A DNA stretch of 64,000 nucleotides from a virus. Each line of letters opens with the position of its first letter. Positions within the stretch are counted from its first letter, which is position 1. The notes under the pieces were generated by a model that was not told where the DNA came from, did not search any database, and saw nothing but the letters and a program-made list of their open reading frames with translations. The position numbers were made by a program, and so were the translations under genes. Below, in pieces: positions 1 through 64,000 of this stretch. Where the stretch lies: positions 1 through 64,000 of the IMG/VR virus record IMGVR_UViG_3300029513_000230. One strand, written 5' to 3'.

Positions 1-3000
1 TTAATATTCTCCCACTGATACTATTTGTCCAATGTGGTTAATTCGGATCTTGACAACACTATTACCAAAAGAAAGTGTTTTATATTGTTTATAAGCAATA
101 TCTTTCAACTCTTTCATATCTTTCACTGTTGTTTCCAAATGATGTCTAAATTTATAATCTCGAACAACATTATTTCCATACATAACTTTTGACATAGTCT
201 GCACCCTAAATAAATTCGGACTAATCATTGCATAATTATCCGGATTCAACAAATCCACCTCCTTCGGATTGAAGCCTGTCTTTTCATTCGGGAACACGAA
301 ATATTCATTCTGCTTCATGCTAAACAAAAATTGCCAACCTTCACTTTTTCTGTAATCCTTATCAATAATAGGAAGTCCTAAATTAGCCCGTGTTACAGCC
401 TCAAAGAAGGGGACAACCACCTCGTCCAGTTCATACATCAGATTACCATCCTCATCAAACGTCACCTGTCCTTTCTTGTCTAAAACAGGTTTACGATAAA
501 TAGCCACATGATGGTTGTTTCCGGTATTTACAAAATCCACAGGGATTTGTTTTCCATTTTCATCCCATATCGGATTCCCATTCTTATCTTTCTTCACGTG
601 TATCGATTGGGCATTATTGATTCCTCGGATGCTAACCCGCTTGATACTTATCCCCTTTTCCTTATTCAGCCATATCGGATTTTCCCAAAAATTAACAAAT
701 GCCTTTTTGGGATCTCCACCGTATTCTTTCAAACGCCGTTCTAAAATAGCACGTACCTTTACATCAACTACTTTATCCACATTCAAAGCAGGATCGACCG
801 GTTTTCGGATAGTATAAATAGTTTCAAATTCAACTGTTTGTACCTTCTCCGGAACTCGTATGGTCTGATACTTATCAGCATAAAGCGGATTCTTTTCCAA
901 TGCATTTTTTCCTGTAAATGCTTTCTTTGGATCATTACCGAATGTTTCCAACCGTTTAAGTAAGGCATTTCGATAAGCCCGTTTACTCACAGTCGCTATT
1001 TTAGCCGCATCAAAAGAAGCATTCACCTTTTCTATTTTTGTCACATATTGTTTGTGACTACCATAAACCGTTTCCAAATGCAACTGACCTCGCGGAGTTT
1101 GCTGTATCTTCGTATTTTCACCCTTTCTCTTTTTTGTTCGATTAACATTGACAGTCACCACCTTGTTCTTAGCTTTAATAGATACCAGCAGTTTTTCCAA
1201 ATGCTGTTTGGCTTCTATCCGGAATTGCTCCAATGGAATAGGAGGCAAAGCTCTTCCTTTGTCAAAATAACGGGTCTTGATACCTATTATATTCGTATGG
1301 TTTCTATTGCCTGAATCTTGTGCCGCATTTTTATTATTGAAATACTGAATAAACGCATCCTTTGTAAAAGCTACCGTCAGCGCATCCATCGCATGATGCC
1401 GATGGTCATTCCTTTTTGTCCAATCCTTTATTCTTTTGATTTTTCTTCCGTCCTTATCTTCGTATGTTTCCACAAAACCCAAGGCTTCATATTTAGGCAG
1501 GTTCAGTTCTTTCATTACATCCACCAATTGCCAGTCTTCACGCAATTGATCTGTAATGGAACCGGTAGTTGCCACTACTCTACGGCAGATTTCGTTCAAC
1601 ATAGCGAGTGCTTTTTTCGCTATATATTGTGTATTTCTCAAATCCCTATCAATGAAACCATCCGGTATATCCTTCTGTTCCATTTTCAATTTCCGAAGTT
1701 TCGCCTTTTTGTCATTGAACAAGCTTTCGCAACGATTTATATATTGTTGCAAGCCTTCTTCTCCATATTTTTCTTTTACAAAATCATAAGCGGTCTTATT
1801 TCCCTTTTCTATATTAATAGCCTTATACTCCAATGTCTTGTTAGATAAAGAATCATCAAAAAGACGGGATTGTGGAATAATATGTTCTATATCTATCTCC
1901 TTACTGAAAATCTTTTCTTTAGGTATATATTGATTGGAATACAATGTTTTATATCCATTATCTTTCAACTCTTCATAAAGTTTGTAACGGATAATATCAT
2001 TGCGGCTCACGTTCATCATACCAAATTCATCTTGCAACAATTTACGGATCTCCTCATGCTCACGGGTACTCTTTGCGATAGCTTTCGTCAGTTCCTCACG
2101 TTCTTTGGCACTCTTCTTTAATTCACGAGCCAATTCCACTCGGATTTCATCAGGTTTTCCATACGTATCAATGATTGTATTGATTACATTCACCATCTGA
2201 CTCAAAATCTTTTCAACCACCGGATTTCGGAGACTGTTTTTAGGAAGAACCTCCAGCTTGCCCTTTAAAACCTTATTTTCTATCTCCTCCTTAGTCAGTG
2301 AAGATTTGGAATGACGATAACCGGCATATTCACAAGCCACATCATACAGATTACCCTCTTTCAAATAGGGTAAAATCCTTTTGATGGCTTTCGCGCTCAA
2401 ACTTCCGTAATCATCTTGAAACGAAAGACTGGCTAGCTCTACAGCATATTCTTTCTCAACTCCGCAAAGTTGCATGATCTTTTCAATCAGTTTGCCGTTA
2501 CCGGTCGACGTATTATCTCCTTCAAAAGAATACAACAGATGCCAAAGTCTGAAATAAGGTTGCATCTCGAGCTCTTTCCCCTCTTTGGTTAAGTCAATGG
2601 TAAACAGATTCGTATTCCAACCTAAATCGGTAAAGATAGTTCTTAGCTGTCCGATTATCTCATCTGCTGGTTTCTTAAAATCCAACGGTTCGTAGCCATA
2701 CTTTTCTATCATTTTGCTATAGGCAGAAAAGAGAGAAAACCCAGTACGATTTCCATCTATTTGTTTGAAGTTCAAATCCAATTCCTGTGGATTTTCAAAT
2801 AAGAGCTTCAACACATCTGCTTTCTTCATGTTTTCTTTTATCGCAAGTTCTCTTGCCAGTATTTCTTTTTCTTCTGGATACAAAGCCCTACTTTCGCTTG
2901 CCGACAAAGCATTTCTTTTCTTCTCTCTTCCCAATACCTTTATGTCATTCAATGTCTGCCATACCTTAAATTCCTGAAACAATGGATGCGAACGAGGTAT

Positions 3001-4275
3001 CACCTTGCATCCTATGACTTTGGTCTGTTTCTTTCCATCCTTTTCTACTACAATCTCCAACCTTTCAAACTCACAGAAACTAATCAAGCCTTTCTGACTT
3101 TTCAGACGTCGTTGGTAAAAGATGATCATATCGCGAATCTCTTTTTTCAATTCAGCTGTCAATTCCTTATGAAATTCTGCCTGCTTTTCCCAAATTCTAT
3201 CAAATTCATCCAAATAATCCTGCCGATAGAATACCATATTGCGCAAACTTGCATGGGGATTCTTGTCTAACTCAGCCATCTGATACTGTCCGACCGTTTG
3301 ATGATTAAAGTATAACACTTTGCTCCTATCACTAATGGCTCCCAAATAACCACTAGACGCATTTATCTGACCATTGATCTCTTGCAAGACTACGGCTATC
3401 TCTTCCAAACCTAATTGTTCAGTAAGAGCTTGCGCACGCCAACGATAATTTTCCTTTTTCAGTTCATACCCCTTAGTCGTCCGTTTAAGACCGACAAGTT
3501 TACATTCTTTTTCTATCGTTTCATTCTTTGCTTCTCTGTCATTCCAGCCAACCACTTCTTCTTTCCAAACAAAATAGTTAGCCAAGATAGCCCATGTCTG
3601 GCTTCTGTTTTTTCCTTTGATTTCTTCTTTGGCGGCATCACAGAAAACATCAGGATGAAATTGCTTTTGAACACTCCATATTCTATCCAACTCTTCTTGC
3701 AAATCAGAACGGTAAAAGTCTGGCAAAACTTTCTTGCCCGATTCAAGTAACTGCGAACAAAGTTGCCCCGGAGTCAAATCCTCCTCATACAGCTTTTTAG
3801 CAATCTCCATTCCATCAATCAAAACTCCATCTTCTTCCTTTTTTACCTTTCGACTACTTTTATATCCACGTTTTTTATTAATCATCAATAAGACACGGGA
3901 TAGTTCCTCTAAAGAAATCTCTTCTTCAGCAGCTTTAGCCCGTAAACGACAGGTTTCAAACGTAGTTCTGTTTCCTTGTTCCGAAAGGATAGTTTCGTCG
4001 GTAATAAAACCCAGCTCTTTCAAAAATTCAACCAACGCATCACGACGTAATTTATATCGCTGCAAATTACGGCGCATACTTCTTTTAAGAGTTCTTTCCG
4101 CATTTGTAGTGATACTTTTCCCTTTTTCAAAGTTCTGCGTTTCATCTACTGTCAAAGGATTTACTCTCACACCTAATCGGATGATTGACGAGACTTCCTC
4201 ATCTGTTTCAGCTTCGTTCACCAACGCCCACCCTATACTATTTGTCCCTAAATCCAAGCCTAAAATCCTTTTCAT
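1..4275 (-). CDS. cas9: Cas9 endonuclease, type II-C-like, complete (1424 aa)
   Basis: N-terminal RuvC-I motif ILGLDLGTNSIGWAL; HNH motif EIDIEHIIPQS...N; RuvC-III HHAMDALTVAF; length typical of Bacteroidetes Cas9. Stop codon sits at the window edge (1-3). Confidence 0.9.
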   Translation of the reverse strand: MKRILGLDLGTNSIGWALVNEAETDEEVSSIIRLGVRVNPLTVDETQNFEKGKSITTNAERTLKRSMRRNLQRYKLRRDALVEFLKELGFITDETILSEQGNRTTFETCRLRAKAAEEEISLEELSRVLLMINKKRGYKSSRKVKKEEDGVLIDGMEIAKKLYEEDLTPGQLCSQLLESGKKVLPDFYRSDLQEELDRIWSVQKQFHPDVFCDAAKEEIKGKNRSQTWAILANYFVWKEEVVGWNDREAKNETIEKECKLVGLKRTTKGYELKKENYRWRAQALTEQLGLEEIAVVLQEINGQINASSGYLGAISDRSKVLYFNHQTVGQYQMAELDKNPHASLRNMVFYRQDYLDEFDRIWEKQAEFHKELTAELKKEIRDMIIFYQRRLKSQKGLISFCEFERLEIVVEKDGKKQTKVIGCKVIPRSHPLFQEFKVWQTLNDIKVLGREKKRNALSASESRALYPEEKEILARELAIKENMKKADVLKLLFENPQELDLNFKQIDGNRTGFSLFSAYSKMIEKYGYEPLDFKKPADEIIGQLRTIFTDLGWNTNLFTIDLTKEGKELEMQPYFRLWHLLYSFEGDNTSTGNGKLIEKIMQLCGVEKEYAVELASLSFQDDYGSLSAKAIKRILPYLKEGNLYDVACEYAGYRHSKSSLTKEEIENKVLKGKLEVLPKNSLRNPVVEKILSQMVNVINTIIDTYGKPDEIRVELARELKKSAKEREELTKAIAKSTREHEEIRKLLQDEFGMMNVSRNDIIRYKLYEELKDNGYKTLYSNQYIPKEKIFSKEIDIEHIIPQSRLFDDSLSNKTLEYKAINIEKGNKTAYDFVKEKYGEEGLQQYINRCESLFNDKKAKLRKLKMEQKDIPDGFIDRDLRNTQYIAKKALAMLNEICRRVVATTGSITDQLREDWQLVDVMKELNLPKYEALGFVETYEDKDGRKIKRIKDWTKRNDHRHHAMDALTVAFTKDAFIQYFNNKNAAQDSGNRNHTNIIGIKTRYFDKGRALPPIPLEQFRIEAKQHLEKLLVSIKAKNKVVTVNVNRTKKRKGENTKIQQTPRGQLHLETVYGSHKQYVTKIEKVNASFDAAKIATVSKRAYRNALLKRLETFGNDPKKAFTGKNALEKNPLYADKYQTIRVPEKVQTVEFETIYTIRKPVDPALNVDKVVDVKVRAILERRLKEYGGDPKKAFVNFWENPIWLNKEKGISIKRVSIRGINNAQSIHVKKDKNGNPIWDENGKQIPVDFVNTGNNHHVAIYRKPVLDKKGQVTFDEDGNLMYELDEVVVPFFEAVTRANLGLPIIDKDYRKSEGWQFLFSMKQNEYFVFPNEKTGFNPKEVDLLNPDNYAMISPNLFRVQTMSKVMYGNNVVRDYKFRHHLETTVKDMKELKDIAYKQYKTLSFGNSVVKIRINHIGQIVSVGEY

Positions 4276-4335
4276 AGTATGTTATCTTTACATTTTCCCA
4301 AATATAAAAATTTTATTTCAGAAACACTTGCACGC

Positions 4336-4445
4336 AAGCATTCCATTTCATATATTTGTCATACTAAAATGAAGCAAATCACAATAAGGATTATTCCGTT
4401 GTGAAAACATTAGGTTCCCTCGCCCTTCTGCGGGGGATTTTTTTA
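4336..4445 (+). ncRNA. putative tracrRNA, divergent from cas9
   Basis: ~45-nt anti-repeat-like segment (4340-4384), then AAUAAGGAUUAUUCCGUU, which parallels the SpCas9 tracrRNA nexus AAUAAGGCUAGUCCGUU. Ends in a 7-bp GC hairpin CCCUCGC/GCGGGGG plus U7 (4419-4445). No overlapping ORF. Confidence 0.55.
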
Positions 4446-4777
4446 TGCTACGAAGTTCTAAAATCAGCCTAAATGCCAGCTTGGTAGAAACCCGTGGAAA
4501 GGACAGTATATCTTCTATGCCACTTGCAGTATATATTAAATGACAAAGTAAGTAGTACTTACTTTTACGGCATATTCCTCAATCCTGTCCATTCCTAAAA
4601 TCACTTGTCACTTTTGGGGTAGTTAAACAACTTTACTTGTCAATAAACTCATGATCCTCCTAGCTTACTTGTCACTCTCTGATAAAGCCTACCAAAAAGC
4701 CTGTCATCAAGAATGGACAATGGATATACCAGAGTGATCCATATTCTCGGCGTACAAATGTAAGGAATCAAAAAGAA

Positions 4778-5626
4778 TCAGGGTCTTTTTCGCCAAAGAT
4801 TTTTCCCCGGCAGTTTGCCTTTATACACCTCCATCGGGCACTCCATTCCGATGCTCATATGAGGTCTTCGGTTGTTATAAAAGTCAATCATACGATTGAT
4901 CTCATTGATCGCCTGTTCTTTATCCCTGTACATTTCCTGCTCGTATATCCATTCGACCTTGAAGATCCCGTTCTGTCTTTCCGCCATGGCGTTGTCTGTC
5001 GGCTCATATCCTTCTGTCATGCTTATCCGTATGTGATGCTCCATGAGGCAGCTGACGTAAGCCTCGCTGGCGTATTGTGACCCCCTGTCCGAGTGGTGTA
5101 TGGTACCGCAAAGGTTGCCGCCTCCGGCGATCCGGATCGCCATGCGCAAGGCCTCTGTCGTATGCGAGGCGCTGAGACTGTCGGATAGGCACCAGCCCAA
5201 TACGGCGTGCGAATAGGCGTCGGTGACAAGATGCAAGTACAACACGTCCCCCAATATCCACACGTACGTGATGTCCGACACCCATATATGGTTGGAATAC
5301 CGCGCGTCTTTTCCCTTGATAAGATTGGGGTACCTTTTATAGACATGATTGGAGTCTGTCGTACGCCTACGTTTGTTGGGATTGAGCTTAAAGCCTTTTG
5401 ATTCATAAACCTTTAAGAACGAGTCTCGCCCGAGGGTCACAGCATGTCCCAAATCCTTTTCCAGTAAATGGAACAGCTTGAAACCTCCGATACGGGGACA
5501 ACAAAGACGATAATAGCCTATCATGTCAGCAAGAAGCTTGACGCGTTGTCTCTCCGATACATCCGCCTTCATGTTCGCGTAATACCATTGGCGTTTCTTT
5601 CCAAACAGCCCGCAAAGGGTAGCCAC
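4778..5626 (-). CDS. IS3-family transposase OrfB (DDE integrase core)
   Basis: Integrase-core motifs WVSDITYV ... HSDRGSQYAS ... E typical of rve/DDE transposases. GTG start, presumably expressed as an OrfAB fusion. Confidence 0.85.
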   Translation of the reverse strand: MATLCGLFGKKRQWYYANMKADVSERQRVKLLADMIGYYRLCCPRIGGFKLFHLLEKDLGHAVTLGRDSFLKVYESKGFKLNPNKRRRTTDSNHVYKRYPNLIKGKDARYSNHIWVSDITYVWILGDVLYLHLVTDAYSHAVLGWCLSDSLSASHTTEALRMAIRIAGGGNLCGTIHHSDRGSQYASEAYVSCLMEHHIRISMTEGYEPTDNAMAERQNGIFKVEWIYEQEMYRDKEQAINEINRMIDFYNNRRPHMSIGMECPMEVYKGKLPGKNLWRKRP

Positions 5627-5658
5627 ACTCTCATGGGGATACTCCTCACGTAACGCCG

Positions 5659-6039
5659 TTACTGTTTGGCACCATCTTTTCTGAATATACTGATGCCTTC
5701 TTCCTCTTCCGCTATCTCTATCATCTTCTCGAAGGCACGGCTACGCATCTTCTCCAGCTCCAAAGAACGACGCAATTCCTCTATGCGCTTTTGAAGGGAC
5801 TCCATATCTGTCAAATCCGATTGCTTGGGAACCATCTGTAACCTCTCTTTTGTTTCTGATGGCAAAGGTAACTGGTCCGATCCCACTGGGTATTCTTTTA
5901 GCCATCTATATATGCAAGGAGGGCTCAAAGAATATTTCTTCGTTATCGCATACTTGCTCATTCCGCTACTGTAATACTCGCGTAACACGGATAATTTAAA
6001 GGGTTCCGTGAACACTCTTTTGGGCTTTCTTTTGATCAT
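5659..6039 (-). CDS. IS3-family transposase OrfA (HTH)
   Basis: 126 aa, HTH-like N-terminus and leucine-zipper-like C-terminus typical of IS3 OrfA; immediately upstream of orfB in the -1 frame. Confidence 0.8.
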   Translation of the reverse strand: MIKRKPKRVFTEPFKLSVLREYYSSGMSKYAITKKYSLSPPCIYRWLKEYPVGSDQLPLPSETKERLQMVPKQSDLTDMESLQKRIEELRRSLELEKMRSRAFEKMIEIAEEEEGISIFRKDGAKQ

Positions 6040-6195
6040 TTCTATACTTTTTAGCCCCTTAAAAGTGTCAAGCTATTTCAGGACAAGACACAGTCGGAAA
6101 AAGAAAGAACCTCTTGTCGATCCCTCCCCCCAAAAAAGTATCTTAAGTACATCGGCTCACGCACCTAAGATACTTTGCCAACGAAGTTATGACAC

Positions 6196-6224
6196 AAAAA
6201 AGGGAGACTCTTTTAGAATCTCCC
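6196..6224 (-). terminator. intrinsic terminator downstream of the tRNA remnant
   Basis: Hairpin GGGAGA-n11-TCTCCC (6202-6224) followed on the minus strand by a T6 run (6196-6201). Confidence 0.5.
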
Positions 6225-6227
6225 TCG

Positions 6228-6270
6228 TGATCGGGCTGGGATTCGAACCCAGGACCCACAGCTTAGAAGT
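6228..6270 (-). tRNA. partial tRNA (3' half from anticodon loop to acceptor end; loop CUUCUAA suggests Arg-TCT); putative prophage att core
   Basis: Minus strand reads ...cttctaa gctgt gggtc CTGGG TTCGAAT CCCAG CCCGATC A. Canonical T-arm and acceptor 3' strand, but the 5' half is replaced by unrelated sequence. Confidence 0.5.
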
Positions 6271-6382
6271 ATTTCTCCATTTTGTATCGTATCGATTTAT
6301 ACATCAAATATTTATTATCACGTTTTAACAGGGCAAGGATACGCTAAAGAACATCATATCATTTTTGCGTATGGCTTTCTCG

Positions 6383-7180
6383 TTAAAATCTCACGACTTT
6401 AGGCTTTTTCTGTAATACATAATATAAAGCCCTCACGCTATCTAGCGGTAAAGAGAAATCGGAAAACTCTGGAGATGGGTTTAGTGAGTGCAACGTTATC
6501 TTACCCTCGTCCATATCGCAGCCTGTCATCTGCTTTATGAGGACGGATGTCCCAAACACGACAACCCAATAAGGATGATCCTTATATCGCAGCCCATCTC
6601 TCCAATGCGATCTATCCAGCTCCCTAACAAGGACGACATCGCCTTCCTCAAAACTCTCTCTCGTCCCGTTGTCCATGCTGTCCCCTTTAACCTCAAAAGC
6701 TAAATATCTCCCATGGACAATCCGATCCCATTCGAAAGACTCGGTCTCCCAATCCTCCTTATCCGGATCAAGACGATCGCTTTCGTTAGCAAACCTGCCA
6801 TAAGCGCAAAACGGCACCTTGCTGACAGTCATACGATATCGACCATTTCCTAAGTCATAGAATTTAACGCCATTATTATTCTCAATTAAGAAATCTCCTT
6901 TTTTATCAGCAGACGCAGACACAGCTTCGACAACCACAGGAGAAGATTTTAGCATATCACCCTCTCCCGTAAAAAGCCATCCAGGGTTAACCGAGGGAAA
7001 GGTTGTCAGTATTTTATCCAATACCTTTTTACCATTATCCCTATTTATCCAATTTCCAACGACCTGCCTACTTACTCCTACCTTATCGGCAAAATCCGAA
7101 TTTGACTCACAAAAATGTGTGATAACTTTTAAAATCCTATCTCCGTTAGCTTCCATATTCATATATTTGTTTACACACAT
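6383..7180 (-). CDS. CI/LexA-like phage repressor (HTH_XRE + S24 peptidase)
   Basis: N-terminal HTH (ADKVGVSRQVVGNWIN); C-terminal S24 signature GDSM ... K (EVKGDSMDNG ... LIKQ). Confidence 0.8.
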   Translation of the reverse strand: MCVNKYMNMEANGDRILKVITHFCESNSDFADKVGVSRQVVGNWINRDNGKKVLDKILTTFPSVNPGWLFTGEGDMLKSSPVVVEAVSASADKKGDFLIENNNGVKFYDLGNGRYRMTVSKVPFCAYGRFANESDRLDPDKEDWETESFEWDRIVHGRYLAFEVKGDSMDNGTRESFEEGDVVLVRELDRSHWRDGLRYKDHPYWVVVFGTSVLIKQMTGCDMDEGKITLHSLNPSPEFSDFSLPLDSVRALYYVLQKKPKVVRF

Positions 7181-7405
7181 CCACTATAAATGATGTAGTA
7201 ATGATTATTCTGGCATGACTCAACAATATCCCGCAATCCTTCAACGACACAAGCTAAAGCCAATAAATTCAATAACAATATATTAATACCATATGACAAC
7301 ATAAATAATCATTACGTAATAAATATGGTATCAAGAGATAAAAACAGCATCTTTCGCTACATATATTTTAACAATACAAGCCTCATATAGTTAAACTATA
7401 CTTAT

Positions 7406-7490
7406 GTAAACATTATTGTTTAAAACAAACTTGCTATGTTCACATTTTTGTTTACCTTTGCAGTAAACAAAATAGATGAACATTGTTTAC
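7406..7490. promoter_or_regulatory. candidate repressor operators in the divergent early region
   Basis: GTAAACA-n4-TGTTTAA (7406-7423), TGTTTAC-n7-GTAAACA (7449-7469) and a third TGTTTAC half-site (7484-7490), between the repressor gene and the first + strand early genes. Confidence 0.4.
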
Positions 7491-7713
7491 TACAAAAATA
7501 ATAAAACAAATGAATAAAACAGCAATAAAGACAGTAAAAGTTAGAAGCTTAACATCAATACTGAGAGATCTCGGTATTGGAGACACAGTAAAAATCGATA
7601 ATAATATATTGAGTGTCAAGTCTATTGTATGTAGACTAAATAAAGAAGGATACACATTCGTGACTTCGACAAAAGGCTTAGAAAAAGGTATAAAGGTAAA
7701 ACGGGAAAAGTAA
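7483..7713 (+). CDS. hypothetical early protein (possibly starts at Met 7510)
   Basis: 76-aa basic ORF, first + strand gene after the operator region. Confidence 0.4.
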   Translation: MFTTKIIKQMNKTAIKTVKVRSLTSILRDLGIGDTVKIDNNILSVKSIVCRLNKEGYTFVTSTKGLEKGIKVKREK

Positions 7714-7916
7714 TGATAAACGAGGAAGCATTAAAAATAGTCCTTAACGATAAGACCTTTGGGCAAAGGACGGCAGCCTCCATAGTAGGAGGACGTGGAA
7801 GGCTCTACGATTTGGTAGGGAAGGGACTTATCAGATGCGAAAAACCAACAAAATCTCAGAACGGGAAATGGTTTTGTAACGCTTGGGATTGCATCAAATA
7901 CGCCACCTTAAAATAG
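7713..7916 (+). CDS. hypothetical protein
   Basis: 67-aa ORF; start overlaps the preceding stop. Confidence 0.35.
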   Translation: MINEEALKIVLNDKTFGQRTAASIVGGRGRLYDLVGKGLIRCEKPTKSQNGKWFCNAWDCIKYATLK

Positions 7917-7924
7917 GTGGATAA

Positions 7925-8010
7925 CGCCGGGTAGCACGTAGCAGGAAGCGTCCCTCTCTCCTAAAGAGGAGTAGAAATACCCCGTGGGTTCGAATCCCAC
8001 CCCGGTGACC
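7925..8010 (+). tRNA. tRNA-like element (T-arm GTGGG-TTCGAAT-CCCAC, 3' CCA; possible anticodon loop CUCCUAA, i.e. CCT) with non-canonical D region
   Basis: Acceptor pairing CGCCGGG/CCCGGTG; canonical T-loop; encoded CCA. The D-arm and variable region do not fold canonically by hand. Confidence 0.4.
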
Positions 8011-8311
8011 AAAAAAGAGTTCTTTGACTTATTGAGAAAAATCCTTATGGCTATCAAAAGGTATACGAGATATAAACGGGATAAGCGTAAGGTGAAAATA
8101 CAGGAATGGACGATAGTCCTTGCTCCCGATGTAGTTTAATCGGTTCCGGTATTGGATTTATACATATAATTAATAATGTATATATAATAAGTACGATCCC
8201 ATTCGGGTATCCTTGCGGTGGTTGGTAAAGAAGACCGTATCGTACTAAATAATACGACTTTTCCTACGAGTCGTATCTAAGATATAGCAGGAGGTTAATA
8301 CGCCCAAAAGT

Positions 8312-8485
8312 ATGACAGATTGGACAGACAATCATAAGATGACGACAGATCGGAAAGACGGTCAATCCGAGAACTACGGATTTACATTAGTGATTAATAC
8401 TCCCCCACCCGTCTATGATTCGAGTTCGAAACCGTTGGAGGTTGTGGGGGAGCGAACATTAAAATATAAAGAATATGGAAAATGA
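8312..8485 (+). CDS. small hypothetical protein (57 aa)
   Basis: ATG preceded by AGGAGG; below the ORF-track size cutoff. Confidence 0.3.
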   Translation: MTDWTDNHKMTTDRKDGQSENYGFTLVINTPPPVYDSSSKPLEVVGERTLKYKEYGK

Positions 8486-8684
8486 ATTACAAGGAAATAT
8501 CCTTGGCACAGGATTTACCGGCAATGGATTCGAGATCTCTCGAAATCCCAATGTAAGCAGCTTAGACGGTTTTTTCGTTAAAGAAAGATGCGATAGATTT
8601 TCAATGGCCTTTGCCTCATTATGTACAACGATCACTAGCGATAAAATCCATTTAATAAAAACGACAAAATTATTGAGAGTATGA
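8475..8684 (+). CDS. hypothetical protein
   Basis: ORF only. Confidence 0.3.
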   Translation: MENELQGNILGTGFTGNGFEISRNPNVSSLDGFFVKERCDRFSMAFASLCTTITSDKIHLIKTTKLLRV

Positions 8685-8986
8685 AAAAGATCCTTTCTAT
8701 CCTTAGGGGTAAAAAACAGACAGATCGACTGTCAGAGTTAAGGAGTCAAGAGATCATGAGAGCGCTTGACTCGGCGTTAAACAACGTAGAGGAGCAAAAG
8801 GTATTAGCCGACATCCGGTATCACGAGGAGATAAACAACCTAGGTGACGACGGGGTAGATTACAAGAGCAAGATCAATCAATTGATCGAGTATAAGGAGA
8901 CGATTATCAACGCGGAAAACACCATCCAAGCTATCAATGAGATCAAGAACGATCTCGAGAGCGAGGTTGAAGACATCAATCCATGA
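8681..8986 (+). CDS. hypothetical protein
   Basis: ORF with coiled-coil-like composition. Confidence 0.4.
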   Translation: MKKILSILRGKKQTDRLSELRSQEIMRALDSALNNVEEQKVLADIRYHEEINNLGDDGVDYKSKINQLIEYKETIINAENTIQAINEIKNDLESEVEDINP

Positions 8987-9341
8987 TACCATGAATGAGA
9001 TTTATTGGATCACAAGGTTAGATGCCATACAAACGTTGGCGATAATCGCAGTATTTATCTTGGGGATATTTACATTCTTGTATATTCTCTTCTGGATTAT
9101 GGAAGATGATGAAAAAGACAAGTCTAAGTTAAAAAAAATCATCTTAAAATTCGCAGCCTATATATCAATACCTGTTTTTTTACTAGTATTCATTCCGTCT
9201 AAAAGGGACATGTTGATGATTATCGGAATAGGCGGGACTATAGAATATCTCAAGTCTAATGATACCGCCAAGGAGTTGCCGGATAAGGTCATCATGGCTA
9301 TCGATAAGTTATTAGATGATACAATAGAGGAAGAAAAATGA
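8937..9341 (+). CDS. hypothetical membrane protein
   Basis: Two predicted TM helices (ILGIFTFLYILFWI, ISIPVFLLVFI). Confidence 0.4.
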   Translation: MRSRTISRARLKTSIHDTMNEIYWITRLDAIQTLAIIAVFILGIFTFLYILFWIMEDDEKDKSKLKKIILKFAAYISIPVFLLVFIPSKRDMLMIIGIGGTIEYLKSNDTAKELPDKVIMAIDKLLDDTIEEEK

Positions 9342-9610
9342 ATAAGACCGATTAACCAAGTTTTATAACAATGAAAGAAAGAAGAATCCCACCCTAGGAA
9401 ATGGCTAGGGCAGGTAGCTAACCATAATAAATTCATATTATTATTCAGGGTTACAGGGGGGTCGAGTTCCCCCCGGCTACCACATTAGCACTGTTTGAAA
9501 TGTTTATGTGTAATAAAGCTACCAAGACCTTACAATACCGCCGTGAGGCAGGCAATTAGGGAATATTAGTTTTTACTTAAACTGTGCCGGGGTGGGATTC
9601 CCCGGCAAAC

Positions 9611-9671
9611 GCTCCCTTAGCTCAGTTGGTCAGAGCCTTTGGGGTCGCCGGTTCAAGCCCGGCAGGGAGCA
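9611..9671 (+). tRNA. truncated tRNA-like element lacking an anticodon arm
   Basis: Perfect acceptor GCTCCCT/AGGGAGC, canonical D-arm GCTCAGTTGGTCAGAGC and T-arm GCCGG-TTCAAGC-CCGGC, but only 10 nt (CTTTGGGGTC) between D and T arms. 61 nt in total. Confidence 0.4.
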
Positions 9672-9787
9672 CGTTTCACCCTAACGGGTGCTTATTCAAT
9701 CAGAAAATCAGTCACAATTTACAAAGCAGGTCTCCGTCCGTGAGGATATGAGACCTTTTCACATCAAGAAATTTAAATCAACAACAT

Positions 9788-10018
9788 ATGATAAAGAGAA
9801 ACCAAGCATGGTTCTGGAAGATATTCCGGGCCATAAAGAGCATTACCATCTTTACTTTTAGGATGGTCTTAGCTACCGTACTAGGGCTAATGTCAATAGT
9901 GTCAATATTTGAGTGGTACGATAAGCCATTCAATATCCACCTCTTGATCCTAGGGATTATATCAGTTTTTATTGTGGTACATCAAATCGTGATCATGACC
10001 TATGAATCAGAAAAATGA
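9788..10018 (+). CDS. small membrane protein
   Basis: 76 aa, two TM segments. Confidence 0.4.
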   Translation: MIKRNQAWFWKIFRAIKSITIFTFRMVLATVLGLMSIVSIFEWYDKPFNIHLLILGIISVFIVVHQIVIMTYESEK

Positions 10019-10164
10019 TTCCGGGGTATTATACGTGGTACAAGCCCCTTCAAGACTTAACCGCTCAAGGAAAGACTATATACTAGACGAGTTAAAAGAG
10101 CTTAGTAAAGAGGAGCTTATAAAAATAAGAAAAGACATTGTAGAACTAATAAACGATAAATAAA

Positions 10165-11274
10165 ATGGCTGCTATAAAATCTTACAAGGGATTTGACAAA
10201 AATTTAAAATGCCGGGATTTTCAATATGAAATAGGCAAGGAATATGAGATGGATGGAGAGATCAAGGTGTGTAACAGAGGGTTTCACGCTTGCGAAAGCC
10301 CATTTGATGTTTTTGATCACTATACTATGATAGACTCTAGGTTTTGCGAAGTAGAGCAAGACGGGAATATATCCAAGGAGGATAGAGGGACAAAGATTTG
10401 CTCCTCGAAAATAAAAATAAAAGCAGAGTTAAAATTGGCTGACATGATCTATCTTGGAGTCGAATGGCTAAAAGAGATCACATCACCTGAAAAAATAAAA
10501 ACGAGCATAAAGGATAATTCATCCGGCTACGGTGCCAAGATAGGATCATCCGGCTACGGTGCCAAGATAGGATCATCCGGCAACGATGCCAAGATAGGAT
10601 CATCCGGCAACGATGCCAAGATAGGATCATCCGGCAACTATGCCCAGATAGGATCATCCGGCAACGATGCCCAGATAGGATCATCCGGCAACGATGCCCA
10701 GATAGGATCATCCGGCAACTATGCCCAGATAGGATCATCCGGCTACGGTGCCAAGATAGGATCATCCGGCTACGGTGCCAAGATAGGATCATCCGGCTAC
10801 GGTGCCAAGATAGGATCATCCGGCTACGATGCCCAGATAGGATCATCCGGCAACTATGCCCAGATAGGATCATCCGGCGACGGTGCCCAGATAGGATCAT
10901 CCGGCGACGATGCCCAGATAGGATCATCCGGCAACGATGCCCAGATAGGATCATCCGGCAACGATGCCAAGATAGGATCATCCGGCAACTATGCCCAGAT
11001 AGGATCATCCGGCAACTATGCCAAGATAGGATCATCCGGCGACGGTGCCCAGATAGACAGCACAGGCGAAGGCTGTGTCATCATGTGCGCAGGTATTAAC
11101 TCTGTAGCAAAAGCCTCAAAAGGATCATGGATAACATTATCCGAATGGTCTTATTCTGATAAAAAGCAAAGATATATCCCCGTTTGCGTAAAAACGGAAT
11201 TTGTTGATGGGGAGAAGATAAAGGCGGATACATATTACAAATTAGCTGGAGGGGTATTTAAAGAAATACAATAG
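10165..11274 (+). CDS. repeat-containing protein (N-terminal Cys/His-containing domain + 20 x 9-aa IGSSG-x-x-A-x repeats)
   Basis: 369-aa ORF. The central 540 nt consist of a near-perfect 27-bp tandem array. Confidence 0.7.
   Translation: MAAIKSYKGFDKNLKCRDFQYEIGKEYEMDGEIKVCNRGFHACESPFDVFDHYTMIDSRFCEVEQDGNISKEDRGTKICSSKIKIKAELKLADMIYLGVEWLKEITSPEKIKTSIKDNSSGYGAKIGSSGYGAKIGSSGNDAKIGSSGNDAKIGSSGNYAQIGSSGNDAQIGSSGNDAQIGSSGNYAQIGSSGYGAKIGSSGYGAKIGSSGYGAKIGSSGYDAQIGSSGNYAQIGSSGDGAQIGSSGDDAQIGSSGNDAQIGSSGNDAKIGSSGNYAQIGSSGNYAKIGSSGDGAQIDSTGEGCVIMCAGINSVAKASKGSWITLSEWSYSDKKQRYIPVCVKTEFVDGEKIKADTYYKLAGGVFKEIQ
10519..11058 (+). repeat. 27-bp tandem repeat array (~20 copies) inside CDS 10165-11274
   Basis: Unit ggatcatccggc-NAC-GNT-gcc-MAG-ata. 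Variation is confined to three codons (N/Y/D; D/G/Y; K/Q). Confidence 0.85.
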
Positions 11275-11427
11275 TCCCAAGGCATTGCTTATCGGAGGAT
11301 CGCATGAGAGACATCTACATCAAAGACCCCGACGGCGAACCGGAGTACGACGGGGAGGAGGACAACGAGGAATATGAGGAGAGCATGGAAGAGCTTAGGT
11401 TCCTGTTTGATTCTTATAATTGGTAAA

Positions 11428-11584
11428 CCTGCCCTTACGAGGTGCAACCCCGCCCCAGACCGGCAACCGATATCCTAGACAAGTGGTAGGCCATGACGAT
11501 ATCATTGGCCCGGTGGAAAGGGACACGGTAATAAGGGCAGGGCGGCCGATGGTCTTAGTCCGGGTTCGACTCCCGGAGGCTGAC
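11428..11584 (+). ncRNA. structured RNA/tRNA-like element (long-range stem CCTGCCCTTA...TAAGGGCAGG; T-arm CCGGG-TTCGACT-CCCGG)
   Basis: Canonical T-loop GGTTCGACTCC followed by 7 nt + C. No matching 5' acceptor strand found by hand. The overlapping ORFs (11395-11598 -, 11420-11635 +) look spurious. Confidence 0.3.
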
Positions 11585-11604
11585 GAATTTAAATACACGA
11601 TAAC

Positions 11605-12279
11605 ATGGACAAATCAGAAGAGATTGACAAATTAGCGATAGCGTTGGCCAAGTTCCAAGGATCGCTAGAGCAACCAAGCCTCAATTCCGAGGTTGAGGTA
11701 GAAACTAAAATGGGAGGAAAGTACAAGTTTAAATACGCAGACCTATCCGAATGCAAAAGGGCGGCGAAACAACCATTAGCTGAAAACGAACTTGCTGTAT
11801 GTCAGCTAATAGAGGATGATTACTCTATCCGTACCATACTGCTTCATTCCTCCGGTCAATGGATATCGTCCAAGGTAAGGATGCCATCTAATACGGCGAA
11901 CGCTCAATCCATCGGATCGGCCATCACGTACGCCAAGAGATACGCCTTTTGCGCCATCCTAGGCATCGTGGCTGACGATGACGAGGACGCTAACATAGCG
12001 AGCGGTAATTCCGCCCAAAAGGAGCAGCCTAAGGAGCAGCCTAAAAAAACGGCAAACTCCAGAGTAAAGAAAGAGCTTACGAGAGATCATCTAAACAATG
12101 AGAGCGCAATGAAATCCATATCGGAGTGGCTATACAATAAAGAGAAGATAGCCAAGGAGGCCAACCAGCCATTCTCCGTAGAAAGCGTTATCAGCAATGC
12201 TTACATTATAGGAAAGGTAGAGATGGATTCTTTCGTAGAGATATATAACAACTATAAAATAAACAATAACCTGTCATGA
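11605..12279 (+). CDS. erf: ERF-family single-strand annealing recombinase
   Basis: Conserved ERF core ...SAITYAKRYAFCAILGI...; acidic and Gln-rich C-terminal tail. Confidence 0.75.
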   Translation: MDKSEEIDKLAIALAKFQGSLEQPSLNSEVEVETKMGGKYKFKYADLSECKRAAKQPLAENELAVCQLIEDDYSIRTILLHSSGQWISSKVRMPSNTANAQSIGSAITYAKRYAFCAILGIVADDDEDANIASGNSAQKEQPKEQPKKTANSRVKKELTRDHLNNESAMKSISEWLYNKEKIAKEANQPFSVESVISNAYIIGKVEMDSFVEIYNNYKINNNLS

Positions 12280-12755
12280 GCAAAGAACTAGAGCTAAGCG
12301 GCAAGACCCCGCTAACGAAAAGCGATATCGAGGCTTTATCAGTAGACCTTTTGAACCCGGTACTAGAAGGAGAGGTAGATCCCGTATCACACGTCGTCAA
12401 GTTAAAGGCGATGCAAGAGACCATCAAGAGGACGCTGGACGATGACCGGATGAAGGACGCCGTCCTTTCCGAGATCGAGAAATACGGGAAGGAGCGCTCT
12501 TGGAACGGGGCCACGGTCAAGATAAAGGAGACAGGCGTATCCTACGACCACTCCAATTGCAATGATCCGGTCTACGCTAGGCTGATCGAGGAAAGGATGC
12601 TTCTCGATGCCAAGATAAAAGAACGGGAGGCGTTCCTGAAGACGGTGCCGGATAATACCACGGTCGTTGATGACGAGACCGGGGAGATATACACGATCCA
12701 TCCGGCGATAAGGATGGCTAAGATGTCATACTCTATAACATTCAACAAAAAATAA
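12276..12755 (+). CDS. hypothetical phage protein
   Basis: ORF overlapping the erf stop (ATGA). Confidence 0.5.
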   Translation: MSKELELSGKTPLTKSDIEALSVDLLNPVLEGEVDPVSHVVKLKAMQETIKRTLDDDRMKDAVLSEIEKYGKERSWNGATVKIKETGVSYDHSNCNDPVYARLIEERMLLDAKIKEREAFLKTVPDNTTVVDDETGEIYTIHPAIRMAKMSYSITFNKK

Positions 12756-12852
12756 TCCACGCATGCCGTGGCTACGGGACGGTGGTTATCCCCGCCGTAG
12801 CGAATAACCGACCGCCCCGCTTATAAATCTAAAATTTAAAATCATAAACATT

Positions 12853-13158
12853 ATGGCGAATTTATACGGCTCAATCTGCTTGAGCGACATACCGAAGGAG
12901 TTGATGAAAAAAGTAATGACGGCCAAGGGAGAGAAGATCTTCCTCAATATCTCGATCGGGGAGAAAAAAGAGCCTGTCACGTTCGACAACCGCACCTATA
13001 CGCATTATGTGTCTTGCGCCCCAAGGAAAGAGGAGCGAAAGGAAGGTGTTTATTACGGCATAGGTGACTTGATGGAATCCACGTTCAAGAACAACATCCC
13101 CTCACCGGAGGATATCAACAACGCCCCATCGGTCGATGATTCGGATCTCCCCTTTTAA
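12853..13158 (+). CDS. hypothetical protein
   Basis: ORF only. Confidence 0.45.
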   Translation: MANLYGSICLSDIPKELMKKVMTAKGEKIFLNISIGEKKEPVTFDNRTYTHYVSCAPRKEERKEGVYYGIGDLMESTFKNNIPSPEDINNAPSVDDSDLPF

Positions 13159-13160
13159 TC

Positions 13161-13595
13161 ATGGAACTATACTTGCTCAACACCGCCAGCGGATTGAGGC
13201 CATGCTATGATTCCGACTATGACGAGAAGAAAAAGCTCAAGCTAGGCAAGATCTACAAGGCCAAGATAACGCTGGCACGGAACATAGATTTCCATAGGAA
13301 GTATTTCGCCTTGATAAATTGCGCATGGTCTTACCAGAACGAGAAGACCACGGCGCATTTCAAGGAGAGCGTGGAGTGCTTCCGGAAGACTGTAGAGATC
13401 GCCGCCGGGCATTGCGATACGGCCTATAGTATATCACGTAAGGAATGGATAGAGATCCCGAAGTCGATAGCCTTCGACAAGATGGACGAGGCCGAGTTCA
13501 TGGATCTCTACGAGCGTGTGAAGGACGTGCTTTTCTCGGTATTCCTTCGGGGGATATCAGAATACGATTTCATGAGAAACCTATCTAATTTTTAG
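13161..13595 (+). CDS. hypothetical protein
   Basis: ORF only. Confidence 0.45.
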   Translation: MELYLLNTASGLRPCYDSDYDEKKKLKLGKIYKAKITLARNIDFHRKYFALINCAWSYQNEKTTAHFKESVECFRKTVEIAAGHCDTAYSISRKEWIEIPKSIAFDKMDEAEFMDLYERVKDVLFSVFLRGISEYDFMRNLSNF

Positions 13596-13881
13596 TCATG
13601 AGAAAAAGCGACAGGCCTCCAAATTACCTTATCAATAAGATCGTGAGGCATGCAAACATTATTATCACAGCCCCTTATGGCAGCGTCAGATACATGGATG
13701 CGGCCAGACTCCTTAAAAAGGAGGTCAAGAAGCTAGAAACCTATAAGAAAAATGAGAGATCTTAAATACTGCCTCAATGAGGATTGCTGTAAAAGACATT
13801 GCCTCTGCCATCAACGGCAAAAACATTGGAAAGACCCGTCTAAAAAAGATGGGGAAACTGTAAGGCCGGAATCGGCCTTAC

Positions 13882-14535
13882 TTGACGGGAATACTCCTTG
13901 CAAAGGGTATGTCCCACAATACGAAAGAAGAAAATATAATATTAAATATTAATGATATGGGAAAGAGAAAAGAAGGTTCTTACAACTTTGACAAGAACGT
14001 ACAAATGTTTTTGGCTTGCGCAAAGGACGATTACCGTCCCGCTATGGAATGCGTATATTTCAAGGGAGATTGGGCCTACGCCAGTGACGGACATATTATC
14101 GTTAAAAACAGGATATCCGAATGCTCAAACCTTGACGAAGCCATGATACAGGCGTTAGACGGCAAATTACTGCATAGTCTATTTTTTAAGGACATGTTGA
14201 AATATGATGACATCCTTATCTCTGATGACGGAATAGAGTGCCATAAGAAGAATGACAAGGCGTTCTTCTATTTCGCGGATGAGAACTTAAAATATCCAGA
14301 CGCAGAGAAAGTGATACAAAATTATCAGGCAAAACCCAGCGTTCCGCTTCCTCAAATATCCTTTAACATGGGCTTATTCGACATAATGAGGAAAGCTTTA
14401 TATGAATGCGAACGATGCACGGCTACTTTCAAGGGCGTTAACGATGCCATCATTTTTGACAGCATGGTAGAAGACGTAAGCAGTATCGGATTAATCATGC
14501 CTTTATACAATGAGGCACTAAACCAACAAATATGA
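13882..14535 (+). CDS. hypothetical protein
   Basis: ORF only. Confidence 0.45.
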   Translation: MTGILLAKGMSHNTKEENIILNINDMGKRKEGSYNFDKNVQMFLACAKDDYRPAMECVYFKGDWAYASDGHIIVKNRISECSNLDEAMIQALDGKLLHSLFFKDMLKYDDILISDDGIECHKKNDKAFFYFADENLKYPDAEKVIQNYQAKPSVPLPQISFNMGLFDIMRKALYECERCTATFKGVNDAIIFDSMVEDVSSIGLIMPLYNEALNQQI

Positions 14536-14691
14536 GAAATTTTATCAACAAACATTGGGTATTGATATTGGCCATAGCCTTTATTCCGGCAGGGAACAGA
14601 GTTTTTAACCATGTTGACGCATGGCTAGGAATAGTCATTATGTTAACTAGTTCATTATTTATAATTTACAAACTATTTAATTTTATCAAGA

Positions 14692-15504
14692 ATGAAAAGG
14701 ACAAGTTTTAAGTTTTTTACTATAGCGATAATCGCTATGGTATTTTTATCCTCTTGTGAACGTGTAGCACCTAATTACGCTGGGGTATTGATGGAAAATT
14801 ACGGGAAACAAGGGAAGGAGGATTTCAAGGTCGTATCAGGCAGGGTTTCAACTTGGGAATGGGGCACGGAATTATTTCAAGTCCCGCTATTCGACCAACG
14901 AGGCGAGTTCGGAAGCCCTGTCACGTTAAAAGCCGCAGACAATACGGAGTTTAACGCACGCCCCACTTACTCCTACAAGGTTATCAAAAACAGGGCAATA
15001 GACGTTGTTTTCGATAACAAGCACATAGACAAGGCCGATACGGAATCAGGCAAAGACGGTTTCATGCAATCATTGGAGGATAACATACTAGAACCTCGCA
15101 TCTATGACCTGATCAAGGAGGAAAGCCGTAAACATAAGACCGACAGCTTAATGGCAGACGGAGGTTCGCTTCTTTTTGAGAAACGCCTTGAGCAGATTGT
15201 AGATAAGGAATTCGAGAAAAGAGGTCTTCAATTACTCACATTCTCGGCGCAATTAGAGTTTTCCAAGGCGGTTCGCGAGAAAATTGATAGTAGGAATGAA
15301 GTTAACACCAATATTTCGGTTTTAGACCAGCAGATAGCGGAGCAACGGAAACGCAACGAGTTGGAGCAATTGAAAACGGAACAAGCGTTAATCACCTCGA
15401 GAGGATTGACTAAAGAAATTCTTTATAAGCAGTTTATCGACAAATGGGATGGTCGTACCCCCATTTATGGAGCGATACCCGATTTAATAAAGATTCAGAA
15501 CTAA
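14692..15504 (+). CDS. lipoprotein, possible SPFH/band-7-like
   Basis: Signal peptide plus lipobox (FLSSC); C-terminal coiled-coil with EAE/Q-rich segment resembling SPFH-family tails. Confidence 0.45.
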   Translation: MKRTSFKFFTIAIIAMVFLSSCERVAPNYAGVLMENYGKQGKEDFKVVSGRVSTWEWGTELFQVPLFDQRGEFGSPVTLKAADNTEFNARPTYSYKVIKNRAIDVVFDNKHIDKADTESGKDGFMQSLEDNILEPRIYDLIKEESRKHKTDSLMADGGSLLFEKRLEQIVDKEFEKRGLQLLTFSAQLEFSKAVREKIDSRNEVNTNISVLDQQIAEQRKRNELEQLKTEQALITSRGLTKEILYKQFIDKWDGRTPIYGAIPDLIKIQN

Positions 15505-15586
15505 GGATATTAATATTAGAGTGTGTTTTTCATGGTATTAGATTTAGTTTTTATCCCCGCCGTCCGTGAGGATACGCGGGGATTTC

Positions 15587-15664
15587 GGGCGGTAAGTATT
15601 CCGGGATGAAACGTTACGGAGTGCGCATGACGTAAAGAGGCCGGTTCGATCCCGGCACCGTCCA
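15587..15664 (+). tRNA. tRNA-like element with canonical T-arm/acceptor but aberrant anticodon region
   Basis: Acceptor GGGCGGT/ACCGTCC with one G-U pair; T-arm GCCGG-TTCGATC-CCGGC. The middle forms a TTACG/CGTAA stem with a 12-nt loop, i.e. no canonical 7-nt anticodon loop. Confidence 0.35.
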
Positions 15665-15809
15665 CGAATAACAAACATCTAATTATGGAAACAATACAGA
15701 ATTTAGATCACTTGACAATGGCCATGTACCTTATCACCGCAATACTCGGACTTATAGCAGTGATCTTGGCCATATTCTTACTAATAAACGATAAAGAAAG
15801 GAGGAATCC

Positions 15810-16307
15810 ATGGGAAAGAAAAGATACGAATTAGTGATAGCCGTTGACCCGGACATAGATAAATCCGGCGTATGCGTACTGTCTCCTTCAACGAGACAGC
15901 TAATTCTAAAGAGCCTCCCCTTCCCTTCCTTGATTGACTTTATCAAGGAGGCAAGAGAGAGATACAAGGGGATAGACATAGTGGTCATTGTCGAGGCCGG
16001 ATGGCTTAACGAAAAAAGCAACTACCATAAGGCTAGGGGTAAATCCGGCGAGAGGATAGCCAAGTATGTAGGTCGTAACCAGCAAACCGGGATATTGCTT
16101 CTCCAGATGTGCGAGCACATAGGGATTCCCTGCGAGGAGGTAAAGCCTTTGACCAAGCATTGGAAAGGGGACGAGGGCAAGATAACCCATGAGGAACTCT
16201 CCTACATAGTCGGTCCCTTGCCTAAGAGAACGAACCAAGACCAACGTGACGCTACGATTCTGGCTTGGTGGTACGCCGATCTACCAATAAAAATAAAGAC
16301 TTGGTGA
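15810..16307 (+). CDS. RuvC-like Holliday-junction resolvase
   Basis: N-terminal VIAVDPDIDKSGV and C-terminal DQRDATILAWW acidic motifs typical of phage RuvC-family resolvases. Confidence 0.7.
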   Translation: MGKKRYELVIAVDPDIDKSGVCVLSPSTRQLILKSLPFPSLIDFIKEARERYKGIDIVVIVEAGWLNEKSNYHKARGKSGERIAKYVGRNQQTGILLLQMCEHIGIPCEEVKPLTKHWKGDEGKITHEELSYIVGPLPKRTNQDQRDATILAWWYADLPIKIKTW

Positions 16308-16465
16308 TATGGCGAAGAAGAAAGACGAGCAAGAAAAGGTGAAATGTGGCGATTGCGCCAACGGACATCCTCACAAGGGGCTATGCGTTTGGTGCATCAT
16401 ACATGACGCTGGACGGGTAGCTAACTCCACGAGATTTTGTAACACTTTTAAAAAGAGAAAATAAT

Positions 16466-16786
16466 ATGGAACAAGAGAAATTTGATTTATGGTGCGTGGT
16501 CGAGTTATTCGGCCATTCAAGGATAGCGGGAAGATGTACGGAACAGAACGTGGCCGGTACCAATATGCTTCGGGTAGACGTTCCGGATACGAGTAACCAG
16601 CCCGGTTTCACCCGCTTTCTCTCATCGGGGGCCATATACGCTATAAATCCTGTCTCCGAGGAAGTGGCAAGGCAAATGGCGGAGAACCTGCAAATACAAC
16701 CTGTAAACATATGGGATGTAAACCACCTTGTAGACCAGAAACTAAAGTCCTTGCAGGGAGGAGAATCCCCAGATTTTGATTTTTAG
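16466..16786 (+). CDS. hypothetical protein
   Basis: ORF only. Confidence 0.45.
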   Translation: MEQEKFDLWCVVELFGHSRIAGRCTEQNVAGTNMLRVDVPDTSNQPGFTRFLSSGAIYAINPVSEEVARQMAENLQIQPVNIWDVNHLVDQKLKSLQGGESPDFDF

Positions 16787-16952
16787 TATATGGATAAGGG
16801 TTTCATAATGCTCTCTCGTAAGTTTTTTTCTAATGAAATGTGGGAAGCAGCCCGGACATTCTCGGAGTGCGAAGCGTGGCTTGATCTAATACAATCGGCA
16901 CGATTTGAGGCAACCGACACGATCGAATGTATCGGAGGTAGAGAAATAACAT

Positions 16953-17525
16953 ATGGGAGAGGATAATAAATCCTCTCTATTTTATAATAATCATTTAGAT
17001 AACTGTATGAAAAGAGGACTAAGCAAGCTTACCCCCAAGGAGCTATCTATGTTAAATAAGACTATTAAAGGGAAACGGATAGTATCCTTTTATTCTGAAG
17101 ATGGGGATATAATTAATGAAATGATGCCTTCTTGCGATAAACTTCGAAAATTCAAAATTAAGCATGCTATCATTTATGCACTTGATGGAACAATAGTAAA
17201 GCGCATTCCAATCGGTGGCAGAGCAATATATCTTTTTGCAGAGAATCATGGAATAAGCTCAAGAATGAGAGAGGCAATTCGTGAAGAGGCCATGAAACTA
17301 AATGACAGTATAAAAAGAAAAGTATTTGAAAGAGACGGTAGATATTGTGCTGTTTGTGGATGTTCTGAAAAACTCTGCATAGATCATATTATTCCTGTAT
17401 CAAGAGGAGGCTTTACAGTTTTGGACAATCTTCAAGTATTATGTGAGAAATGTAATTTACAGAAAAGCAATATGACAATGGAAGAATTTAAATTATGGAG
17501 AAATAAACATGGCACGACCAAATAA
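16953..17525 (+). CDS. HNH endonuclease
   Basis: CAVCGC...[11 protein letters not shown]...[10 protein letters not shown], an HNH motif with a zinc-binding Cys pair. Confidence 0.8.
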
Positions 17526-18372
17526 AGAAGGGCTAGACTATTTCCCTTTCGATGTTGATTTCTTTTCTGATGAAAAAATAGGCTCAATATCGGGTGAATT
17601 TGGCATTAAGGGTGAGATCACCGCTATAAAGCTGCTTTGTGCGATATACCGAAATGGGTATTTCATATTGTGGAATGATGCGTTAAAGATGTCACTGCTT
17701 AGAGGTTTACCCGGCATTAGCTTAGAATTACTGGAGCAGATAGTAACACGCTTGGTTAGGTGGGGATTCTTTGAACAGACTCTGTTTAGCACGGTAAGTG
17801 TTCTAACTAGCAAAGGTATTCAGGAGCGATATTTCAAGGCTATAAAAAGAAGAAAAGATTCATCTAATTATCCTTACCTACTAGTTAATGTGGACAATAA
17901 TAAGGTTAATGTAAGCAATAATGACATTAATGTAAGCACAAACCCTATAAAGGAAAGAAAAGGAAATAAAAATAGAGAGAGTCTTAATACGCGTGAGACG
18001 CTTTTCGAGAATTTCAAGAATGAGTTATTGGGGGACGAGGAATGGCGCAGATACGCTTGCCAGATATCAGGATTGAGCGTCGCTTTCAATGACCTCATTC
18101 CCGGCGAGCTGGATAACTTCCTCGCTTGGATGGTATCCACCGGGGAAGGCGATACGCTAAAAACGATAGATGACGTTAAGAGACGATTCACCTATTGGTG
18201 GCAGGGAACAGGACTAAGGGCTTATAATCAAAGACATAATGGAGGAACAAGAAAAGAAACTTTCGGAGGCTATACAAGCCATGCGGGGGCCTACGGAAAA
18301 AGAGAGGCTCCAGCAAAAACAGGTGTTCAACCTAGTGAAGAAGCACGCAAGGACTATACAGAACGTTTCTAG
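17509..18372 (+). CDS. phage replication initiation protein (DnaD-like/DUF4373-type N-terminal domain)
   Basis: N-terminal ...[17 protein letters not shown]..., as in Lin1244-type replisome-organiser N-terminal domains; positioned before a DnaC-like gene. Confidence 0.55.
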
Positions 18373-19027
18373 GTACGATCTCTCGGACGATACGGAGTAC
18401 ATCAGCCACGCCCGGATGATAAAGGCGCTAGGTTGTAATTACCTAGGGATCGAGAGGCGGCAATTCGAGACAGACAGGGGGAATGACAAGGTTTTGAGAT
18501 TCCTGTTGTATTATTTCAACGATTGCCCGTTGGCCGAATCCGTATTCCCGGAGGAGAACTATAAGCTGCACAAGAACCTCCTTATCGTGGGAGATCCGGG
18601 AACGGGCAAAACGCTCATGATGCAGATATTCGCCGATTACCTGAAATTGACGGATAACCCCAAACGCTTCGTGAACCTATCCGTGACCCAGATGATGAAC
18701 TATTACAAGATCCATGGTCACATAGACAGGTTCACGTACAACGAGGAGGCCGGGAAAGGGAGCATAGAAGGGAACCCGTTCGATATCTGCCTTAACGATA
18801 TCGGTCTTGAGACGGAGAACCAGAAAAGCTACGGCACCAGCCTTGACAGCGTAATAGACGAGTTCCTATACGCTAGGTACGAGATATACCAGTCCCATCA
18901 GAAGAAGTATCATATCACTTCCAACCTATCCGTCACGGATTTCAAGAATCGCTTCGGAGCTAGGCTGGTGGACAGGTTCAAGAGTTTTAACGTGATAATC
19001 CTAAACGGAGAAAGCAGGAGAAGATAA
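18239..19027 (+). CDS. DnaC/IstB-like AAA+ helicase loader (true start probably an internal Met)
   Basis: Walker A LLIVGDPGTGKTLMMQ; AAA+ spacing; overlaps the upstream gene by ~130 nt. Confidence 0.7.
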   Translation: MEEQEKKLSEAIQAMRGPTEKERLQQKQVFNLVKKHARTIQNVSRYDLSDDTEYISHARMIKALGCNYLGIERRQFETDRGNDKVLRFLLYYFNDCPLAESVFPEENYKLHKNLLIVGDPGTGKTLMMQIFADYLKLTDNPKRFVNLSVTQMMNYYKIHGHIDRFTYNEEAGKGSIEGNPFDICLNDIGLETENQKSYGTSLDSVIDEFLYARYEIYQSHQKKYHITSNLSVTDFKNRFGARLVDRFKSFNVIILNGESRRR

Positions 19028-19028
19028 C

Positions 19029-19262
19029 ATGGAAATAACAGAGAGATTGAGAAACACCCCTACCGGCTTTGTTATCCAAGTCGGGACAAACAGGGTGCAA
19101 GTCAAGCGCTTCGAGGCAATATACCAAGGGAAAGCGGTCGTATGCAGGGGATGCCTGTTCCGGGGCGATGGAGCTAGGGATTGCGAGTACAGCAAGGCTT
19201 GCATGGCCCATCTGAGGCCGGATCATGAGAGCGTAGTTTTTGCTAAAACAAATAAGGTTTAA
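19029..19262 (+). CDS. small Cys-rich protein
   Basis: VCRGC...C...C...H zinc-ribbon-like pattern. Confidence 0.4.
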   Translation: MEITERLRNTPTGFVIQVGTNRVQVKRFEAIYQGKAVVCRGCLFRGDGARDCEYSKACMAHLRPDHESVVFAKTNKV

Positions 19263-19322
19263 TCATTTATCATAGTTGAATACCGTATTCTCTATGATGA
19301 GAGTAAATAAAAATCAAATATT

Positions 19323-20006
19323 ATGGCTATAAGCGAAGTTTACAACGAGGATTGTATGGACTATATGAGAAACATTCCTGATAAATTCTTTGATCTAGCT
19401 ATCGTTGATCCACCGTATGGTATAGGAGAGGACTGGAAGAAAAGGAATAATGGGTATAAATTCAAGGATACATCCTATAAGAATAGCCCCATCAAGGATG
19501 CGTCATACTTCGATGAGTTAAAAAGAATTAGCAAGGATCAGATCATATGGGGATATAATTATTACACCCAATATCTAGGAAATACCAACTATTTGATTGT
19601 TTGGGATAAGATGAGCAACAATAACGATGTGTTTAAATACTCGAAATGTGAGATAGCCTACGTGTCAAAAAAAATCCCATGCAATCTTGTCTCCATTCCG
19701 TGGGATGGATATAGGATGGGACATGAGACCGGAAAGAGAAAGATACATCCACACCAAAAACCGCTCTCATTGTATTTATGGATTTTGAAAAATTACGCCA
19801 ATCCCGGTGACAAAATTTATGACTCTCATTTGGGGAGCGGAAGCAGCCGTATAGCCGCCTATAAAATGGGTTTTGATTTTTACGCAACCGAGATAGACAA
19901 GGAATATTTCAATGCCCAAGATAAAAGGTTTAAGGAAGAATGCCTAGGTGAAATCATATTACCTAGTGGTAAAAAGATAATACAGACATCAATGTTTCAA
20001 TTATAA
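19323..20006 (+). CDS. DNA N6-adenine/N4-cytosine methyltransferase (DPPY family)
   Basis: Catalytic motif IVDPPYG; amino-MTase fold size. Confidence 0.8.
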   Translation: MAISEVYNEDCMDYMRNIPDKFFDLAIVDPPYGIGEDWKKRNNGYKFKDTSYKNSPIKDASYFDELKRISKDQIIWGYNYYTQYLGNTNYLIVWDKMSNNNDVFKYSKCEIAYVSKKIPCNLVSIPWDGYRMGHETGKRKIHPHQKPLSLYLWILKNYANPGDKIYDSHLGSGSSRIAAYKMGFDFYATEIDKEYFNAQDKRFKEECLGEIILPSGKKIIQTSMFQL

Positions 20007-20017
20007 ATAAAACGATC

Positions 20018-20269
20018 ATGAAAATGGAAAAAGAAACTATAAAGAACAAAGTATTTGAGATCATTGAGAGTAAACGTTATCACAAAGGTCAGCCACTTAC
20101 GATGGAATCCAAGCTGGAGGATGATCTATGGATGGACAGTCTTGACGAGATAGAGTTATTAATGGAATTAGAGAAAGAGTTTGGCATATCGATCCCTGAT
20201 GATGATCCCGGACGATGCCTTACCGTAAAGGACGTTGTTGATTATATAATCCGGAGGATGAAAGAATGA
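20018..20269 (+). CDS. acyl carrier protein-like (phosphopantetheine-attachment DSL motif)
   Basis: LEDDLWMDSLDEIELLMELEKEFGISIPDDD aligns with the ACP helix II signature LGxDSLDxVELVMxLEEEF. Confidence 0.6.
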   Translation: MKMEKETIKNKVFEIIESKRYHKGQPLTMESKLEDDLWMDSLDEIELLMELEKEFGISIPDDDPGRCLTVKDVVDYIIRRMKE

Positions 20270-20913
20270 GACAATACAACGATTGGGAAGAGATCGACAA
20301 GGACACGAACGGCCTTGTCACCTCGCTAACATACATGGTACTTTTCGTTAACGACCAAGCGTATAACTACACGGTATCGCTCATGGAGGCCATTAGGAAT
20401 AGCGAGCACTACAGGCATAACGCCAAACGGACGGCCAACGCTATCGAAAAAGAGATAGACGCTTATAACACGAACATCTTCCGGATAGCCAAGGCCAATA
20501 AGGAGGCGTTCGCCGAGATAACGCAAAGCATGGAGGAGGACGTACAGCCTCATATTGAGAGGTATTATTACACGATCAGCCAGATATTGCTGGATCACGG
20601 GGTATCGGGCTCATCTAACCGGATCGCATCCCTGTCATCCACGATAAACATGCTGGCGCAGATGTCTAGGATCACGATAAGCGATTTCGGCGACAGGATG
20701 CGGGGGATCGTCCCGTTGGCGTACAATCCCCTTTCCTATCTGGCACTGGACAAGGTGGAGTACCTGAGCGATCGGTTATCAAGTGAGGTCACGGGGAAGG
20801 ACGTGAGAATAAACTTAAATGAGCAGCCCGGGATCGTGAAGGCGTTCACGGCGATAACGAACGCTATACTTAGGCCGGAGGTCTTTGAGAAGGCTTTTGA
20901 CAGGGCGGGATAA
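20266..20913 (+). CDS. hypothetical protein
   Basis: ORF; start overlaps the ACP-like stop. Confidence 0.45.
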   Translation: MRQYNDWEEIDKDTNGLVTSLTYMVLFVNDQAYNYTVSLMEAIRNSEHYRHNAKRTANAIEKEIDAYNTNIFRIAKANKEAFAEITQSMEEDVQPHIERYYYTISQILLDHGVSGSSNRIASLSSTINMLAQMSRITISDFGDRMRGIVPLAYNPLSYLALDKVEYLSDRLSSEVTGKDVRINLNEQPGIVKAFTAITNAILRPEVFEKAFDRAG

Positions 20914-21196
20914 TTTTTCAAGGATTTTATTTGGCGTTTTGGAAAGAAGTGGTACATTTGCAGCGAACTTCATACACATAGGCAAGCGGAAGCCTGCCAT
21001 ATATAGCGGGCATTTTTTATGCTTGTAAGATCGTTGCATCTATATGATATAGCGGTTGTTTCTCCCGTGTGGAGCGTTAATGCGCCCACTGCCTATGTGG
21101 TGAAGTTCAACGGGTCGGAAGCAACCGCTTTTCGCTTGCCCTGCTAAATAGGGATGCAGCACAAAACTTTCCTGTAATGCCTAAAGAACTTCAAAA

Positions 21197-21997
21197 ATGG
21201 CAGAAATTACAACAAACGTAGGGGCGTTAATCCCCATTAATGAGAGTAATGGCAAGAAAGCCGTTAGCGCAAGAGCTTTGTACGACTTTTTAGGTTGTAC
21301 AGAAAGATTCCAGTCTTGGTTTGATCGGCAACTACAGTACGGTTTCGACGAAAACAAGGACTATGTAGGGTGTAAAGTATTTAACACCCTTGCGAATCAA
21401 GAACTTCAAGATTACGCAATGACATTAAGCATGGCGAAAGAAGTATCAATGATCCAAAGAAGCGAGAAAGGGAAGCAAGCCCGCCGTTACTTCATCGCTT
21501 GCGAGGAAAGACTGAAAGAAAGCAAATCAATTAGCCAATCCAGACCATCGTCCGTCACCCCGACAAAAGTCCGTGCCGGAATCGAATGGGTGAAAGGCGT
21601 AAGTGAGATGCTGAACCTCAATGACGTTTCCAAGTTGTCATTACTGGAGAAGGTAGCCACGCCACTTGGATTGCCATTGCCCGATTACGTGCCGTCAAAA
21701 GGAGTGATGAAGTCGGCTACCGATCTACTCAACGAGAAAGGTTACAAGGTATCACGGAATCAATTCTACAAAAGGGCTATCGAGCTAGGATATATCGAAC
21801 GTATATCACGTAAATCATCTAAAGGCAAGATCAAATATTTCAACTCCATATCCAAGAAAGGACTCGAATACGGAGAGAATCAGATAAACAAGAACAACCC
21901 GAAGGAAACTCAACCGGAGTGGTATGTGGACAAATTCGATTCTCTTATGCTAGTATTGGGATTTTCAAAGATGGAGGAGTTGAACTATGCAGGCTAA
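21197..21997 (+). CDS. phage antirepressor (ORF6N/AntA-like N-terminal domain)
   Basis: ...VSARALYDFLGCTERFQSWFDRQLQYGFDENKDYVG..., an ORF6N-type motif. Confidence 0.6.
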   Translation: MAEITTNVGALIPINESNGKKAVSARALYDFLGCTERFQSWFDRQLQYGFDENKDYVGCKVFNTLANQELQDYAMTLSMAKEVSMIQRSEKGKQARRYFIACEERLKESKSISQSRPSSVTPTKVRAGIEWVKGVSEMLNLNDVSKLSLLEKVATPLGLPLPDYVPSKGVMKSATDLLNEKGYKVSRNQFYKRAIELGYIERISRKSSKGKIKYFNSISKKGLEYGENQINKNNPKETQPEWYVDKFDSLMLVLGFSKMEELNYAG

Positions 21998-22193
21998 AGA
22001 ATACGATTTCACGTCCTTCAACGAGTTCATTAACAAGGTTATCAATCCATCGGAAATGTGCGAACAATTGACAGACCTTGTATTCAATTACTCATGGTGC
22101 ATCAACGAGGAAACGGTGGATCGTTTCAAGGACGATATCGCCACGATCTATATGTTGCTAGGGGAGTTCAAGAAACTCGCAGAGCAGAACTAA
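21987..22193 (+). CDS. hypothetical protein
   Basis: ORF only. Confidence 0.35.
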   Translation: MQAKEYDFTSFNEFINKVINPSEMCEQLTDLVFNYSWCINEETVDRFKDDIATIYMLLGEFKKLAEQN

Positions 22194-22360
22194 TACTTAC
22201 CCGGGGTATTCCGTCCAAGGGATACCCCCTTAAATCAACAGGAGAAAATTAGCATGAGAAATAAAGAACTAATCGCTCTATTACAAGAGCAAGACCCGGA
22301 AGCGGAGGTAATGATCCGCACGTCCGATGGAGAGTATGAGTACGATCCGGTGGATGTAAC

Positions 22361-23002
22361 ATGGGACGAAGAGATAGAATGCACAATTATTCAGGAGGGG
22401 TAAATATGAAAAATGAAACAAAAATCCTCAATTTATTTGTCGGTAACGACAAGTATAGACCAGCATTAAACCAAGCGTTCAAGCAAGGGGACATGGTATG
22501 TGCCACTGACGCTATCACGCTTATAACAATACCTATATCCTTGATAGGTCTTAGGTATCCGTATCAAGACAAGCCAGATGTATCATCTGTGTTGAATATA
22601 AGGAAAGAATGCCATGAGATCATAGAATTGTCTTGGTTGAAGGAATTGTACGATGACGTTCCGATGATAAATGAAACGTATAAGTGCGATGCTTGCGCAG
22701 GTACCGGGATGGTTGATTATGAGTTTTGTTTTGATGATATAATCTATACAGAAGAGGAGGAATGCCCCGTATGTCGTGGAAATGGTCATTTAGGCGAGAC
22801 TGAGGAAATGATAAAAGATCCCCAATATGACATTGACATACACGGGAATCCTTTTAAATCCGGGCGTGTGCTTAAAATGATAAATCTCATGAAGCTTATT
22901 GATATCACCTCTTGTGTTCTTGTTTCGAACCCTTCATCTGAACCTAACCTGTTTAGGTTCGAGAATGGGATAAATGTAATATTAATGCCAAGTTTTAGAT
23001 GA
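22361..23002 (+). CDS. hypothetical protein with DnaJ-type CxxCxGxG zinc finger
   Basis: CDACAGTG and CPVCRGNG motifs. Confidence 0.4.
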   Translation: MGRRDRMHNYSGGVNMKNETKILNLFVGNDKYRPALNQAFKQGDMVCATDAITLITIPISLIGLRYPYQDKPDVSSVLNIRKECHEIIELSWLKELYDDVPMINETYKCDACAGTGMVDYEFCFDDIIYTEEEECPVCRGNGHLGETEEMIKDPQYDIDIHGNPFKSGRVLKMINLMKLIDITSCVLVSNPSSEPNLFRFENGINVILMPSFR

Positions 23003-23003
23003 T

Positions 23004-23420
23004 ATGAATCAGATTTGCACGAATAAAGAACAATCATCCCGGCTATTAGAGGCCGGGGTGAACCCGAAGACGGCGGACATGTATCTTGACGAGTTCGAAT
23101 GTCCGGTCGCATTTGAATATAGAAGGATTGAAGGGCACGTGGGTCAAGATATGGCATTCCCGGCTTGGTCTCTATCGGCTTTAATAGACATGATGCCAAA
23201 ATCGTACCAAGACGATATAGACGGAATGATTTATTACCTATCCGGAAATTTCGTTGAACTCATGTACGCATCGGACAAGATCGAGGATGAGGAAGGCGAC
23301 AAGACTTATACTTGCGCAAACTCCTTCAACAAGGAGAACTTGATGGACAATGTGATTGACGCTATAGAGTGGCTCATCAAGAGAGGTCACTTGAATAAGA
23401 AATTCCTAACAGATAAATAA
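23004..23420 (+). CDS. hypothetical protein
   Basis: ORF only. Confidence 0.4.
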   Translation: MNQICTNKEQSSRLLEAGVNPKTADMYLDEFECPVAFEYRRIEGHVGQDMAFPAWSLSALIDMMPKSYQDDIDGMIYYLSGNFVELMYASDKIEDEEGDKTYTCANSFNKENLMDNVIDAIEWLIKRGHLNKKFLTDK

Positions 23421-23422
23421 AT

Positions 23423-23617
23423 ATGAGCAAAGAATATAGAGTCGTAAGATACTTCTATGGTTATCCCGAATACACCATGTGTAAATGTGATACAATCGAA
23501 GAAGCGAGAGTTAAGCGCAAAGAGCATAACGATAAAGAGAACAAGCCTTATATCAGTTATCATATATTGGTAGATGGCGATGAGAAATTTAGTGGTAAAT
23601 CCTATAGAACTGAATGA
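23423..23617 (+). CDS. hypothetical protein
   Basis: ORF only. Confidence 0.35.
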   Translation: MSKEYRVVRYFYGYPEYTMCKCDTIEEARVKRKEHNDKENKPYISYHILVDGDEKFSGKSYRTE

Positions 23618-24039
23618 TTATGAATGAACAGGTATTATCAGTAGAACAAATGCAACACCTTATTAAATTAGGTATTGACGTGAGCAGTGCAAGCATGAAG
23701 TTTATAAGCACCCATCCAAGTTGTGATTATAGCGAAGATGATGAAATCGAGTTTATACCAGTCTGTGTTAATTTTTATGCTAAACAGTATAATGAGAGTG
23801 GCAAGACATTTACCTTGCAAGATATGTTGGCTCTCATGCCAAAACAGATAGATGACTATACATTGAATTGGTACATATCAGAAATGATTTTCAGATATGA
23901 TAAAATTGATTTATTTGGTAAGTTTGAGGTGTTAGAGGATTTATCGTTCTATTTCAACGAGAATGTAACAATCTTAAATGTAGCCTATGGTATGCTCTGT
24001 AAGCTTGCGGAATGTGGATATTTAAACAATAAGCATTAA
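23614..24039 (+). CDS. hypothetical protein
   Basis: ORF only. Confidence 0.4.
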   Translation: MIMNEQVLSVEQMQHLIKLGIDVSSASMKFISTHPSCDYSEDDEIEFIPVCVNFYAKQYNESGKTFTLQDMLALMPKQIDDYTLNWYISEMIFRYDKIDLFGKFEVLEDLSFYFNENVTILNVAYGMLCKLAECGYLNNKH

Positions 24040-24041
24040 CA

Positions 24042-24389
24042 ATGGAAAGAGATATTGATAAGAGACAGACGGTAGAAGAAGCGGCTCATTTCTTCGCTGA
24101 AAGCAGGAGTAGCGGTAGTGCATTCCCTGCGTATTATCAGGGATTTATAGCAGGTGCCGAATGGCAGGCAAAGCAATTACCGTGGATAAGCACAAAAGAT
24201 AAGTTACCTGATGATGAAGATCTGGTAATAACTGGCTGCTGGTGTACTGATTATTTTAAATACTTACAACAGGGTTGGTATTGCAGAGAATGTAATGAAT
24301 GGTATGATATTAATGGTGATAAAATTTGTGTTACCCATTGGATGCCTATACTCGATCTGAGGAATAGTATTAACCTAGCCTTCTCATGA
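24042..24389 (+). CDS. hypothetical protein (Trp/Cys-rich, DUF551-like?)
   Basis: ORF only. Confidence 0.35.
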   Translation: MERDIDKRQTVEEAAHFFAESRSSGSAFPAYYQGFIAGAEWQAKQLPWISTKDKLPDDEDLVITGCWCTDYFKYLQQGWYCRECNEWYDINGDKICVTHWMPILDLRNSINLAFS

Positions 24390-24414
24390 AGGCTCATAAT
24401 TGATGGAAATTGAA

Positions 24415-24648
24415 CTATTCAACCTCATTCCATGTCGTGCGACCATCCAACTCTTCCAATTTTTCCGTAATCTCCTTGTTTATGCGATAAGACCTAACCG
24501 CATTAAATATTGATATGAACGGCGATAGAATAATACCGATAAATGTTATGGTTGTACACTTATAAAACATCCCTATAACAGCGATCGCAAATGAGACTAG
24601 ATGTAGTATCAATAATATCCAATTCTTTTTAATAAAATCAAGATTCAT
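24415..24648 (-). CDS. small membrane protein
   Basis: Two TM helices; opposite strand within the early arm. Confidence 0.35.
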   Translation of the reverse strand: MNLDFIKKNWILLILHLVSFAIAVIGMFYKCTTITFIGIILSPFISIFNAVRSYRINKEITEKLEELDGRTTWNEVE

Positions 24649-24689
24649 ATTTATGTATTAAAATTTTAGATACAAAAATACTAAATTAA

Positions 24690-25481
24690 ATGGTAATAGC
24701 ATGGTTTTCTTGCGGAGCAACGTCCGCAGTCGCTTGTAAGATAGCGTTGAGCCTGTACAACGATGTACAGGTCTACTATATAGATACCGGATCCGGGCAT
24801 CCCGATAATACTCGCTTCCTCGCTGATTGCGAGGAGTGGTACGGTCGACCAATCCACACTATACGAAGCGATAAGTATAGCAGTGTGGCAGATGTGCTTC
24901 GGAAGGGATATATTAATGGCCCTACGGGTGCGGCCTGTACATTGAAGTTAAAAAAGGAAGTCCGGTATAAGCTCGAGAAAGAATTTGGTTGTTGGGATGG
25001 TCAAGTATGGGGATTCGATTTTGATCCTAAGGAGATAAACCGGGCGATCCGTCTAAAGCAGCAATATCCGGAAACAAAACCGCTATTTCCGCTTATAGAA
25101 CGACAGATCACGAAACAGGACGCAATGGGTATGCTATGGAAAGCGGGCATTGAGATCCCTGCCATGTATAAGCTTGGGTATAATAACAATAACTGTATAG
25201 GTTGTGTCAAAGGAGGAATGGGATATTGGAACAAGATAAGGAAAGATTTTCCAGATAAGTTCAACGAAATGGCAGAGATCGAAAGAAAGATCGGTGCTAC
25301 TTGTCTAAAAGACAATAAAGGTAAGATATACCTAGATGAGCTTAATCCTAATCGTGGTGATCCTGTACAAGAAATTATTCCGGATTGCTCTTTGATATGT
25401 CAGATCGAGTTTCAAGAGATACTAGATAGACAGGTAAAAAGAGTTCTTGATGGGGAAATAAGTATTAATGATGTAAAATAG
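24690..25481 (+). CDS. PAPS-reductase-family (PP-loop ATP pyrophosphatase-like) protein
   Basis: N-terminal AWFSCGATSAVA PP-loop variant plus YYIDTGSGHPD. Confidence 0.65.
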   Translation: MVIAWFSCGATSAVACKIALSLYNDVQVYYIDTGSGHPDNTRFLADCEEWYGRPIHTIRSDKYSSVADVLRKGYINGPTGAACTLKLKKEVRYKLEKEFGCWDGQVWGFDFDPKEINRAIRLKQQYPETKPLFPLIERQITKQDAMGMLWKAGIEIPAMYKLGYNNNNCIGCVKGGMGYWNKIRKDFPDKFNEMAEIERKIGATCLKDNKGKIYLDELNPNRGDPVQEIIPDCSLICQIEFQEILDRQVKRVLDGEISINDVK

Positions 25482-25529
25482 TATTAACCGAGCCTTCATG
25501 GGAAGGCTCATAATTAAGAATGAATAAGT

Positions 25530-25721
25530 ATGAAAACAGAAATTACAGTAGAAAAGGCTAAAAACGGCTTTATTATATCAAACGTAGCTACGGGCGTAAA
25601 GATTGTTGCCACAACAGAGAAGGACGCATCGGACATTATTTCGGAAGATTTGTCACATGTTTTTAATGGCATGAAAGACGGAGACAAAAAACTGATTGAA
25701 TTTCAAATAGCTAACAGCTAA
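25530..25721 (+). CDS. hypothetical protein
   Basis: ORF only. Confidence 0.35.
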   Translation: MKTEITVEKAKNGFIISNVATGVKIVATTEKDASDIISEDLSHVFNGMKDGDKKLIEFQIANS

Positions 25722-25737
25722 GAATATAAAGTACGAA

Positions 25738-26016
25738 ATGGTATTATCACCTGAAACAGTCAACGCCTACAAGGAACTGTTGACAAATCCCCAAAAACAT
25801 GGCTTACAATTTAAGCCATTGCATGAATGTTTTGAAGAAATAGAAGAAGTAACCCCCAAACATTTATTGTTTGAAGACTTCGCAAATTACCTTCAAAAGC
25901 CTTTACCCAAAGTGGTATTTTATATCATAATGGATGAATTGTACTCTCATCTGATAGATAAGGATGAGAAAACGAAAGATTTAGGATATAGATTGAAATT
26001 GATAGCAAAACAGTAA
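25738..26016 (+). CDS. hypothetical protein
   Basis: ORF only. Confidence 0.35.
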   Translation: MVLSPETVNAYKELLTNPQKHGLQFKPLHECFEEIEEVTPKHLLFEDFANYLQKPLPKVVFYIIMDELYSHLIDKDEKTKDLGYRLKLIAKQ

Positions 26017-26022
26017 GAAATC

Positions 26023-26238
26023 ATGGAAGAAAACAAAGAAAAATCGATCAAACTAGCTATAGAAGCTATGAGGCCCTTACCGGTAAACTCTTTCGCCGGA
26101 TATTGCAGCGTAACCGATGATCGGTCTCCGGAAGAGAAACATCGGGATAATATGAGGTTCTGCAAAGAGATAAATGAACTTCAATCAGATATGCTCATAA
26201 CCTTGGCCAGCAAGATAGAAACATTCCTTAATGGATAA
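26023..26238 (+). CDS. hypothetical protein
   Basis: ORF only. Confidence 0.35.
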   Translation: MEENKEKSIKLAIEAMRPLPVNSFAGYCSVTDDRSPEEKHRDNMRFCKEINELQSDMLITLASKIETFLNG

Positions 26239-26436
26239 AAAGAAAAAAATGACATGGAAATACTTGTAAAGTATATGCGTCTAGTCTATCGTGCAAGATA
26301 TCATAACAGGCACATCAAATGCCGTATCCGGGCCATCACCTCATGGAAGTTTATAGGCTCGAACGACAACGATTCTATAAGGCGGTCTATCTCCCGTCTT
26401 ACAGAATCGTTTCTTTTCTTGTTATGTGATCGTGTC

Positions 26437-26928
26437 CTAGTCATCCATGGCACACATATAAATCCAAACCTTGCCTTCAGGAGCGTCATCGTCAAGGAAA
26501 TAGAAATTTATAGCGTCCTCGATGATTTTCTTTTCAGCGTCATGGTCAAACCATTCCGAGAACTTCACCTCCTTGTCGTGCCAGTTCGCATTAAGAGCGA
26601 CGTACACATCCCATATGTTAGCGTTGCCCGGTACGCTCATGCCTTTAGCGACGGCGGTTACTTGCTGGATGTTCCAGTGCTCACCCTTATCCTCCCCCGA
26701 CTTGCCTTTATGGTGCATTGCCGCCACGTCCATCTTAGCGAAATGCTCATTATAATGAGGACCGCAAAAAACCTCATGTATATCACGTATGGTCTCGTCA
26801 TACGTGTCGGGATCTTTTTCCTTTAGACACTCCATCGCCTCGTCCAGTTCTCCTATGGCCTCCCACATCTTTTTTTCGGATACCATCCCTTTTGAGTGGT
26901 AATCCTTCATCAGTTCTTTGTAACGCAT
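26437..26928 (-). CDS. hypothetical protein
   Basis: 163-aa ORF in a GC-richer block. Confidence 0.45.
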   Translation of the reverse strand: MRYKELMKDYHSKGMVSEKKMWEAIGELDEAMECLKEKDPDTYDETIRDIHEVFCGPHYNEHFAKMDVAAMHHKGKSGEDKGEHWNIQQVTAVAKGMSVPGNANIWDVYVALNANWHDKEVKFSEWFDHDAEKKIIEDAINFYFLDDDAPEGKVWIYMCAMDD

Positions 26929-26954
26929 GATCTTGCATTTTAAACATTAATGAA

Positions 26955-27371
26955 TCAAGCGCCGGGAGCCGCTGGAAAGGTAGCGGAAATAGTCAATGGG
27001 GTAGCCAAACTTACACCGTAGGCACGGTTACAACACTTGACGTTCTCGGGCGTGACTTGGGTGACGAGAGGGGTAAGAGATATCGTGGGAACAGCACCAG
27101 CGGCCCCGATAAAAGCTACCTTGAATTGCTCGACCCATTGCTTGGTAACCGTCCTGCAGGATCCCTTGGGCGTATAAGCCACAAGTACGGCGGCATTGAT
27201 CGTAACCGTCGTTTGCGTATTCACCGTACTTTGCTCGGCGACGGTGAAATTGACTATGCCGGTAGGCTGTACGCCATTGTCTGCGCAATAGGCCTGACAT
27301 AAATTCTCCACTACATTAGTCAAGTATTGTTGGCTGGTAGCGGCGATCGCAATTGGTGTTAATTGAATCAT
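26955..27371 (-). CDS. hypothetical Ala/Thr/Val-rich protein
   Basis: ORF only. Confidence 0.4.
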   Translation of the reverse strand: MIQLTPIAIAATSQQYLTNVVENLCQAYCADNGVQPTGIVNFTVAEQSTVNTQTTVTINAAVLVAYTPKGSCRTVTKQWVEQFKVAFIGAAGAVPTISLTPLVTQVTPENVKCCNRAYGVSLATPLTISATFPAAPGA

Positions 27372-27393
27372 GATCGTAATTATTATTGATTAT

Positions 27394-27864
27394 TTATTTA
27401 TCCACATCATCACCTTGTGGAATAGGTTCCTCTGTCAATACCTCGTATGAGCCGGTCTTTTCCGGGACCGGAAGATTGTAACGCAACAACGTCCTTAGTT
27501 CCTCCAAGTCATCGGTCTCGAACTCGACCTTTCCCTCAAACAGGGAAAGCCCGCCGTTTCTTATAGCGTCCTCCACCACCTTGTGCGCCAACTCCGGGAT
27601 AGCCTCATCGGGGATGCCTTGAAGGTACCGAGCCAACATCGGCTCAACTAATGAGGATGACAATCCGTCTAGCAATGGGGATATCTCCTTGGATATGCTC
27701 CACATGGGACTTACCCAACCCGTGGAGCGTAACTTAGCGTCTATGTTCGCTATGAAAGGAAGTTGTCCCAACCGAGTTCCCAAGAGACCTTGGATAGCGG
27801 GCTGTGCCCACTTATTGAGCACAGCCGCCAGTTTTTGAGCGTTAGAGTACATGGCCATCATCAA
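27394..27864 (-). CDS. hypothetical protein
   Basis: ORF only. Confidence 0.45.
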   Translation of the reverse strand: MMMAMYSNAQKLAAVLNKWAQPAIQGLLGTRLGQLPFIANIDAKLRSTGWVSPMWSISKEISPLLDGLSSSLVEPMLARYLQGIPDEAIPELAHKVVEDAIRNGGLSLFEGKVEFETDDLEELRTLLRYNLPVPEKTGSYEVLTEEPIPQGDDVDK

Positions 27865-28361
27865 TTACATCCGCAACATCCCGTATCACAAACCTTACGC
27901 TGCGGGATCACCAACTCGCTCAATGCCGCTAGATCCGCAATCTGCTGTTGCATGCACTTCAATGTAGCGGTGTTAGTCCCATTGTAAACGGCTTGGTTCA
28001 TGTTAATTGAGGCTTGTTCCTCCTTGTTCCTGTTGATGATTGTCAACAAGCGGTCATAAACATCCGCCAACTTTTGGTCAGTGTAAGTGTTGGATTTCAA
28101 CAAGGCGATCTCCGAGTCCTTAGCGGAAATCTTATCCATCATCCCAGCCTCATAGCGGGAAATAGGCCTGTCTTCGGATGTGATTACCTCAACCGGACCG
28201 CCATATCCAGCGTTCCTTACGTTGCCACAACCACCCAAAAGATTCCCGGCGTTCAATCCCAAGAAAGAAGCGATACCTGCGGAAGCTCCCACGGTGTTGT
28301 AATTACCTTGGCCTTGCCCGGTGACACTGTACTCCTCACCATTCATTCCTTTAATTCTCAT
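27861..28361 (-). CDS. hypothetical Gly-rich protein with C-terminal CDTGCCGCN
   Basis: Gly/Asn-rich N-terminal third; C-terminal Cys cluster. Confidence 0.45.
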   Translation of the reverse strand: MRIKGMNGEEYSVTGQGQGNYNTVGASAGIASFLGLNAGNLLGGCGNVRNAGYGGPVEVITSEDRPISRYEAGMMDKISAKDSEIALLKSNTYTDQKLADVYDRLLTIINRNKEEQASINMNQAVYNGTNTATLKCMQQQIADLAALSELVIPQRKVCDTGCCGCN

Positions 28362-28802
28362 AACCTAGATTTTTTTAATGATCATATCCGGGTTATCCCG
28401 GACACCACAAAAATCCACAGAAGTGCCTTGCTAAATAAATATCTCATTGCTAGCTTGTTGCGAGGTTGTTGCTAGTTCTTTGCGGAAGGGGATGAGACAA
28501 AAAAACGCCGCCAATTTGTATTGACGACGCTTTTACCTTTTAAGGGAGGCTTTATAATGATATGGAAAGGAGCTCTTCTCCTAATTTATGCAAGGCTTAT
28601 TTTTTATGGTTGGTTACTTTTTATATCTACCGGTTCCACCTGTTTCCAATACATGCATTGTAGCGTGGTTGGACTAGATATATGTTTTTTTCTATCTGAG
28701 TATTTATCGAAACTATTCCTTTCTAGGAATTCATCATACTCCTTAGCTTTTGGTTCATCTAAATTTTTCATATCATTCTATTTTATATAGCATGAAATAA
28801 TT

Positions 28803-29162
28803 TTATATGGTAGACAGGAACTCTGACAATGAATCCATGTCCGAAAATTCTTTAACCTCACTGTCCTCATGCATATTCCTCGGTTTATTTCTATTACCTT
28901 TTACTATTTTCATCATCAGATCTATAGAGTCGCTCTCATTCTCCATAGAGACCCTCACTTTATCCAAGGCCAAAGCCTCTATTGTATTGCATAACTCATC
29001 CGCAAATGATCGAGACATAAAATATACATCCTTAAAATCTATACGTACACATGGGCTATTCAAATCCTTAGCCCTCATATAGATTTTTTTAGCTTCTGTC
29101 CTAGAACGAAGCTCTCCCCTTATCAATTCTGATATCACAATTGTCTTTTCCATGATCTTCAT
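28803..29162 (-). CDS. STAS-like (DUF4325-type) protein
   Basis: 119 aa. Its size and a 4-bp overlap with an upstream GHKL-ATPase gene match the known DUF4325/HATPase pairing; the domain call itself rests on this context and on recalled family knowledge. Confidence 0.45.
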   Translation of the reverse strand: MKIMEKTIVISELIRGELRSRTEAKKIYMRAKDLNSPCVRIDFKDVYFMSRSFADELCNTIEALALDKVRVSMENESDSIDLMMKIVKGNRNKPRNMHEDSEVKEFSDMDSLSEFLSTI

Positions 29163-29659
29163 TCTAAATATTCATAAAAATTAAACATCCTTTCCTCTTT
29201 ATATGGTATCCTTAATGCCACTATAGTTCCATCCCATTTTATATAATCAGGAAGTCCTATATATGATGTCTCTTCCTCTGACATAAGATGAAACGCTTGC
29301 CCAGACAGCAAAAAATATGTTCCTCCAAGTCCCTTAGACAACATTCTCTTGCAAGTACTTATACCATAACCACGATTCTCGGTATCTGGTAAATTTTTAG
29401 TCGATATACCCTTTCCAGCGCTTTTTAAAGCCTCCACATCGTTAGTTATACCTCCCTTGCCAGACTTAACATAACTACCCAGTATACTTATACCATTATC
29501 CGCTATGCAAATGTCTATATAACTCTTTGACGGATAATACTGAGCAAATATATAACCAAATTCACTCTCTGAATGTTCAGATATATTGTCAATCGTCTCA
29601 GTCAGCATATAAGATAAAGCCTTTCTCAACTCTCCTTCAATATTTAATTGCCTTATCAT
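29159..29659 (-). CDS. GHKL/histidine-kinase-like ATPase (RsbW/SpoIIAB-like)
   Basis: TETIDNISEHS (N-box-like) and NRGYGISTCKRM (G-box-like) motifs; 166 aa. Confidence 0.5.
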   Translation of the reverse strand: MIRQLNIEGELRKALSYMLTETIDNISEHSESEFGYIFAQYYPSKSYIDICIADNGISILGSYVKSGKGGITNDVEALKSAGKGISTKNLPDTENRGYGISTCKRMLSKGLGGTYFLLSGQAFHLMSEEETSYIGLPDYIKWDGTIVALRIPYKEERMFNFYEYLE

Positions 29660-29670
29660 TATATTCTCTG

Positions 29671-30093
29671 CTACAGACAGTATATCGTTTTTATGCTATC
29701 CTTGCTTTTACATCCCGGAAACTTTATTATAGGAATATATTTTTTCATAGAAAAATATTCCATATAATTATGAAAATCACTAACACTGTCAGCTACTACA
29801 CCTCCTTCAAAATGAATAGAGTCCAGATAGCTTTTAACACTGTCCGATATATTCTTGCAAACCACATTCTTACCGCACTTATCTCTATAAAGCATAAGAG
29901 GCAATAAGAAAAATGGAGTCACAAATGCCGTATATTGGAAGTTCCATATGAAATCATCATCATCGGAATTCTCCATTTTCAGGATTATCCTGAATAGATG
30001 ATTGAAGGCTTCTCCTATCCTAATATCATTTACCGCATGTGGCATATATATTTCCATAATGAAACTTTTCGTATACAACAAAGCCTCTGCCAA
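29671..30093 (-). CDS. hypothetical protein
   Basis: ORF immediately upstream of the ATPase gene. Confidence 0.4.
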   Translation of the reverse strand: MAEALLYTKSFIMEIYMPHAVNDIRIGEAFNHLFRIILKMENSDDDDFIWNFQYTAFVTPFFLLPLMLYRDKCGKNVVCKNISDSVKSYLDSIHFEGGVVADSVSDFHNYMEYFSMKKYIPIIKFPGCKSKDSIKTIYCL

Positions 30094-30210
30094 GGCTGGT
30101 TACTTGACGAGGCTACAAAATCACCTTTTACGCCGCAAATGTCGCAAAAAATTTTGTTATATGAAAATTTTTTCATAGACAAATCACATGCCTTACAACA
30201 TAACGCACCC

Positions 30211-30507
30211 TCAGAGCGTACCGGATAGCTCCTCTTTGACGCTCTCCACCGTCCTTCTCAGATAGTAACTCCTCCTTATCCTGTCCGGATACAAGTTCCG
30301 CATCCGGTTGACGGCTTGCCTCGTCATTCCCGTCAGATCGGATATGATATTGTCGCTCAACTTGCGATCGGCCAGTATGGTTATAGCCACTCCCCGAGCG
30401 TCAACATTGCGCTCCTTGTTGTTGCTAAACATCATTACCGGATCGGTCCCGCACTCCTTGCAGACTGTCTCTATCACTTTTTTGTAAAAAATTTCCACCT
30501 TATTCAT
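30211..30507 (-). CDS. HTH-domain protein (DnaA-C/sigma-region-4-like)
   Basis: ...ISDLTGMTRQAVNRMRN... HTH. Confidence 0.4.
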   Translation of the reverse strand: MNKVEIFYKKVIETVCKECGTDPVMMFSNNKERNVDARGVAITILADRKLSDNIISDLTGMTRQAVNRMRNLYPDRIRRSYYLRRTVESVKEELSGTL

Positions 30508-30795
30508 AAACTTTTTATTTCGTGGTTTGTTTTACTATCAAGCCGGGCAAAAAAATGCACGGCAGAAAGACATATAAGAATCTTCCCGTCGTGCGTGGCA
30601 TGAAAAAATAATCAAACTTCCGATCCGATTATTTAGGGAAGATTCTTTTTCTTTATCCTCCCTTTCCGGCTCGTTCTCACGAAGTCACCATCAAACTAAT
30701 ATAAATTATCATGAACAAAAAACGTCAGCCCTTGTTATTCATATAACGCATTCATTCTATTATCAGAGGTTTCCCGGGTGTGAGCCACGGAAGCC

Positions 30796-31263
30796 TCACC
30801 AAATCCTATAGAACCCGCCTATCCCTACATAGGGAGACAACCCGTGTTTACCGATCCCATAACCGGCTATCGCACCGATTCCCCATCTACGTGGGGTGAT
30901 CGTCTTGGTTATATACTCAGTCTTGCGATAAACCTCGATGTAATCAAGATTAGGCTTGTAACCCGAAATTGAAAGCCGGTAATCATCCGTCTTGTACTCC
31001 TTGCTGGTTATGGGTACCGGAACATATACAGGTTCCTTTACCGTGTCACCGTCCAACGTGATATAAACAGGGAACGGCTCCGGTATCGTCTGCACCAATG
31101 TCTCGTAAACAGGATACGGGATACTGTCATGGATCGTGTCGGTTATTAATACGGTATCGGATTTAGACACGACTTTATCAGTCACATCCCCCCGGATATG
31201 GTAGCCAGCCGTGAAACTGGCTACCAAGCACACTAGTATTAATATTATATGCCACGGCTTCAT
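30796..31263 (-). CDS. membrane-anchored protein (possible spanin/lysis accessory)
   Basis: N-terminal TM helix; sits downstream of the lysis genes. Confidence 0.35.
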   Translation of the reverse strand: MKPWHIILILVCLVASFTAGYHIRGDVTDKVVSKSDTVLITDTIHDSIPYPVYETLVQTIPEPFPVYITLDGDTVKEPVYVPVPITSKEYKTDDYRLSISGYKPNLDYIEVYRKTEYITKTITPRRWGIGAIAGYGIGKHGLSPYVGIGGFYRIW

Positions 31264-31647
31264 CTATCGAACGATCATCCAATCCGTAGCTAGCATATCC
31301 GTTTGAGATGCTAACCAGCCATTTACGATAGTATCATCAGCGGCTTTCATACACAAATAAGCCGTGAACTTGATCTTGTCCGTTTCCGAGTCACCATATT
31401 TATTAGCAACCCATTTCTTTACTGCATCAGGTAAGGATTTAACCTTATTCACGACCATGTCTGTAGACAAATAGTCTTCAGGACGCTGAAAGATAAACAT
31501 GCCTTTTCCATTCCATCCTTCACGACAAACCAACTCCCCTTTTTTGATAGCCTCTAAAGCTTCTCCAAATGTCATGTTTTTAGTTTTCATTTTATTTACG
31601 CTTACCTCTACAGCATTAGGTCTTGTTATTGTTAAAGTAAATTCCAC
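31264..31647 (-). CDS. DUF2829-family protein (Tad2-like)
   Basis: ...[29 protein letters not shown]...[21 protein letters not shown] matches the DUF2829 pattern (GW and W..sq.DllAeDW). Confidence 0.55.
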
Positions 31648-32042
31648 CCAGCTATAACGTCCGGCATTTCAGCCTCCCTACCATTCTCCACCTTGCTCAT
31701 CCCGCCCACGATCCGGATCATCTGCTCACGATCGTTGATGTTGATAGGATCATCAGCCGGGATACCAGCATAATCTGATACGGCCTTAATGTAAGCGTCC
31801 GTATCGTTCTCGTTTTCCGGTGCCCAGCGACCTATCATCTTGCGGATCGTGTCCAGCTTATAGTTCCGGTAATAGTTAGACAGGATCTTGAAGATCGCCC
31901 TGTAACCGTATGCCATCGATTTAAATTGCTTAAACGACTTGTCCTTGCTTGGGCGTATCTCACCTTGGAACAAGTCTCCGTTGATCCGGATGTTTCCCGG
32001 GTTGTTGTTCCGATACCCACGAGGTAAATTATTTTTCCCCAT
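31632..32042 (-). CDS. putative endolysin/peptidoglycan hydrolase
   Basis: [12 protein letters not shown] motif family seen in Bacteroidales phage lysins; adjacent to a holin. Confidence 0.45.
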
Positions 32043-32045
32043 ATT

Positions 32046-32522
32046 TTACTCTCCTTTCTTCTTTTTATTCATGGCATTGGATAAAGCGTTTGTCAAAGCG
32101 TCCTCCAAAACCTTTTGCGTTACAACCTTACCGATCATGTCGGCTGTCTTACTCGCCTGCCTCCTTTGTTTGGCGTCAGCCTTCTCCCAGATAGACCTAA
32201 CCTCCGTTATCAAGATAAATACGGTCACTATCGAGGATACGACCGGGACATTGGTCAAGAAAGGCAGATGGATAAATTCCCAGAACCGACACACGTAGCA
32301 AACCGAGTCTATCCCGCACGCTATACATACGCTACCAGCGTAAAGTATGAACTTACTGACCGTCCTACGCATGCCATACGAATTACGCTCCTCGCCCCTC
32401 AATTTAGCCTTGTAATAACCCGAGGCGAAATCCCACCCCATCGCCACCATAACGATGAACATCTCAAACACGACTACAGTCAGTAGCTCCCTCATACTGC
32501 AAATCATTTTAAAAAATTCCAT
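32046..32522 (-). CDS. holin-like membrane protein
   Basis: Three TM segments plus a charged C-terminal tail; immediately upstream of the lysin. Confidence 0.5.
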   Translation of the reverse strand: MEFFKMICSMRELLTVVVFEMFIVMVAMGWDFASGYYKAKLRGEERNSYGMRRTVSKFILYAGSVCIACGIDSVCYVCRFWEFIHLPFLTNVPVVSSIVTVFILITEVRSIWEKADAKQRRQASKTADMIGKVVTQKVLEDALTNALSNAMNKKKKGE

Positions 32523-32547
32523 TCTTCCGATCCTTTTTTTTATTTAG

Positions 32548-32940
32548 TTATAAAACCACTATGCTCTCCTCCTCTCTCGCCGCCTCCCACTCGGCGAAAT
32601 CGCTATCCACACGGTCTTTCAACGCCTTCCTCTCGTTAAGGAACGTCTTATAAGACTCCACGTATGACAAGTCCAGTATGCCTAGCTGGGCGGCGTTGTA
32701 GTCGTTCAGCTTCTTTTGCTCCACGTCCTTGTCCCATAGGGCGTTGATACAGGCCTCCAATATCTTGTTGGCCGTCAACGTGGGCCATACCCTGACCTCG
32801 TTGTAACTATAGGAGATCACGGGGGCCATATCGTCACCCATCTCCCTTGTCTCCTCTCTAACGTCCCACCGGTACAGGTAGGAACCGTCACCGTCCCGCT
32901 CTATTCTAGGCGGCATTGTGTCGCTCCATGATCGCTTCAT
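32548..32940 (-). CDS. hypothetical acidic protein
   Basis: ORF; start overlaps the RT stop. Confidence 0.4.
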   Translation of the reverse strand: MKRSWSDTMPPRIERDGDGSYLYRWDVREETREMGDDMAPVISYSYNEVRVWPTLTANKILEACINALWDKDVEQKKLNDYNAAQLGILDLSYVESYKTFLNERKALKDRVDSDFAEWEAAREEESIVVL

Positions 32941-34000
32941 AAAACTCTGGTTTTAAAATTTTCTTAGCTAAATGCTTGCTATCGCTATCATATATCCAGC
33001 CCAGCCAACCGGCTAGACCTGCCTTGTATTCCGTTAAGGATATATTCGGGACTTTATTCAATCTAGCCGCCGCACGACATAGATTTTGCTTAGTCCTCTT
33101 CCTTATCCGTATATGCTCCTTGTAAAATACGAAACCCACGAAATCTACACCACGGCCGCTTTTATCCGATCTTCTCTCAGCGATCTTAAATATCTGGTAA
33201 TTCCCTTTCAGCTCCAACTTCAACACGGCCAATCTATCGATAAGCCACGGAAGTAATACGTTTCTCAAGAAACACTTATCATGATGGAAAAAAGTCATGT
33301 CATCCGCGTATCTGATATAATGCCTTATATCTATAATCTCCTTTATCTCGTGATCCAGATAGGCGAGATAAAGATTCGCAAGATATTGGCTAAGATAGTT
33401 CCCGATCGGAACGCCGGGAGCGGAATCGATGATCTCATCCAACAACATAAGCAAGCGATCGTCCTTGATCTTCTTCCGAGCGATGCCTTTTAACACCTCA
33501 TGGTCTATTGACGGATAGAATTTGCGGATATCAACCTTGAGGCAATAGACGGATTCACGATCGGACAAAGCCCGTCTTGTCCTCTTATACGCCTCCGTTA
33601 TTCCTCTTCCCTTGATACATGATGTCGTATCAGCCGTGAACACGGAAACCCATATAGGTTCCATGACGTTCATTATGGCATGATGCAATATCCTGTCCGG
33701 ATAATAAGGGAGCTTGAAGATGATCCTTTCTTTTGGCTCATAGATGGTATCAGTCCGGTACTTGGAAGTCTTGAACGTGCCATCCAGCAGAGACTTTAGC
33801 AAACGGCTTAGATTACCTTCTTTGTCCTTGTCAAACAACCTTATGCCGTATGAATCCTTCTTTCCCCTTCGGGCTTTCATGTCCGCAAGTATCAAGTTGT
33901 CCATATTCGCTATCTTATCAAATAAATTCCCTGTTCTCTTCATTTTATTGTCATTAATTTGCTTTTTATCATAGGGAGTCTTCGGTTTCCCTACCAACAC
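32906..34000 (-). CDS. DGR reverse transcriptase
   Basis: RT motifs: N-terminal RTGNLFDKIANMDNLILADMKARRGKK; motif 4 IGNYLSQYLANLYL (DGR-specific SQ); catalytic YIRYADDMTFF; thumb DFVGFVF. Confidence 0.85.
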   Translation of the reverse strand: MLVGKPKTPYDKKQINDNKMKRTGNLFDKIANMDNLILADMKARRGKKDSYGIRLFDKDKEGNLSRLLKSLLDGTFKTSKYRTDTIYEPKERIIFKLPYYPDRILHHAIMNVMEPIWVSVFTADTTSCIKGRGITEAYKRTRRALSDRESVYCLKVDIRKFYPSIDHEVLKGIARKKIKDDRLLMLLDEIIDSAPGVPIGNYLSQYLANLYLAYLDHEIKEIIDIRHYIRYADDMTFFHHDKCFLRNVLLPWLIDRLAVLKLELKGNYQIFKIAERRSDKSGRGVDFVGFVFYKEHIRIRKRTKQNLCRAAARLNKVPNISLTEYKAGLAGWLGWIYDSDSKHLAKKILKPEFYEAIMERHNAA

Positions 34001-34080
34001 CCTTTATATGGGGAGACTTTTTTCGCCAAGAGGCGAGGCCACCATCCCTGTTTGTTATCTAAATATCTTTTCCCCCTCTC

Positions 34081-34198
34081 TAAAAGTATAGGCGTGAACC
34101 GATGTTACGATTCGCATCGGAAGGCGCATTATTCGTATTCACGTTAGCGAGGCCTGCATTCGACCTGTTGTCCGCGTTACCGCCAACCAGCACCACCT
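34081..34198 (-). repeat. DGR template repeat (TR)
   Basis: 118-bp noncoding copy of 34643-34760. 19 mismatches, all at + strand T (= A on the transcribed strand). Confidence 0.8.
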
Positions 34199-34221
34199 AG
34201 GGATGATCGACCCTCATTCCG

Positions 34222-34575
34222 TCATTCGAGATAATACCTGTTCCCGGAGGCTCGCATCGTCACTTTCCTAGGGAACTTGTCCATCTCCTTTATCTTACCA
34301 AGAACGTACTTGATCTCTTGGGAGTTCGTAAAGAATTTCTTGGCATCACTATCCTTATCCTCTAGATTCTCCTTGATCATGACAAGCGCCCTGTCTTTCC
34401 CGAACTTGGTGGACACGCCATCCATGTAATCAATTACCCAGAACGTGAGATTCGTCAACTTCTGTTGGGTGATCTCCGGACAATTAAAATGCCTTGAGTT
34501 CTTATCCCTTGGGATATTCAAGAACGACAAGCTGCCGTCATCTTTATTCTTTTCTTCTTCCATTTTTATCCTCAT
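34222..34575 (-). CDS. candidate DGR accessory variability determinant (Avd) by position
   Basis: 117-aa Lys-rich ORF located between target gene and TR, as in the BPP-1 mtd-avd-TR-brt layout. No sequence similarity to Avd is claimed. Confidence 0.35.
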   Translation of the reverse strand: MRIKMEEEKNKDDGSLSFLNIPRDKNSRHFNCPEITQQKLTNLTFWVIDYMDGVSTKFGKDRALVMIKENLEDKDSDAKKFFTNSQEIKYVLGKIKEMDKFPRKVTMRASGNRYYLE

Positions 34576-34614
34576 TAAACGTTATACAAAAAATTCCCGA
34601 CGTGATACGTGCGG

Positions 34615-36753
34615 CTACGCCGACGTTTTACGATATTCGGGGAAAAAGCAAAGGCGTGAACCGACGTCACGATCCGCAGCGGAAGGCGCAGAACCCGTAT
34701 ACACGTCAGCGAGGCCCGCATACGACCCGGTGTCCGCGCGACCGCCAACCAGCACCACCTGCATGCGGTTAGCCGATGTGTAGGTGTAGTAGTAGTCGCA
34801 CCAGTAGGTAGAACTACTACCGCCGATCTCCGTAGCTACGATATCACCATCCTCACCTAGGAGCATCTTCTTGGCATAACCATTGGTACGGCAGATGTTG
34901 CCTTTCTTGTTATAGCCTGTGTAAGATGTATCGCTGAAGTTTGACGGGTCATCGGTAGTCCATAATATGGATAATCCCGCATCGCCCGTGGTGACCTGTA
35001 TATTGGCCCCGTCGGTGTATTTCCAGATATGGCCGAACGGATTCTCTATGCCACGATACCTGTTAGCCATCAACGTGGCGTGAGTACCGCCGGAAGCGTT
35101 CTTCACGACATATGCCTTCTCTCCCGAGCCGTTCCCGAACTCGTTGGTATAGCCGCATGGGATAAGTGGATTGATCTTGTTGAAGTTAGTCCAATCCGTC
35201 ATTTGCGTTGGTCCCGGACCTAGGCCACCTTGGGCGAAACCGTTTGCGTCCTTCTGGGCGTTGAAAGGCTTCTGGCTGTCCAGCGTGGCGTACTCGACGG
35301 CGAATAGCCAGAACAGGGTCTTGTGGGCGTTGTAGGTGTACATCTCCCAACCGCTGCCACGTTTCCTTGCGGCTTGCCGGAATTGGTCTCGGGTGAGGTT
35401 GGTGACGGGACGGCCTAGCAAGGAACGGTAGGTTCCGTCCCATTCGGCGGTGTTGTCGCCGCCTCTTGTATCAGTAGAGTTTGTTTTATCCGACATCAAT
35501 AACCCTAAAGATCTAAGCATTTGCGCCTCACTTGAGCCTATATAGAATTTGCTTATATGCTTGTATCCGGGCAATGGAATCGAAGATAACATCATTTTAA
35601 ATTTAGTCCCAGTTATGTATATTCTATACCAATGATCGGGAATCTCTACCATTGACGCATAATCTTTAGACGCAAATGTCATCTTCCATGCCGTTGGTTC
35701 ATGATAATAATATACTCCTCCATTATTATCTAACACGACTCCTCTCATCCCGCTCTGCACCGGCAACTCCCTATGCAGTTGCATATTTCCAACACGCTTC
35801 CCGTCCGGGCTTGACGATGCCATGTCCCACTCTACACCATAGGCGTACCGCTCCTCGATGTCGGGGATGTCCTCCCAAGCGGGGGTCCACTCGGTGGAGA
35901 TGTCGCCGTACTCGAGCTTGATCTTGTGGATGGTGGAAGTTGATGTGCCAGTTTTAGGAGAACTAAATACAACCATATGTGTATTATCAGCTACTGCATC
36001 TCCGATATTAGTAATCCATTTAAAAGCCTTACTGGCCTTCCCATTCACAAAGTCAGTCTTACTGAACTGAACCATAGAACCTACTGCACCAGTAGAGTTA
36101 TATATAGTGAACATTTCCTTATCATCACCCAATTCTCCAAAAATAGTCAATGTTACTTGTGTTCCTTTAGATATCGGTTCAGTTAGCCAATAATCAGCGA
36201 TATTGTAATTCGAATTACTCACCTCCTTCCCTGATCCCAGCAACAGGTTCCTGCCGTACACGGGCAGCTTGCGGTACTTGCCATCAGCCATCAGAGACTT
36301 ATCCTTGTCCCCCTTGGTCTCCAGCGTTATCGACACGTCCGGATCGTCATTTTTTGCCTTGTCCGGCGTTATGGTTATCTGACCGTTAGACGGGGTGGAT
36401 GTGACAACGGGCTTTAACTTATCAACGTCCGTCCTTAGACCGGTGACCAGATTCCGGATATCCGTATCGTCGTAATGGTCACGCAAGTTAGGCGTGGTTA
36501 TGGTTCCCTCAGCGGAGGTTATCTCCAAGACGTATTCCGTATCCGTGTTAGTCTTTATCCTCACCTTGATGTCTTGCATCACCAATGGAAGCTCGGCGTA
36601 CGTATGGATACCGTCCGAGAACTTCATGTTTAAATTGCCGTTCGCCAACCGCTCGAAAAGCCATAGCGACGGCGGGTATATGGTGCTGTCAGCCGTCCAC
36701 TCGGCGGTGGACTGCTCTATCTGTTGGTATACGTAAGCTCCTCTCTTGCTCAT
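34615..36753 (-). CDS. DGR target protein, tail-fibre-like with C-terminal CLec-type variable region
   Basis: 712 aa; C-terminus ...RMQVVLVGGRADTGSYAGLADVYTGSAPSAADRDVGSRLCF carries the VR; lies in the tail-fibre module. Confidence 0.7.
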   Translation of the reverse strand: MSKRGAYVYQQIEQSTAEWTADSTIYPPSLWLFERLANGNLNMKFSDGIHTYAELPLVMQDIKVRIKTNTDTEYVLEITSAEGTITTPNLRDHYDDTDIRNLVTGLRTDVDKLKPVVTSTPSNGQITITPDKAKNDDPDVSITLETKGDKDKSLMADGKYRKLPVYGRNLLLGSGKEVSNSNYNIADYWLTEPISKGTQVTLTIFGELGDDKEMFTIYNSTGAVGSMVQFSKTDFVNGKASKAFKWITNIGDAVADNTHMVVFSSPKTGTSTSTIHKIKLEYGDISTEWTPAWEDIPDIEERYAYGVEWDMASSSPDGKRVGNMQLHRELPVQSGMRGVVLDNNGGVYYYHEPTAWKMTFASKDYASMVEIPDHWYRIYITGTKFKMMLSSIPLPGYKHISKFYIGSSEAQMLRSLGLLMSDKTNSTDTRGGDNTAEWDGTYRSLLGRPVTNLTRDQFRQAARKRGSGWEMYTYNAHKTLFWLFAVEYATLDSQKPFNAQKDANGFAQGGLGPGPTQMTDWTNFNKINPLIPCGYTNEFGNGSGEKAYVVKNASGGTHATLMANRYRGIENPFGHIWKYTDGANIQVTTGDAGLSILWTTDDPSNFSDTSYTGYNKKGNICRTNGYAKKMLLGEDGDIVATEIGGSSSTYWCDYYYTYTSANRMQVVLVGGRADTGSYAGLADVYTGSAPSAADRDVGSRLCFFPEYRKTSA
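34643..34760 (-). repeat. DGR variable repeat (VR) at 3' end of target gene
   Basis: Matches TR apart from 19 A-position substitutions; ends 26 nt before the stop codon. Confidence 0.8.
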
Positions 36754-38090
36754 GATAATATCCCTTTATCTATTATTGTTACTGATTCATTGTAGTAATT
36801 CGCCCCGGTCAAGTAGACGTTCCCCGGCAAGGCGGCACCGGAAGACTCCTCCCATATGGCCTTACCCTCCACTATGTCGTGGAGCTTGTAGAACGTAACG
36901 TCTCCGGGAGACTCCCTTAGATAGACCTCACCGCCTATAGGGTAGCTCTTGGTCTCGCCGCCCTCCTCGTAGGTCACGTCGTTCGCCCCCGGGACATGGT
37001 CGATCTCCCTTGTCTTGTATACGCCGGCCACCGCCCCGTCCTGTCCTTGCGGGATGGTAAGATCTAATTCCGCCAATGGTACCCCTTCCTCGGTCTCTCC
37101 CTTCTCGGTTATCGTGGCTTGGGCCGCCGTTCCCGGGAGACCGGTCGTCACCTTGCCGATCGATATCTTTGGGGAGAATCCCCTAGGGCCTCTCTGCAAC
37201 ACGAAGTTCATCCTGTATACGGGGTTGCCGGATGCGTCCGTGCCCCCGTCGGACAACGATACGGAAGGATACGTGCCCGCCGTTATGGTGCCTATGGAGA
37301 ATTGCGGGGTCTTCCCGGTGAAGCCTCTCATACCGGAAACGTCCACGATATAGTCGTAGCCCGTCGATGTCCTCAGATACAGCTTTCCGGTATCCTCCTC
37401 CTCCACGCTGCCCGTGTTGATGATGACGAACTTCCCCTCCGGGACGCTAGACTTGTCCGCCTCCATAGCCGAGACGGACTTATAGACCTTGTAGATCGTG
37501 AACGCCTCCGGTTTCAGTATCCTGTCCGTCTTGATATAGGCCCCGGTAGCGTAATCCCACGTGTAGACATGGAAGTCATCGCCGATATAGCCCGGGTGGT
37601 CAGACACCGACTTGGCGTTCTCAGCCGCCGTGTTCGCTTTCTCGGTTGCCGCGTCCGCCCTCTCCAAGGCGTGCCTCACGTCGTTCTCGAACTGGGTCTT
37701 CAAGGCGTTCACCTCGCTCACGATAGCGTTCATCCTCTCACGCACATCGGCGGCGGCTTCCGTGGCCGGCCTCTTCAAGTCGGCGAGCGGTATGAGGTTC
37801 TGCCACATCCCGTCCTCGTAACGCCACTGTATGTAATCTGCGGTGACCTGCAAGACGATCTGCTTCCCGTCAACGCCCCTCAACAAGGATATGGCCACAC
37901 GCACGAGATCATAAGCCGAGCCGGATTGCCTGAACACCGGCAAGGACGATATACCTTGCAGGCTATCGGCCTCCTCGTACTGCCCCGGGTCTTTCGACGT
38001 GGTCAGCAAGAGGTCGTTGACCGCCGACGCTATCTTCTGGATGTCCTCGGGGGTCACCTCGGTGCCCGATGATAGGATGATGCTTTCCAT
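36750..38090 (-). CDS. tail fibre/structural protein
   Basis: 446 aa, GC-rich; start overlaps the downstream target gene (ATGA). Confidence 0.5.
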   Translation of the reverse strand: MESIILSSGTEVTPEDIQKIASAVNDLLLTTSKDPGQYEEADSLQGISSLPVFRQSGSAYDLVRVAISLLRGVDGKQIVLQVTADYIQWRYEDGMWQNLIPLADLKRPATEAAADVRERMNAIVSEVNALKTQFENDVRHALERADAATEKANTAAENAKSVSDHPGYIGDDFHVYTWDYATGAYIKTDRILKPEAFTIYKVYKSVSAMEADKSSVPEGKFVIINTGSVEEEDTGKLYLRTSTGYDYIVDVSGMRGFTGKTPQFSIGTITAGTYPSVSLSDGGTDASGNPVYRMNFVLQRGPRGFSPKISIGKVTTGLPGTAAQATITEKGETEEGVPLAELDLTIPQGQDGAVAGVYKTREIDHVPGANDVTYEEGGETKSYPIGGEVYLRESPGDVTFYKLHDIVEGKAIWEESSGAALPGNVYLTGANYYNESVTIIDKGILS

Positions 38091-38091
38091 A

Positions 38092-38379
38092 TTACTCCAC
38101 CGCTTGACTGTTCAACATCCCGTAAGTGTCGTTAAAGAATTGAGTGGCGATGGCCACCGCATCCTCCTTGCTCGTTATCACGCCGGGCTTGTCCACCGAC
38201 ATGAAGAATTGCCCGTTACGCTCGTAGGCCAGAGATCCCACACGTACCCCGTCCTTGATAAAAGAGCCTGTTATCCGGTCTATCCGCTCATCGGTCTTGA
38301 CCGAGGCGGAATACTGTATCTTGATACCGGCTACTTCCGAGTAGCCGTTTATTGTCCTAGTATCGCTCGTTATCTCCAT
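38092..38379 (-). CDS. hypothetical tail-associated protein
   Basis: ORF only. Confidence 0.4.
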   Translation of the reverse strand: MEITSDTRTINGYSEVAGIKIQYSASVKTDERIDRITGSFIKDGVRVGSLAYERNGQFFMSVDKPGVITSKEDAVAIATQFFNDTYGMLNSQAVE

Positions 38380-38383
38380 GGTC

Positions 38384-38674
38384 TCATACGTTTAAAATGT
38401 TAAAGATCTGACCGAAGGCCCCTGCGGTCAACGTCTTGTCGCAACATTTCTTTATCAATACTGATTCCTTGTCGCTGATATCTAATTCACCCTCGGCGGC
38501 GTTGATCCGTGTCATGAGGTTGTAAGCCTCGAACTTCTCGTCTTGATTCATGTCATCGCCGGACGAGTAAAGCCTAGCGCATACTATATCCTTGATGATT
38601 TGTACTTTTCCGAACTCGTCCTTCATGTCTTCCCCCTTGAATGTCTTTAGGGGCTTGTTGAAATTTACTTTCAT
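38384..38674 (-). CDS. hypothetical tail-associated protein
   Basis: ORF only. Confidence 0.4.
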   Translation of the reverse strand: MKVNFNKPLKTFKGEDMKDEFGKVQIIKDIVCARLYSSGDDMNQDEKFEAYNLMTRINAAEGELDISDKESVLIKKCCDKTLTAGAFGQIFNILNV

Positions 38675-38700
38675 GATTTACTGTATTTTAATTGTTAATA

Positions 38701-41700
38701 TTATCCCAAAGATATTTTAAGCATATTCCCATCCCGCCATATAGCTCCTTTCACCTTTGGATCTACTGTTGACATATACGGAAATGTCATTAATCCCGAT
38801 GGGGAGATATTAAACAAGACATTTCCTCCATTATCGTAAGATCCAAATCCGAAATATCCCATGGAAACTCGATAATTGGAGACACCTGAAGATGCGTTTC
38901 TCATATAAATATGGAATGCGGGTAATGACTGATATCCAGTCATATCATTAAACAAGATCTCTCCTGTTAAGGAGTTTTTATCATTAATCATACGAATACT
39001 TCTCGTCGATGGGTCTATTATGATTCTATTCCCATTATCTGAGGTTTGTATTTTGCCTATTATACTTAAATCTCCAGATGTATTCCAAGAGATATTCTTA
39101 TTAGCTAGGAATCCTGACCCATCATGCCGTAAGACAATCTTAGCTTTATTATTCACGGCTTGTCCATATGTACCTCCAGTCCAAAAACATACGTTATTTA
39201 CATCTGGTGAAATGCCTCCTTTCACGGAGAGATTATCAATAGAACCGGAACCAACCTCTATCCTACGATTCAAACTCATGCCATCGTTACTAAACCGATA
39301 GAAAGCACTCGTTATATCGGAAGCTTTATTTACATCAAAGACTGTGTCATTAATAGTATCACGCAAGTTACTATCAAGCATTGATATAGTTACCACACCA
39401 ACAAGGTCAATCCTCTCCGCCTTGATCGTGGTGGTGGTTGCCGTCTGGTTGATATACGATATGATATTATCGCCGTTCTCCAAGCTCTTGGCGGCGAACA
39501 ACGTATTTCCCTGCGTAGTGTTGATCCATCCCGCCGTGTCTATCTCATTCCTTATATTGTCCACCCTAGTGGAGATACCCGTGATTTGTCCCGCCTGTAC
39601 CGACAAGTCCGACTCCAGCTTCACCTTCACTTGGTTTGTCGCCGTATCGGTATAGTCCTTCAACTTGTCCTGTATATACTTGTTCGCCGTCTCCACGGCG
39701 CTCTCGAACGAGGACATGGCAGTGTTGAAGGCCGCAAATTTCTTATCCACGTCGGCCGTCTCCGAGGCCGTGGTCTTTCCGTCCGCTATGGCCGTGTTGA
39801 TACTGCTTATCAAGGCGCTTATAGACGAGTCCAAGACATCCTTGGCCGATTTAAGACCGGTCTTGGCCGCACCGTCAAGGTACGTGTTGGAATACAACTT
39901 CGTATAAGTGGCGGTCACGCTGTCCTTGGACGTGTTCACCGTATTCAGGTACTTCTCTATGGCCTTGGCCTCGGCCTCCGTTATGATACCGTCGGCGAAA
40001 GCGCCGTCAACGTATGTGTTAAGGCTTGTCACGGACTGGTTAGCGTTATCGGCGGCGGTCTGGGCGGCCTTGGCGGCGTTATTGGCCAGCGTTATGGCCT
40101 CTTGCGCCGTGGCGAATTGCTCCTCCGTCACACGGGCGGATATCTCCTCGGCCATGACCGACAACTCAGCGTCATACTTGGTATATATCGCACCTGTCTC
40201 CGAGTCCACGTACTCCTTAGTGGCCAGCAACTTTATATATTCCTCCGTCTGCAAGATCCGCGTCTCAAGCTTTATCACGGCATCGGCCAATCGGTCGTTG
40301 AACAACGACACTCCATATATCAATATCTCGCCGGTGAATCCGATCCTGAAATCCCCGGTACCGTCCCATTTGCCGGCTTTTGACAGCTTGACGTACTCGT
40401 CGGACGGATCGAGGGTCAAGGAGTCGTACAACTCCTGCCCGGCGAAACCCACCGTCAAAACACCTCGTCTCATGACCTTGTAAAACAAGGAGAAGGAGAA
40501 CGTATGACCCTCATCGCTCTCTTCCAACTCAGGAACTTTCATCACGTCGTTACGCTGGAATATATACGTGTCCTTGATGCGAAGCACGTTCCTGTTGCCA
40601 TCCCTATAGATATCGGAAACCTTCCTCTTGTCCGAGTAAAAAGAACCGCCCACCCACAGGAGATTGCCGCTCACGTTGATGAAATGGATGTCGTTGGCCT
40701 CCGCCCAATAATTCGTGTCCTTCCCGAACGTGGAATTGACAAGTATATTCCCGGATTCCAGAGACATGTCGTTCCTCACCCCCTCAATCTCGCTCCTCAG
40801 CTCCCCGTTCATCACGTAGAACTGCTGCTCCACGGTCATGCCGTTATCGAGGTATATGGACGAGTTCTCTATATAGATCCCGTTCAGGTAAGCCCCGTAA
40901 CCCTTCAGCTGGGTCCCGTTCTTGGTACGGATCATGGAGAGGTTGCCTAGCTGGGCCTTCAGCGTGTCTTGCGTGGAAACGCCCGTGATACCGTCATATA
41001 CGGCAATGAACGGCGCTCCTTGATCCGCCGATGTCAGGTAGATAAGGCCCTGCCTAGTGGTATCCCTGTCGTTACCCCATCGCATGGCGAAATCCCCAGC
41101 CTCTGGCTCGCCGGTACCCTCTATCAGCGGGTAGGCCACGTCGAAATAGTCGGATGAGATACCGATACAGCGACCGAATAGATATTTAGTGGACGTGATA
41201 CCGTTCCTTCTCTGTATCCTCACTCCGTCACCTTCCCTGAGGTTCATCAGCATGAGACCGTCCATGTCGTCCATGTAGCATCTCCAACGATCGGACAGCC
41301 TCTCGACCCTCCCTATCTTGTTGATATCGGACACGATCTGGTTGCCGCCCAACCCGTATATCTGGGAATACACTATCTCGTAGGCCGTGAAGGTCTTCCT
41401 AGCGAATATGTTGTCAAAGGTTCCCGTGGCCGTGGGGATGTCTATCTCCGTGCCCCAGCCGGTGAAGCCGGGGGCGAACGATATGGAGCCGATCTTGTTG
41501 CCAGCGTATATGTCGGAACGCACCTTCAACGCCTCCATGATACCGGAACCGTCGGCCTTGATCTCCCAGCCCTTACCGTCCATGCCGTCAAGAAAGATGG
41601 AGGAGCCTATCTTCTTGTCGAAGATGATCTCCCCCACCGCCTCGTCGTTGATATCCTTGCGAAGATACCTCTTATCCAAGTCCTCAAGATCGAGTATGTC

Positions 41701-42132
41701 ACAGGTATCCAAGCCCGTGACATGGCCGAAGTCATCTAGCAATACGGACGCAATACCTTTCTTCTTCGTCTTATTTATACTCTCTTGAGAAGAGGTATCC
41801 TTATGGGAAATCGTATATATATTATTGATATCCGATTTTATCTCTATACCCGGACCTTGTGCCAAGGAGAAATCGCCGCCTCCCCCCTCACCTCCGCTTC
41901 CGGAACCTTGACCTCCTATCCTTCGCACCTTATTATCACTGGCAAGGATGAACAAGGCGGGGTCTCCGGCGTAATCATTCACGAACAACTCGCCCCTCGT
42001 CAATCCGGAGAGGTGCCATTCCTTGGTCCCGTCATTTATAGCGACGGGAGGAGGAGCTGCTTGCAGCTTACCCTCGGACATCACCGTATCCGACCCGTAC
42101 CATATATGTTTGGTCAATTTCTTTTTGCTCAT
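38701..42132 (-). CDS. large distal tail/host-specificity protein (1143 aa)
   Basis: Gly-rich linker GQGSGSGGEGGGGD; size and position typical of central tail-fibre or host-specificity proteins. Confidence 0.55.
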   Translation of the reverse strand: MSKKKLTKHIWYGSDTVMSEGKLQAAPPPVAINDGTKEWHLSGLTRGELFVNDYAGDPALFILASDNKVRRIGGQGSGSGGEGGGGDFSLAQGPGIEIKSDINNIYTISHKDTSSQESINKTKKKGIASVLLDDFGHVTGLDTCDILDLEDLDKRYLRKDINDEAVGEIIFDKKIGSSIFLDGMDGKGWEIKADGSGIMEALKVRSDIYAGNKIGSISFAPGFTGWGTEIDIPTATGTFDNIFARKTFTAYEIVYSQIYGLGGNQIVSDINKIGRVERLSDRWRCYMDDMDGLMLMNLREGDGVRIQRRNGITSTKYLFGRCIGISSDYFDVAYPLIEGTGEPEAGDFAMRWGNDRDTTRQGLIYLTSADQGAPFIAVYDGITGVSTQDTLKAQLGNLSMIRTKNGTQLKGYGAYLNGIYIENSSIYLDNGMTVEQQFYVMNGELRSEIEGVRNDMSLESGNILVNSTFGKDTNYWAEANDIHFINVSGNLLWVGGSFYSDKRKVSDIYRDGNRNVLRIKDTYIFQRNDVMKVPELEESDEGHTFSFSLFYKVMRRGVLTVGFAGQELYDSLTLDPSDEYVKLSKAGKWDGTGDFRIGFTGEILIYGVSLFNDRLADAVIKLETRILQTEEYIKLLATKEYVDSETGAIYTKYDAELSVMAEEISARVTEEQFATAQEAITLANNAAKAAQTAADNANQSVTSLNTYVDGAFADGIITEAEAKAIEKYLNTVNTSKDSVTATYTKLYSNTYLDGAAKTGLKSAKDVLDSSISALISSINTAIADGKTTASETADVDKKFAAFNTAMSSFESAVETANKYIQDKLKDYTDTATNQVKVKLESDLSVQAGQITGISTRVDNIRNEIDTAGWINTTQGNTLFAAKSLENGDNIISYINQTATTTTIKAERIDLVGVVTISMLDSNLRDTINDTVFDVNKASDITSAFYRFSNDGMSLNRRIEVGSGSIDNLSVKGGISPDVNNVCFWTGGTYGQAVNNKAKIVLRHDGSGFLANKNISWNTSGDLSIIGKIQTSDNGNRIIIDPSTRSIRMINDKNSLTGEILFNDMTGYQSLPAFHIYMRNASSGVSNYRVSMGYFGFGSYDNGGNVLFNISPSGLMTFPYMSTVDPKVKGAIWRDGNMLKISLG

Positions 42133-43019
42133 AACGAATCCAAGTTTGATTGATTGACAAAGGCCCCCACGGAATCATCATACACCAGAACCTGCCCGTC
42201 CTTGGCGTTTGCCACGTTCACGCTTATGGAACCCGTGACCCAAGATCCGTCCGACTGTTCCGTGAACCCGTTAAAGGAGATATTCTCCGCTCTCTCAACG
42301 TTAAACGTATAATCAAACAACGGGTATCTCTCGGCTATCACTTGCCTCTCGGGTACGCTGGACTCGCTCCGGACATACCTAACGCCGTTTATCCTCACCT
42401 CGGACAGACAGAATATGTTATTGATCAAGCGGGCCATCTCGAAAGGTACCCCCTCGTTATCCCCTATCGTGAGCGTGTCCACCTGATACGGTACGGCGTA
42501 AAGCTCTATGATCTCTTGCCCCTGTGTCCTGAACTGCTCGTTGCTAACGTTAAGGGAATGCCCATCCGACTTGAACCCTCCCTCTATCCATAGCTTGAAA
42601 GTCCTTTGATTGTTTCCAACCTCAAATACCGCCCCGAACGAGGTGATATTATCCCTGTTGGTATAGGACACCTCCGTCAGCCCCTCCAATTCCCCGTTAT
42701 CGCAAAACCGGAAGGGGAGACTGCTTATCTGCCCCTCACTCCCGATTATGGAAGCCCTATAAAGGCTATTCCCTCTTGGAACGATAAACTCCAGAAGCTT
42801 ATTCGAGTCGTTGATCTCATAGGATATGGGGGATATGACGAAGCTATCGTTGGCGCAAAGGTCGAACAACCTCATAGACAAAGTGGTGGAAGGGGATACT
42901 ACGCATTGCACGGTTATATTCTCGGCATTAGAGAAGCGTTGTATATACTCACGCTCCATCTCGATGCCGTTATAGCCCACGTCAAAAAGCAATGGTGATA
43001 TCTTGCTCACGTTTATCAT
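42129..43019 (-). CDS. tail protein
   Basis: 296-aa ORF, translationally coupled to the downstream gene. Confidence 0.45.
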   Translation of the reverse strand: MINVSKISPLLFDVGYNGIEMEREYIQRFSNAENITVQCVVSPSTTLSMRLFDLCANDSFVISPISYEINDSNKLLEFIVPRGNSLYRASIIGSEGQISSLPFRFCDNGELEGLTEVSYTNRDNITSFGAVFEVGNNQRTFKLWIEGGFKSDGHSLNVSNEQFRTQGQEIIELYAVPYQVDTLTIGDNEGVPFEMARLINNIFCLSEVRINGVRYVRSESSVPERQVIAERYPLFDYTFNVERAENISFNGFTEQSDGSWVTGSISVNVANAKDGQVLVYDDSVGAFVNQSNLDSL

Positions 43020-43029
43020 ACGCCTATAA

Positions 43030-43130
43030 ACGCCAAAAGAGCCATACCCCGCAGGATACGACTCCCGCCGGGTATGGCTCTTAGGCTCTAATTTCTTTTT
43101 TGTTATGTCCTACAAATATAGGGGATAAGG
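43030..43130 (-). promoter_or_regulatory. repeat family, copy A (TATATTTG box - AGAGCC-NN-AGAGCC - hairpin - T-run)
   Basis: Same ~90-nt architecture as copies at 61728-61816 and 51990-52075; partial similarity at 45118-45195. Confidence 0.55.
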
Positions 43131-43149
43131 ATCAATTGTCAAAACAAAT

Positions 43150-45108
43150 TCATGTAATTTTAGACAATATCAGCGAATAGGATGCCGTTTGGTATTTCCC
43201 TATCTTCTCCGTTATCTCGCTAACCCATCCCTCGTACGATCTCCCTGCGTACGAGAACGATAATTTGCCCCTGTAATTACCCGGGAACGGGGATAACCCC
43301 GGGGTCTCCAAGGACACCTTATCAATCCTAATCCTCCGGTCGTTAACCGGCAGGGATATAGGAAGGGTCTCCGATACGCCTCCTATCGATATTGAGGAGT
43401 TTCCGTCCGAGGCCGTGAAAGACAGGTAATCCGTGCATATCCCGAGCCTTTCCTTATTGACGAGAAGCATATTTCTCGGCGAGTAGGAGGCGTTAAAGAT
43501 AGTGTCGGGGAACAATACTCCCGTAACGGCATATATAGCTCCCCCATTCTCTTCTCTTACCAGAACTAACCTATCCCCATCTTTCCTAGCGTGGACAATA
43601 AATATGTCATTGTCGGAATCCGTATCCTTCGATTCCTCGTCACGCTCGTTAGCGAGAAACTCCAATCCGTAGCAATCTGCCCTATACGGGCTTATCAATG
43701 ACAATATGTTGTCCTTTATGTCCAATCCCGTGCTGAAACTGCTCTTGAAGTGAAACTCGTCACGCCCGTTTATCTCATCATAGTCCTGCTTGTCGAATCC
43801 AATTTCAACCCCAGAGTATATCAACGACTCATCCACGGATAGCTCCATATTGCTCACGTGATCCAATTCTTTCGTCTCATTGACGAAGAAATCATTCATA
43901 TGCCGGAAACGCACGCTATTATCCAGTATCTCGTAATCATACCCAAGCAACGCCTTGGCGAAATCACAGAACTTGGAGAAGGACGTATGGACCTTCGCGT
44001 CCTTTATTCCTCTCACGCTCTCAGCGGCCATCATCCAAGGTATAGGCATGGAACCGGAGACGATATCGCCGGACAATGACACGCCCATCCTTGATAATAA
44101 CGAGGATAATAGTTTTTTAGGGGAGAAAGCATCTATATTTACGGGCTTGTTGCGAGCCGAGTAATCGATATATAAATCGTAGTCCCTTGATATCTTGATG
44201 ATCTCATCGATATCCTCCCCTATAGACGTTACGCACAATATGTAGGCGATCAGCCTGTCACCATCCCTCATAGCGTAGGAAAGGCTCTCATCTACAGATG
44301 TAACGCCCGCTGACGATCCATCTTTGCTTAGCAGTATGGCTTTGTCGGACTTCAGCTTATTGTCGGCAGACATATGCCTTATGTGCAACGATGTCACCGC
44401 CGTGGTCAGCAAGTCTACGACCATTCGTATCCTTAGATTTATCTCGATCTTATCGACAAGGCACAAGGCGAAATAACCTGTCTTCCCGGCGTTATCGTAC
44501 GGGATATCCATACCTACGTCGTAGACCTCCATCACTCCCTTTACAGGCGTGCTTATCTCCCCGTAAGCCAAAGGTAATAACGTCTCCCTGCTCTGAAGCC
44601 TTAAAGCCATGAACCGATCGTAATCGGGCATCAACTCGTTCTCGAAGTTTGGGGTTATATACATCGTTGACTTGTTAAGTAGCTTTATCCTGTCATAATA
44701 CAATGTATCCTCCTTTAACTCCGACACCGGGATATCGTATACCTGCGACTTATTGGCGTTGATGATGGACGCTACGCTATCGTCAATGGCGTTTATGGAT
44801 ATCGTATACCCGTCGCTCTGGTACGTGGAGAAATCGAGCTTGCAACGAAACTTCTCGTTATACCCCCAGCTATCGTTCAACACGCCTATCACCAATATGG
44901 CCGAGGCTTTCGTATAATTGGATAGGTACTCGGCCTCAAGAAGGTCGTATGCCCCCTTCACGAACTCGAACTTGTTGGAGAAGGATCGAACGACACCGCC
45001 AATATCCTTCCTCTTAGCCGATATCTCCACGTCCTCCCAGTTCTTTAGGTGATCGGTCACGTCATACCTCTTCCCCCCTATCAATAATACCGCTTTTATC
45101 ATACGCAT
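43150..45108 (-). CDS. distal tail/baseplate-like structural protein (652 aa)
   Basis: Large ORF in the tail module. Confidence 0.45.
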   Translation of the reverse strand: MRMIKAVLLIGGKRYDVTDHLKNWEDVEISAKRKDIGGVVRSFSNKFEFVKGAYDLLEAEYLSNYTKASAILVIGVLNDSWGYNEKFRCKLDFSTYQSDGYTISINAIDDSVASIINANKSQVYDIPVSELKEDTLYYDRIKLLNKSTMYITPNFENELMPDYDRFMALRLQSRETLLPLAYGEISTPVKGVMEVYDVGMDIPYDNAGKTGYFALCLVDKIEINLRIRMVVDLLTTAVTSLHIRHMSADNKLKSDKAILLSKDGSSAGVTSVDESLSYAMRDGDRLIAYILCVTSIGEDIDEIIKISRDYDLYIDYSARNKPVNIDAFSPKKLLSSLLSRMGVSLSGDIVSGSMPIPWMMAAESVRGIKDAKVHTSFSKFCDFAKALLGYDYEILDNSVRFRHMNDFFVNETKELDHVSNMELSVDESLIYSGVEIGFDKQDYDEINGRDEFHFKSSFSTGLDIKDNILSLISPYRADCYGLEFLANERDEESKDTDSDNDIFIVHARKDGDRLVLVREENGGAIYAVTGVLFPDTIFNASYSPRNMLLVNKERLGICTDYLSFTASDGNSSISIGGVSETLPISLPVNDRRIRIDKVSLETPGLSPFPGNYRGKLSFSYAGRSYEGWVSEITEKIGKYQTASYSLILSKIT

Positions 45109-45117
45109 ATAAATAAG

Positions 45118-45195
45118 AAGAGCCGTCCGGGGACAAATACGTCTCCGGTACGGCTCTTTGGCTCTGTCACAAAGATAATGACTATTAAGATAATA
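45118..45195 (-). promoter_or_regulatory. repeat family, copy D (variant)
   Basis: AGAGCC-AA-AGAGCC + hairpin GAGCCGTACCGGAGACG...CCGGACGGCTC + T-rich tail; TATCTTTG box immediately upstream. Confidence 0.4.
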
Positions 45196-45199
45196 TCAA

Positions 45200-45502
45200 C
45201 TAATCAATCGTATTATCTTTCTCGATCACCCGCAAGAAATCCCTCACGCATGACACGGCCCTCATCTTGTCCATGATATACCCGTCCTCGTAATTACCCT
45301 CGCAACTCAAATTGATAAGCGTATCTATCATATCGTCCATATCCTTAGAGAACAGGCAAGTGGACATACTCTTTATCTCTCTCATCATTTCCGGGGTTAT
45401 GGTCAAGTTCCCTATTACCAACTCATGCGCATGATCAACCTTGATCTCGTTACCGTCGGCTCTCACGACGATGCTTTTAATCTCGTTCTCTTTCATATTC
45501 AA
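45200..45502 (-). CDS. hypothetical protein
   Basis: ORF only. Confidence 0.4.
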   Translation of the reverse strand: MNMKENEIKSIVVRADGNEIKVDHAHELVIGNLTITPEMMREIKSMSTCLFSKDMDDMIDTLINLSCEGNYEDGYIMDKMRAVSCVRDFLRVIEKDNTID

Positions 45503-45633
45503 TCAATCTTTTAATATTTCACAATTATTTTCAAGTCACAAAATGTTAAAGTCTTGGGTATACGTACTAAATCCGTACATCTAATCTATTTAGGTCACAT
45601 TTTATACTTGGCATAGTCAAGGAAAGGAATCTT

Positions 45634-46479
45634 TCAAACAATCCTAGTAATCTTACCGTCACCGGGATCACCTCCCAGAAGATGGTTTATGTAAGCCAGC
45701 CCCTTCTGGGTTACGAGTACCTTCGTCACGACAAAGCCCGGATGATTCTCCCTCTCAATAAACTTCTCGGTCATCTCGAAATACCCGGCGTTGATGTACT
45801 TCTGTTTCGGCTCGTTCCGGTTGGAGAAGAACACGCCTATTTCTTTAAGCTTCTTGAAGAGGATGTTTCTTCCGAACCCTAATTTCAATATCTTCGCAGC
45901 CATACCGATATCAACCTTGTCCGAGGTCTCGAAAGCCTTGTCCGCAAAATCGGCCTTGGGCTGGAGCTTGCTGATAGTTCTATTTGCCTGTTCTATCTGC
46001 TCTTGCTGCTTGGCCGCCAACATCAACGCCTCCGAGAAAGATTGTGGAATCTGGAAACCTCCAGTCTTGATCTGCTCTTCCATACGGTTGAAAGCCTCAA
46101 TATAATCTAACTTGAATTGAAGGGCCTTATCACCAGTAAAGCCCATGGTCAAAAGAGTAAATCCATCACGATTCATAACATACATTATATTACTTTTCCC
46201 ACTACTATCAACGTAAGTAGTTGAAACAAAGTACTGAGCCGAAATATCGGCTGAGTCAATTATTCTTTTTATCGACTCTATCACATGCTTATGCTGTTTA
46301 TTAAATTTCTCAGCGACCAATAAGCTGTTCGTGAAAATGCGATTATTATCGCCTTTAAATACTAATTCTTTCATGATCTTAATATATTTGTTATTGAAAA
46401 TTCCATCAAACCCTCCGGCGATATTACCGGAGGGGCATCTACTTCCGATCCTCTCCCCATCGTTCGAGTTATCCCGCAA
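45634..46479 (-). CDS. Rha-family phage regulatory protein with C-terminal antirepressor-like domain (start likely Met ~46377)
   Basis: ...ELVFKGDNNRIFTNSLLVAEKFNKQHKHVIESI... Rha N-terminal signature. Confidence 0.6.
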   Translation of the reverse strand: MRDNSNDGERIGSRCPSGNIAGGFDGIFNNKYIKIMKELVFKGDNNRIFTNSLLVAEKFNKQHKHVIESIKRIIDSADISAQYFVSTTYVDSSGKSNIMYVMNRDGFTLLTMGFTGDKALQFKLDYIEAFNRMEEQIKTGGFQIPQSFSEALMLAAKQQEQIEQANRTISKLQPKADFADKAFETSDKVDIGMAAKILKLGFGRNILFKKLKEIGVFFSNRNEPKQKYINAGYFEMTEKFIERENHPGFVVTKVLVTQKGLAYINHLLGGDPGDGKITRIV

Positions 46480-46756
46480 GCCTTACGCAAGTCATGTCGC
46501 TTATCACGCTCATGAACCGATCGTAGGTCTTTTTATTCCATTCCTTATGATCCGGCATCCAGTCATTGAATATCTCCATGTAGACCACCTCGTGAGACCT
46601 GTCTTGTACGGTGACGCATAAACCGCCCGTCTCCGGCATAACGCCTACATTTATATGTACCGGTTTCCTTCCGATCATACACTCCAACGCAATCCTTTGT
46701 ACGTTCTTCAATACTTCTATCGTTTCCATATTCCTTATATTATTAATGTATATCAA
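46469..46756 (-). CDS. hypothetical protein
   Basis: ORF only. Confidence 0.35.
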   Translation of the reverse strand: MIYINNIRNMETIEVLKNVQRIALECMIGRKPVHINVGVMPETGGLCVTVQDRSHEVVYMEIFNDWMPDHKEWNKKTYDRFMSVISDMTCVRLAG

Positions 46757-46947
46757 TCACCCGAATAAACCCTGTTAGCATAAAGGCTAGCCATACCGAC
46801 ATGAGTAAGTCTTACAGCATGGGATCTTTCCGCAAGTTGCACCATCGCTTTCGCCGATCCCCAAGCCTGTTTAAGGCACGAGCCGAATGTACGTCCGTAT
46901 ATTGCTTCCTTCATGATCTCACTCTTGTTGTATTTCTGTGTTGCCAT
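46753..46947 (-). CDS. hypothetical protein
   Basis: ORF only. Confidence 0.35.
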   Translation of the reverse strand: MATQKYNKSEIMKEAIYGRTFGSCLKQAWGSAKAMVQLAERSHAVRLTHVGMASLYANRVYSGD

Positions 46948-47149
46948 TGTACTGTTGTTTTATTTTGATGATGCAAATGTATAGTTAAACCTAACGAAAC
47001 ACAAGTAAATCGTTAGGTTTAACTAATCTTTAACACAAGTCCAATGTTTAATTAAAATATATCAAAAACTATATTTCGAATAGTTATTCCTAATCATATA
47101 TCATTTTTATATTTATCTTTGCCGTTAGTAATAACTAAACATTCATCTG

Positions 47150-47428
47150 ATGGACATAAAATCAATTATTAAGGCTCAAGGTTATACTATCGAACGTATA
47201 GCTGCGGAATGGGAAAGCAAAAACGGTAAGCCTATAACACGAGGTGCTTTATCTCAATCAATTAATAAAAACCCAACGGTGGAAACACTTCAAAAGATAG
47301 CAAATGTGATAGGGTGTAAAGTCGGGGATTTCTTTTCTGATGAAATCAATAGTAGCAAAACGATCATTTGCCCCCATTGTCAAAAATCAATATCTGTTGA
47401 AGTGGATGTTAAGATTAAGATGGAATGA
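47150..47428 (+). CDS. HTH_XRE transcriptional regulator with C-terminal Cys pair
   Basis: ...IERIAAEWESKNGKPITRGALSQSIN... HTH. Confidence 0.6.
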   Translation: MDIKSIIKAQGYTIERIAAEWESKNGKPITRGALSQSINKNPTVETLQKIANVIGCKVGDFFSDEINSSKTIICPHCQKSISVEVDVKIKME

Positions 47429-47520
47429 TATAACCTGCAATCCTCTAAATAAAAATCATGAAAGTTTGTTTTATGCATACAATACATTACCTTTGCGATA
47501 CAATATAATACATAAGTAAT

Positions 47521-47763
47521 ATGGAAGCAGTAATAAGAAAGCAAACCTCGTTCCGTTTACGTGAAGACTTGTTGCAAGTCTTGCAGGAACAAGCCAAGAA
47601 AGCGAATAGGAGTTTGAATAATTTTGTAGAGAGCACCTTGATGGACGCTGTATACTCCGAACCGAATACGGAAACGATCGCGGCTATAAGGGAAGCACAC
47701 ACGACCAAGAATAAAGAAACGTTCGACAGCGTGGATAGTTTGATGGAGGAATTAATGAAGTGA
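47521..47763 (+). CDS. RHH antitoxin (DinJ/RelB-like)
   Basis: SFRLREDLLQVLQEQAKKANRSLNNFV ribbon-helix-helix pattern; stop overlaps the GTG start of the toxin remnant. Confidence 0.55.
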   Translation: MEAVIRKQTSFRLREDLLQVLQEQAKKANRSLNNFVESTLMDAVYSEPNTETIAAIREAHTTKNKETFDSVDSLMEELMK

Positions 47764-48037
47764 AAAAGAAATTACACCCAACAAGCCAGTTTAAGAAAGA
47801 TTTCAAACGTATTCAGAAATTCCCAAAAAAATCGCAGCTTTTGAATATATCGCAAATCTGCTTATAAATGACCATCCGATTCCACAAGAATACAAACCTC
47901 ACATGTTGAAAGGTGAGTATAAAGGTTGTATGGAATGCCATATAGAAGGGGATTTTCTTCTTATTTGGATTGACGGAGAAATAATCGACTTGCTTAGAAT
48001 TGGTAGTCATTCCGAGTTGTTCGGGAAAAAGAGGTAG
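47757..48037 (+). pseudogene. YafQ/RelE-family toxin gene disrupted by a frameshift in an A7 tract
   Basis: Frame 1 gives ...FKKDFKRIQKFPKK then stop. The +1 frame after the A7 run (47826-47832) gives ...LLINDHPIPQEYKPHMLKGEYKGCMECHIEGDFLLIWIDGEIIDLLRIGSHSELFG, the YafQ C-terminal consensus. Confidence 0.6.
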
Positions 48038-48161
48038 ACAAGGTTTGTACTACTTAAATTAAGAAATATGTTATCGAACATGTAATTTTCTCCTATACCA
48101 TTTGCTTTTGTTAACACTATTATCTACTTTTGCCCCGTCATTAATTAAACTAAATCAAGTC

Positions 48162-49166
48162 ATGAGGAAAATGCTATTTTTTGTCCTAGCGGCAATATTT
48201 TTGCTAGGATGTGAGAAAGAATTTGTCGATATCCCACCTAAAGCTAGTATAACTGAAGACAATGAGCCTATTTTAACTTTCTTGGAGGAAGAAGGACTAA
48301 GGCCATCCCAATCTGATAAAATAAGCGATATATTGGGAGATATAGAAGAGGAAGGCTATAGGCTGTTATTAGGCAGGAGGTCTGATAATGCTTGGTTTTC
48401 AAAATTAGATCCATCAGGCAATGAAATTTGTTGTTTTGAATTACCTCCTTTAAAAAAATGGAAATATTCTCATTATAATATGAACTCTGTTCTATTTAAA
48501 TCCAAAGACCATATTTTTGTTAGAGGATGGTATTCCAATCAAAATGATCCATCTATAATGGGTTATGATTATGATGAGATAGTATCTATTGTTGATTTTA
48601 ACAAAGGTGTCGCAACAGACCATCTGGATATTGTTTCAAACGATACGCAAAACAATGACTATAGATATACACTCATGGAGTCTAATTATAGGACTCTAGT
48701 ACTTAGATCGACTTCGTCTTTTAAGAATCAACATCTATACGTAGTTGGCTCCGAAGGTAAAATATTATATCATAGAGACTATGATAATAAGATCGAAGGG
48801 CCTTATTTAGAAAATGGGGTCATATTTATTGATGACGAAATAGCATGTCCAATTATAGAGAAAGGTATAAACATGTATTCTTCTATAGCCAAATTACCAA
48901 TATTTAATTTAAGGACATGGACATTGATAAAAAAATTAGATTCTGAAAATGGATTGATCCCAAAAGGGGATAGATACAACGAGCCTAATATTTCATATAA
49001 GACAGACACGGTATATCTTGAGAAAAACAATATAATATACGCATATGGAGAATACAAAAACAAAAAAGATCCAATATCAGACACCAATATTGAGACATTG
49101 CTTGATAAATATTATTATGAAATAAATATTGGATCTTATAATGTTGAAGGCCCATTCAAGTATTAA
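48162..49166 (+). CDS. lipoprotein (accessory 'moron' gene)
   Basis: Signal peptide + lipobox LLGCEKE; ATG at 48162 preceded by the same TAAATCAAGTCATGA leader as the next gene. Confidence 0.55.
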   Translation: MRKMLFFVLAAIFLLGCEKEFVDIPPKASITEDNEPILTFLEEEGLRPSQSDKISDILGDIEEEGYRLLLGRRSDNAWFSKLDPSGNEICCFELPPLKKWKYSHYNMNSVLFKSKDHIFVRGWYSNQNDPSIMGYDYDEIVSIVDFNKGVATDHLDIVSNDTQNNDYRYTLMESNYRTLVLRSTSSFKNQHLYVVGSEGKILYHRDYDNKIEGPYLENGVIFIDDEIACPIIEKGINMYSSIAKLPIFNLRTWTLIKKLDSENGLIPKGDRYNEPNISYKTDTVYLEKNNIIYAYGEYKNKKDPISDTNIETLLDKYYYEINIGSYNVEGPFKY

Positions 49167-49191
49167 AACAATTCAAATCATAAATCAAGTC

Positions 49192-50652
49192 ATGAAAAAA
49201 GTTTTACCTATTTTTCTTCTATTAATGCTATTTTGTTCTTGCAGTAATAAAGACGATTATACCATAACTTCTATTTCTATTGATAAAACAAAGCTAGAAT
49301 TGAAGATTGGTGAAAGTTATGATTTCCAAATGTCCCATTTCCCTTCGGAGGCTCCTTCTCCCCGATATAAATGGGTTACATCTAAATATTTTCCGATAAA
49401 TGGCCCCGAAGATGGCTATGAAATAGCATCTATTGATCAAAACGGAACTATAAAAGCTTTAAAAGAAGGTGTTACAATTGTAAGCGTAGAGACAATTGAT
49501 GTTTTTGATCCCGAAAAAGGTTATCCTTTTTTTCAGTCATGCAAAGTAACCATAAAACCCATAGTAGGTGAATCCATAACATTATCCAAGACAGATCTTG
49601 ATATGAAGCCCGGAGAAACGGCTTCGTTGACGTATACCATATCACCGGATAACGCCACAAGTAAAGATGTCATATGGAAAACCAGTGACCCTAAAGTAGC
49701 TTCGATATCCTATGGTGGCTTCACATCCAATGCCGAGATTACAGCAAAAGGCCAAGGTGAGGCAACAATCACCGTAAGCCTAAAGGATAACCCCAAGGTG
49801 TCTGCTACTTGCAAGGTCAAGGTAGGAGCGGCAAAGCTTGAAAGTATCAGCTTTGAGGAAAAAGAAAAGACAATCATGCAAGGTGAATCAACCAAGTTAA
49901 ATCTTGTGTTTACGCCTTCTTATGCTACTAATAAAAACGTACAATGGACATCCTCTAATAAGGATATAGCGGTCGTTGATAAGGAAGGTAACGTTACTGG
50001 AGTTCATTTCGGGGAATGTACGATAACCGCCAAAGCCGAGGATGGAGGATTTGAGACGGCTTGTAAGGTCATAGTAAAGCCTATTCCGGTAGAAAACATA
50101 TCTTTTCCCTCACGTTACTATGATATCGAGATAGGAGGGGAAAAACAATTAATTGTAAATTTTACTCCGGAGAATGCGGGAAACCGTAATCTTACATGGT
50201 CTTCCTCTAATCCTATAGCCGTGTCTATTGACAAGACCGGAAAGGTGAAAGGGAATACGTCTGGAAGTTCAACAATCACAGCTACCAGCGAAGATGGTGG
50301 GCATAAGGCATCCGTAGAAATATATGTAGTTGAAATAGATCGTTTGATGAACGTGTACTTCCCTTCTTCATCCGTCGTTATTCTCAATGGATATTACACG
50401 GGAAGTATATCATGCGCCATCCGAAATAATAGTTCTCATGCCGTAAACCTAAGCAAATTCTACGTCGTTGAATCTAATACCTATAAGACTGTATTAGAGA
50501 CTACGGATATGTCTATATTAGGAGAATTAAAGCCCGGAGAAACAAAAACGCTTAATGCTAGATTAAACTCGGTGTATGAGCCAATATTCCGTTGGGAGTT
50601 TGAATATAATGGAAATTCATATTCTACGTGGACTAAATATGGAGATAAATAA
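49192..50652 (+). CDS. surface lipoprotein with tandem bacterial Ig-like (Big_2) domains
   Basis: Lipobox LFCSCSN; 4-5 repeats of ~85-aa Big_2-like units (e.g. ...GEATITVSLKDNPKVSATCKVKV). Confidence 0.65.
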   Translation: MKKVLPIFLLLMLFCSCSNKDDYTITSISIDKTKLELKIGESYDFQMSHFPSEAPSPRYKWVTSKYFPINGPEDGYEIASIDQNGTIKALKEGVTIVSVETIDVFDPEKGYPFFQSCKVTIKPIVGESITLSKTDLDMKPGETASLTYTISPDNATSKDVIWKTSDPKVASISYGGFTSNAEITAKGQGEATITVSLKDNPKVSATCKVKVGAAKLESISFEEKEKTIMQGESTKLNLVFTPSYATNKNVQWTSSNKDIAVVDKEGNVTGVHFGECTITAKAEDGGFETACKVIVKPIPVENISFPSRYYDIEIGGEKQLIVNFTPENAGNRNLTWSSSNPIAVSIDKTGKVKGNTSGSSTITATSEDGGHKASVEIYVVEIDRLMNVYFPSSSVVILNGYYTGSISCAIRNNSSHAVNLSKFYVVESNTYKTVLETTDMSILGELKPGETKTLNARLNSVYEPIFRWEFEYNGNSYSTWTKYGDK

Positions 50653-50674
50653 GCCTTGTAAGTAATACTCTAAA

Positions 50675-50711
50675 ATCCCCTCCACCCAAAAGGCTCTGGA
50701 GGGGATTTTTT
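50675..50711 (+). terminator. rho-independent terminator
   Basis: CCCCTCCA-n9-TGGAGGGG followed by T6. Confidence 0.6.
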
Positions 50712-50987
50712 ATCCCCCTTGCTGTCTCACGACATGAGGGAGGATTATGAAAACTAAACCAAATCATGTCTATATTTTGCAAACATGGGGTCAGCCTAAT
50801 TTTCGGCACACCCCTTTCTCTCTGATCATATTGGAGATAATATTGTAGATATACTCAATAAAACGATGCTTCTCCTGTAGAATCCTCATAAGTATCTATA
50901 ACAAAGGCTAAACGCATTTTTGCGTTCAGTTCTTCATCAGATGAATTTAGTGAATTTTCGATTGAACTTCATTATCTGTTTATGTTT

Positions 50988-51785
50988 TTAACAAGCCTCT
51001 TTATTTCCTAAGAACTTGTTCACGAAGTAAACCTGCCCTTTTCCGGTGACCTTCGGCGTGATAGTAGTATGTAACACCCCGTTATTACCAGATCTTACGC
51101 CTTTCTTCAACTCGAACAAGCCTTGCTCCACGTATTGCTGGTTAGGGATATTGTATCTCTCACCATGCTTTCCGAGATATCCATTGTCACGCATCCATGC
51201 GAACAATCTTTTCTCCCCGATGGAATACCCGTTTTGAGCGATCAGCTTGGCGAGTTCACCGATCAGGCAGGAACTGTTCGCCGATTGAACGGCGTTAGTA
51301 AAAGCAACGGCGGGAGCGGCCTCGGTTACTTTCCGTTCGGCCTCGATACGCTTTCGTTGTTCCTCTTTAAGGTTTGTGGCCAATTGGATCAAGAAATCGG
51401 GCGAGGTCAAGGCTTTCTCCAGTGTATCGTTTGTCATATACGCTCCATGTTTGCGGATGGAAGGGAGAACCTCTCCGCATACCCAGTCTTGGAATGGTTC
51501 GGCTTGCGGTTTGTCGGATCGCATGATTACCTTGTAAAGGTTCTGCTCATTGATAAAAGTTAACGTAACTTCTTGCTCTGTTGTGATACCATATTGATTA
51601 GTAGTCTTTGAGACCCCGTCGGTCAAAACTACCCCCTCTGGTTTTAATCTTGATTTGCAGTCTCTTGGATTTTTTATTTCCAAAACCCGGCAAACGTCCA
51701 CAAGGCAAAATAAAGGATTCTCACTTGTCCCGGCTACTCTCACTTCACCGAAACGATCGTTCTCAAAAATTTTAATTGCTTCCAT
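50988..51785 (-). CDS. Bro-N/KilA-C-type phage antirepressor
   Basis: N-terminal ...IFENDRFGEVRVAGTSENPLFCLVDVCRVLEI..., a Bro-N-like domain. Confidence 0.6.
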   Translation of the reverse strand: MEAIKIFENDRFGEVRVAGTSENPLFCLVDVCRVLEIKNPRDCKSRLKPEGVVLTDGVSKTTNQYGITTEQEVTLTFINEQNLYKVIMRSDKPQAEPFQDWVCGEVLPSIRKHGAYMTNDTLEKALTSPDFLIQLATNLKEEQRKRIEAERKVTEAAPAVAFTNAVQSANSSCLIGELAKLIAQNGYSIGEKRLFAWMRDNGYLGKHGERYNIPNQQYVEQGLFELKKGVRSGNNGVLHTTITPKVTGKGQVYFVNKFLGNKEAC

Positions 51786-51989
51786 ATCTTAAAATTTTAA
51801 TTGTTCAAAATATTTTCTCCCGCAATTTTAGCCATAAGATCAAAACGACTTTGTTATTTTGATTACTTCGGCACCTCTTAATGAAAAAGCCTCCCCGACA
51901 CGAGCCACAACACATCGTATCAAGGAGGCTGTTAGCGACCGCTGTCGCCCAAAATCTTCCTAGCCTGTCGTGGTAGGCTGACCAGTAAA

Positions 51990-52075
51990 AACAAAAAGAG
52001 CCACACCCCATAGACGTGACTCTATCGGGTATGGCTCTAAGGCTCTACTGTCTTCTTGTATGTCCAGCAAATATA
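51990..52075 (-). promoter_or_regulatory. repeat family, copy C
   Basis: TATATTTG ... AGAGCC-TT-AGAGCC-ATACCC ... GGGGTGTGGCTC-TTTTTGTTTTT. Confidence 0.5.
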
Positions 52076-52107
52076 ACTAGAAAGAATAAGAAAAGCAAGT
52101 TTTACGC

Positions 52108-55100
52108 TCAATTCATCCTTGATCTCTTGTAATTCTCGAAATCGATGCTCTTACTACTCTTGGATATGGTTTTAGATAGCTTGCCTATCTCCTTTTTTAT
52201 ATCATTATTAGCCCTTATTATCCCCTCGGCGTCGAAATTATTGACGATCTGAACCGGCTCGCCTCTCTTGTTGTGGGTGATCCAATACATGTTATCCACG
52301 AAGCGACTGAGGAAAGCCGGATCATTGAGATCCGGAACGACCTCGGCTCCCGCCGGCAATGACAGCAAGGTGGGCTTATCCGGGGTAATGTACGCTTTAT
52401 CTCCTACCAATACCGCCTCGCTACGGCCTCCATCGCCAACGATAGCCAAACCGCCGGGGTGATTGTCGGTACCATGGGCGTATTTGGGGATGGGTTGGGC
52501 TATGATCGTGGCGAGTTGCACGGCTCCGGTAGCCGCTATCATTGCTGCAAAGATAGCTCCAGCGATAGGTCCCGTTTCTTTGTAAGCTACCATTATCGCC
52601 CGTGCCGTGGCCGCAATAGTCTGAGCTATATCTATAGACTTTTGGAACTTGGCCTGTCTAGTCTGCAACTCAGCTTTTTTCTTCTCCAGTTCCTTGTTCT
52701 TGCGGCTGGTCTCTTCCTCCGCCGCACGCTTGCGGGCCTCGGCCTCCTCTGTCGTTATTATATCCTTCTCGGCAAGAGCGTCTATAGTCTCAACCTTAGC
52801 GTCATACTCATCTTGGTTAGCCTCTATTTCAGCATCTACATTATCTATTTGACGTTGAAATAATGAATTACCGATTGATATGATAGCAGATATAGATTCT
52901 TGTATCAAGCGCTTTTTAGCCTGTTCTACTTTTTTTCGCTCCTCTTCCTCTCGTTTGGCATCCTCTATGATTTTATCGCTGGTCTCTTTCGATAACTGAA
53001 CACGGAGGCGAGCGATCTCCTTCTCTTTCTCTAGCCTCTCATCGCCTTCAAACAAATAAAGATTTGATTCAAGTATACTTAATTGACTTTGTAATGACTC
53101 CATAGCATACTGATGCTCCAGATCCGATTTCTGTTTCTCATACTCTTTTTTCTTGATAATCCCTTGCTCATATTGTTTAGTCAAGGCATTAAGCTCTTCG
53201 TTTATCTCTATCTGTCTTTGAGAAAGGAGTATCTCGTTCTGAGACTGCTCCGTAGACATAAGACGTTTTCCGTAATCATTGTATAGAGTCTCTATTTGCT
53301 TTAGATACTTTTCCTCTATCAACGCCCTGTCTTGGCCTGTTTTGTCCGCCTCTCTTAATTCTTTATCCTTTTGTAGTTGTAATATATCCAAGCGAGCGTC
53401 AAGCTCTTGCAAACTTCCCTTTTCTGCAATCGCAAGACGATTTTGAGCCTCCTCGTTAGCCCTTTGCTCCGAGATCTTACGGTCGAATTCCGCCAATTTC
53501 TTGCTTCTCTCAGCCTCTATAGCCTCAATTTGCTCATTAACCCTTACGCCTTTCGTCTTTACGTCGTCGATACGCTTTTGGAAAGATTGCTCCAAGAGAA
53601 GACGGTCTTTCTTATACCCCTCATCCATCACATTAAGACGGGCCTCCTGAATATTCCGTTCGGCCTCCATCTCTAATTTCTCCCTACGCTTGGCCTCTCG
53701 TTCTATCTGCTCCTGCTGTCGTTTAAGTTTCTCCTCGTTAGAGGATTCTCTTATACCTGCGCTCTCTAATTCACTCCTTGCGGCTTCCATCTGCTTTTTG
53801 TTATAGTTGAAATAAGCGAATCCTGCCTCATCAAGAGCATCAGCTTGATCATTCAAAGATTTAACATCCACTTCTATAGCCTTCGCATTCTCCTCAGCAA
53901 GTTCTTTCACTGATTTTACGCCAAATCTAGTATCTTGCATAACAGCCGTAGCCGCATATTGCCCTTTTTCTCTTGCCTCATCTGCTTTTTTTTGTAGATT
54001 TTCGGCTTCAATCCTTTTTTGTAAAGCCTCAGCATATTTTTCTTGAGCTAATTTTTGCGCAGCTGCCGCTTGTGCCCTTAATGACATAGCATTAATAAAG
54101 GCCTCCGTATTATCTACTAGCAGATTCTCTGCGTCATTAACATCCGTAACTGACACATCTAATTTCTTAAATTCAGAGGCATTGTCGATGATAAATTGCT
54201 TCTGCTTATTGAGATTACCTCCTAAATTATTCCATTCAGCTTGTAAGTTGCGTAATGTTACAAGATTCTCCCCATATGATGATGTCGAGTTCTTTAAAGC
54301 CTTGGCATAATCCCCGGTGGATGAATTCAAGTCTCTCTGGGCTTCCGAAGCGGCCTTAGCCGAGCTAGAGGATGACAATAAGTTTTTACCCCACTCAAAG
54401 ATATCCTTACCATATACGGTAAGTAGAGTTATACCAACCGACAACAAGGTATTCCAAGACAAAGCGGACTTAGCTATCTGCTTCCACACAGGAACACCTT
54501 TCAGTCCCTCCTCCCGTAAGGCGGCGTTCTCCTTCCTTATCCGAGATATTTGGTCTACCAATATAGGGATATTGTTAGAGATAGCGAGAAAGCCGGTCTG
54601 TAGAGATACCGAGAATGCGGGAAACTCACGGGTTAATTGATTGATTGCGTTTCCCATTCCATCCCATGTGGAGACATAATTACCCACGTTTCTCTGATGC
54701 TGTCCCAGACTTTTATCAACAGATTTTACCTGAGTGTCCAAAGCCGCTATATTCTTTTGCAACTCTACTCCTAACTTGCTGTTAGCGGCTTCCGTGGAAA
54801 GCATCCGATACGCCTTTCTCAGCCTCTCCAATTGCAACGATTGCTCTTGATAACTATCGTTGGCCGAGTTGATCATTTTTGTCTCATTCGTAAGAATGTT
54901 CAACAGCTCTCTCAAGGATTCTCGATGAAGCAATTCAGACCTTACCAGATCCTGCCTCTTTTGCACGGCATCTTTAGTTGAGATAGCCCCGCTTTTCTCC
55001 ATTTTATTCAATTGGCTTTTCTCCTTGGATAGTTGGGCCAATATCGTCCTTTCTTGAGCGACCCTGCGTATATTCTCCTCCCTAGATCCCAATGTCTGGT

Positions 55101-55530
55101 CAATGAGTCCCTTCAATTCCTGACTTATGACAACCTCTTGTTGCTTGGCTTTCATGTTCTCCGAGATAGCGTTTGATTCCTTGGCTATGGAAGAGGATGA
55201 TTGATCTAAACTATTTTGAACTTTCCCAGCTGCTTCCGCATATCTCTTGTTAACCTCTATCAGCTCATCAATCTTTCTCTTGTACTGGTCATTGGTCTTA
55301 TTGAGAGTGTCAATCGTGCTTTTAAGCGCTGATACATTTTTCTTGTACTCCTCGATCTTGGCGTTCAACTCTGACAAGCTTGAGGGATTTATCGTCAACC
55401 CTTTCCCTATCTCTTTTACCAACCCGATATAGACATTCTGCGTATCCGCTAATTTCCTATCCAGACGCTCCAGTTGATCAAACGCCTCTTTCCCTACTAT
55501 ATCAGTGATCTTAGTCTCGTTTCCCGCCAT
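52108..55530 (-). CDS. tail tape measure protein (1140 aa)
   Basis: Long coiled-coil E/K/Q-rich protein downstream of tail assembly chaperone-like genes. Confidence 0.7.
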   Translation of the reverse strand: MAGNETKITDIVGKEAFDQLERLDRKLADTQNVYIGLVKEIGKGLTINPSSLSELNAKIEEYKKNVSALKSTIDTLNKTNDQYKRKIDELIEVNKRYAEAAGKVQNSLDQSSSSIAKESNAISENMKAKQQEVVISQELKGLIDQTLGSREENIRRVAQERTILAQLSKEKSQLNKMEKSGAISTKDAVQKRQDLVRSELLHRESLRELLNILTNETKMINSANDSYQEQSLQLERLRKAYRMLSTEAANSKLGVELQKNIAALDTQVKSVDKSLGQHQRNVGNYVSTWDGMGNAINQLTREFPAFSVSLQTGFLAISNNIPILVDQISRIRKENAALREEGLKGVPVWKQIAKSALSWNTLLSVGITLLTVYGKDIFEWGKNLLSSSSSAKAASEAQRDLNSSTGDYAKALKNSTSSYGENLVTLRNLQAEWNNLGGNLNKQKQFIIDNASEFKKLDVSVTDVNDAENLLVDNTEAFINAMSLRAQAAAAQKLAQEKYAEALQKRIEAENLQKKADEAREKGQYAATAVMQDTRFGVKSVKELAEENAKAIEVDVKSLNDQADALDEAGFAYFNYNKKQMEAARSELESAGIRESSNEEKLKRQQEQIEREAKRREKLEMEAERNIQEARLNVMDEGYKKDRLLLEQSFQKRIDDVKTKGVRVNEQIEAIEAERSKKLAEFDRKISEQRANEEAQNRLAIAEKGSLQELDARLDILQLQKDKELREADKTGQDRALIEEKYLKQIETLYNDYGKRLMSTEQSQNEILLSQRQIEINEELNALTKQYEQGIIKKKEYEKQKSDLEHQYAMESLQSQLSILESNLYLFEGDERLEKEKEIARLRVQLSKETSDKIIEDAKREEEERKKVEQAKKRLIQESISAIISIGNSLFQRQIDNVDAEIEANQDEYDAKVETIDALAEKDIITTEEAEARKRAAEEETSRKNKELEKKKAELQTRQAKFQKSIDIAQTIAATARAIMVAYKETGPIAGAIFAAMIAATGAVQLATIIAQPIPKYAHGTDNHPGGLAIVGDGGRSEAVLVGDKAYITPDKPTLLSLPAGAEVVPDLNDPAFLSRFVDNMYWITHNKRGEPVQIVNNFDAEGIIRANNDIKKEIGKLSKTISKSSKSIDFENYKRSRMN

Positions 55531-56107
55531 AATTCTTCATGTCCTCTAATTGGTTAAACATAATCCTTATCATATTCCCGTACTCGGCCGCGGTGAACGT
55601 GTCAGGATCGATACGCATCTTGAAATAGGTGGACACGATCATCCTCTCACGGGTGAAATCTTTATCCTTGGGGTCTACCACCTTAGACTTGTTCCTATCC
55701 AGAACGCTCAGGCTATATTTCACCTGCGACATCTTGGACTGGATTCTCTTTTTAGCGACGATCAGATCTTGCTCTCCCGGCTCCTCCGGCATGCGGATAC
55801 CTACCCTGCCAAGAATATCCGAAGCGTCAGCGTACATCATAGCGTCTATCAAATGATCTGCTGACTCCAACAGGATAAGCTTGATATTGCAATCCACCGC
55901 CCTTGACCGATCCTCTATCTCGATAGCGATATTCTTGTTACCGGTTATAACGGAATACTCGTCAATAAGCCCCATCGCCGCTTTCCTTAACTCCCCTTCG
56001 GTGGGCTTGGTCCTCCCTCCTTTTATAAGGGCGTTAAGATTTCCCTTGTACATCTCGATGAACTTGCATAAGGGTATCTCGTCGCATGTCGTGTATATAT
56101 TCGCCAT
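55511..56107 (-). CDS. tail assembly chaperone-like protein
   Basis: Position immediately upstream of the tape measure gene. Confidence 0.45.
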   Translation of the reverse strand: MANIYTTCDEIPLCKFIEMYKGNLNALIKGGRTKPTEGELRKAAMGLIDEYSVITGNKNIAIEIEDRSRAVDCNIKLILLESADHLIDAMMYADASDILGRVGIRMPEEPGEQDLIVAKKRIQSKMSQVKYSLSVLDRNKSKVVDPKDKDFTRERMIVSTYFKMRIDPDTFTAAEYGNMIRIMFNQLEDMKNYGGKRD

Positions 56108-56112
56108 ACTAT

Positions 56113-56313
56113 TTATAAATAATGGATATATTCAACAATATCGCCTTTAGATACCATGGCATCTAAAGGCTCGAAGGCAAACGTGCCATCCGTTTTACGG
56201 ATAAGCACGTAAATGCGTTTATCGGAAACGGCCATCTTGATAGCCAGCCTCCTTATGTTCTCGTATGTGGCCATCGCCTTGTTCTGCGAGGCGCAATTGC
56301 ACGGCTTTATCAT
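56113..56313 (-). CDS. small tail-module protein
   Basis: ORF only. Confidence 0.35.
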   Translation of the reverse strand: MIKPCNCASQNKAMATYENIRRLAIKMAVSDKRIYVLIRKTDGTFAFEPLDAMVSKGDIVEYIHYL

Positions 56314-56858
56314 TTGAACCCGTATTTCTTGAATAACTTATCCAACGCGGGAACAACCCGCTCCTCAATCAAATAAGCCCTAGCCTCCGGGGTCAAACCC
56401 AGATGACCGGGGCCGTATTTCTTCTCTAAAGCGTCGTCACCGGCATAGAAACCGATGGATCTCGTGACTATCTTGCCACCATCCTTGCCGCCTTGCACGA
56501 TCGGCGTTATACTGGCGTGGTAATCGCCTCGTATGATAAGGTTGGGGGTGTTAGGGTCCCGTGGCGGAAGATGGAGTATGTCGGAGGACCTAGGCGGGGT
56601 TATGCTTTCCTTCATCGCCTTATACCATCTGGCCTTGGCCCTCGCCGCCTTTGGGGTCTTCGTCGTCTCCACGAAATACGGGTCATCCAGATAGGTAGGC
56701 TTCAAAGGCTCCTTGTTCTCGTCTAGCCCGGACATGAGTTGATCAGTGATCAAGTCATGGATCAATCCCTCGCTCTCCCTCAAGCTGTTCGTAACCTCCG
56801 GCCAGAAGTTCTTCTCCAGCGTCCTCACGGCGTTCGCCACTCCCGCTATTGTCCCCAT
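56310..56858 (-). CDS. tail/head-tail joining protein
   Basis: ORF only. Confidence 0.4.
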   Translation of the reverse strand: MGTIAGVANAVRTLEKNFWPEVTNSLRESEGLIHDLITDQLMSGLDENKEPLKPTYLDDPYFVETTKTPKAARAKARWYKAMKESITPPRSSDILHLPPRDPNTPNLIIRGDYHASITPIVQGGKDGGKIVTRSIGFYAGDDALEKKYGPGHLGLTPEARAYLIEERVVPALDKLFKKYGFK

Positions 56859-57005
56859 GGTTCCTCTCCATTATATCATAAGCGTCACCTAATATCCTCC
56901 TTCGATCCGCCATTCCCCGGTCAAGGAAGAAAGATCCCTCGTGAGCCTTCACGAAAACCTTCCTTCCCATACCGAGACAAGCCTCATCATTGAACGATAC
57001 CCCGT

Positions 57006-57854
57006 TTATGACCATTGCTCTATACCTTTAACGTCCTCTGCGTATAACTCGGACGGTCTCTTGAGCGCGGGAGTACCGGAGGACGGGGTAAGAGACAACG
57101 TGCCGTCATCGGGATTATACGTGGCGGCTGTCACGTTATTCCACACGGAGGAGGAACCTAATAGCGTACCGTACATCTCTGTCAAGTCAAAACCGCCATA
57201 ATGCTCCACGACCTTGTACTTATTCTCGCCTGTAGCCAATTTCTTGACATCCACCCAGACCAATCCCTTCGCCTCGTCCAAGATATCGATATCGCTGGTG
57301 AAAGATATAGCGTTCATCCATGCTTTCTCAACATCCTTATAAACGAGGTTGATCGTAAGCGATGCGTTCTCTCCGGAGCTCTTGAACCTCTGTCCGCCCG
57401 GATAAACGGCACCGAGCTCATATCCCCTGAAATCACCTTCCGTATCGGTCTTCTCGCCATATACGACATTATTCTTGTCGATGAAGATCACCCTCATGCT
57501 CTCGTTCTTGAGCTTCATGAGATTGGTTCGCAAGCCCTCGTCATAATCGTTCATCGTGTAAGTCTCGACAAGCTCGCTATAACCCGTGATCTTGGACGAG
57601 CCATAACCGGTAGCCGATGTCTGTGCCTCGCCTCCGGAAGTGGCGTACTCCGCTATCGTCGAGATCGGATATACACGGTTCGGACGGTCGGCGTGGGCGT
57701 ACTCTCCCAGCTTCGTGTCAAAATCGGATATCTTGAACATCATACCTACCGGAGTGAGTATGATCGCCTTGATATAGTCGGGAACGAACGGACACTTGCT
57801 CGTGCCGGTATTGAAAATCTCGGAACCGCAGTCCCTGAACATTTTTACTGCCAT
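57006..57854 (-). CDS. putative major tail protein
   Basis: 282 aa; sits between connector genes and the chaperone/tape-measure block. Confidence 0.45.
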   Translation of the reverse strand: MAVKMFRDCGSEIFNTGTSKCPFVPDYIKAIILTPVGMMFKISDFDTKLGEYAHADRPNRVYPISTIAEYATSGGEAQTSATGYGSSKITGYSELVETYTMNDYDEGLRTNLMKLKNESMRVIFIDKNNVVYGEKTDTEGDFRGYELGAVYPGGQRFKSSGENASLTINLVYKDVEKAWMNAISFTSDIDILDEAKGLVWVDVKKLATGENKYKVVEHYGGFDLTEMYGTLLGSSSVWNNVTAATYNPDDGTLSLTPSSGTPALKRPSELYAEDVKGIEQWS

Positions 57855-57856
57855 AA

Positions 57857-58369
57857 TTATCTACATGTTATATTTTTTACATTTAATCTTAAATCCTTAA
57901 TATCAATAGCATCTATGCGATCGTCGAACTCGCTTTTCCCCTCGCCATACACGCCAGCCCTTCCATACCTGAAATTATCGGTCTTCACATGGGATACTAT
58001 CGCCCCGGGGCCTATATCAAACTTGCGATCGTTGGATATCCTCCTTATAAGGCTGTCATATACCGGATACAACGTAGCCTTGAAGGACTTCTCCAATCGC
58101 TCCTCATTGGTATAATTCCCCAACGTATTCACGGCTATTATCAAGGAAAGGCTCACGGACGTTAATGAAGGGTTGGACTTGTCCTCGTCGAACGGGGAAT
58201 ATAACCCTATCATAGGATATTTCCTTCCCGCCGTTACGGGTGCCTTCCCCATGGCGGAAAGCGTCTTGGCCATATATTGCCAATCACCGAATTGGTAATT
58301 GACCATATACCCAACGTCTTTTGAAACGCCAGCGACGATATCCCTGAATATATCCACCAAGACATTCAT
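57857..58369 (-). CDS. head-tail connector/completion protein
   Basis: Position only. Confidence 0.4.
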   Translation of the reverse strand: MNVLVDIFRDIVAGVSKDVGYMVNYQFGDWQYMAKTLSAMGKAPVTAGRKYPMIGLYSPFDEDKSNPSLTSVSLSLIIAVNTLGNYTNEERLEKSFKATLYPVYDSLIRRISNDRKFDIGPGAIVSHVKTDNFRYGRAGVYGEGKSEFDDRIDAIDIKDLRLNVKNITCR

Positions 58370-58866
58370 ATATTCATCTCATTTATATGGGTCAATATAT
58401 TCCTGTCAATATCCATGTCCTCCTTGAAAGACTCCCTTACGCGATCCGATATCCCGATGTTGATATCCACCATATTATTCCAAGCTTGGGTCATCATCCG
58501 TGAGGTATGCGCCAATATCCGCCTCACGTCCACGTCATCGGACGTGGAGGATACGGATATTAGCGTCTCGTTTCTCTGGTAATGAAAATAGACATACATA
58601 GCCATGGGAGACCTATCCGATCTCAATATCCCTAGGATATAATCAAACATGTCGTTTCCCTTCCTGCCATTATCGGCGTAATCGACGAATGAGTCATAAT
58701 ATCCTCCCATGAGCGAGACGAGGTACTCTTCCCCGTAGGTCTCGATATACCATCCCACGTTCTCCGATATGGCTCTGGAAGCCTCATTGGAGAATCCCCC
58801 GTCCTCCGGTATCACGAGTCCCTGTATCCTAAGGTCTCCCTTGAAGTACGCATTGTCTATTATCAT
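58366..58866 (-). CDS. head-tail connector/completion protein
   Basis: Position only. Confidence 0.4.
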   Translation of the reverse strand: MIIDNAYFKGDLRIQGLVIPEDGGFSNEASRAISENVGWYIETYGEEYLVSLMGGYYDSFVDYADNGRKGNDMFDYILGILRSDRSPMAMYVYFHYQRNETLISVSSTSDDVDVRRILAHTSRMMTQAWNNMVDINIGISDRVRESFKEDMDIDRNILTHINEMNI

Positions 58867-58868
58867 CG

Positions 58869-59138
58869 CTATTTATCTTTATCAAGTGACATTTTCGAGT
58901 CCCCGAAGACGGATGTCTTGGTATCCGTGTCCGGGATGCTCTTTCTTGTCCCAACCGGGGTCTTTGAGGATATATCGATCATGCCAAGCTCCTTTCGTAT
59001 GGAATTCTCCTGAATGACCTTGTCGACCTCCATCTCCTCACCCGTTATAATTATAGAAACCCTCATGTCATTATGTATTAAGAGGATTTCTTGATAGCGG
59101 TCAATACGTCGGATAACTTGCCATAGGCGAACGCCCAC
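58869..59138 (-). CDS. small head-associated protein
   Basis: Position only. Confidence 0.35.
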   Translation of the reverse strand: MGVRLWQVIRRIDRYQEILLIHNDMRVSIIITGEEMEVDKVIQENSIRKELGMIDISSKTPVGTRKSIPDTDTKTSVFGDSKMSLDKDK

Positions 59139-60748
59139 GGGTTGTATACCGGCATGATAACCTCCTCGTCCACGATCACCGCCGTCTGGTTTTTCAATCG
59201 GCTCTCGATATCATCGGCGAACTCGATATTGATAGAGGTATAATCCACCAAGGAGGCCCCGTTAACCATATCCCCGACGAAATAATACCCCGGCATGATA
59301 CAAGTGGTCTCGACAACGGGTCTTCCGGCCACGTACTTCACGCCGTTCACCAACGTCACGAGATTCAAATCCCGCCCCGACGTGTCCTTCAAGGTCTCGA
59401 TCTCAAACAAGGTGGATGGGTTCATGGCGATCATATTCGGGGTATACTCAGCGTACGTCATGACACCGAAGATAGCCTTGACAGCGTCCCCTAGGTTCGG
59501 GGATGCGACGGTGTTGAAGAAATTATTCTTAACCTCGAAGGTAGCGGCGGTGAATACGCCGGAAGCCGTGAAAGCCACCTCTACCATGATCTCCCGATCG
59601 TTCATCTTATGGATATCGAAAGTTCCGTTCAGGTCCGTGAATGTGGTTACGCCCTCGATCTTGATCTTCTGGCCGTCAACGATCTTGTCCTGCGGGTTGG
59701 TAAACTCCACGATAGTGGCTTTTCCGCCATTGTAGCTTCTCGCTCCCTTGATAGATCCGGCCTCTCCGCTGACAACCGCGTCGGTTATGATATCGGATAC
59801 GCATTTAACGCCATCGTATTTGGTGATACCCTTCAGGTTATCCCCCGTCCCATCGCCGAACATGATCTGGAAATCCTCGGCCATCCTCACCCAAGAGGAT
59901 AAGCGATTGATCAACCATGAGCGGACATATACCCTAGACTTGAGCAATCTCTTGGACAAATAAAGGAAGGTACCGACACGCTTAACCTCCGAGCTCTCCT
60001 CCTTTAACTTGAAGGATGATTGGGATAACCGCCCGTTCTCGGACACGAAAGTGGCGTTACGATCCAAGTCGTAGATCAACTGCCATGTCAACATCGGGAA
60101 GGCGGGATCACCCTGATCGACGCTCATGAGATTACGGAAATTGATCTTTTTCTCGCTTACCTGCGTAACGACCCTGTTTTGCTGCTGACTGATCAAGATA
60201 TTGCCCGTATAACTATCCGTCATACTGACCACGTCCTTCAAATCCAAATGGAAATTCCCGGAGGACTTCGTCTTACCATCTACATATTGCTTGAATTTCT
60301 CAGAGTCAAGGAACTCATTGATACTTTTCTCAAGAGGGCTATCCCCCCCCAAGGTGATGCCACGCCCCTTCATTTGCTCAATCTCCTTGCCCATGGACTT
60401 GATGATATCACGAATCTCTGTGACTTCCTTATTGTTATTACCGGAACCTAGGGATTTAAGCTTCTCGCTAATCCCGGACATCGTCTCCTCGTACTCCTTC
60501 CTGTCTATGACATTAGCTCCGTAATCCTCCAGACACTTGTTGACCATCTTCTCGATAGTCCCAAGCGTTTGTTTCTCCTCGTCACTCAACTCACTCTCCT
60601 TCTTGGCGAAACCGGAGAAGGACAATACCGGCGCAACCGCCAAGGCATAGGCCGGATCGCCCACGCATGCGATAACGGCAAAAACCACCAAGGTCAACGC
60701 CATGATAGCGAGACCTCCTAAATTCTCATAAAAACCTTTCTTCAACAT
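59078..60748 (-). CDS. major capsid protein (HK97-like, with N-terminal scaffold/delta-like region)
   Basis: 556 aa; N-terminal coiled-coil region then capsid-fold-sized domain; directly downstream of the prohead protease. Confidence 0.6.
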   Translation of the reverse strand: MLKKGFYENLGGLAIMALTLVVFAVIACVGDPAYALAVAPVLSFSGFAKKESELSDEEKQTLGTIEKMVNKCLEDYGANVIDRKEYEETMSGISEKLKSLGSGNNNKEVTEIRDIIKSMGKEIEQMKGRGITLGGDSPLEKSINEFLDSEKFKQYVDGKTKSSGNFHLDLKDVVSMTDSYTGNILISQQQNRVVTQVSEKKINFRNLMSVDQGDPAFPMLTWQLIYDLDRNATFVSENGRLSQSSFKLKEESSEVKRVGTFLYLSKRLLKSRVYVRSWLINRLSSWVRMAEDFQIMFGDGTGDNLKGITKYDGVKCVSDIITDAVVSGEAGSIKGARSYNGGKATIVEFTNPQDKIVDGQKIKIEGVTTFTDLNGTFDIHKMNDREIMVEVAFTASGVFTAATFEVKNNFFNTVASPNLGDAVKAIFGVMTYAEYTPNMIAMNPSTLFEIETLKDTSGRDLNLVTLVNGVKYVAGRPVVETTCIMPGYYFVGDMVNGASLVDYTSINIEFADDIESRLKNQTAVIVDEEVIMPVYNPWAFAYGKLSDVLTAIKKSS

Positions 60749-60759
60749 AAATAAATTAA

Positions 60760-61740
60760 TTAATTGTTATTAATAAGATCACCTAGAGACCCTAAAGTGC
60801 ATCTAGCGGCTTTATGTTTCTCTATCTGAGTGGAGTCTTCCGGCTCAGATATAAGGGTGTTGCTTCTATATATTCTGGAATAACATTTAGGACAGCGGAC
60901 ATAAGAGGCGAAATCATCAACGGATTTCTTGGAGTTGATTATCTCCAAGATACGGTCTTGCAACTCCGGCTTGATCTTTTCCATCTCCTGATATACCACA
61001 TCCTCCGTTATCCATCGTGAATAGTCACCGACGGCATCGATCACTTGGCTCTCCAACGTGTGTTCCGGTACTGACCCATAATCGAAAGCCAGCCCGCAAT
61101 GAGGGCACTGTACTATATTAGATCCGATCAACGCTTTCTCTACGATAGATATGTTAGCCTCAAGAGCCTTGAGCTTATCTCCGCTATATCTCTTATTTAA
61201 AGCGTCACGCATCATATTTATATGATCTCTCAAGTCACTACCCCTCAATTCCTTTATATCCATCAAGAATGTCTGAGGATTAGCACCCCAATGGGTCAGC
61301 GTGCTATACTCGCCCAAGAACCACTCCTTAACGATAGCCGGGTTATTGGAATCCCGCTTCACGGCCCTGACGCCCACGGAATGCTCCAAGGTCTTGCCAT
61401 GATCCCTGTATAGCTTGTAATCCTCCAGCGTCTCTACGCCTATCTGCTTCTTTAGATTGATCTGCCCGGTCATGACCAGATTGCCATCCTCCTCCACTCC
61501 CTCTATAGGGCAGCCAAGAAGCTTGGTCTTGTCATGGTTGAGAAACCACTTGCACCTGTTGAAATTCTCTTGGAGCGTCTTGGAGAAAGAACCGGGAGAC
61601 GATATATCGCCGTCGCTGTCCTTTATCCCGATACCATTAACGGCCACCTTGACTATTCCTTTCTCATCCACGTCCGTGGACTTGGTCTTAAATAATATGC
61701 TTCTATACGGTTCCATGTCGGTATAAATAAAAAGAGCCAT
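60760..61740 (-). CDS. prohead serine protease (HK97 family) with C-terminal Cys4 zinc-ribbon extension
   Basis: ...AVNGIGIKDSDGDISSPGSF... prohead-protease motif; CPHCG...CPKCYSRI zinc ribbon. Confidence 0.6.
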   Translation of the reverse strand: MALFIYTDMEPYRSILFKTKSTDVDEKGIVKVAVNGIGIKDSDGDISSPGSFSKTLQENFNRCKWFLNHDKTKLLGCPIEGVEEDGNLVMTGQINLKKQIGVETLEDYKLYRDHGKTLEHSVGVRAVKRDSNNPAIVKEWFLGEYSTLTHWGANPQTFLMDIKELRGSDLRDHINMMRDALNKRYSGDKLKALEANISIVEKALIGSNIVQCPHCGLAFDYGSVPEHTLESQVIDAVGDYSRWITEDVVYQEMEKIKPELQDRILEIINSKKSVDDFASYVRCPKCYSRIYRSNTLISEPEDSTQIEKHKAARCTLGSLGDLINNN

Positions 61741-61816
61741 ACCCCGCAGGATACGACTCCCGCCGGGTATGGCTCTCAGGCTCTAATTTCTTTTTTGTTA
61801 TGTCCTACAAATATAG
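61728..61816 (-). promoter_or_regulatory. repeat family, copy B
   Basis: Near-identical to copy A: TATATTTG-TAGGACATAACAAAAAAGAAATT-AGAGCC-TG-AGAGCC-ATACCCGGCGGGAGTCGTATCCTGCGGGGTATGGCTC-TTTTT. Confidence 0.55.
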
Positions 61817-61847
61817 GGTTAATATATTAAAAAGCAAAACTATAGAA

Positions 61848-63299
61848 TCATTTTTTATCATCATCAACATCACCCCTATCGTCATCGCCCTCGTCGGACG
61901 GTTTTTTATTATCAGAAGTCCCTCCAGAAGAGGATGAGACGCTCCTTGATGGACCGCCAGACCTAGCTAAGGATATGATCTCCTTGACCAAGGCCAATTC
62001 CTCGGTAGACATATCGTAAACCAACTTGTCATACAAGGGGTTCCCTACCTTGCTCTCCCCTATCTGCGCTCTCCAGTCATTCAGCGTCAATACGCCTCCC
62101 ACGAATTCCTTCTGGCATTTCTCCGATACGATACGCCTCTTCTCTACCATATCCTTATCACGTACTTGCAATACGCTTACGCCACTAAAATCCACGTCTA
62201 TATACATGCCGGACTTATCAAGGCCAAGAAAGGAGGTCATCGATCGGCAGAATTTCCGGGCCTCAGGAATAACGATATTGGAATAAACGGATATCTCGGC
62301 GATATCCTGATTGTCGTATTTGGCCATATCCTTGCGTGGAATCAGCACTGAAGGTATACCATATATACCGGCTATCTGTATAGCGTCCGCCAAAGTCTCC
62401 TCGAAAGGCATAAGTTCTTGGATGGACATGTTTATCCTCACGAACTCCGTAGGGACATCCACTATGCTCATCTGGGACCTGTCATTAGTCAACCCATAAT
62501 TGTCATTCCACTCCTTCCTTATGTTTCTCTTCTCCTTGTCGGTGAGAGGAAGGGAACCATCAGCGTCATATTTCTTGCTTATCAGCAATCCCAAGGCCCC
62601 CCTTTTAACGTATATGACATTCCTTGCCTCGTACACGGCGACCAAGTTGGCGATAGGATAACGTTGGGTCTCCAACCTGCTACGTCCCTTTAGGTATGAG
62701 CTATTCAATCGCATATTTATATCCTTGTAGTGGATGACCAGAGACGGGTCTATATCCATAAGTCCCGAGCTGGTGGAAATACGATAGCTGTTGATTATAT
62801 CCTCCTTTGTTGACGGCTGGAACAAGGGAATGGACATCGGGCTGTTTATCACGACCTGATCACTTGGCAAAACCCAATAGGTATCGCACCATTTCCATAG
62901 CTCCTTAGGCTTTATCCCCCCTACAGACGGGGAGGCCTGCCAGAATCCATTACCTGTCACATACTTATAGACAAAAAACATCTTAACCAAATCCTCGAAC
63001 GAGAATAAAGGGTTAGGATCGCTAAAAAAACGGTTCATCTCCTCGTTATTGAACACCACGGAATCATCCTTCGCCAATTTTAATTGATAATTGCCGCCCG
63101 CTATCCTGCTAGCCAAGAAATCCACGGGGAAAAAGACCTCTCCCATGGTCTCGAAAGCCTCGATAAAATTCCCGGAACAGGTATAGGGGCTGAACACCCC
63201 CAGATAACCGGACAAATCCACGAGTCCTCTCGACCTTGGAGGACGATCGGGCACATTCGCCACCTTATCCTCTTTCCTGAAAAAATCAAACAAACCCAT
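61848..63299 (-). CDS. portal protein
   Basis: 483 aa, located between the terminase and prohead protease genes. Confidence 0.6.
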   Translation of the reverse strand: MGLFDFFRKEDKVANVPDRPPRSRGLVDLSGYLGVFSPYTCSGNFIEAFETMGEVFFPVDFLASRIAGGNYQLKLAKDDSVVFNNEEMNRFFSDPNPLFSFEDLVKMFFVYKYVTGNGFWQASPSVGGIKPKELWKWCDTYWVLPSDQVVINSPMSIPLFQPSTKEDIINSYRISTSSGLMDIDPSLVIHYKDINMRLNSSYLKGRSRLETQRYPIANLVAVYEARNVIYVKRGALGLLISKKYDADGSLPLTDKEKRNIRKEWNDNYGLTNDRSQMSIVDVPTEFVRINMSIQELMPFEETLADAIQIAGIYGIPSVLIPRKDMAKYDNQDIAEISVYSNIVIPEARKFCRSMTSFLGLDKSGMYIDVDFSGVSVLQVRDKDMVEKRRIVSEKCQKEFVGGVLTLNDWRAQIGESKVGNPLYDKLVYDMSTEELALVKEIISLARSGGPSRSVSSSSGGTSDNKKPSDEGDDDRGDVDDDKK

Positions 63300-63311
63300 A
63301 ATATATTCGTT

Positions 63312-64000
63312 TTAAATATTGTTTCGTACCAAAATCTCCGCTATAGCGGATAGGCAACACAGCGACTCCCCTCCATCCTTGCCTCCATAATCCAGCATAT
63401 TCTCGACAAACGACAGATAATCATCCTTATCCTCGTAATTGTCGAGAAAATAAAATCGATCTCTCACGGTCTCAGAATGGGCGGATATCCTCAGCCTTGC
63501 ATCGGAGGCCCTCCTTCTTATCCTTATATCGCACTCCCCGGTCTCCCTTATCTCCCTAGCGATAGGGAAATAAGCCTTGTCGCTCTCAAACACGACATCA
63601 CTCCATCCTATAGGGCGCAAGAAATCCCTTAGAACCCCAGCCTCCGTGATATCCCTCAACGAGGCATCCAGAACGTACGCCTTCCCGTCCATCAATGCCA
63701 CCTTTGCCATACCCGCAAGCCCGTCAGGATTGACCGCCACATAAACTATCCTCGTGGCGTTCGATATATCCAATTTTACGTGATCGTAATATCTCATATC
63801 CTCCTCCTTATTTTTATTGTGCCTTCTTCTTAACGAGAAAGACGTATACCTATCCTTTAATATCTCCGTGACAAAATAGCGCTTGGCATCGCTAAGGTGA
63901 CCGGCCTTCTCGTAGGACTGACCCGTAATCTTGTCCTTTACCCTCTGCTTGAGCATCGCCCCGTTGATATCCTTTTTTACGGTAATATAATCGTTTATCG
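63312..64000 (-). CDS. terminase large subunit, C-terminal nuclease part (partial; continues beyond window edge)
   Basis: ...IVYVAVNPDGLAGMAKVALMDGKAYVLDA..., an RNase-H-like nuclease motif. The frame stays open through 64000. Confidence 0.55.
   Translation of the reverse strand, partial: INDYITVKKDINGAMLKQRVKDKITGQSYEKAGHLSDAKRYFVTEILKDRYTSFSLRRRHNKNKEEDMRYYDHVKLDISNATRIVYVAVNPDGLAGMAKVALMDGKAYVLDASLRDITEAGVLRDFLRPIGWSDVVFESDKAYFPIAREIRETGECDIRIRRRASDARLRISAHSETVRDRFYFLDNYEDKDDYLSFVENMLDYGGKDGGESLCCLSAIAEILVRNNI

What the first reader, a model, noticed from the sequence alone, without database searches (positions are those of the whole stretch)
28803..30507. Accessory island with a GHKL-type ATPase and a STAS-like (DUF4325-type) partner inside the late arm
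Four minus-strand genes form a compact unit: an HTH protein (30211-30507), a 140-aa unknown (29671-30093), a histidine-kinase-like ATPase (29159-29659, with N-box and G-box-like motifs) and a 119-aa STAS-like protein (28803-29162). The unit is inserted between the lysis genes and a GC-richer four-gene block, with long noncoding spacers on both sides (28362-28802 and 30508-30795). The ATPase/STAS genes overlap by 4 bp, which suggests a functional pair. The HATPase/DUF4325 pairing is known only from genomic co-occurrence, with no established function, and its location among accessory 'moron' genes in a prophage makes a superinfection-exclusion or abortive-infection role plausible. It could also be a partner-switching regulator of the host.
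Basis: inference. Interest (0 to 1): 0.55.

Follow-up and report, generated by a model that had tools for sequence, protein, structure and literature searches.

The report
Prophage kinase–STAS switch cassette, kinase frameshifted
A Bacteroides prophage carries a two-gene cargo cassette, a DNA-damage-sensor-type protein kinase and its small STAS-domain substrate. It is a toxin-less relative of the VapKSC/CapKS immune switches described in 2026, and in this copy a one-base deletion breaks the kinase gene.

Summary
The four ORFs exist, but they are not four genes in one unit. The '140-aa unknown' and the 'ATPase' are halves of one 295-aa gene, split by loss of one A in an A6 tract (window 29688-29692). 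The gene is intact in 57 related contigs and in phage BF1-TP2. The protein has an N-terminal STAS-like domain and a SpoIIAB-type GHKL kinase domain. The overlapping 119-aa partner is a STAS protein with a Ser/Thr at the phospho-acceptor position and a conserved C-terminal helix. Both proteins are homologous to VapK and VapS of the VapKSC anti-phage toxin-antitoxin system (EMBO J 2026), so the HATPase/DUF4325 pairing is no longer function-unknown. This family lacks the VapC toxin and has no conserved third gene in 57-60 lineages. The pair is a real low-GC indel: 9 of 71 related phages have it. Sister phages carry HicAB or Panacea toxin-antitoxin pairs at the same site. The HTH gene is a backbone gene whose allele is linked to the cassette, and it is not a family component. 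Most likely function: an ssDNA/DNA-damage-triggered kinase–STAS switch acting as toxin-antitoxin-like or defence cargo, with an unidentified output, and probably inactive in this copy. It is a new variant of a known kind.

The parts
28460..30795 (-). Variable segment relative to cassette-less sister phages. It holds the upstream spacer, the HTH allele, the kinase gene, the STAS partner gene, a small ORF and the terminator. The low-GC core is about 28460-30200.
   Evidence: DNA homology to empty-site phages (L187, L188, L193, L203) resumes at window 28459 and at 30796. 9 of 71 related contigs carry the cassette. GC profile.
29159..30045 (-). Kinase gene: N-terminal STAS-like domain plus SpoIIAB-type GHKL Ser/Thr kinase domain. 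It encodes 295 aa when intact and is broken here by a 1-nt deletion. An alternative in-frame ATG lies at 30057.
   Evidence: BF1-TP2 gp43 is a single 888-nt CDS, and the alignment shows one missing A. The family profile scores 30.0 bits against VapK across both domains. The best solved fold match is SpoIIAB, TM 0.74-0.78 normalised to the target.
29688..29692 (-). Frameshift site: an A5 run here, A6 in intact relatives.
   Evidence: The run is A6 in 57 loci. It is A5 in the window, L148 and L150 (same lineage) and in L149 (a different haplotype). L147 carries a different frameshift, deletion of a G at gene position 222.
29671..30045 (-). It encodes the STAS-like sensor domain, including F41, which aligns with VapK F54.
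   Evidence: A clean profile of the small STAS partners hits residues ~2-77 of 42 of 94 kinases (best E = 6.9e-8), with 0 hits in shuffled controls. hhalign register against VapK. F41 is Phe in 84/94 and P44 is Pro in 93/94.
29159..29659 (-). It encodes the GHKL domain with the N-box (E150, N154, H158), G1 (D183-x-G185), the lid (S215-T-K217-N-L-P) and G2 (R225-G-Y-G228).
   Evidence: All of these residues are invariant in 94/94 relatives. HATPase_c scores 23.1 bits, below the gathering threshold.
28803..29162 (-). STAS-domain partner, VapS-like, 119 aa. It has a STAS core (residues 6-90), a basic disordered linker and a conserved C-terminal amphipathic helix (109-117). The motif is F48-x-[S/T]50-R51-S52-F53-x-D55-E56.
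   Evidence: AF2 model pLDDT 87.7. Foldseek hits are STAS domains at probability 1.0. The partner profile scores 15.2 bits against VapS, with a shuffle maximum of 10.5. Position 50 is S in 43, T in 41 and G in 1 of 85.
30211..30507 (-). 98-aa HTH protein with weak HTH_26 and Bac_DnaA_C matches. It is a backbone gene whose allele is linked to the cassette, and it is not a conserved component of the family.
   Evidence: Weak Pfam hits. Homologues occur only in this phage group. The allele is 97-100% identical in cassette-bearing phages and 32-54% identical in cassette-less ones. No similarity to the CapK HTH.
28604..28771 (-). Possible 55-aa small ORF between the partner gene and the terminator. 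Its status is unverified.
   Evidence: ORF. It is annotated as gp41 in BF1-TP2, with an in-frame 6-nt indel but dense substitutions. No Pfam hit.
28501..28534 (-). Intrinsic-terminator-like hairpin with a U-run, marking the 3' end of the cassette.
   Evidence: -18.2 kcal/mol, z = -5.6, and 0 of 200 shuffles fold as well. Backbone homology resumes about 40 nt downstream.

Best explanation
The locus is a horizontally acquired two-gene prophage cargo cassette. It encodes a VapK-like protein (an N-terminal STAS-like sensor domain fused to a SpoIIAB-type GHKL serine/threonine kinase) and a VapS-like STAS-domain substrate with a short C-terminal helix.

By homology to CapK/CapS and VapK/VapS, the intact system is inferred to work as follows. 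Single-stranded DNA produced by DNA damage or phage replication binds the groove between the STAS and GHKL domains, where the conserved F41 lies, and switches on the kinase. The kinase phosphorylates the partner at the N-terminus of STAS helix alpha-2 (S/T50, possibly S52). Phosphorylation releases the partner from whatever it holds.

Unlike VapKSC, no toxin is encoded next to the pair. The output must therefore be a protein encoded elsewhere, or the kinase itself. The cassette occupies a site where sister phages carry classical toxin-antitoxin pairs, so the most likely role is a toxin-antitoxin-like stress, abortive-infection or superinfection-exclusion module serving the lysogen.

In this window the kinase gene is interrupted by a 1-nt deletion between its two domains. 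This copy is therefore probably inactive, or leaves only the partner functional.

Shown here: the gene structure, the frameshift, the homology, the fold, residue conservation, indel status, the cargo hotspot and the absence of VapC. Inferred: ssDNA activation, phosphorylation of the partner, and the biological output.

The confidence of 0.6 is a blend: about 0.8 that this is a VapK/VapS-like kinase-substrate cassette, and about 0.45 that its role is toxin-antitoxin-like or defence.
For: Gene structure:
- One gene is split by a frameshift.

Architecture:
- The kinase N-terminal domain is a paralogue of the partner.
- The AF2 model of a full-length homologue is compact and two-domain (pLDDT 88, pTM 0.88).
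- The GHKL domain is closest to SpoIIAB (1TIL, 1TID) and to UsfX/RsbW (8IH8, 8JZT). The partner is closest to STAS domains including RsbS, RsbV and SpoIIAA.

Homology to the characterised system:
- The kinase profile scores 30.0 bits against VapK collinearly over both domains, and 22.6 bits against the CapK GHKL domain.
- The partner profile scores 15.2 bits against VapS. The maxima over 2000 shuffles are 7.7 and 10.5 bits.
- Single-sequence VapK recovers 80 of the kinase ORFs at E <= 0.01.
- VapS is itself DUF4325, 62.7 bits.

Functional residues:
- Catalytic residues are invariant in 94/94, and F41, which aligns with VapK F54, is Phe in 84/94.
- The partner has S or T at position 50 in 84 of 85 sequences. 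Both hhalign and hmmsearch place this position opposite VapS S48.

Strict pairing:
- The partner ORF lies immediately downstream, with a modal 4-bp overlap, in every locus where sequence is available.

Cargo status:
- 9 of 71 related phages carry the cassette.
- HicA toxins (69 and 30 bits) and a SocA/Panacea antitoxin (85 bits) sit at the same site in sister phages.
- The same pair occurs on the archaeal psiM100 'inserted fragment IFa', in the cargo region of Streptococcus prophages, and in a Francisella prophage.
- Some chromosomal copies abut AbiH, Hhe, PDC-S37, PDC-S01 or integrase genes.

Mechanism of the relatives: PMC13373217.
Against: - No effector is identified. VapC is absent from the window and from 180 loci, and no family is shared by more than 2 of 79 flanking ORFs from 57 lineages.
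- Sequence similarity to VapS is modest (15 bits). hhalign probabilities against single sequences are low (15-24%).
- In a gapless register from the DF..V motif, the canonical phospho-acceptor position (V+5, as in SpoIIAA S58, VapS S48 and CapS S54) falls on an invariant Arg (R51). The acceptor assignment to S/T50 or S52 is therefore uncertain.
- Many chromosomal copies sit between ordinary housekeeping genes and not in defence islands. Enrichment near defence genes was not tested against a background.
- PADLOC v2.0.0 has no model for the pair.
- This copy is frameshifted.
- There are no experimental data for this subfamily.
Confidence: 0.6

Rival explanations
1. In this window the cassette is simply a decaying pseudogene remnant with no present function. 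The frameshift is real and separates the sensor domain from the kinase domain.
For: The A5 run gives a premature stop at 29671-29673. The same allele is present in two other assemblies of the same lineage, L148 and L150. Independent disruptions of the kinase gene recur: L149, L147, 150-aa truncations in chromosomal Bacteroides copies (L165, L170, L171), and L185.
Against: It is a single mutation. Both fragment ORFs and the partner are otherwise intact and nearly identical to functional-looking alleles. The 3' fragment starts with its own ATG and could yield a free GHKL domain. A homopolymer miscall copied between databases is not excluded. Three kinase disruptions against none in the partner is not statistically significant given the gene lengths (about 2.5:1). 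This reading concerns only this copy and does not say what the family does.
Confidence: 0.5
2. The pair is a prophage regulatory sensor and not a defence or toxin-antitoxin module. An ssDNA-activated kinase phosphorylates the STAS protein to tune the lysogeny-lysis decision or late gene expression, possibly together with the linked HTH allele.
For: CapK/CapS is exactly such a DNA-damage-to-transcription switch (PMC13373217). The HTH allele is tightly linked to the cassette in this phage group: 97-100% identical in phages with it against 32-54% in phages without it. The cassette lies next to the lysis module. An AT-rich palindrome lies between the HTH gene and the kinase gene at 30146-30173.
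Against: The partner has no DNA-binding domain, unlike CapS. The HTH gene is absent from all other lineages that carry the pair and is unrelated to the CapK HTH. Most related phages do without the cassette, and many copies are chromosomal with no phage nearby. A terminator follows the pair, so it does not sit upstream of an operon that it could control.
Confidence: 0.15
3. Anti-defence decoy. The phage-encoded VapS-like protein neutralises host VapC-type toxins, or the phage kinase interferes with host CapKS/VapKSC signalling.
For: The cassette is near a Tad2-like (anti-Thoeris family) gene at 31264-31647. VapS is an antitoxin that blocks VapC. The partner gene is always retained even when the kinase gene is broken.
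Against: The pair also occurs in chromosomes with no phage context. Kinase and partner are strictly co-inherited, with catalytic residues invariant, which a simple decoy would not need. VapKSC operons are rare in Bacteroidales in the published list. There is no direct evidence.
Confidence: 0.08
4. Classical partner-switching module (RsbW/RsbV or SpoIIAB/SpoIIAA type) in which the kinase is an anti-sigma factor that controls a host or phage sigma factor.
For: The closest solved structures are SpoIIAB and RsbW/UsfX with their STAS antagonists. One JGI annotation of a homologue reads 'anti-sigma regulatory factor (Ser/Thr protein kinase)'.
Against: No sigma factor gene and no PP2C phosphatase gene recurs next to the pair in 57-60 lineages. 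The kinase carries a fused STAS-like sensor domain that SpoIIAB and RsbW lack. The cassette is mobile cargo found in phages of bacteria and archaea.
Confidence: 0.05

Closest known systems
VapKSC toxin-antitoxin / anti-phage system (VapK STAS-GHKL kinase, VapS STAS antitoxin, VapC PIN toxin; Chambers et al., EMBO J 2026, PMC13373217)
   Same: - The kinase has the same two-domain architecture, STAS-GHKL of about 300 aa with no HTH.
- The partner has the same layout, a STAS domain plus a short C-terminal helix, about 116-119 aa.
- The gene order is the same, kinase then partner.
- Sequence homology is detectable: 30.0 bits (kinase) and 15.2 bits (partner), against shuffle maxima of 7.7 and 10.5 bits.
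- The partner has a conserved Ser/Thr opposite VapS S48, and the kinase has an aromatic residue opposite VapK F54.
- VapS and relatives of the window's partner are Pfam DUF4325.
   Different: - There is no VapC or PIN gene, and no other conserved third gene.
- The subfamily has its own invariant partner motif, F-x-[ST]-R-S-F-x-D-E, with an invariant Arg at the canonical acceptor spacing.
- It has a distinctive kinase lid, S-T-K-N-L-P...E-N-R-G-Y-G-I.
- It is frequently carried by phages or proviruses.
- The output is unknown.
CapK/CapS transcriptional switch (same paper)
   Same: GHKL kinase with a preceding STAS domain, a STAS-domain substrate, and kinase-then-substrate gene order. The kinase profile scores 22.6 bits against the CapK GHKL domain.
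   Different: - CapK has a fused N-terminal HTH and CapS has a C-terminal wHTH. Both are absent here.
- CapKS sits upstream of an immune operon that it represses. Here a terminator and phage backbone genes follow the pair.
- The separate upstream HTH gene shows no similarity to the CapK HTH.
- The partner profile does not detect CapS.
SpoIIAB-SpoIIAA / RsbW-RsbV partner-switching modules
   Same: These are the best solved-structure matches for both proteins. The chemistry is a serine kinase with a STAS substrate, and the kinase lid motif is of the SpoIIAB type (my reading of the sequence).
   Different: No sigma factor and no phosphatase partner is encoded nearby. The kinase has an extra N-terminal STAS-like domain. 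The cassette is mobile two-gene cargo.
Type II toxin-antitoxin cargo of temperate phages (HicAB, PanA-toxin)
   Same: Two small overlapping genes with low GC, at the identical insertion site in sister phages. The pair has a patchy distribution and is scattered singly between housekeeping genes.
   Different: No toxin domain is recognisable. Neither toxicity nor neutralisation has been tested.

Membership tests
VapKSC | Kinase with a STAS domain followed by a GHKL kinase domain, lacking the CapK HTH | tested here: met
   The profile of 94 kinases scores 30.0 bits against VapK, hmm 18-281 aligned to residues 27-287. hhalign gives a collinear alignment over 247 columns. The STAS-partner profile hits the kinase N-terminal domain. 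AF2 model.
VapKSC | Partner is a STAS domain plus a short C-terminal region, with a conserved Ser/Thr on helix alpha-2 | tested here: met
   15.2 bits against VapS, shuffle maximum 10.5. S/T50 in 84 of 85 sequences. C-terminal helix 109-117 in the AF2 model. Caveat: the register around R51 is ambiguous.
VapKSC | Third gene encoding a VapC-like PIN nuclease toxin | tested here: not met
   tblastn and phmmer with VapC (from 9Z7O) give best E values of 0.15-0.48 in the window and 180 loci, while the positive control works. No family is shared by more than 2 of 79 flanking ORFs. Blast clustering finds no conserved neighbour in 60 lineages.
VapKSC | Conserved aromatic residue needed for ssDNA sensing (VapK F54, CapK W68) | tested here: met
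   F41 aligns with VapK F54 and is Phe in 84/94. ssDNA binding itself cannot be tested here.
VapKSC | Kinase activated by ssDNA; phosphorylation releases the partner; protects against phage | not testable with these tools
   Needs biochemistry and phage challenge.
CapK/CapS | N-terminal HTH fused to the kinase | tested here: not met
   The kinase starts directly with the STAS-like domain. The separate upstream HTH protein gives no BLASTP alignment to CapK residues 1-82.
CapK/CapS | Partner carries a C-terminal wHTH DNA-binding domain | tested here: not met
   The partner is 119 aa, with a STAS core, a disordered linker and a single helix. The partner profile gives no hit to CapS.
CapK/CapS | The pair sits immediately upstream of an immune operon that it regulates | tested here: not met
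   A terminator at 28501-28534 is followed by phage backbone genes. No downstream gene is conserved across lineages.
SpoIIAB/RsbW partner switching | SpoIIAB-type GHKL kinase fold and STAS antagonist fold | tested here: met
   Kinase: 1TIL_E at E = 3.6e-5 with TM(target) 0.74, 1TID_C with TM 0.78, plus 8IH8_C and 8JZT_B. Partner: RsbS, RsbV and SpoIIAA among the STAS hits at probability 0.92-1.0.
SpoIIAB/RsbW partner switching | Cognate sigma factor and PP2C phosphatase in the operon or neighbourhood | tested here: not met
   Neither appears among the recurrent neighbour families. Isolated occurrences several kb away in L003 and L173 belong to other clusters.
Pfam DUF4325 (PF14213) | Score at or above the gathering threshold of 23 bits | tested here: not met
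   The window partner scores 16.7 bits, E = 0.006. Subfamily and related members pass: psiM100 ORFC 29.4 bits, GBS prophage partner 41.7 bits, VapS 62.7 bits. psiM100 ORFC scores 62 bits against the window-family profile. This copy is therefore a divergent member by transitive homology.
Pfam HATPase_c (PF02518) | Score at or above the gathering threshold of 26.4 bits; N, G1 and G2 boxes present | tested here: inconclusive
   23.1 bits, below threshold; VapK itself scores 23.4 bits. The motifs are invariant in 94/94 and the fold is confirmed.
Type II toxin-antitoxin module | One product is toxic and the cognate partner neutralises it | not testable with these tools
   The support is only positional (the same site holds HicAB or PanA pairs) and distributional.

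The most novel reading that the evidence does not exclude
The two-gene STAS-GHKL kinase plus STAS partner cassette is a complete, self-contained system. It would be carried by temperate phages and proviruses of Bacteroidota, Firmicutes, Francisella and methanogenic archaea. In this reading, an ssDNA/DNA-damage-sensing kinase switch has one of two outputs. Either the kinase itself acts as a kinase-type toxin held in check by its STAS pseudo-substrate, or a conserved host protein is held by the partner's C-terminal helix. That would make it a previously undescribed kinase-based toxin-antitoxin or abortive-infection system, or a RecA-independent damage sensor for prophages.
Probability: 0.3. Interest if true: 0.75.

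Novelty: new variant of a known kind. Interest (0 to 1): 0.5.

Why it matters
CapKS and VapKSC were described only in 2026, as chromosomal regulators or triggers wired to an adjacent immune operon or toxin. This locus shows that the same sensor-kinase/STAS-substrate pair circulates widely as a stand-alone two-gene cassette with no adjacent effector. The family has at least 340 clusters at 50% identity with E <= 1e-30. The pair is often carried as phage cargo at toxin-antitoxin hotspots, and it reaches an archaeal provirus.

If the pair is functional on its own, the effector must be the kinase or a factor encoded elsewhere. That would extend the known repertoire of DNA-damage-sensing conflict modules. 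It would also give an experimentally tractable case, because near-isogenic Bacteroides phages exist with the intact cassette, with the frameshifted cassette, and without it.

For annotation, two corrections follow. 'DUF4325' partners of 'ATP-binding proteins' can now be read as VapS-like kinase substrates. The window's three ORFs (140 aa, 166 aa and 119 aa) should be annotated as one frameshifted kinase gene plus its partner.

Tried and rejected
- PADLOC v2.0.0 on the four ORFs gave only weak GHKL matches, to a DrmA N-terminal segment and to MTase_II, and nothing for the partner or the HTH protein.
- NCBIfam (June 2026) has no model for the kinase, the partner, the HTH protein, VapK or VapS.
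- Sequence search of PDB chains with both family profiles gave nothing meaningful. The Foldseek PDB copy ends on 2026-04-08 and lacks 9Z71-9Z73 and 9Z7O, so no direct structural match to CapS or VapS was possible.
- My first 'clean' STAS-against-kinase profile test was contaminated by kinase ORFs and was discarded. It was redone with length filters.
- I tested whether the upstream HTH gene is a split-off CapK HTH. It is not: no similarity.
- I tested whether the 165-166-aa database homologues (P0023, P0030) represent a conserved functional split. They do not. One is cut by a contig end, and in the other the N-terminal domain is replaced by a helicase fragment.
- I considered programmed frameshifting or transcriptional slippage at the A5/A6 run and think it unlikely. 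The run is short and the heptamer is not a canonical slippery site (my reading of the sequence). It is not excluded.
- Promoter scans were uninformative. Sigma-70-type sites are at chance level, and there is no Bacteroides-type TTTG...TAnnTTTG match in the region.
- Literature searches for DUF4325, STAS plus prophage plus kinase, and VapKSC/CapK found no description of a two-gene or phage-borne version. The BF1-TP2 phage is not mentioned in the one Bacteroidaceae phage collection paper checked. A Francisella MtvS paper was irrelevant.
- Enrichment near defence genes could not be quantified against a genomic background. Only raw counts of defence-type neighbours were obtained.
Full report
**1. 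Observation.** The four minus-strand ORFs are at the stated coordinates. The ATPase and STAS ORFs overlap by 4 bp. The segment from about 28400 to 30200 has GC 0.33-0.37, against 0.46-0.52 in the flanks. The upstream neighbours are a lysis block: a holin at 32046-32522, an endolysin-like gene at 31632-32042, a Tad2-like/DUF2829 gene at 31264-31647 and a DUF6808 gene at 30796-31263. The element is a prophage. Window 6225-9000 matches the repressor region of Bacteroides phage BF1-TP2 (PQ571263.1, host B. fragilis). Window 1 to about 6224 does not match that phage and carries a Cas9-like gene.

**2. The '140-aa unknown' and the 'ATPase' are one frameshifted gene.**
- PHROG 3364 (304 positions) matches the 140-aa ORF at positions 6-102 and the 166-aa ORF at positions 144-294.
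- BF1-TP2 is 96.3% identical over the island and has a single 295-aa 'ATP-binding protein' followed by a 'DUF4325 domain-containing protein'.
- Base-by-base alignment shows that the window lacks one A of an A6 run, at 29688-29692.
- Among related IMG/VR contigs the run is A6 in 57. It is A5 in L148 and L150, which are 99.9% identical to the window and so belong to the same lineage. It is also A5 in L149, which has a different haplotype. L147 carries a different frameshift, deletion of a G at gene position 222.
- This gives at least three independent disruptions of the kinase gene, and none of the partner gene. Given the gene lengths, that difference is not statistically significant.
- N-terminally truncated kinase genes with an intact partner also occur in chromosomal Bacteroides copies (150 aa against 302 aa) and in L185.

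**3. What the proteins are.**
- *Kinase motifs.* Full-length homologues are about 280-300 aa. The GHKL motifs are invariant in 94/94 non-redundant relatives: E150, N154 and H158 (N-box), D183-x-G185 (G1), S215-x-K217 (lid) and R225-G-Y-G228 (G2).
- *Kinase N-terminal domain.* A profile built only from 85 small partners hits residues ~2-77 of 42 of 94 kinases in register. The best E is 6.9e-8, and shuffled controls give no hits. An earlier contaminated test was discarded. The kinase therefore carries an N-terminal STAS-like domain that is paralogous to its partner.
- *Kinase structure.* AlphaFold2 on a full-length homologue gives a compact two-domain model (pLDDT 88.3, pTM 0.88). Its best solved-structure matches are SpoIIAB (1TIL_E at E = 3.6e-5 with TM(target) 0.74; 1TID_C with TM 0.78) and the anti-sigma kinases in 8IH8 and 8JZT.
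- *Partner structure.* The window's partner models as a STAS core (residues 6-90), a disordered basic linker and a C-terminal helix at 109-117 (pLDDT 87.7). Its best matches are STAS domains including RsbS, RsbV and SpoIIAA. Probabilities are up to 1.0 and TM scores 0.45-0.58, but E-values are weak.
- *Pfam thresholds.* Scores for this copy are below the gathering thresholds: DUF4325 16.7 against 23 bits, HATPase_c 23.1 against 26.4 bits.

**4. The pairing, and the absence of a third gene.** The partner ORF lies immediately downstream on the same strand, with a gap of -35 to +28 nt and a mode of -4. This holds in 154 of 161 loci as first scored. The rest are contig ends, or in the case of L038 an ORF that my filter missed. 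Clustering the neighbours of 60 kinase lineages (80% identity clusters) found no conserved third gene. The best candidate was an integrase-like protein in 8 lineages. A Pfam scan of 79 closely flanking same-strand ORFs from 57 lineage representatives found no family in more than 2 of them. The HTH protein has homologues only in the window's own phage group.

**5. Comparison with what is known.** A literature search found Chambers et al., EMBO J 2026 (PMC13373217).
- CapK is an HTH-STAS-GHKL kinase. It is activated by ssDNA and phosphorylates CapS, a STAS-wHTH repressor, on a serine of helix alpha-2. This de-represses a downstream immune operon.
- In VapKSC, VapK (STAS-GHKL) is proposed to phosphorylate VapS, and a phosphomimetic VapS no longer binds or neutralises the PIN toxin VapC. 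VapS is a STAS domain plus a short C-terminal helix, 116 aa. The operon gives about 2 logs of protection against one phage.
- I transcribed VapK, VapS, VapC, CapK and CapS from the paper's deposited files.
- VapS is a clear DUF4325 protein (62.7 bits). This also explains the 'PIN.4 coupled to DUF4325' note in PMC5499597.
- The kinase-family profile scores 30.0 bits against VapK over both domains and 22.6 bits against the CapK GHKL domain. The partner profile scores 15.2 bits against VapS and nothing against CapS. The maxima over 2000 shuffles are 7.7 and 10.5 bits.
- Single-sequence VapK recovers 80 of the kinase ORFs at E <= 0.01.
- hhalign and hmmsearch both place partner position 50 opposite VapS S48. 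Position 50 is S in 43, T in 41 and G in 1 of 85 sequences. They also place kinase F41, which is Phe in 84/94, opposite VapK F54, the residue needed for protection.
- One caveat applies. In a gapless register from the DF..V motif, the canonical V+5 acceptor position falls on the invariant R51, flanked by S/T50 and the invariant S52. The exact acceptor is therefore unresolved.
- VapC is absent. The best E values are 0.15-0.48 in the window and 180 loci.
- CapK's fused HTH and CapS's wHTH are also absent, and the separate HTH gene is unrelated to the CapK HTH.
- The published datasets collected only operons with a vapC within 10 kb. The paper does not describe two-gene or phage-borne forms. No other paper in the library does either.

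**6. The cassette is cargo at a toxin-antitoxin hotspot.**
- I used the downstream flank gene (27861-28361) to fetch 80 related viral contigs. Of the 71 with enough upstream sequence, only 9 carry the kinase and partner genes.
- DNA homology to empty-site phages resumes at window 28459, about 40 nt beyond a strong terminator at 28501-28534 (-18.2 kcal/mol, z = -5.6). On the other side it resumes at 30796.
- In cassette-less phages a positional HTH homologue that is only 32-54% identical abuts the flank gene, with a gap of 94-128 nt. In all 9 cassette-bearing contigs the HTH allele is 97-100% identical to the window's.
- The HTH gene is therefore a backbone gene, with backbone-like GC, and its allele is linked to the cassette.
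- At the same site other sister phages carry different low-GC two-gene fillers. These include HicA toxins (69.2 and 30.1 bits), each with an adjacent 133-134-aa ORF that has no Pfam hit and that I take to be HicB-like. One phage has a SocA/Panacea antitoxin (85.3 bits) with a 139-aa partner.

**7. Wider distribution.**
- The family has 340 clusters at 50% identity with E <= 1e-30, and 1190 with E <= 1e-10. Nearly all are about 295-310 aa.
- Chromosomal copies in Bacteroidales are two-gene cassettes in several kinds of setting. Some lie between unrelated housekeeping genes, some at the edge of capsule loci, some next to integrases and some in prophages.
- Some directly abut AbiH, Hhe, PDC-S37, PDC-S01, PDC-S22 or Gabija-like genes. 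This was not tested against a background.
- The pair also sits on the 2.8-kb 'inserted fragment IFa' of the archaeal provirus psiM100. There ORFB scores 109.7 bits and ORFC 62 bits against the window-family profiles, and ORFC passes DUF4325 at 29.4 bits.
- It occurs in the cargo region of Streptococcus prophages, after the lysis genes and before paratox, where the partner scores 41.7 bits for DUF4325. A kinase homologue is in a Coprococcus phage, and a 293-aa ORF followed by a DUF4325 ORF lies in Francisella prophage KIRK.

**8. Interpretation.** The best-supported reading is a VapC-less VapK/VapS-like kinase-substrate switch carried as prophage cargo.
- Shown: the gene structure, the homology, the fold, the conservation of catalytic and acceptor-site residues, the strict pairing, the indel status, the hotspot and the absence of a toxin encoded alongside.
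- Inferred from the characterised relatives: activation by ssDNA, phosphorylation of the partner and release from a target.
- Unknown: the output. The positional equivalence with HicAB and Panacea pairs, and the scattered single-cassette distribution, favour a toxin-antitoxin-like or defence role. In that case the effector would be either the kinase itself or a target encoded elsewhere and held by the partner's conserved C-terminal helix.
- In this window the frameshift most likely inactivates the kinase.
- Rivals are a prophage regulatory sensor, an anti-defence decoy and a classical sigma-factor partner switch. I rate each less likely, for the reasons given under each.

**9. Verdict.** Novelty: a new variant of a known kind. 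Interest is moderate, 0.5.

Noticed in passing
window 1-4275 (-): A 1424-aa ORF with RuvC_III (E = 1e-53) and HNH_4 (E = 1.6e-17) domains, so Cas9-like. Window 1 to about 6224 does not match phage BF1-TP2, so the prophage appears to be integrated next to a type II CRISPR-Cas gene. Whether Cas9 is host-borne or element-borne was not resolved.
   Followed up: partly
window 32906-34000 (-), with 32548-32940 (-) downstream: A reverse transcriptase (RVT_1, E = 8e-13; YADD motif), probably part of a diversity-generating retroelement, directly upstream of the lysis genes. BF1-TP2 has a 3.6-kb hypothetical gene at the corresponding place. Template and variable repeats were not searched for.
   Followed up: no
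window 31264-31647 (-): A Tad2-like / DUF2829 protein (PF11195, E = 3.7e-24), a member of the Thoeris anti-defence family, embedded in the lysis block between the endolysin-like gene and the DUF6808 gene.
   Followed up: no
L202, L213, L216, L220, L249 (between the HTH homologue and the homologue of window 27861-28361): The insertion site is a cargo hotspot. Sister phages carry HicA toxin (with a HicB-like ORF) or a SocA/Panacea antitoxin plus a 139-aa putative toxin at the position of the kinase-STAS cassette. L202 combines the window-type HTH allele (95% identical) with a HicAB filler.
   Followed up: yes
L181 (psiM100, NC_002628.3 7090-8221): The 'inserted fragment IFa' that is annotated in the archaeal provirus psiM100 carries a close member of the same kinase-partner subfamily (ORFB and ORFC; the chromosomal homologues are MTH315 and MTH316). 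This implies transfer between domains of life.
   Followed up: partly
L165, L170, L171 against L166-L169 (chromosomal Bacteroides copies at the edge of capsule loci): Within one species-level locus the kinase gene is either 302 aa or N-terminally truncated to 150 aa by a deletion of about 470 bp. The partner (117 aa) is identical in both. This is a second case of loss of the sensor domain with retention of the GHKL domain and the partner.
   Followed up: partly
window 29159-29659 product: The GHKL domain gives a PADLOC hit to positions 127-249 of a 1750-position DrmA (DISARM) model (E = 1.6e-7) and to an MTase_II model. This suggests that some defence proteins carry this type of GHKL module at their N-terminus.
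   Followed up: no
window 30146-30173: An AT-rich perfect inverted repeat, AAAAAATTTT-N8-AAAATTTTTT, lies between the HTH gene and the kinase start. It could be an operator or simply AT-rich chance.
   Followed up: no
window 27861-28361 (-): The 166-aa backbone protein just downstream of the cassette ends in a Cys-rich tail (…CDTGCCGCN) and has no significant family match. It is 83-100% conserved across at least 80 related phage contigs.
   Followed up: no

What the first reader, a model, noticed from the sequence alone, without database searches (positions are those of the whole stretch)
31264..31647. DUF2829/Tad2-like gene embedded in the lysis cassette
The 127-aa product has the DUF2829 hallmarks ([22 protein letters not shown] ... 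[16 protein letters not shown]). This is the family of the anti-Thoeris protein Tad2, which sequesters gcADPR signals. It sits between the endolysin-like gene and a membrane protein, downstream of the holin. It also carries a ~26-aa N-terminal extension not seen in minimal Tad2 proteins.
Basis: partly seen in the sequence, partly recalled or inferred. Interest (0 to 1): 0.55.

Follow-up and report, generated by a model that had tools for sequence, protein, structure and literature searches.

The report
HgmTad2/AcrIIA7-type immune-signal sponge gene
This is a close relative of an already characterised phage protein (HgmTad2, also called AcrIIA7) that soaks up bacterial immune alarm molecules; its supposed N-terminal extension is really a conserved non-coding RNA-hairpin leader that marks a swappable gene slot.

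Summary
The ORF is real, on the minus strand, and hits Pfam Tad2-like (PF11195, E 4e-24). All 12 published gcADPR contacts and all 9 cyclic-dinucleotide (cGG/cGAMP) contacts are identical.

The "26-aa N-terminal extension" is an ORF-calling artefact. The true start is the ATG at 31590, giving 108 aa ([10 protein letters not shown]...). Four observations support this:
- The closest divergent relatives have four in-frame stops upstream of that ATG.
- The minimal 103-aa relatives carry the same upstream DNA as non-coding leader.
- In Bacteroides phage BF1-TP2 a different gene replaces exactly 31264-31583.
- The leader hairpin keeps a conserved spacing to the ATG.

That leader is a conserved hairpin found 8-9 nt upstream of the start codons of many unrelated small phage genes. 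It shows strong covariation and matches no Rfam family.

The host is Parabacteroides distasonis. The prophage is integrated in tRNA-Arg, directly beside IS3-cas9. That CRISPR system has type II-C gene content, and AcrIIA7 reportedly does not bind II-C tracrRNA.

Verdict: a new member of a known kind. The hairpin leader is the more novel by-product.

The parts
31264..31590 (-). Tad2 coding sequence as re-annotated here. ATG at 31590-31588, TAG stop at 31266-31264, 108 aa ([13 protein letters not shown]...MIVR). It is an HgmTad2/AcrIIA7-type sponge with the long insertion domain.
   Evidence: The 108-aa form hits PF11195 at E=2.3e-24. It matches PDB 8KBI/9KZR at E~1e-53. All 21 ligand-contact residues are identical. 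The cargo-swap boundaries against BF1-TP2 are 31584 and 31263.
31591..31631 (-). Non-coding leader of 41 nt between the endolysin stop (TAA, 31634-31632) and the Tad2 ATG.
   Evidence: L013, L016 and BF1-TP2 carry the same leader with 1 extra nt, which gives four in-frame stops. The homologous leader upstream of the 103-aa genes in L009-L011 and L015 is interrupted by stops.
31598..31622 (-). Conserved leader hairpin motif GACCT-A-ATGCT-GTAGAGGTA-AGCGT. 5' flank ACCT at 31621-31618; stem arms at 31616-31612 and 31602-31598; 9-nt loop at 31611-31603; then a 7-nt spacer to the ATG.
   Evidence: It is the only significant copy in the window (nhmmer E=2e-5; covariance model 35.5 bits, E=1.4e-4). 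Family-wide covariation is shown.
31632..32042 (-). Endolysin-like peptidoglycan hydrolase gene, 136 aa, immediately upstream.
   Evidence: phrog_873 'endolysin' at E=8e-47. The BF1-TP2 orthologue is annotated as endolysin.
32046..32522 (-). Holin gene, 158 aa.
   Evidence: PF05105 Phage_holin_4_1 at E=4e-7.
30796..31263 (-). DUF6808 protein with an N-terminal hydrophobic segment. Its ATG directly abuts the Tad2 TAG stop (TAGATG).
   Evidence: PF20647 at E=2e-27. The junction was read from the sequence.

Best explanation
The gene encodes a 108-aa HgmTad2-type 'sponge'. By homology it assembles into a tetramer with two kinds of pocket. One kind binds the Thoeris signals 1''-3' and 1''-2' gcADPR. 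The other kind is formed by the ~40-residue insertion domain and binds cGG, 3'3'-cGAMP and related CBASS cyclic dinucleotides. By sequestering these second messengers it would keep Thoeris (ThsA) and CBASS (for example TIR/TM-STING) effectors from being activated during replication of this Parabacteroides distasonis prophage.

Translation starts at ATG 31590, not at the GTG. The gene is an exchangeable cargo in a fixed slot of the lysis module, between the endolysin and DUF6808 genes. It sits behind a conserved hairpin leader that many accessory genes of Bacteroidales phages share.

Shown here: family membership, near-orthology, conservation of every published ligand contact, the start codon, and the cassette boundaries.
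Inferred: tetramerisation, ligand binding, and the in-vivo targets.
For: Family and orthology:
- Pfam PF11195 at E=3.7e-24.
- phmmer against the PDB gives 9KZR AcrIIA7 at 3.6e-54, 8KBI HgmTad2 at 1.3e-53, SptTad2 at 2e-33 and SPO1 Tad2 at 1e-15. The alignment to HgmTad2 is ungapped over 103 residues.
- Identity to HgmTad2 is 77%. All 12 gcADPR contacts are identical (W21, N22, G23, M76, A78, T82, V84, W87, L88, S90, T92, D93). All 9 CDN contacts are identical (R31, P32, D34, L36, K46, S47, F70, T71, N85). The residue lists come from bioRxiv 10.1101/2023.11.15.567273.
- These residues are 95-100% conserved in the 120 closest homologues.
- The Foldseek top 23 PDB hits are all Tad2/AcrIIA7 structures.

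Start codon and cassette:
- Leader frameshift and in-frame stops in relatives.
- Precise ORF-for-ORF replacement in phage BF1-TP2.
- The motif-to-ATG spacing rule.
- pLDDT below 50 for residues 1-18.

Recurrent placement:
- The trio endolysin-like/Tad2/DUF6808 recurs in L001-L004.
- Minimal Tad2 genes sit beside holin and amidase genes in L009-L011.
Against:
- The AlphaFold model is of low confidence (mean pLDDT 57.7, TM 0.4-0.6 to Tad2 structures), so the fold rests on sequence identity to crystal structures.
- It is unknown whether this P. distasonis strain has Thoeris or a cGG/cGAMP CBASS; neither is in the window.
- The gene lies inside a late-looking lysis operon with no recognisable promoter of its own. 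That is an odd position for a protein that should act before immune signalling peaks.
- The Tad2 family is functionally plastic: His-ADPR, N7-cADPR and cUMP binders exist (bioRxiv 10.1101/2025.08.24.671296).
Confidence: 0.8

Rival explanations
1. Its physiological role is anti-CRISPR (AcrIIA7). The headless tetramer would bind tracrRNA in its basic groove and prevent Cas9 RNP assembly, protecting the prophage from the Cas9 system that sits about 27 kb away.
For: - It is 77-80% identical to AcrIIA7.
- It is 'headless', the form reported to be active (PMC13133391).
- An intact Cas9 lies at 1..4275 in the same window.
- A spacer from a sister strain's array matches this prophage at 26/30 positions, 23 of them contiguous, at 26376-26405. 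It also matches BF1-TP2 and related phage loci.
Against: - The resident locus is cas9-cas1-cas2 plus an array with 47-nt repeats and no csn2, which is type II-C gene content. Lee & Park report that AcrIIA7 did not bind type II-C tracrRNA.
- One of the five groove residues needed for RNA binding is charge-reversed (pdK66 -> E43), and R101 -> K. K58 and K66 equivalents vary among close homologues while the sponge pockets do not.
- Li et al. could not reproduce any Acr activity.
- The adjacency to cas9 is explained by integration into the neighbouring tRNA-Arg gene.
Confidence: 0.1
2. The full 127-aa GTG-initiated protein is made, and its 19-24 extra residues are a degenerate 'head domain' that modulates activity, as the 48-aa head does in Phocaeicola AcrIIA7.
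For: - The frame is open from the GTG in the window and in L001-L004.
- BLASTP extends weakly into the head domain of the 150-aa relatives (TITRPNAVE vs TIYRQGAME).
- 99 of the 120 closest homologues have a 48-49-aa head.
Against: - The same DNA is out of frame, with four stops, in L013, L016 and BF1-TP2. It is non-coding upstream of the 103-aa genes.
- It belongs to a hairpin leader shared with unrelated genes.
- The GTG overlaps the endolysin gene and lacks the A-rich context of the two ATGs.
- pLDDT is 36-43 over residues 1-20.
Confidence: 0.04
3. The protein has shifted ligand specificity (for example His-ADPR, N7-cADPR or cUMP) or an unrelated lysis-linked role, so it is not a gcADPR/cGG sponge.
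For: - Tad2 homologues inhibit types I, II and IV Thoeris, CBASS and Pycsar in various combinations.
- The gene is embedded among lysis genes.
Against: - Every published gcADPR and CDN contact of HgmTad2 is retained.
- The slot holds an unrelated cargo gene in BF1-TP2, so the cargo is not an obligatory lysis component.
- Close relatives also occur in replication or early regions.
Confidence: 0.06

Closest known systems
HgmTad2 = AcrIIA7 from a human gut metagenome (PDB 8KBI-8KBM, 8WJC). Described in Li et al., bioRxiv 10.1101/2023.11.15.567273.
   Same: - 77% identity over an ungapped 102-103 residues.
- Same length of insertion domain.
- All gcADPR and cGG/cGAMP contact residues identical.
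- Headless architecture.
- Bacteroidales phage origin.
   Different: - A 5-residue N-terminal MKTKN, as in SPO1 Tad2.
- 23 substitutions, including K19E and R54K in the groove reported to bind tracrRNA.
- Located inside a lysis module of a P. distasonis prophage.
pdAcrIIA7 from Phocaeicola dorei (PDB 9KZR; Lee & Park 2026, PMC13133391)
   Same: The core and extended domains are highly similar (E=3.6e-54).
   Different: - pdAcrIIA7 has a 48-aa two-helix head domain that blocks sgRNA binding; the window protein has none.
- The 150-aa relatives sit next to integrases and primases, not lysis genes.
SPO1 Tad2 (Gp34.65; PDB 8SME-8SMG, 8WJE), the founding anti-Thoeris Tad2
   Same: - Same Pfam family.
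- Same N-terminal MKTK(x)M(S/T)FGEALE.
- Same C-terminal W..SQTD.LA.DW gcADPR-pocket motif.
   Different: - SPO1 Tad2 lacks the long insertion and did not bind cyclic dinucleotides.
- The match is distant (E~1e-15).
Promoter-early stem-loop (PeSL) cassettes of T4-type phages and N4 hairpin promoters. These are recalled from my own knowledge, as analogues for the leader only.
   Same: A short conserved stem-loop that precedes many small accessory genes and coincides with gene-swap boundaries.
   Different: - No sequence similarity.
- The present element has a fixed 8-9-nt distance to the start codon.
- Its function is untested.

Membership tests
Tad2 / DUF2829 (Pfam PF11195) | Significant match to the family profile, above the curated threshold | tested here: met
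   E=3.7e-24 and 85.5 bits against a cut-off of 25, full profile 1-73. The 108-aa form also matches.
Tad2 / DUF2829 (Pfam PF11195) | Homology to experimentally solved Tad2 proteins | tested here: met
   HgmTad2 at 1.3e-53, SptTad2 at 2e-33, SPO1 Tad2 at 1e-15, ModTad2 at 4e-15.
Tad2 / DUF2829 (Pfam PF11195) | Conserved gcADPR pocket (W21, N22, G23, M76, A78, T82, V84, W87, L88, S90, T92, D93 of HgmTad2) | tested here: met
   12 of 12 identical.
Tad2 / DUF2829 (Pfam PF11195) | Tad2 fold | tested here: inconclusive
   The AF2 model has mean pLDDT 57.7. All 23 significant Foldseek PDB hits are Tad2/AcrIIA7, but TM is only 0.4-0.6. 77% identity to crystal structures makes the fold near-certain.
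Tad2 / DUF2829 (Pfam PF11195) | Homotetramer that sequesters gcADPR and rescues phage from Thoeris | not testable with these tools
   Requires biochemistry and phage assays.
HgmTad2-type long-insertion subfamily (dual Thoeris/CBASS sponge) | Insertion of about 40 residues between beta2 and beta5 that forms the CDN pocket | tested here: met
   Ungapped alignment through HgmTad2 residues 32-72. The Pfam match spans 102 residues for a 73-position profile.
HgmTad2-type long-insertion subfamily (dual Thoeris/CBASS sponge) | CDN contacts R31, P32, D34, L36, K46, S47, F70, T71, N85 | tested here: met
   9 of 9 identical.
AcrIIA7 (tracrRNA-hijacking anti-CRISPR) | Basic groove residues K58, K66, K71, K93, R101 (pdAcrIIA7 numbering) | tested here: not met
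   The query has K35, E43, K48, K70, K78. K66 is charge-reversed and R101 is changed to K. K58 and K66 equivalents vary in homologues.
AcrIIA7 (tracrRNA-hijacking anti-CRISPR) | Absence of the inhibitory head domain | tested here: met
   The start is at ATG 31590, only 5 residues before the core.
AcrIIA7 (tracrRNA-hijacking anti-CRISPR) | A type II-A tracrRNA target in the host | tested here: not met
   The P. distasonis locus is cas9-cas1-cas2-array without csn2. AcrIIA7 reportedly does not bind II-C tracrRNA. The lysogen's own array could not be retrieved.
Any Rfam RNA family (for the leader hairpin) | Covariance-model match | tested here: not met
   There was no match over the leader in the window at E<=1, nor in six loci with consensus copies at E<=0.1.

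The most novel reading that the evidence does not exclude
The stretch mistaken for an N-terminal extension belongs to an undescribed class of structured cis-element. Its form is a 5-6-bp hairpin with a conserved loop (G-UAYAGGU-NA) and a conserved 5' ACCU flank, placed 8-9 nt upstream of the start codon of many unrelated small accessory genes in Bacteroidales phages, crAss-like ones included. It could work in several ways: as a translation-initiation or operator element in these Shine-Dalgarno-poor systems, as a hairpin promoter, or as the shared homology that lets cargo genes such as Tad2 be swapped precisely at the ATG.
Probability: 0.45. Interest if true: 0.6.

Novelty: new member of a known kind. 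Interest (0 to 1): 0.33.

Why it matters
The gene itself adds little. HgmTad2/AcrIIA7 relatives are abundant in gut Bacteroidales phages and already have structures and ligand data.

Three points are worth keeping:
1. A corrected gene model (108 aa, headless). This matters because the head domain is reported to switch AcrIIA7 activities.
2. A natural setting where an AcrIIA7 orthologue sits in a prophage next to an intact Cas9 system with type II-C gene content. This is a clean test bed for the disputed Acr-versus-sponge question.
3. A conserved hairpin leader that defines exchangeable accessory-gene cassettes. It may reveal how gut phages express or shuffle anti-defence genes.

Tried and rejected
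- AlphaFold2 with a 21-sequence alignment gave a poor model (pLDDT 57.7). I used it only qualitatively. I did not run a second prediction because 77% identity to crystal structures is stronger evidence.
- Single-sequence RNA folding of five leader copies was not better than shuffles (z from +0.26 to -1.0). The hairpin claim therefore rests on covariation.
- Rfam searches found nothing for the leader.
- The sigma-70 promoter and terminator scan was uninformative and below shuffle expectation. It does not model Bacteroides promoters.
- A termination-reinitiation idea, with a fixed distance from the upstream stop codon, was rejected: the distances range from 0 to 267 nt.
- A pseudoknot (5' AACCU with loop AGGUU) cannot be tested because those bases are invariant, and the connecting loops (0, 4 and 1-2 nt) look sterically unfavourable. 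I consider an alternative helix more plausible.
- Full-text searches for the motif sequence and for crAss-like leader elements returned nothing relevant.
- Attempts to recover the lysogen's own CRISPR array failed. The repressor protein look-up found only a 1.7-kb contig, and the junction pattern was absent from genome contigs.
- PADLOC found no defence-system match for the Tad2 neighbours, apart from a weak DrmA/HATPase-like hit.
- A search for papers on Thoeris or CBASS in Parabacteroides gave nothing usable.

Full report
OBSERVATION

The ORF at 31264..31647 exists, on the minus strand. It is 127 aa when opened at a GTG. It hits Pfam PF11195 'Tad2-like' at E=3.7e-24 over residues 25-126, and also PHROG families 1048 and 872.

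On the minus strand the gene order is:
- holin (PF05105, 32046..32522)
- endolysin-like (phrog_873, 31632..32042)
- this gene
- DUF6808 protein (30796..31263)

. The Tad2 stop codon directly abuts the DUF6808 ATG, reading TAGATG. The observation therefore holds, except for the strand and the N-terminal extension.

WHAT THE PROTEIN IS

A search of PDB sequences gives a far closer identification than 'DUF2829':
- 9KZR 'AcrIIA7', E=3.6e-54
- 8KBI 'Inhibitor of type II CRISPR-Cas system' (apo-HgmTad2), E=1.3e-53
- SptTad2, E=2e-33
- SPO1 Tad2, E=1e-15
- ModTad2, E=4e-15

. The alignment to HgmTad2 is ungapped over 103 residues and 77% identical. The query therefore has the same ~40-residue insertion domain that distinguishes HgmTad2 from the short SPO1 Tad2.

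Li et al. (bioRxiv 10.1101/2023.11.15.567273) showed that an HgmTad2 tetramer binds two gcADPR molecules and, in a separate pocket built by the insertion, two cyclic dinucleotides (cGG, 3'3'-cGAMP, cUG, 3'2'-cGAMP). They listed the contact residues. All 12 gcADPR contacts and all 9 dinucleotide contacts are identical in the query. They are 95-100% conserved across the 120 closest database homologues.

An AlphaFold2 model from a shallow alignment was poor (mean pLDDT 57.7). Even so, its 23 significant Foldseek hits in the PDB are exclusively Tad2/AcrIIA7 structures.

THE 'N-TERMINAL EXTENSION' IS NOT PROTEIN

The GTG at 31647 overlaps the endolysin gene by 16 nt. In-frame ATGs lie at codon 20 (31590) and codon 25 (31575). 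Four independent lines place the start at 31590.

1. Loci L013, L014 and L016 encode a protein 92-97% identical to the query. They have the same upstream DNA with one extra nucleotide in the spacer, which puts four stop codons between the GTG and that ATG. The open frame in the window is thus the by-product of a 1-nt difference.

2. The 103-aa relatives in L009-L011 and L015 carry a recognisably homologous leader that is non-coding and contains several in-frame stops.

3. In the cultured Bacteroides fragilis phage BF1-TP2 (PQ571263), the endolysin, the leader and the DUF6808 gene are conserved, but an unrelated 132-aa ORF starts at the very same ATG. Homology to the window runs from 32033 to 31584 and resumes at 31263. 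The replaced segment is therefore exactly the Tad2 coding body.

4. The leader motif has a conserved 8-9-nt distance to an ATG in dozens of other genes. In the window the distance to the ATG at 31590 is 7 nt.

In addition, residues 1-18 have pLDDT below 50. The product is therefore 108 aa, [13 protein letters not shown]..., an N-terminus much like that of SPO1 Tad2 (MKTKMSFGEALE).

This correction matters. Lee & Park (PMC13133391) report that a 48-aa N-terminal 'head domain' in Phocaeicola AcrIIA7 changes its activity. 99 of the 120 closest homologues have such a head. The window protein does not.

THE LEADER

The 41-nt intergenic leader contains the motif GACCT-A-ATGCT-GTAGAGGTA-AGCGT at 31622-31598. 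It is the only significant copy in the window.

Copies in related and unrelated loci:
- In L009-L011 and L015, copies precede both Tad2 and the next gene.
- An exact-pattern scan of the viral collection found 58 stretches. My rough estimate of the chance expectation is about 2. All are in sense orientation and upstream of at least 13 unrelated small-ORF families. These include crAss-like phage proteins, a holin-like protein and many proteins of unknown function.

Evidence for the hairpin:
- On a covariance-model alignment of 52 distinct copies the stem is 92.6% paired. Compensatory changes occur at 4 of 6 pairs, and no shuffle out of 500 reaches the observed covariation.
It gave 98 distinct contexts. 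Of these, 54 form 6/6 pairs and 25 form 5/6 pairs, against 1.7 and 14.6 expected from a shuffled null.
- That scan shows many different compensating stems: TATGGT/ACCGTA, TGCGGT/ACCGCA, TGTGGT/ACCACA, TTCTGT/ACAGAA, TCCTGT/ACAGGG, TGCATT/AATGCA and others.

The hairpin is therefore real. The loop and the 5' ACCU flank are conserved in sequence, and no Rfam family matches. Its function is unknown. Candidates are a translation-initiation or operator element, a hairpin promoter, or shared homology for cassette exchange. Single-sequence thermodynamics is unremarkable.

GENOMIC SETTING

The 1424-aa ORF at 1..4275 is a Cas9 (RuvC_III at 1e-53, HNH_4 at 1.6e-17). It is identical to the Cas9 of Parabacteroides distasonis.

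In prophage-free sister genomes the locus reads BamA - tRNA-Arg(TCT) - IS3 - cas9 - cas1 - cas2 - array, with 47-nt repeats. Window positions 1-6269 are 99.98% identical to those genomes, and the homology ends inside the tRNA gene. The prophage is therefore integrated in tRNA-Arg. It runs from 6270 past the window end and includes a CI-like repressor, early genes, DGR, tail, capsid and portal.

One of 53 sister-strain spacers matches the prophage at 26376-26405 (26 of 30 positions, 23 contiguous). The same spacer matches BF1-TP2 and related phage loci. This Cas9 system does therefore meet this phage group.

SPONGE OR ANTI-CRISPR?

The literature disagrees. Li et al. found no Acr activity. Lee & Park report that headless AcrIIA7 sequesters type II-A tracrRNA when added before RNP assembly, and that it did not bind type II-C tracrRNA.

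Four points bear on this case:
- The resident system has type II-C gene content, with no csn2.
- One of the five groove residues is reversed (K66 -> E43) and one is conservatively changed (R101 -> K78).
- These groove positions drift among close homologues, while the sponge pockets are invariant.
- The closeness to cas9 follows from the tRNA attachment site.

I therefore rate the sponge function as the conserved, selected activity (about 0.8). I rate a physiological Acr role here as unlikely (about 0.1). It cannot be excluded, because the lysogen's own array could not be retrieved.

PLACEMENT IN THE LYSIS MODULE

The trio endolysin-like/Tad2/DUF6808 recurs in L001-L004. Minimal Tad2 genes sit just upstream of a holin-amidase pair in L009-L011. 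The head-bearing 150-aa versions lie among integrase and primase genes instead, and L015 has its copy in a replication module.

Because BF1-TP2 holds another cargo in the same slot, Tad2 is a moron-like passenger and not a lysis component. How it is expressed early enough to intercept signalling is unresolved.

VERDICT

The N-terminal extension is an artefact. The by-products (the hairpin leader, the exact cassette swap, and a natural AcrIIA7-orthologue/Cas9 pairing) carry most of the remaining interest.

Noticed in passing
window 31591-31631 (-); also L009, L015, L096-L249: A conserved leader hairpin (consensus AACCTTAYGGTGTATAGGTNAACCGT, then 8-9 nt, then ATG) sits upstream of many unrelated small phage genes. 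It shows strong covariation and has no Rfam match. L161 has four copies within 900 nt, each before a small ORF.
   Followed up: yes
window 1-4275 (-), 4778-6039 (-), 6227-6269: An intact Cas9 identical to that of Parabacteroides distasonis, followed by an IS3-family transposase pair (orfA and orfB) and the 3' 43 nt of a tRNA-Arg(TCT) gene. That fragment marks the prophage junction at 6269/6270. cas1, cas2 and the array lie just outside the window.
   Followed up: yes
window 26376-26405: A protospacer matched 26/30 (23 contiguous) by spacer 14 of the CRISPR array of a sister P. distasonis genome (L155). The same spacer matches BF1-TP2, L013 and L002.
   Followed up: partly
window 32906-34000 (-), 34082-34198, 34644-34760: A diversity-generating retroelement. 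It comprises a reverse transcriptase, a template repeat and a variable repeat at the 3' end of the 712-aa tail-fibre-like ORF (34615..36753). All 18 TR/VR differences are at TR adenines.
   Followed up: yes
L154 (Bacteroides phage BF1-TP2, PQ571263) 5867-6265: The same endolysin/leader/DUF6808 slot holds a different cargo, gp46. Its C-terminal half is crAss001_48-related (PF21825). Its N-terminal half matches the N-terminal half of phrog_872, and the C-terminal half of phrog_872 is the Tad2 domain. The depositors labelled gp46 DUF2829, although it lacks the Tad2 domain.
   Followed up: partly
window 29159-29659 (-) and 29671-30093 (-): Two adjacent ORFs (166 and 140 aa; weak HATPase_c hit) correspond to a single 295-aa 'ATP-binding protein' next to a DUF4325/STAS-like gene in BF1-TP2. 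The window copy may be split by a mutation.
   Followed up: no
window 10519-11056, within ORF 10165-11274 (+): About twenty tandem copies of a 27-nt unit encode a GSSG(N/Y)xA(K/Q)I repeat in a DUF7666 protein with a weak collagen-like match.
   Followed up: no
window 7925-8011 (+): A tRNA-Arg(CCT) gene inside the prophage early region.
   Followed up: no
L107 6981-7112 (+) and 4431-4485 (+): A Hatchet ribozyme (98 bits, E=1e-19) and a sub-threshold twister-P1 match in a 130-kb gut phage contig that also carries the leader hairpin.
   Followed up: no

Follow-up and report, generated by a model that had tools for sequence, protein, structure and literature searches.

The locus analysed here, carried by a gut prophage, raises two questions: whether a reverse transcriptase (RT) gene and an imperfect repeat beside a tail protein gene amount to a complete diversity-generating retroelement (DGR), and what protein occupies the place that the avd gene holds in the DGR of Bordetella phage BPP-1. 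The window, meaning the whole stretch of viral DNA that was analysed (64,000 nt), contains a complete natural DGR in the tail module of the phage, with RT, TR, VR and target all located where the original prediction had put them. All parts of the cassette are on the minus strand:

34615..36753, minus strand: DGR target gene, 712-aa tail (receptor-binding) protein (ORF; PHROG 5302)
34618..35847, minus strand: C-terminal 410 residues of the target, predicted C-type-lectin/FGE-type domain carrying the VR (AlphaFold2, Foldseek)
34643..34760, minus strand: VR, target codons 666-703 (repeat comparison; actively mutagenised part 34657-34740)
34643..34656, minus strand: putative IMH-like 3' boundary of the VR (three fixed differences from the TR end)
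34222..34575, minus strand: 117-aa basic accessory protein (predicted OB-like beta-barrel)
34081..34198, minus strand: TR, non-coding, 23 nt downstream of the accessory gene stop codon
33955..34040, minus strand: structured spacer RNA, Rfam RF03020 RT-17 RNA (covariance model)
32906..33943, minus strand: DGR reverse transcriptase, 345 aa from its most likely start (RVT_1, PHROG 1423, 8ub7 RT chain)
32548..32940, minus strand: 130-aa acidic ORF (PHROG 11557; overlaps the RT stop by 35 nt)

Two of these parts, the RT-17 RNA between TR and RT and the acidic ORF at the RT stop, were missing from the original prediction. Considered as a whole, the locus is very likely a complete and currently active DGR set among the tail genes of a siphovirus-like temperate prophage, the host of which is probably Parabacteroides. 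The DGR itself is of a known kind, and it is the accessory module that appears to be undescribed.

Repeats, reverse transcriptase and target

The repeat search of the window returned a direct repeat (34082-34198 and 34644-34760) with a spacing of 562 nt, and when 34081-34198 and 34643-34760 were compared without gaps on the minus strand, the result agreed with the 118-nt TR/VR pair proposed earlier, beyond the limits of which the similarity collapses. The claim that the pair differs at 19 positions, every one a template adenine and no other base, held exactly (19/19; A>G 10, A>T 5 and A>C 4, from TR to VR), an outcome with a chance probability of 4.9e-15 (hypergeometric), and 19 of the 29 template adenines have been changed. 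The TR is non-coding and lies between genes, while the VR is at the 3' end of a coding gene, where it covers codons 666-703 of 712 and ends 26 nt from the stop codon; no additional VR-like copy was found in a search of all 64,000 nt. In the reading frame, template adenines fall at codon positions 1, 2 and 3 in the numbers 12, 12 and 3 (24/27 at positions 1 or 2), nine codons are AAY (five AAT and four AAC), no stop codon can be reached by adenine mutagenesis, and the codon changes between TR and VR are 13 non-synonymous versus 2 synonymous.

The mutagenised stretch corresponds to TR positions 21-104. Positions 110, 112 and 118, the three 3'-most TR/VR differences, are T, G and T in 11/11 VR copies from different samples, and they are therefore attributed to an IMH/IMH*-type fixed boundary, not to ongoing mutagenesis. 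The VR ends in …CGCCTTTGCTTTTT and the TR in …CGCCTATACTTTTA, with the same three differences in all copies, and across the class the VR ending is CTTTGCTTT and the TR ending CTATGCT, CAATGAT or CTATACT; codon 702 is an invariant Cys in the 119 target proteins described below. By analogy, this putative 3' boundary would act in an IMH-like manner. The sequence after the VR in the window folds into a hairpin no better than shuffled sequence does (z -0.18), and a conserved hairpin downstream of the VR was absent among 25 related loci; a hairpin or cruciform at this place, as in BPP-1, is not known to be universal among DGRs.

The RT had been predicted to carry the DGR motif 4 and YADD, and ORF 32906-34000 (minus strand) contains both IGNYLSQ and YADD (full motif segment IGNYLSQYLANLYL), the former being of the form [I/V/L]GxxxSQ that is the motif-4 signature of DGR RTs (PMC7826257). 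An RVT_1 domain is present, and PHROG 1423 is matched at 2e-104. In a profile search of the PDB, the best solved relative was the 328-aa RT chain of 8ub7 (E 4.5e-33), which we take to be the Bordetella phage bRT; IGNYLSQ aligns with IGSLTSQ of this chain, and the counterparts of bRT R74 and I181 are conserved. Far more distant are the RTs of group II introns (2.9e-14) and those of retron type (1.9e-12), and the NCBIfam group II (97.9 bits vs cut-off 300), retron (63.6 bits vs cut-off 235) and Drt models all scored below their cut-offs, which places the enzyme on the DGR side as had been proposed. The RT most likely starts at ATG 33943 (345 aa) rather than at GTG 34000, because the alignment with 8ub7 begins at residue 21 and the RT-17 match (33955-34040) fills the putative N-terminal extension.

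The target matches PHROG 5302 'tail protein' (4e-103) and is flanked by the tail-like genes 36750-38090 and 38701-42132. Its N-terminal part is swapped between related phages, and in other contigs the same cassette stands beside targets of 500-1036 aa. In the AlphaFold2 model of the C-terminal 410 residues (pLDDT 89.2, pTM 0.91), the VR sits in a C-type-lectin/FGE-type domain, in keeping with the display of DGR variable repeats on C-type-lectin or Ig folds. The solved structures nearest to it include the DGR variable proteins TaqVP (5vf4, E 4.7e-8, probability 1.0), Mtd (1yu0-1yu4) and TvpA (2y3c), together with PvdO and CalU17 (Foldseek). Sequence methods applied to the VR domain gave no fold match, and the likeness is that of the structure model.

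Natural diversification of the VR

Variation in nature was followed in 119 near-identical 712-aa target proteins from metagenomes (97-100% identical), which, coming from assemblies, each represent a consensus and not within-sample read-level variation, and which carry 118 distinct VR peptides on only 24 backbones, so that diversification must have been very recent and repeated. Mean entropy in this set was 2.13 bits at template-A codons, versus 0.027 at the remaining VR codons and 0.014 in the rest of the protein, and the original expectation of variation at template-A codons only is thus borne out by population data in which each sequence is an assembled consensus. At the DNA level, when each VR of 10 further contigs is compared with the TR of the same contig, 179 of the 180 mismatches fall at A, and the TR is identical in 8 of these 10 contigs while the VR is different in every one. 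IMG/VR loci gave the same picture, with 1276/1297 TR/VR mismatches at A and 68 distinct VRs versus 20 distinct TRs. The element is naturally active, and its diversification is restricted to the VR; it hypermutates the tip of a tail protein.

It is extremely unlikely that the cassette in the window is nevertheless an inactive relic, the VR diversity in the databases having been made in the past or by other copies. One assembled sequence is unable to show activity, and many crAss-like genomes have incomplete cassettes, but every part here is intact, with open frames and the catalytic motifs present. The TR of the window is the majority TR, point variants in the TR of other contigs are mirrored in the cognate VR, and so many VR peptides on so few backbones also speak against a relic. 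The mismatches, the RT type and the population data all favour the DGR interpretation first made for this locus.

An accessory protein in the position of Avd

The order of target, small ORF, TR and RT had been likened to that of BPP-1, and the likeness stands as far as position is concerned; the small ORF, however, is not an Avd homologue. It encodes a basic protein of 117 aa (pI 9.1) for which domain and family models gave no known domain and no match to an Avd-type family, and a profile search of the PDB returned just two chains, both unrelated. The predicted fold is a small OB-like beta-barrel and not a four-helix bundle; it may be a true OB fold, which would be a closed barrel of five strands, with a helix lying between the third and the fourth, that matches known OB folds significantly in structure. 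Structure comparison of the model listed no Avd or helical-bundle match and showed resemblance to phage SSBs; OB-fold proteins that bind single-stranded nucleic acid (bacterial and phage SSBs, Rim1, PRD1 P12) are among the closest known systems. A canonical DGR of the BPP-1 type (architecture B), in contrast, has an avd gene encoding a basic four-helix bundle, to which the window lacks a match in family, PDB profile and fold searches. Judged by sequence and predicted structure, this is a different conserved protein with a different fold.

The protein belongs to a compact, basic, unnamed family that adjoins or is linked to the RT in 78/78 loci of the viral collection and 78/80 genomic loci. Of the genomic loci, 35 have it as a stand-alone gene beside a DGR RT, and 41, like hankyphage, have it fused to the C-terminus of the RT as an extension after the thumb domain. 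In these fused loci the domain is joined to the RT and not to the target, from which the RT separates it. We infer that the DGR includes the 117-aa OB-like protein as a true component. This protein resembles Avd in cassette position, small size, basic charge and presumed partnership with the RT, but no homology to Avd was detected, the predicted fold is another one, the domain can be fused to the RT, and the family is strongly conserved (66-79% identity in the best 120 matches) whereas avd genes are poorly conserved.

The role of this protein, like those of the RT-17 RNA and the 130-aa ORF, is read from linkage, fusion, charge and predicted fold, and on these grounds it probably replaces Avd as the nucleic-acid-binding partner of the RT, acting on the TR/RT-17 RNA or on cDNA. 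A broader proposal, put forward tentatively, is that the family is an unrecognised DGR cofactor, a small basic OB-like module that occurs either separately (with RT-17) or as a C-terminal domain of the RT (with RT-3) and that may replace Avd in lineages reported to be avd-less by holding the RT on the spacer RNA, the nascent cDNA or both. Extensions past the thumb domain were reported in about 20% of DGR RTs, and an 'Avd-independent' mechanism was proposed (Wu et al., 2018); if the proposal is true, these extensions and that mechanism would be at least partly one thing. The module, which differs from the usual helper Avd and which related phages carry fused to the RT itself, offers an explanation, open to testing, of how DGRs in which avd is reported missing could function.

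It is also conceivable, though on the unlikely side, that the protein or domain serves the DNA stage of the process and is not an Avd-like priming cofactor. Folds of this OB-like, SSB-like kind are typical of proteins that bind ssDNA, the location of the fused form after the thumb domain would suit such a role, and the replacement of VR by cDNA is still unexplained in all DGRs. However, each form of the accessory has its own spacer RNA, RT-17 for the stand-alone and RT-3 for the fused form, which hints at a protein-RNA partnership, and RNA binding and DNA binding would both fit the observations. Far less credible is a passenger, such as a tail-fibre chaperone, an assembly factor or a general phage SSB, that travels with the target of an otherwise real DGR. 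The gene does come directly after that of the tail protein, no known domain was recognised in its product, and likeness to phage SSBs would fit a replication protein equally. Against this stand the translational fusion to the RT in 41 loci, on the side away from the target, the near-universal adjacency to the RT, the presence of an identical accessory alongside targets of quite different N-terminal architecture, and the separate recombination module of the window (ERF at 11605-12279); in addition, in class-1 loci, the DGR class of the window, the accessory has identities of 56-73%, against 37-48% for the less conserved target domain. A highly diverged Avd, forming a four-helix-bundle pentamer in a canonical BPP-1-type DGR, is barely credible and was rejected, since only its place between target and TR, its size (117 vs 128 aa) and its pI (9.1 vs about 9.5) agree, against the family, PDB profile and fold results.

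Spacer RNA, acidic ORF and related systems

Returning to the reading of the 117-aa protein as a partner of the RT, its candidate RNA counterpart is the spacer between TR and RT, which matches RT-17 (RF03020) over model positions 1-95 of 95 with 43.4 bits (gathering score 40.4), and two related loci (L002 and L006) are also above this gathering score. In a three-stem model built from 22 loci, 87.5% of cells are paired, 8/12 pairs have changed on both sides, and covariation is 0.39, compared with 0.17 in shuffles. The fused class has an RT-3 RNA in the same position (118-158 bits), and in BPP-1 this position holds RT-10 (Weinberg et al.), within the Sp region that binds Avd and supplies the priming site. 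By analogy, the RT-17 RNA probably takes the role of Sp as a protein-binding and priming platform.

The 130-aa ORF (PHROG 11557) is acidic (pI 4.6) and follows the RT in class-1 loci, as an acidic ORF of 152-162 aa does in class-2 loci. The HMM of its family matches two ORFs of the crAss-like phage cr50_1, one of which also matches the HMM of the 160-aa ORF behind hankyphage-type RTs; the link to the latter is transitive only, direct comparison by hhalign giving a probability of 2.5%, which is not significant. CH1 is described as an acidic protein of 160-169 aa encoded beside the RT (Wu et al., 2018); the 130-aa ORF, which may be related to it, would probably serve as a second accessory factor of the CH1 kind.

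In the proposed mechanism, the accessory gene, TR, RT-17 spacer and RT gene would most likely be on one transcript, and the RT would copy the TR RNA into cDNA, misincorporating opposite template adenines. The cDNA would then be exchanged for the VR in the 3' end of the target gene, the fixed IMH-like sequence setting the 3' limit of the exchange. Up to 15 codons, mostly AAY, could be recoded on the ligand-binding face of the C-type-lectin domain, allowing about 1e14 peptide variants and zero stop codons, and with so many stop-free variants on that face receptor specificity could be retuned.

Three known systems bear comparison. BPP-1 (mtd-avd-TR-Sp-brt) is alike in the order and strand of its parts (a target with a 3' VR, a small basic ORF, TR, spacer RNA and RT), in adenine-specific TR-to-VR differences, in the [I/V/L]GxxxSQ motif and the residues corresponding to bRT R74 and I181, in a C-type-lectin phage tail protein as target, and in a fixed difference at the 3' VR/TR boundary. 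Unlike BPP-1, the window has a predicted OB-like beta-barrel in place of the helical-bundle Avd, RT-17 in place of RT-10, no conserved hairpin after the VR and an extra acidic ORF over the RT stop, and the RT match to the 8ub7 chain, although significant, is distant.

The crAss-like DGRs (crAssphage LMMB; cr50_1), those published being described as without avd (lineage 3), are related through cr50_1, which has an RT of 46% identity and homologues of the 130-aa ORF, and whose tail protein matches that of the window over the C-terminal domain at 79% amino-acid and 91.5% nucleotide identity. It differs in its Crassvirales backbone, as against a siphovirus-like prophage, and in gene order. In the 15 kb of cr50_1 examined, neither an accessory homologue nor a TR was detected, and with no detectable TR in that stretch its cassette may be defective.

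Hankyphage (Bacteroides phage p00) is likewise a temperate phage of gut Bacteroidales with a C-terminal C-type-lectin VR, a TR, a structured RNA and an RT. Its DGR would fall in lineage 3/3a, reported as lacking avd and having the CH1 accessory gene (Wu et al., 2018), and the 'Avd' ascribed to it in the literature has pI and size as its only grounds, or is drawn without stated evidence. The RT cores are about 28% identical and the spacer RNA is RT-3, not RT-17. The same OB-like domain is present (36.5% identity, E 6e-14), but as the C-terminal extension of a 434-aa RT, whereas in the window it is a separate gene upstream of the TR, and in hankyphage too a conserved acidic ORF directly follows the RT.

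A diversifying retroelement in the tail module

Few natural systems known diversify proteins as powerfully as diversity-generating retroelements (DGRs), which occur at particularly high density in the human gut; nearly all that is understood of how they work comes from the RT-Avd-RNA complex of Bordetella phage BPP-1. The original prediction placed a complete DGR in the window, and its ORFs and repeats were confirmed as follows.

32906-34000, minus strand: ORF of the reverse transcriptase (RT)
34081-34198, minus strand: non-coding template repeat (TR)
34222-34575, minus strand: 117-aa ORF in the avd position, here called the accessory protein
34615-36753, minus strand: 712-aa tail protein gene, the target
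34643-34760, minus strand: variable repeat (VR), the coding repeat copy at target codons 666-703

A direct-repeat search returned the pair at 34082-34198 and 34644-34760 with the predicted spacing of 562 nt, and alignment of 34081-34198 to 34643-34760 (118 nt, minus strand) bore out the claim that all 19 mismatches fall at a template A (19/19; A>G 10, A>T 5, A>C 4), the probability that 19 random TR/VR differences would all hit A being 4.9e-15. The VR has a different base at 19 of the 29 template adenines, and beyond the repeat limits TR/VR similarity collapses (MAFFT). No further or remote VR turned up when the whole window was scanned with the TR, entire and in 40-nt pieces, after every A in it had been changed to N; the known TR and VR were the sole matches. 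The coding logic of the pair is as expected for a DGR. Of 27 in-frame template adenines, 24 lie at codon position 1 or 2, the template has nine AAY codons and no stop codon reachable by any substitution, the VR carries 13 non-synonymous and 2 synonymous codon changes, and about 1e14 peptides are reachable from the template. At the 3' end, VR positions 110, 112 and 118 hold the same base across all VRs compared, the VR ends in CTTTGCTTT throughout the class with CTATGCT-type TR counterparts, and the last mutagenised adenine is TR position 104; from the sequences, we read the fixed VR/TR differences as a putative IMH/IMH*-like boundary. A hairpin 3' of the VR was neither significant nor conserved.

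The RT, which holds IGNYLSQYLANLYL and YADD as predicted, matches RVT_1 and PHROG 1423 (2e-104), and its IGNYLSQ motif fits the DGR signature [I/V/L]GxxxSQ. In a PDB profile search the structure that matches best is 8ub7, through its 328-aa RT chain (E 4.5e-33). We take this chain to be the BPP-1 enzyme bRT, the PDB table saying just 'Reverse transcriptase'; next come group II intron RTs (2.9e-14) and retron-type RTs (about 2e-12). An assignment to group II or retron RTs is opposed by the NCBIfam group II, retron and Drt models, all of which scored far under their cut-offs. The window RT, when aligned to the 8ub7 chain, retains the counterparts of bRT R74 and I181, both of which have been found to favour mutagenesis at adenines (PMC7826257).

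A search with the C-terminal region of the target returned 120 distinct proteins of 97-100% identity from many metagenomes, of which 119 are exactly 712 aa long, and in these 119 the mean entropy is 2.13 bits at the 15 VR codons whose first or second base is a template A, 0.027 bits at the 23 remaining VR codons and 0.014 bits in the 674 columns outside the VR. The same proteins comprise 118 distinct VR peptides on merely 24 distinct backbones. At the DNA level, comparison of ten contigs whose 117-aa protein is identical to that of the window showed the same TR in 8/10 and VRs that were all different, with a template A as the site of 179 of the 180 differences between each VR and its own TR. 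The TR variants C23T (contigs L086 and L087) and A104G (L087) recur in the cognate VRs, as is expected under TR-to-VR transfer. The locus was correctly called a DGR and its activity is demonstrated; we regard an active DGR here as nearly certain. A phage DGR acting on a tail protein is an already known kind of system, and the locus is a record of heavy natural diversification of the receptor-binding protein of what is probably a Parabacteroides prophage.

Target codon 676 (about 34726-34728) has the template AGG, yet it is GGG (Gly) in 117 of the 119 natural variants, which, given the mutable A, suggests strong selection for Gly there. Codon 702 is a fixed TR/VR difference, with TAC in the template and always TGC (Cys) in the VR.

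No fold was obtained for the target by sequence from Pfam, NCBIfam or a PDB profile search (E up to 10). A diverse alignment was used to model the target's last 410 residues with AlphaFold2 (pLDDT 89.2, pTM 0.91), and Foldseek placed this confident model closest, within the PDB, to three DGR variable proteins of known structure, TaqVP (E 4.7e-8, probability 1.0), Mtd and TvpA; the FGE-like folds PvdO and CalU17 came next. Across loci L083-L092, which encode the identical 117-aa protein, the accessory-TR-RT core lies beside targets of 500, 709, 712, 715, 718, 720, 755 and 1036 aa, whose N-terminal parts are swapped with retention of the lectin domain and the cassette; the DGR cassette is modular.

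A probable accessory protein, separate from or fused to the RT

The original prediction had described the 117-aa ORF by its avd position, and this position in the cassette stands, but the protein is not Avd and is without an Avd or four-helix-bundle match in Pfam and NCBIfam. It is instead predicted to be an OB-like beta-barrel, and BFVD was the library for the fold search with the predicted structure. Its sole Pfam/NCBIfam match is sub-threshold, to a Treponema denticola 'clustered-type lipoprotein' (Trep_dent_lipo) over residues 35-107 (PF09710 E 7e-4, TIGR01781 E 2.4e-5; 19-24 bits versus cut-offs of 25 and 294), a likeness that may reflect chance or a shared small domain. The protein falls in PHROG family 19665, where its function is given as unknown. 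There are 405 word-indexed homologues. The best 120 of the 405 share 66-100% identity with it, or 66-79% once its own phage lineage is set aside; they derive from bins of Bacteroidota, Clostridia and Acholeplasma, have no Pfam domain and, if named, are called 'hypothetical protein'. When 1.84 billion representatives were searched exhaustively with HMMER, just 187 matched. A profile search of the family against PDB sequences gave nothing credible and no chain of the 8ub7 entry set matched by the RT, and its sole matches, MatP (E 0.23) and a designed protein, were taken as noise.

The genomic set consisted of 80 accessory loci from GTDB species genomes, in 78 of which an RT homologue lies directly beside the accessory; the two exceptions are one short contig and locus L035, where no RT was detected. 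The order in 35 loci is window-like, with the target-VR, the accessory, the TR about 25-40 nt on, a spacer of 105-172 nt, the RT and an acidic ORF (the stand-alone class), and the other order, target-VR, TR, RT and accessory, is found in 43, of which 41 have the accessory-like region in the RT's own frame and ORF (the fused class). Among phage records, all 21 with an accessory relative, mainly genomes of hankyphage (Bacteroides phage p00) and other Bacteroides temperate phages, either have the match inside an annotated reverse transcriptase or are unannotated. The p00 RT CDS is 434 aa, and its residues 324-421 are 36.5% identical to the window accessory (E 6e-14), with the KKFFTNS motif common to both. 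IMG/VR viral contigs served as an independent collection, in which the RT lies ≤600 nt from the accessory in 78/78 loci with enough sequence, and an adenine-biased TR/VR pair is present in 73/74 loci, with 1276 of 1297 mismatches at A. When two adjacent genes are joined in some lineages but stand apart in others, as the accessory and the RT do, this is a classic sign of physical or functional partnership. The protein very probably is a true component of the DGR. That it acts as an Avd-like cofactor, and not at another step, is a more tentative proposal.

According to Wu et al. (2018), avd occurs in 74% of DGRs and is absent from lineage 3; these authors proposed an Avd-independent mechanism and raised the question of how avd-less DGRs work. 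The DGRs of crAss-like phages, which are abundant gut viruses, are described as members of avd-less lineage 3 (Morozova et al., 2020). For hankyphage, Avd was suggested from pI and molecular weight alone (Benler et al., 2018) and is labelled in a figure of a 2025 hankyphage paper, and accessory genes are undiscussed in Roux et al. (2021). A full-text literature search for DGR with OB-fold gave nothing relevant, and within the searchable literature there was no description of the accessory family or of its split/fused relation to the RT; the family might be one of the 'tenuous' PAG genes of Wu et al.

Spacer RNAs and the ORF after the RT

Rfam RF03020 (RT-17 RNA) matches 33955-34040 (minus strand), in the TR-RT interval, with a score that exceeds the gathering threshold and a match along the whole length of the model. 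The RT ORF coordinates 32906-34000 hold, but the true start is most likely ATG 33943 (345 aa), because the alignment to the 8ub7 chain begins at residue 21 and the RNA motif fills 33955-34040; the counterpart of this ATG was chosen by several gene callers on other contigs. The AAAAA, TAGTAGG, CCGAA and AGCAAA blocks are invariant in 22 aligned spacers, and AGCAAA and AAAAA are candidate sites for the priming nucleotide. A three-stem model, of which RNAalifold recovers the first hairpin only and the other two stems were read off the same alignment later tested, has 87.5% of cells paired versus 28-52% with partners slid (a control biased in favour of those two stems), changes on both sides in 8/12 pairs and covariation greater than in all 500 shuffles. 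As stems were read from the tested sequences, it is the Rfam model that provides independent support.

The fused class has RT-3 RNA (RF03068) at the same place (118-158 bits), located at 3340-3489 in hankyphage p00 (L082), and no link of RT-3 to hankyphage or to DGRs was found in the literature examined. RT-10 was put at this position in BPP-1 by Weinberg et al. (PMC5737381), who merely speculated on a DGR role of other RT motifs, and the BPP-1 Sp region, which lies there too, is bound by Avd and is the source of the adenosine used for priming (PMC7826257). An accessory module with its own conserved spacer RNA in each form thus gives a likely function for two orphan Rfam motifs, RT-17 and RT-3.

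Conserved 3' of the RT in the stand-alone class is a 130-aa ORF (pI 4.6) with a 35-nt overlap with the RT stop, and in the fused class this place is taken by an acidic ORF of 152-162 aa, which agrees with 'CH1' of Wu et al. in size, charge and lineage. Direct profile comparison of the 130-aa ORF with the hankyphage 160-aa ORF was not significant (hhalign probability 2.5%). One ORF of the crAss-like phage cr50_1 (NC_055868.1) matches both acidic-ORF HMMs (2.5e-11 and 8.9e-7), and by this shared match their homology is plausible but unproven.

Three points go beyond the known kind of system: the non-Avd accessory module, the fact that hankyphage-type elements have it fused to the RT, and the identification of RT-17 and RT-3 as DGR spacer RNAs. 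Together they lead to a testable model of Avd-independent mutagenic retrohoming. The conserved split-or-fused module is a concrete, testable candidate for the cofactor missing in avd-less DGRs, and its split form suits biochemistry, in that the RT and the candidate cofactor are separately expressible, and could aid compact DGR-based targeted-mutagenesis tools for Bacteroidales.

Phage context, host and relation to a crAss-like phage

The following features lie outside the cassette.

1-4275, minus strand: 1424-aa ORF off the window start, Cas9-like (RuvC_III 1e-53, HNH_4 1.6e-17)
4778-5626: rve-family transposase, after the Cas9-like ORF
6383-7180: S24 repressor-like gene
7925-8011, plus strand: tRNA-Arg (CCT), between the S24 repressor-like gene and early genes
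10165-11274, plus strand: early-region ORF with DUF7666 and a collagen-like repeat
24690-25481, plus strand: PAPS-reductase-like ORF
30796-31263: DUF6808, lysis gene
31264-31647, minus strand: 127-aa ORF among the lysis genes, Pfam Tad2-like (Thoeris anti-defence 2; E 3.7e-24)
32046-32522: holin, lysis gene
49129-50652, plus strand: 507-aa Ig-like-domain protein, major-tail-protein-like, on the opposite strand to the surrounding structural genes
50988-51785, minus strand: Bro-N and KilAC/ANT antirepressor gene within the structural module

The sole megablast match of the cassette, to cr50_1, suggested that the window might be a crAss-like phage, which is ruled out by its structural genes (tape measure, Ig-domain major tail protein, HK97-type capsid, portal and protease) and its lysogeny/replication module (S24 repressor, ERF recombinase, methylase and antirepressors). 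The lysis genes are just downstream of the DGR cassette. No close relative of the window was found among deposited phages and, given its structural and lysogeny genes, only the module is common to the window and cr50_1. The cr50_1 tail protein is 79% identical to the target C-terminal domain in protein and 91.5% in DNA (lectin-domain DNA 34633-35466 versus NC_055868.1 94590-95420), its RT is 46% identical, and the two genomes are otherwise unrelated. This suggests a recent exchange of the variable domain across unrelated backbones, those of a siphovirus-like prophage and of a member of the Crassvirales. No TR was detected in the last 10 kb and first 5 kb of the cr50_1 record, though the RT is present, and the cr50_1 cassette may be defective.

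Parabacteroides is the probable host genus because the identical accessory protein has been deposited from Parabacteroides distasonis isolates. Proteins RGO39548.1 and RHF13184.1, among others, mark P. distasonis isolates that carry the prophage; for hankyphage, DGR activity can be measured in the B. thetaiotaomicron jmh43 dCas9-repC system. The Cas9-like ORF and the transposase suggest that the left end of the window would be host chromosome, with the phage inserted beside a type II CRISPR-Cas locus. The stretch 4200-10200 contains no CRISPR array. The tRNA-Arg is possibly an attachment site or a phage-borne tRNA. Three aligned pieces, all within about 50.8-51.9 kb, share 93% identity with Bacteroides phage BF1-TP2, the sole near match of any deposited phage to the window's 24-kb right part, and the antirepressor gene at 50988-51785 looks like a mobile moron.
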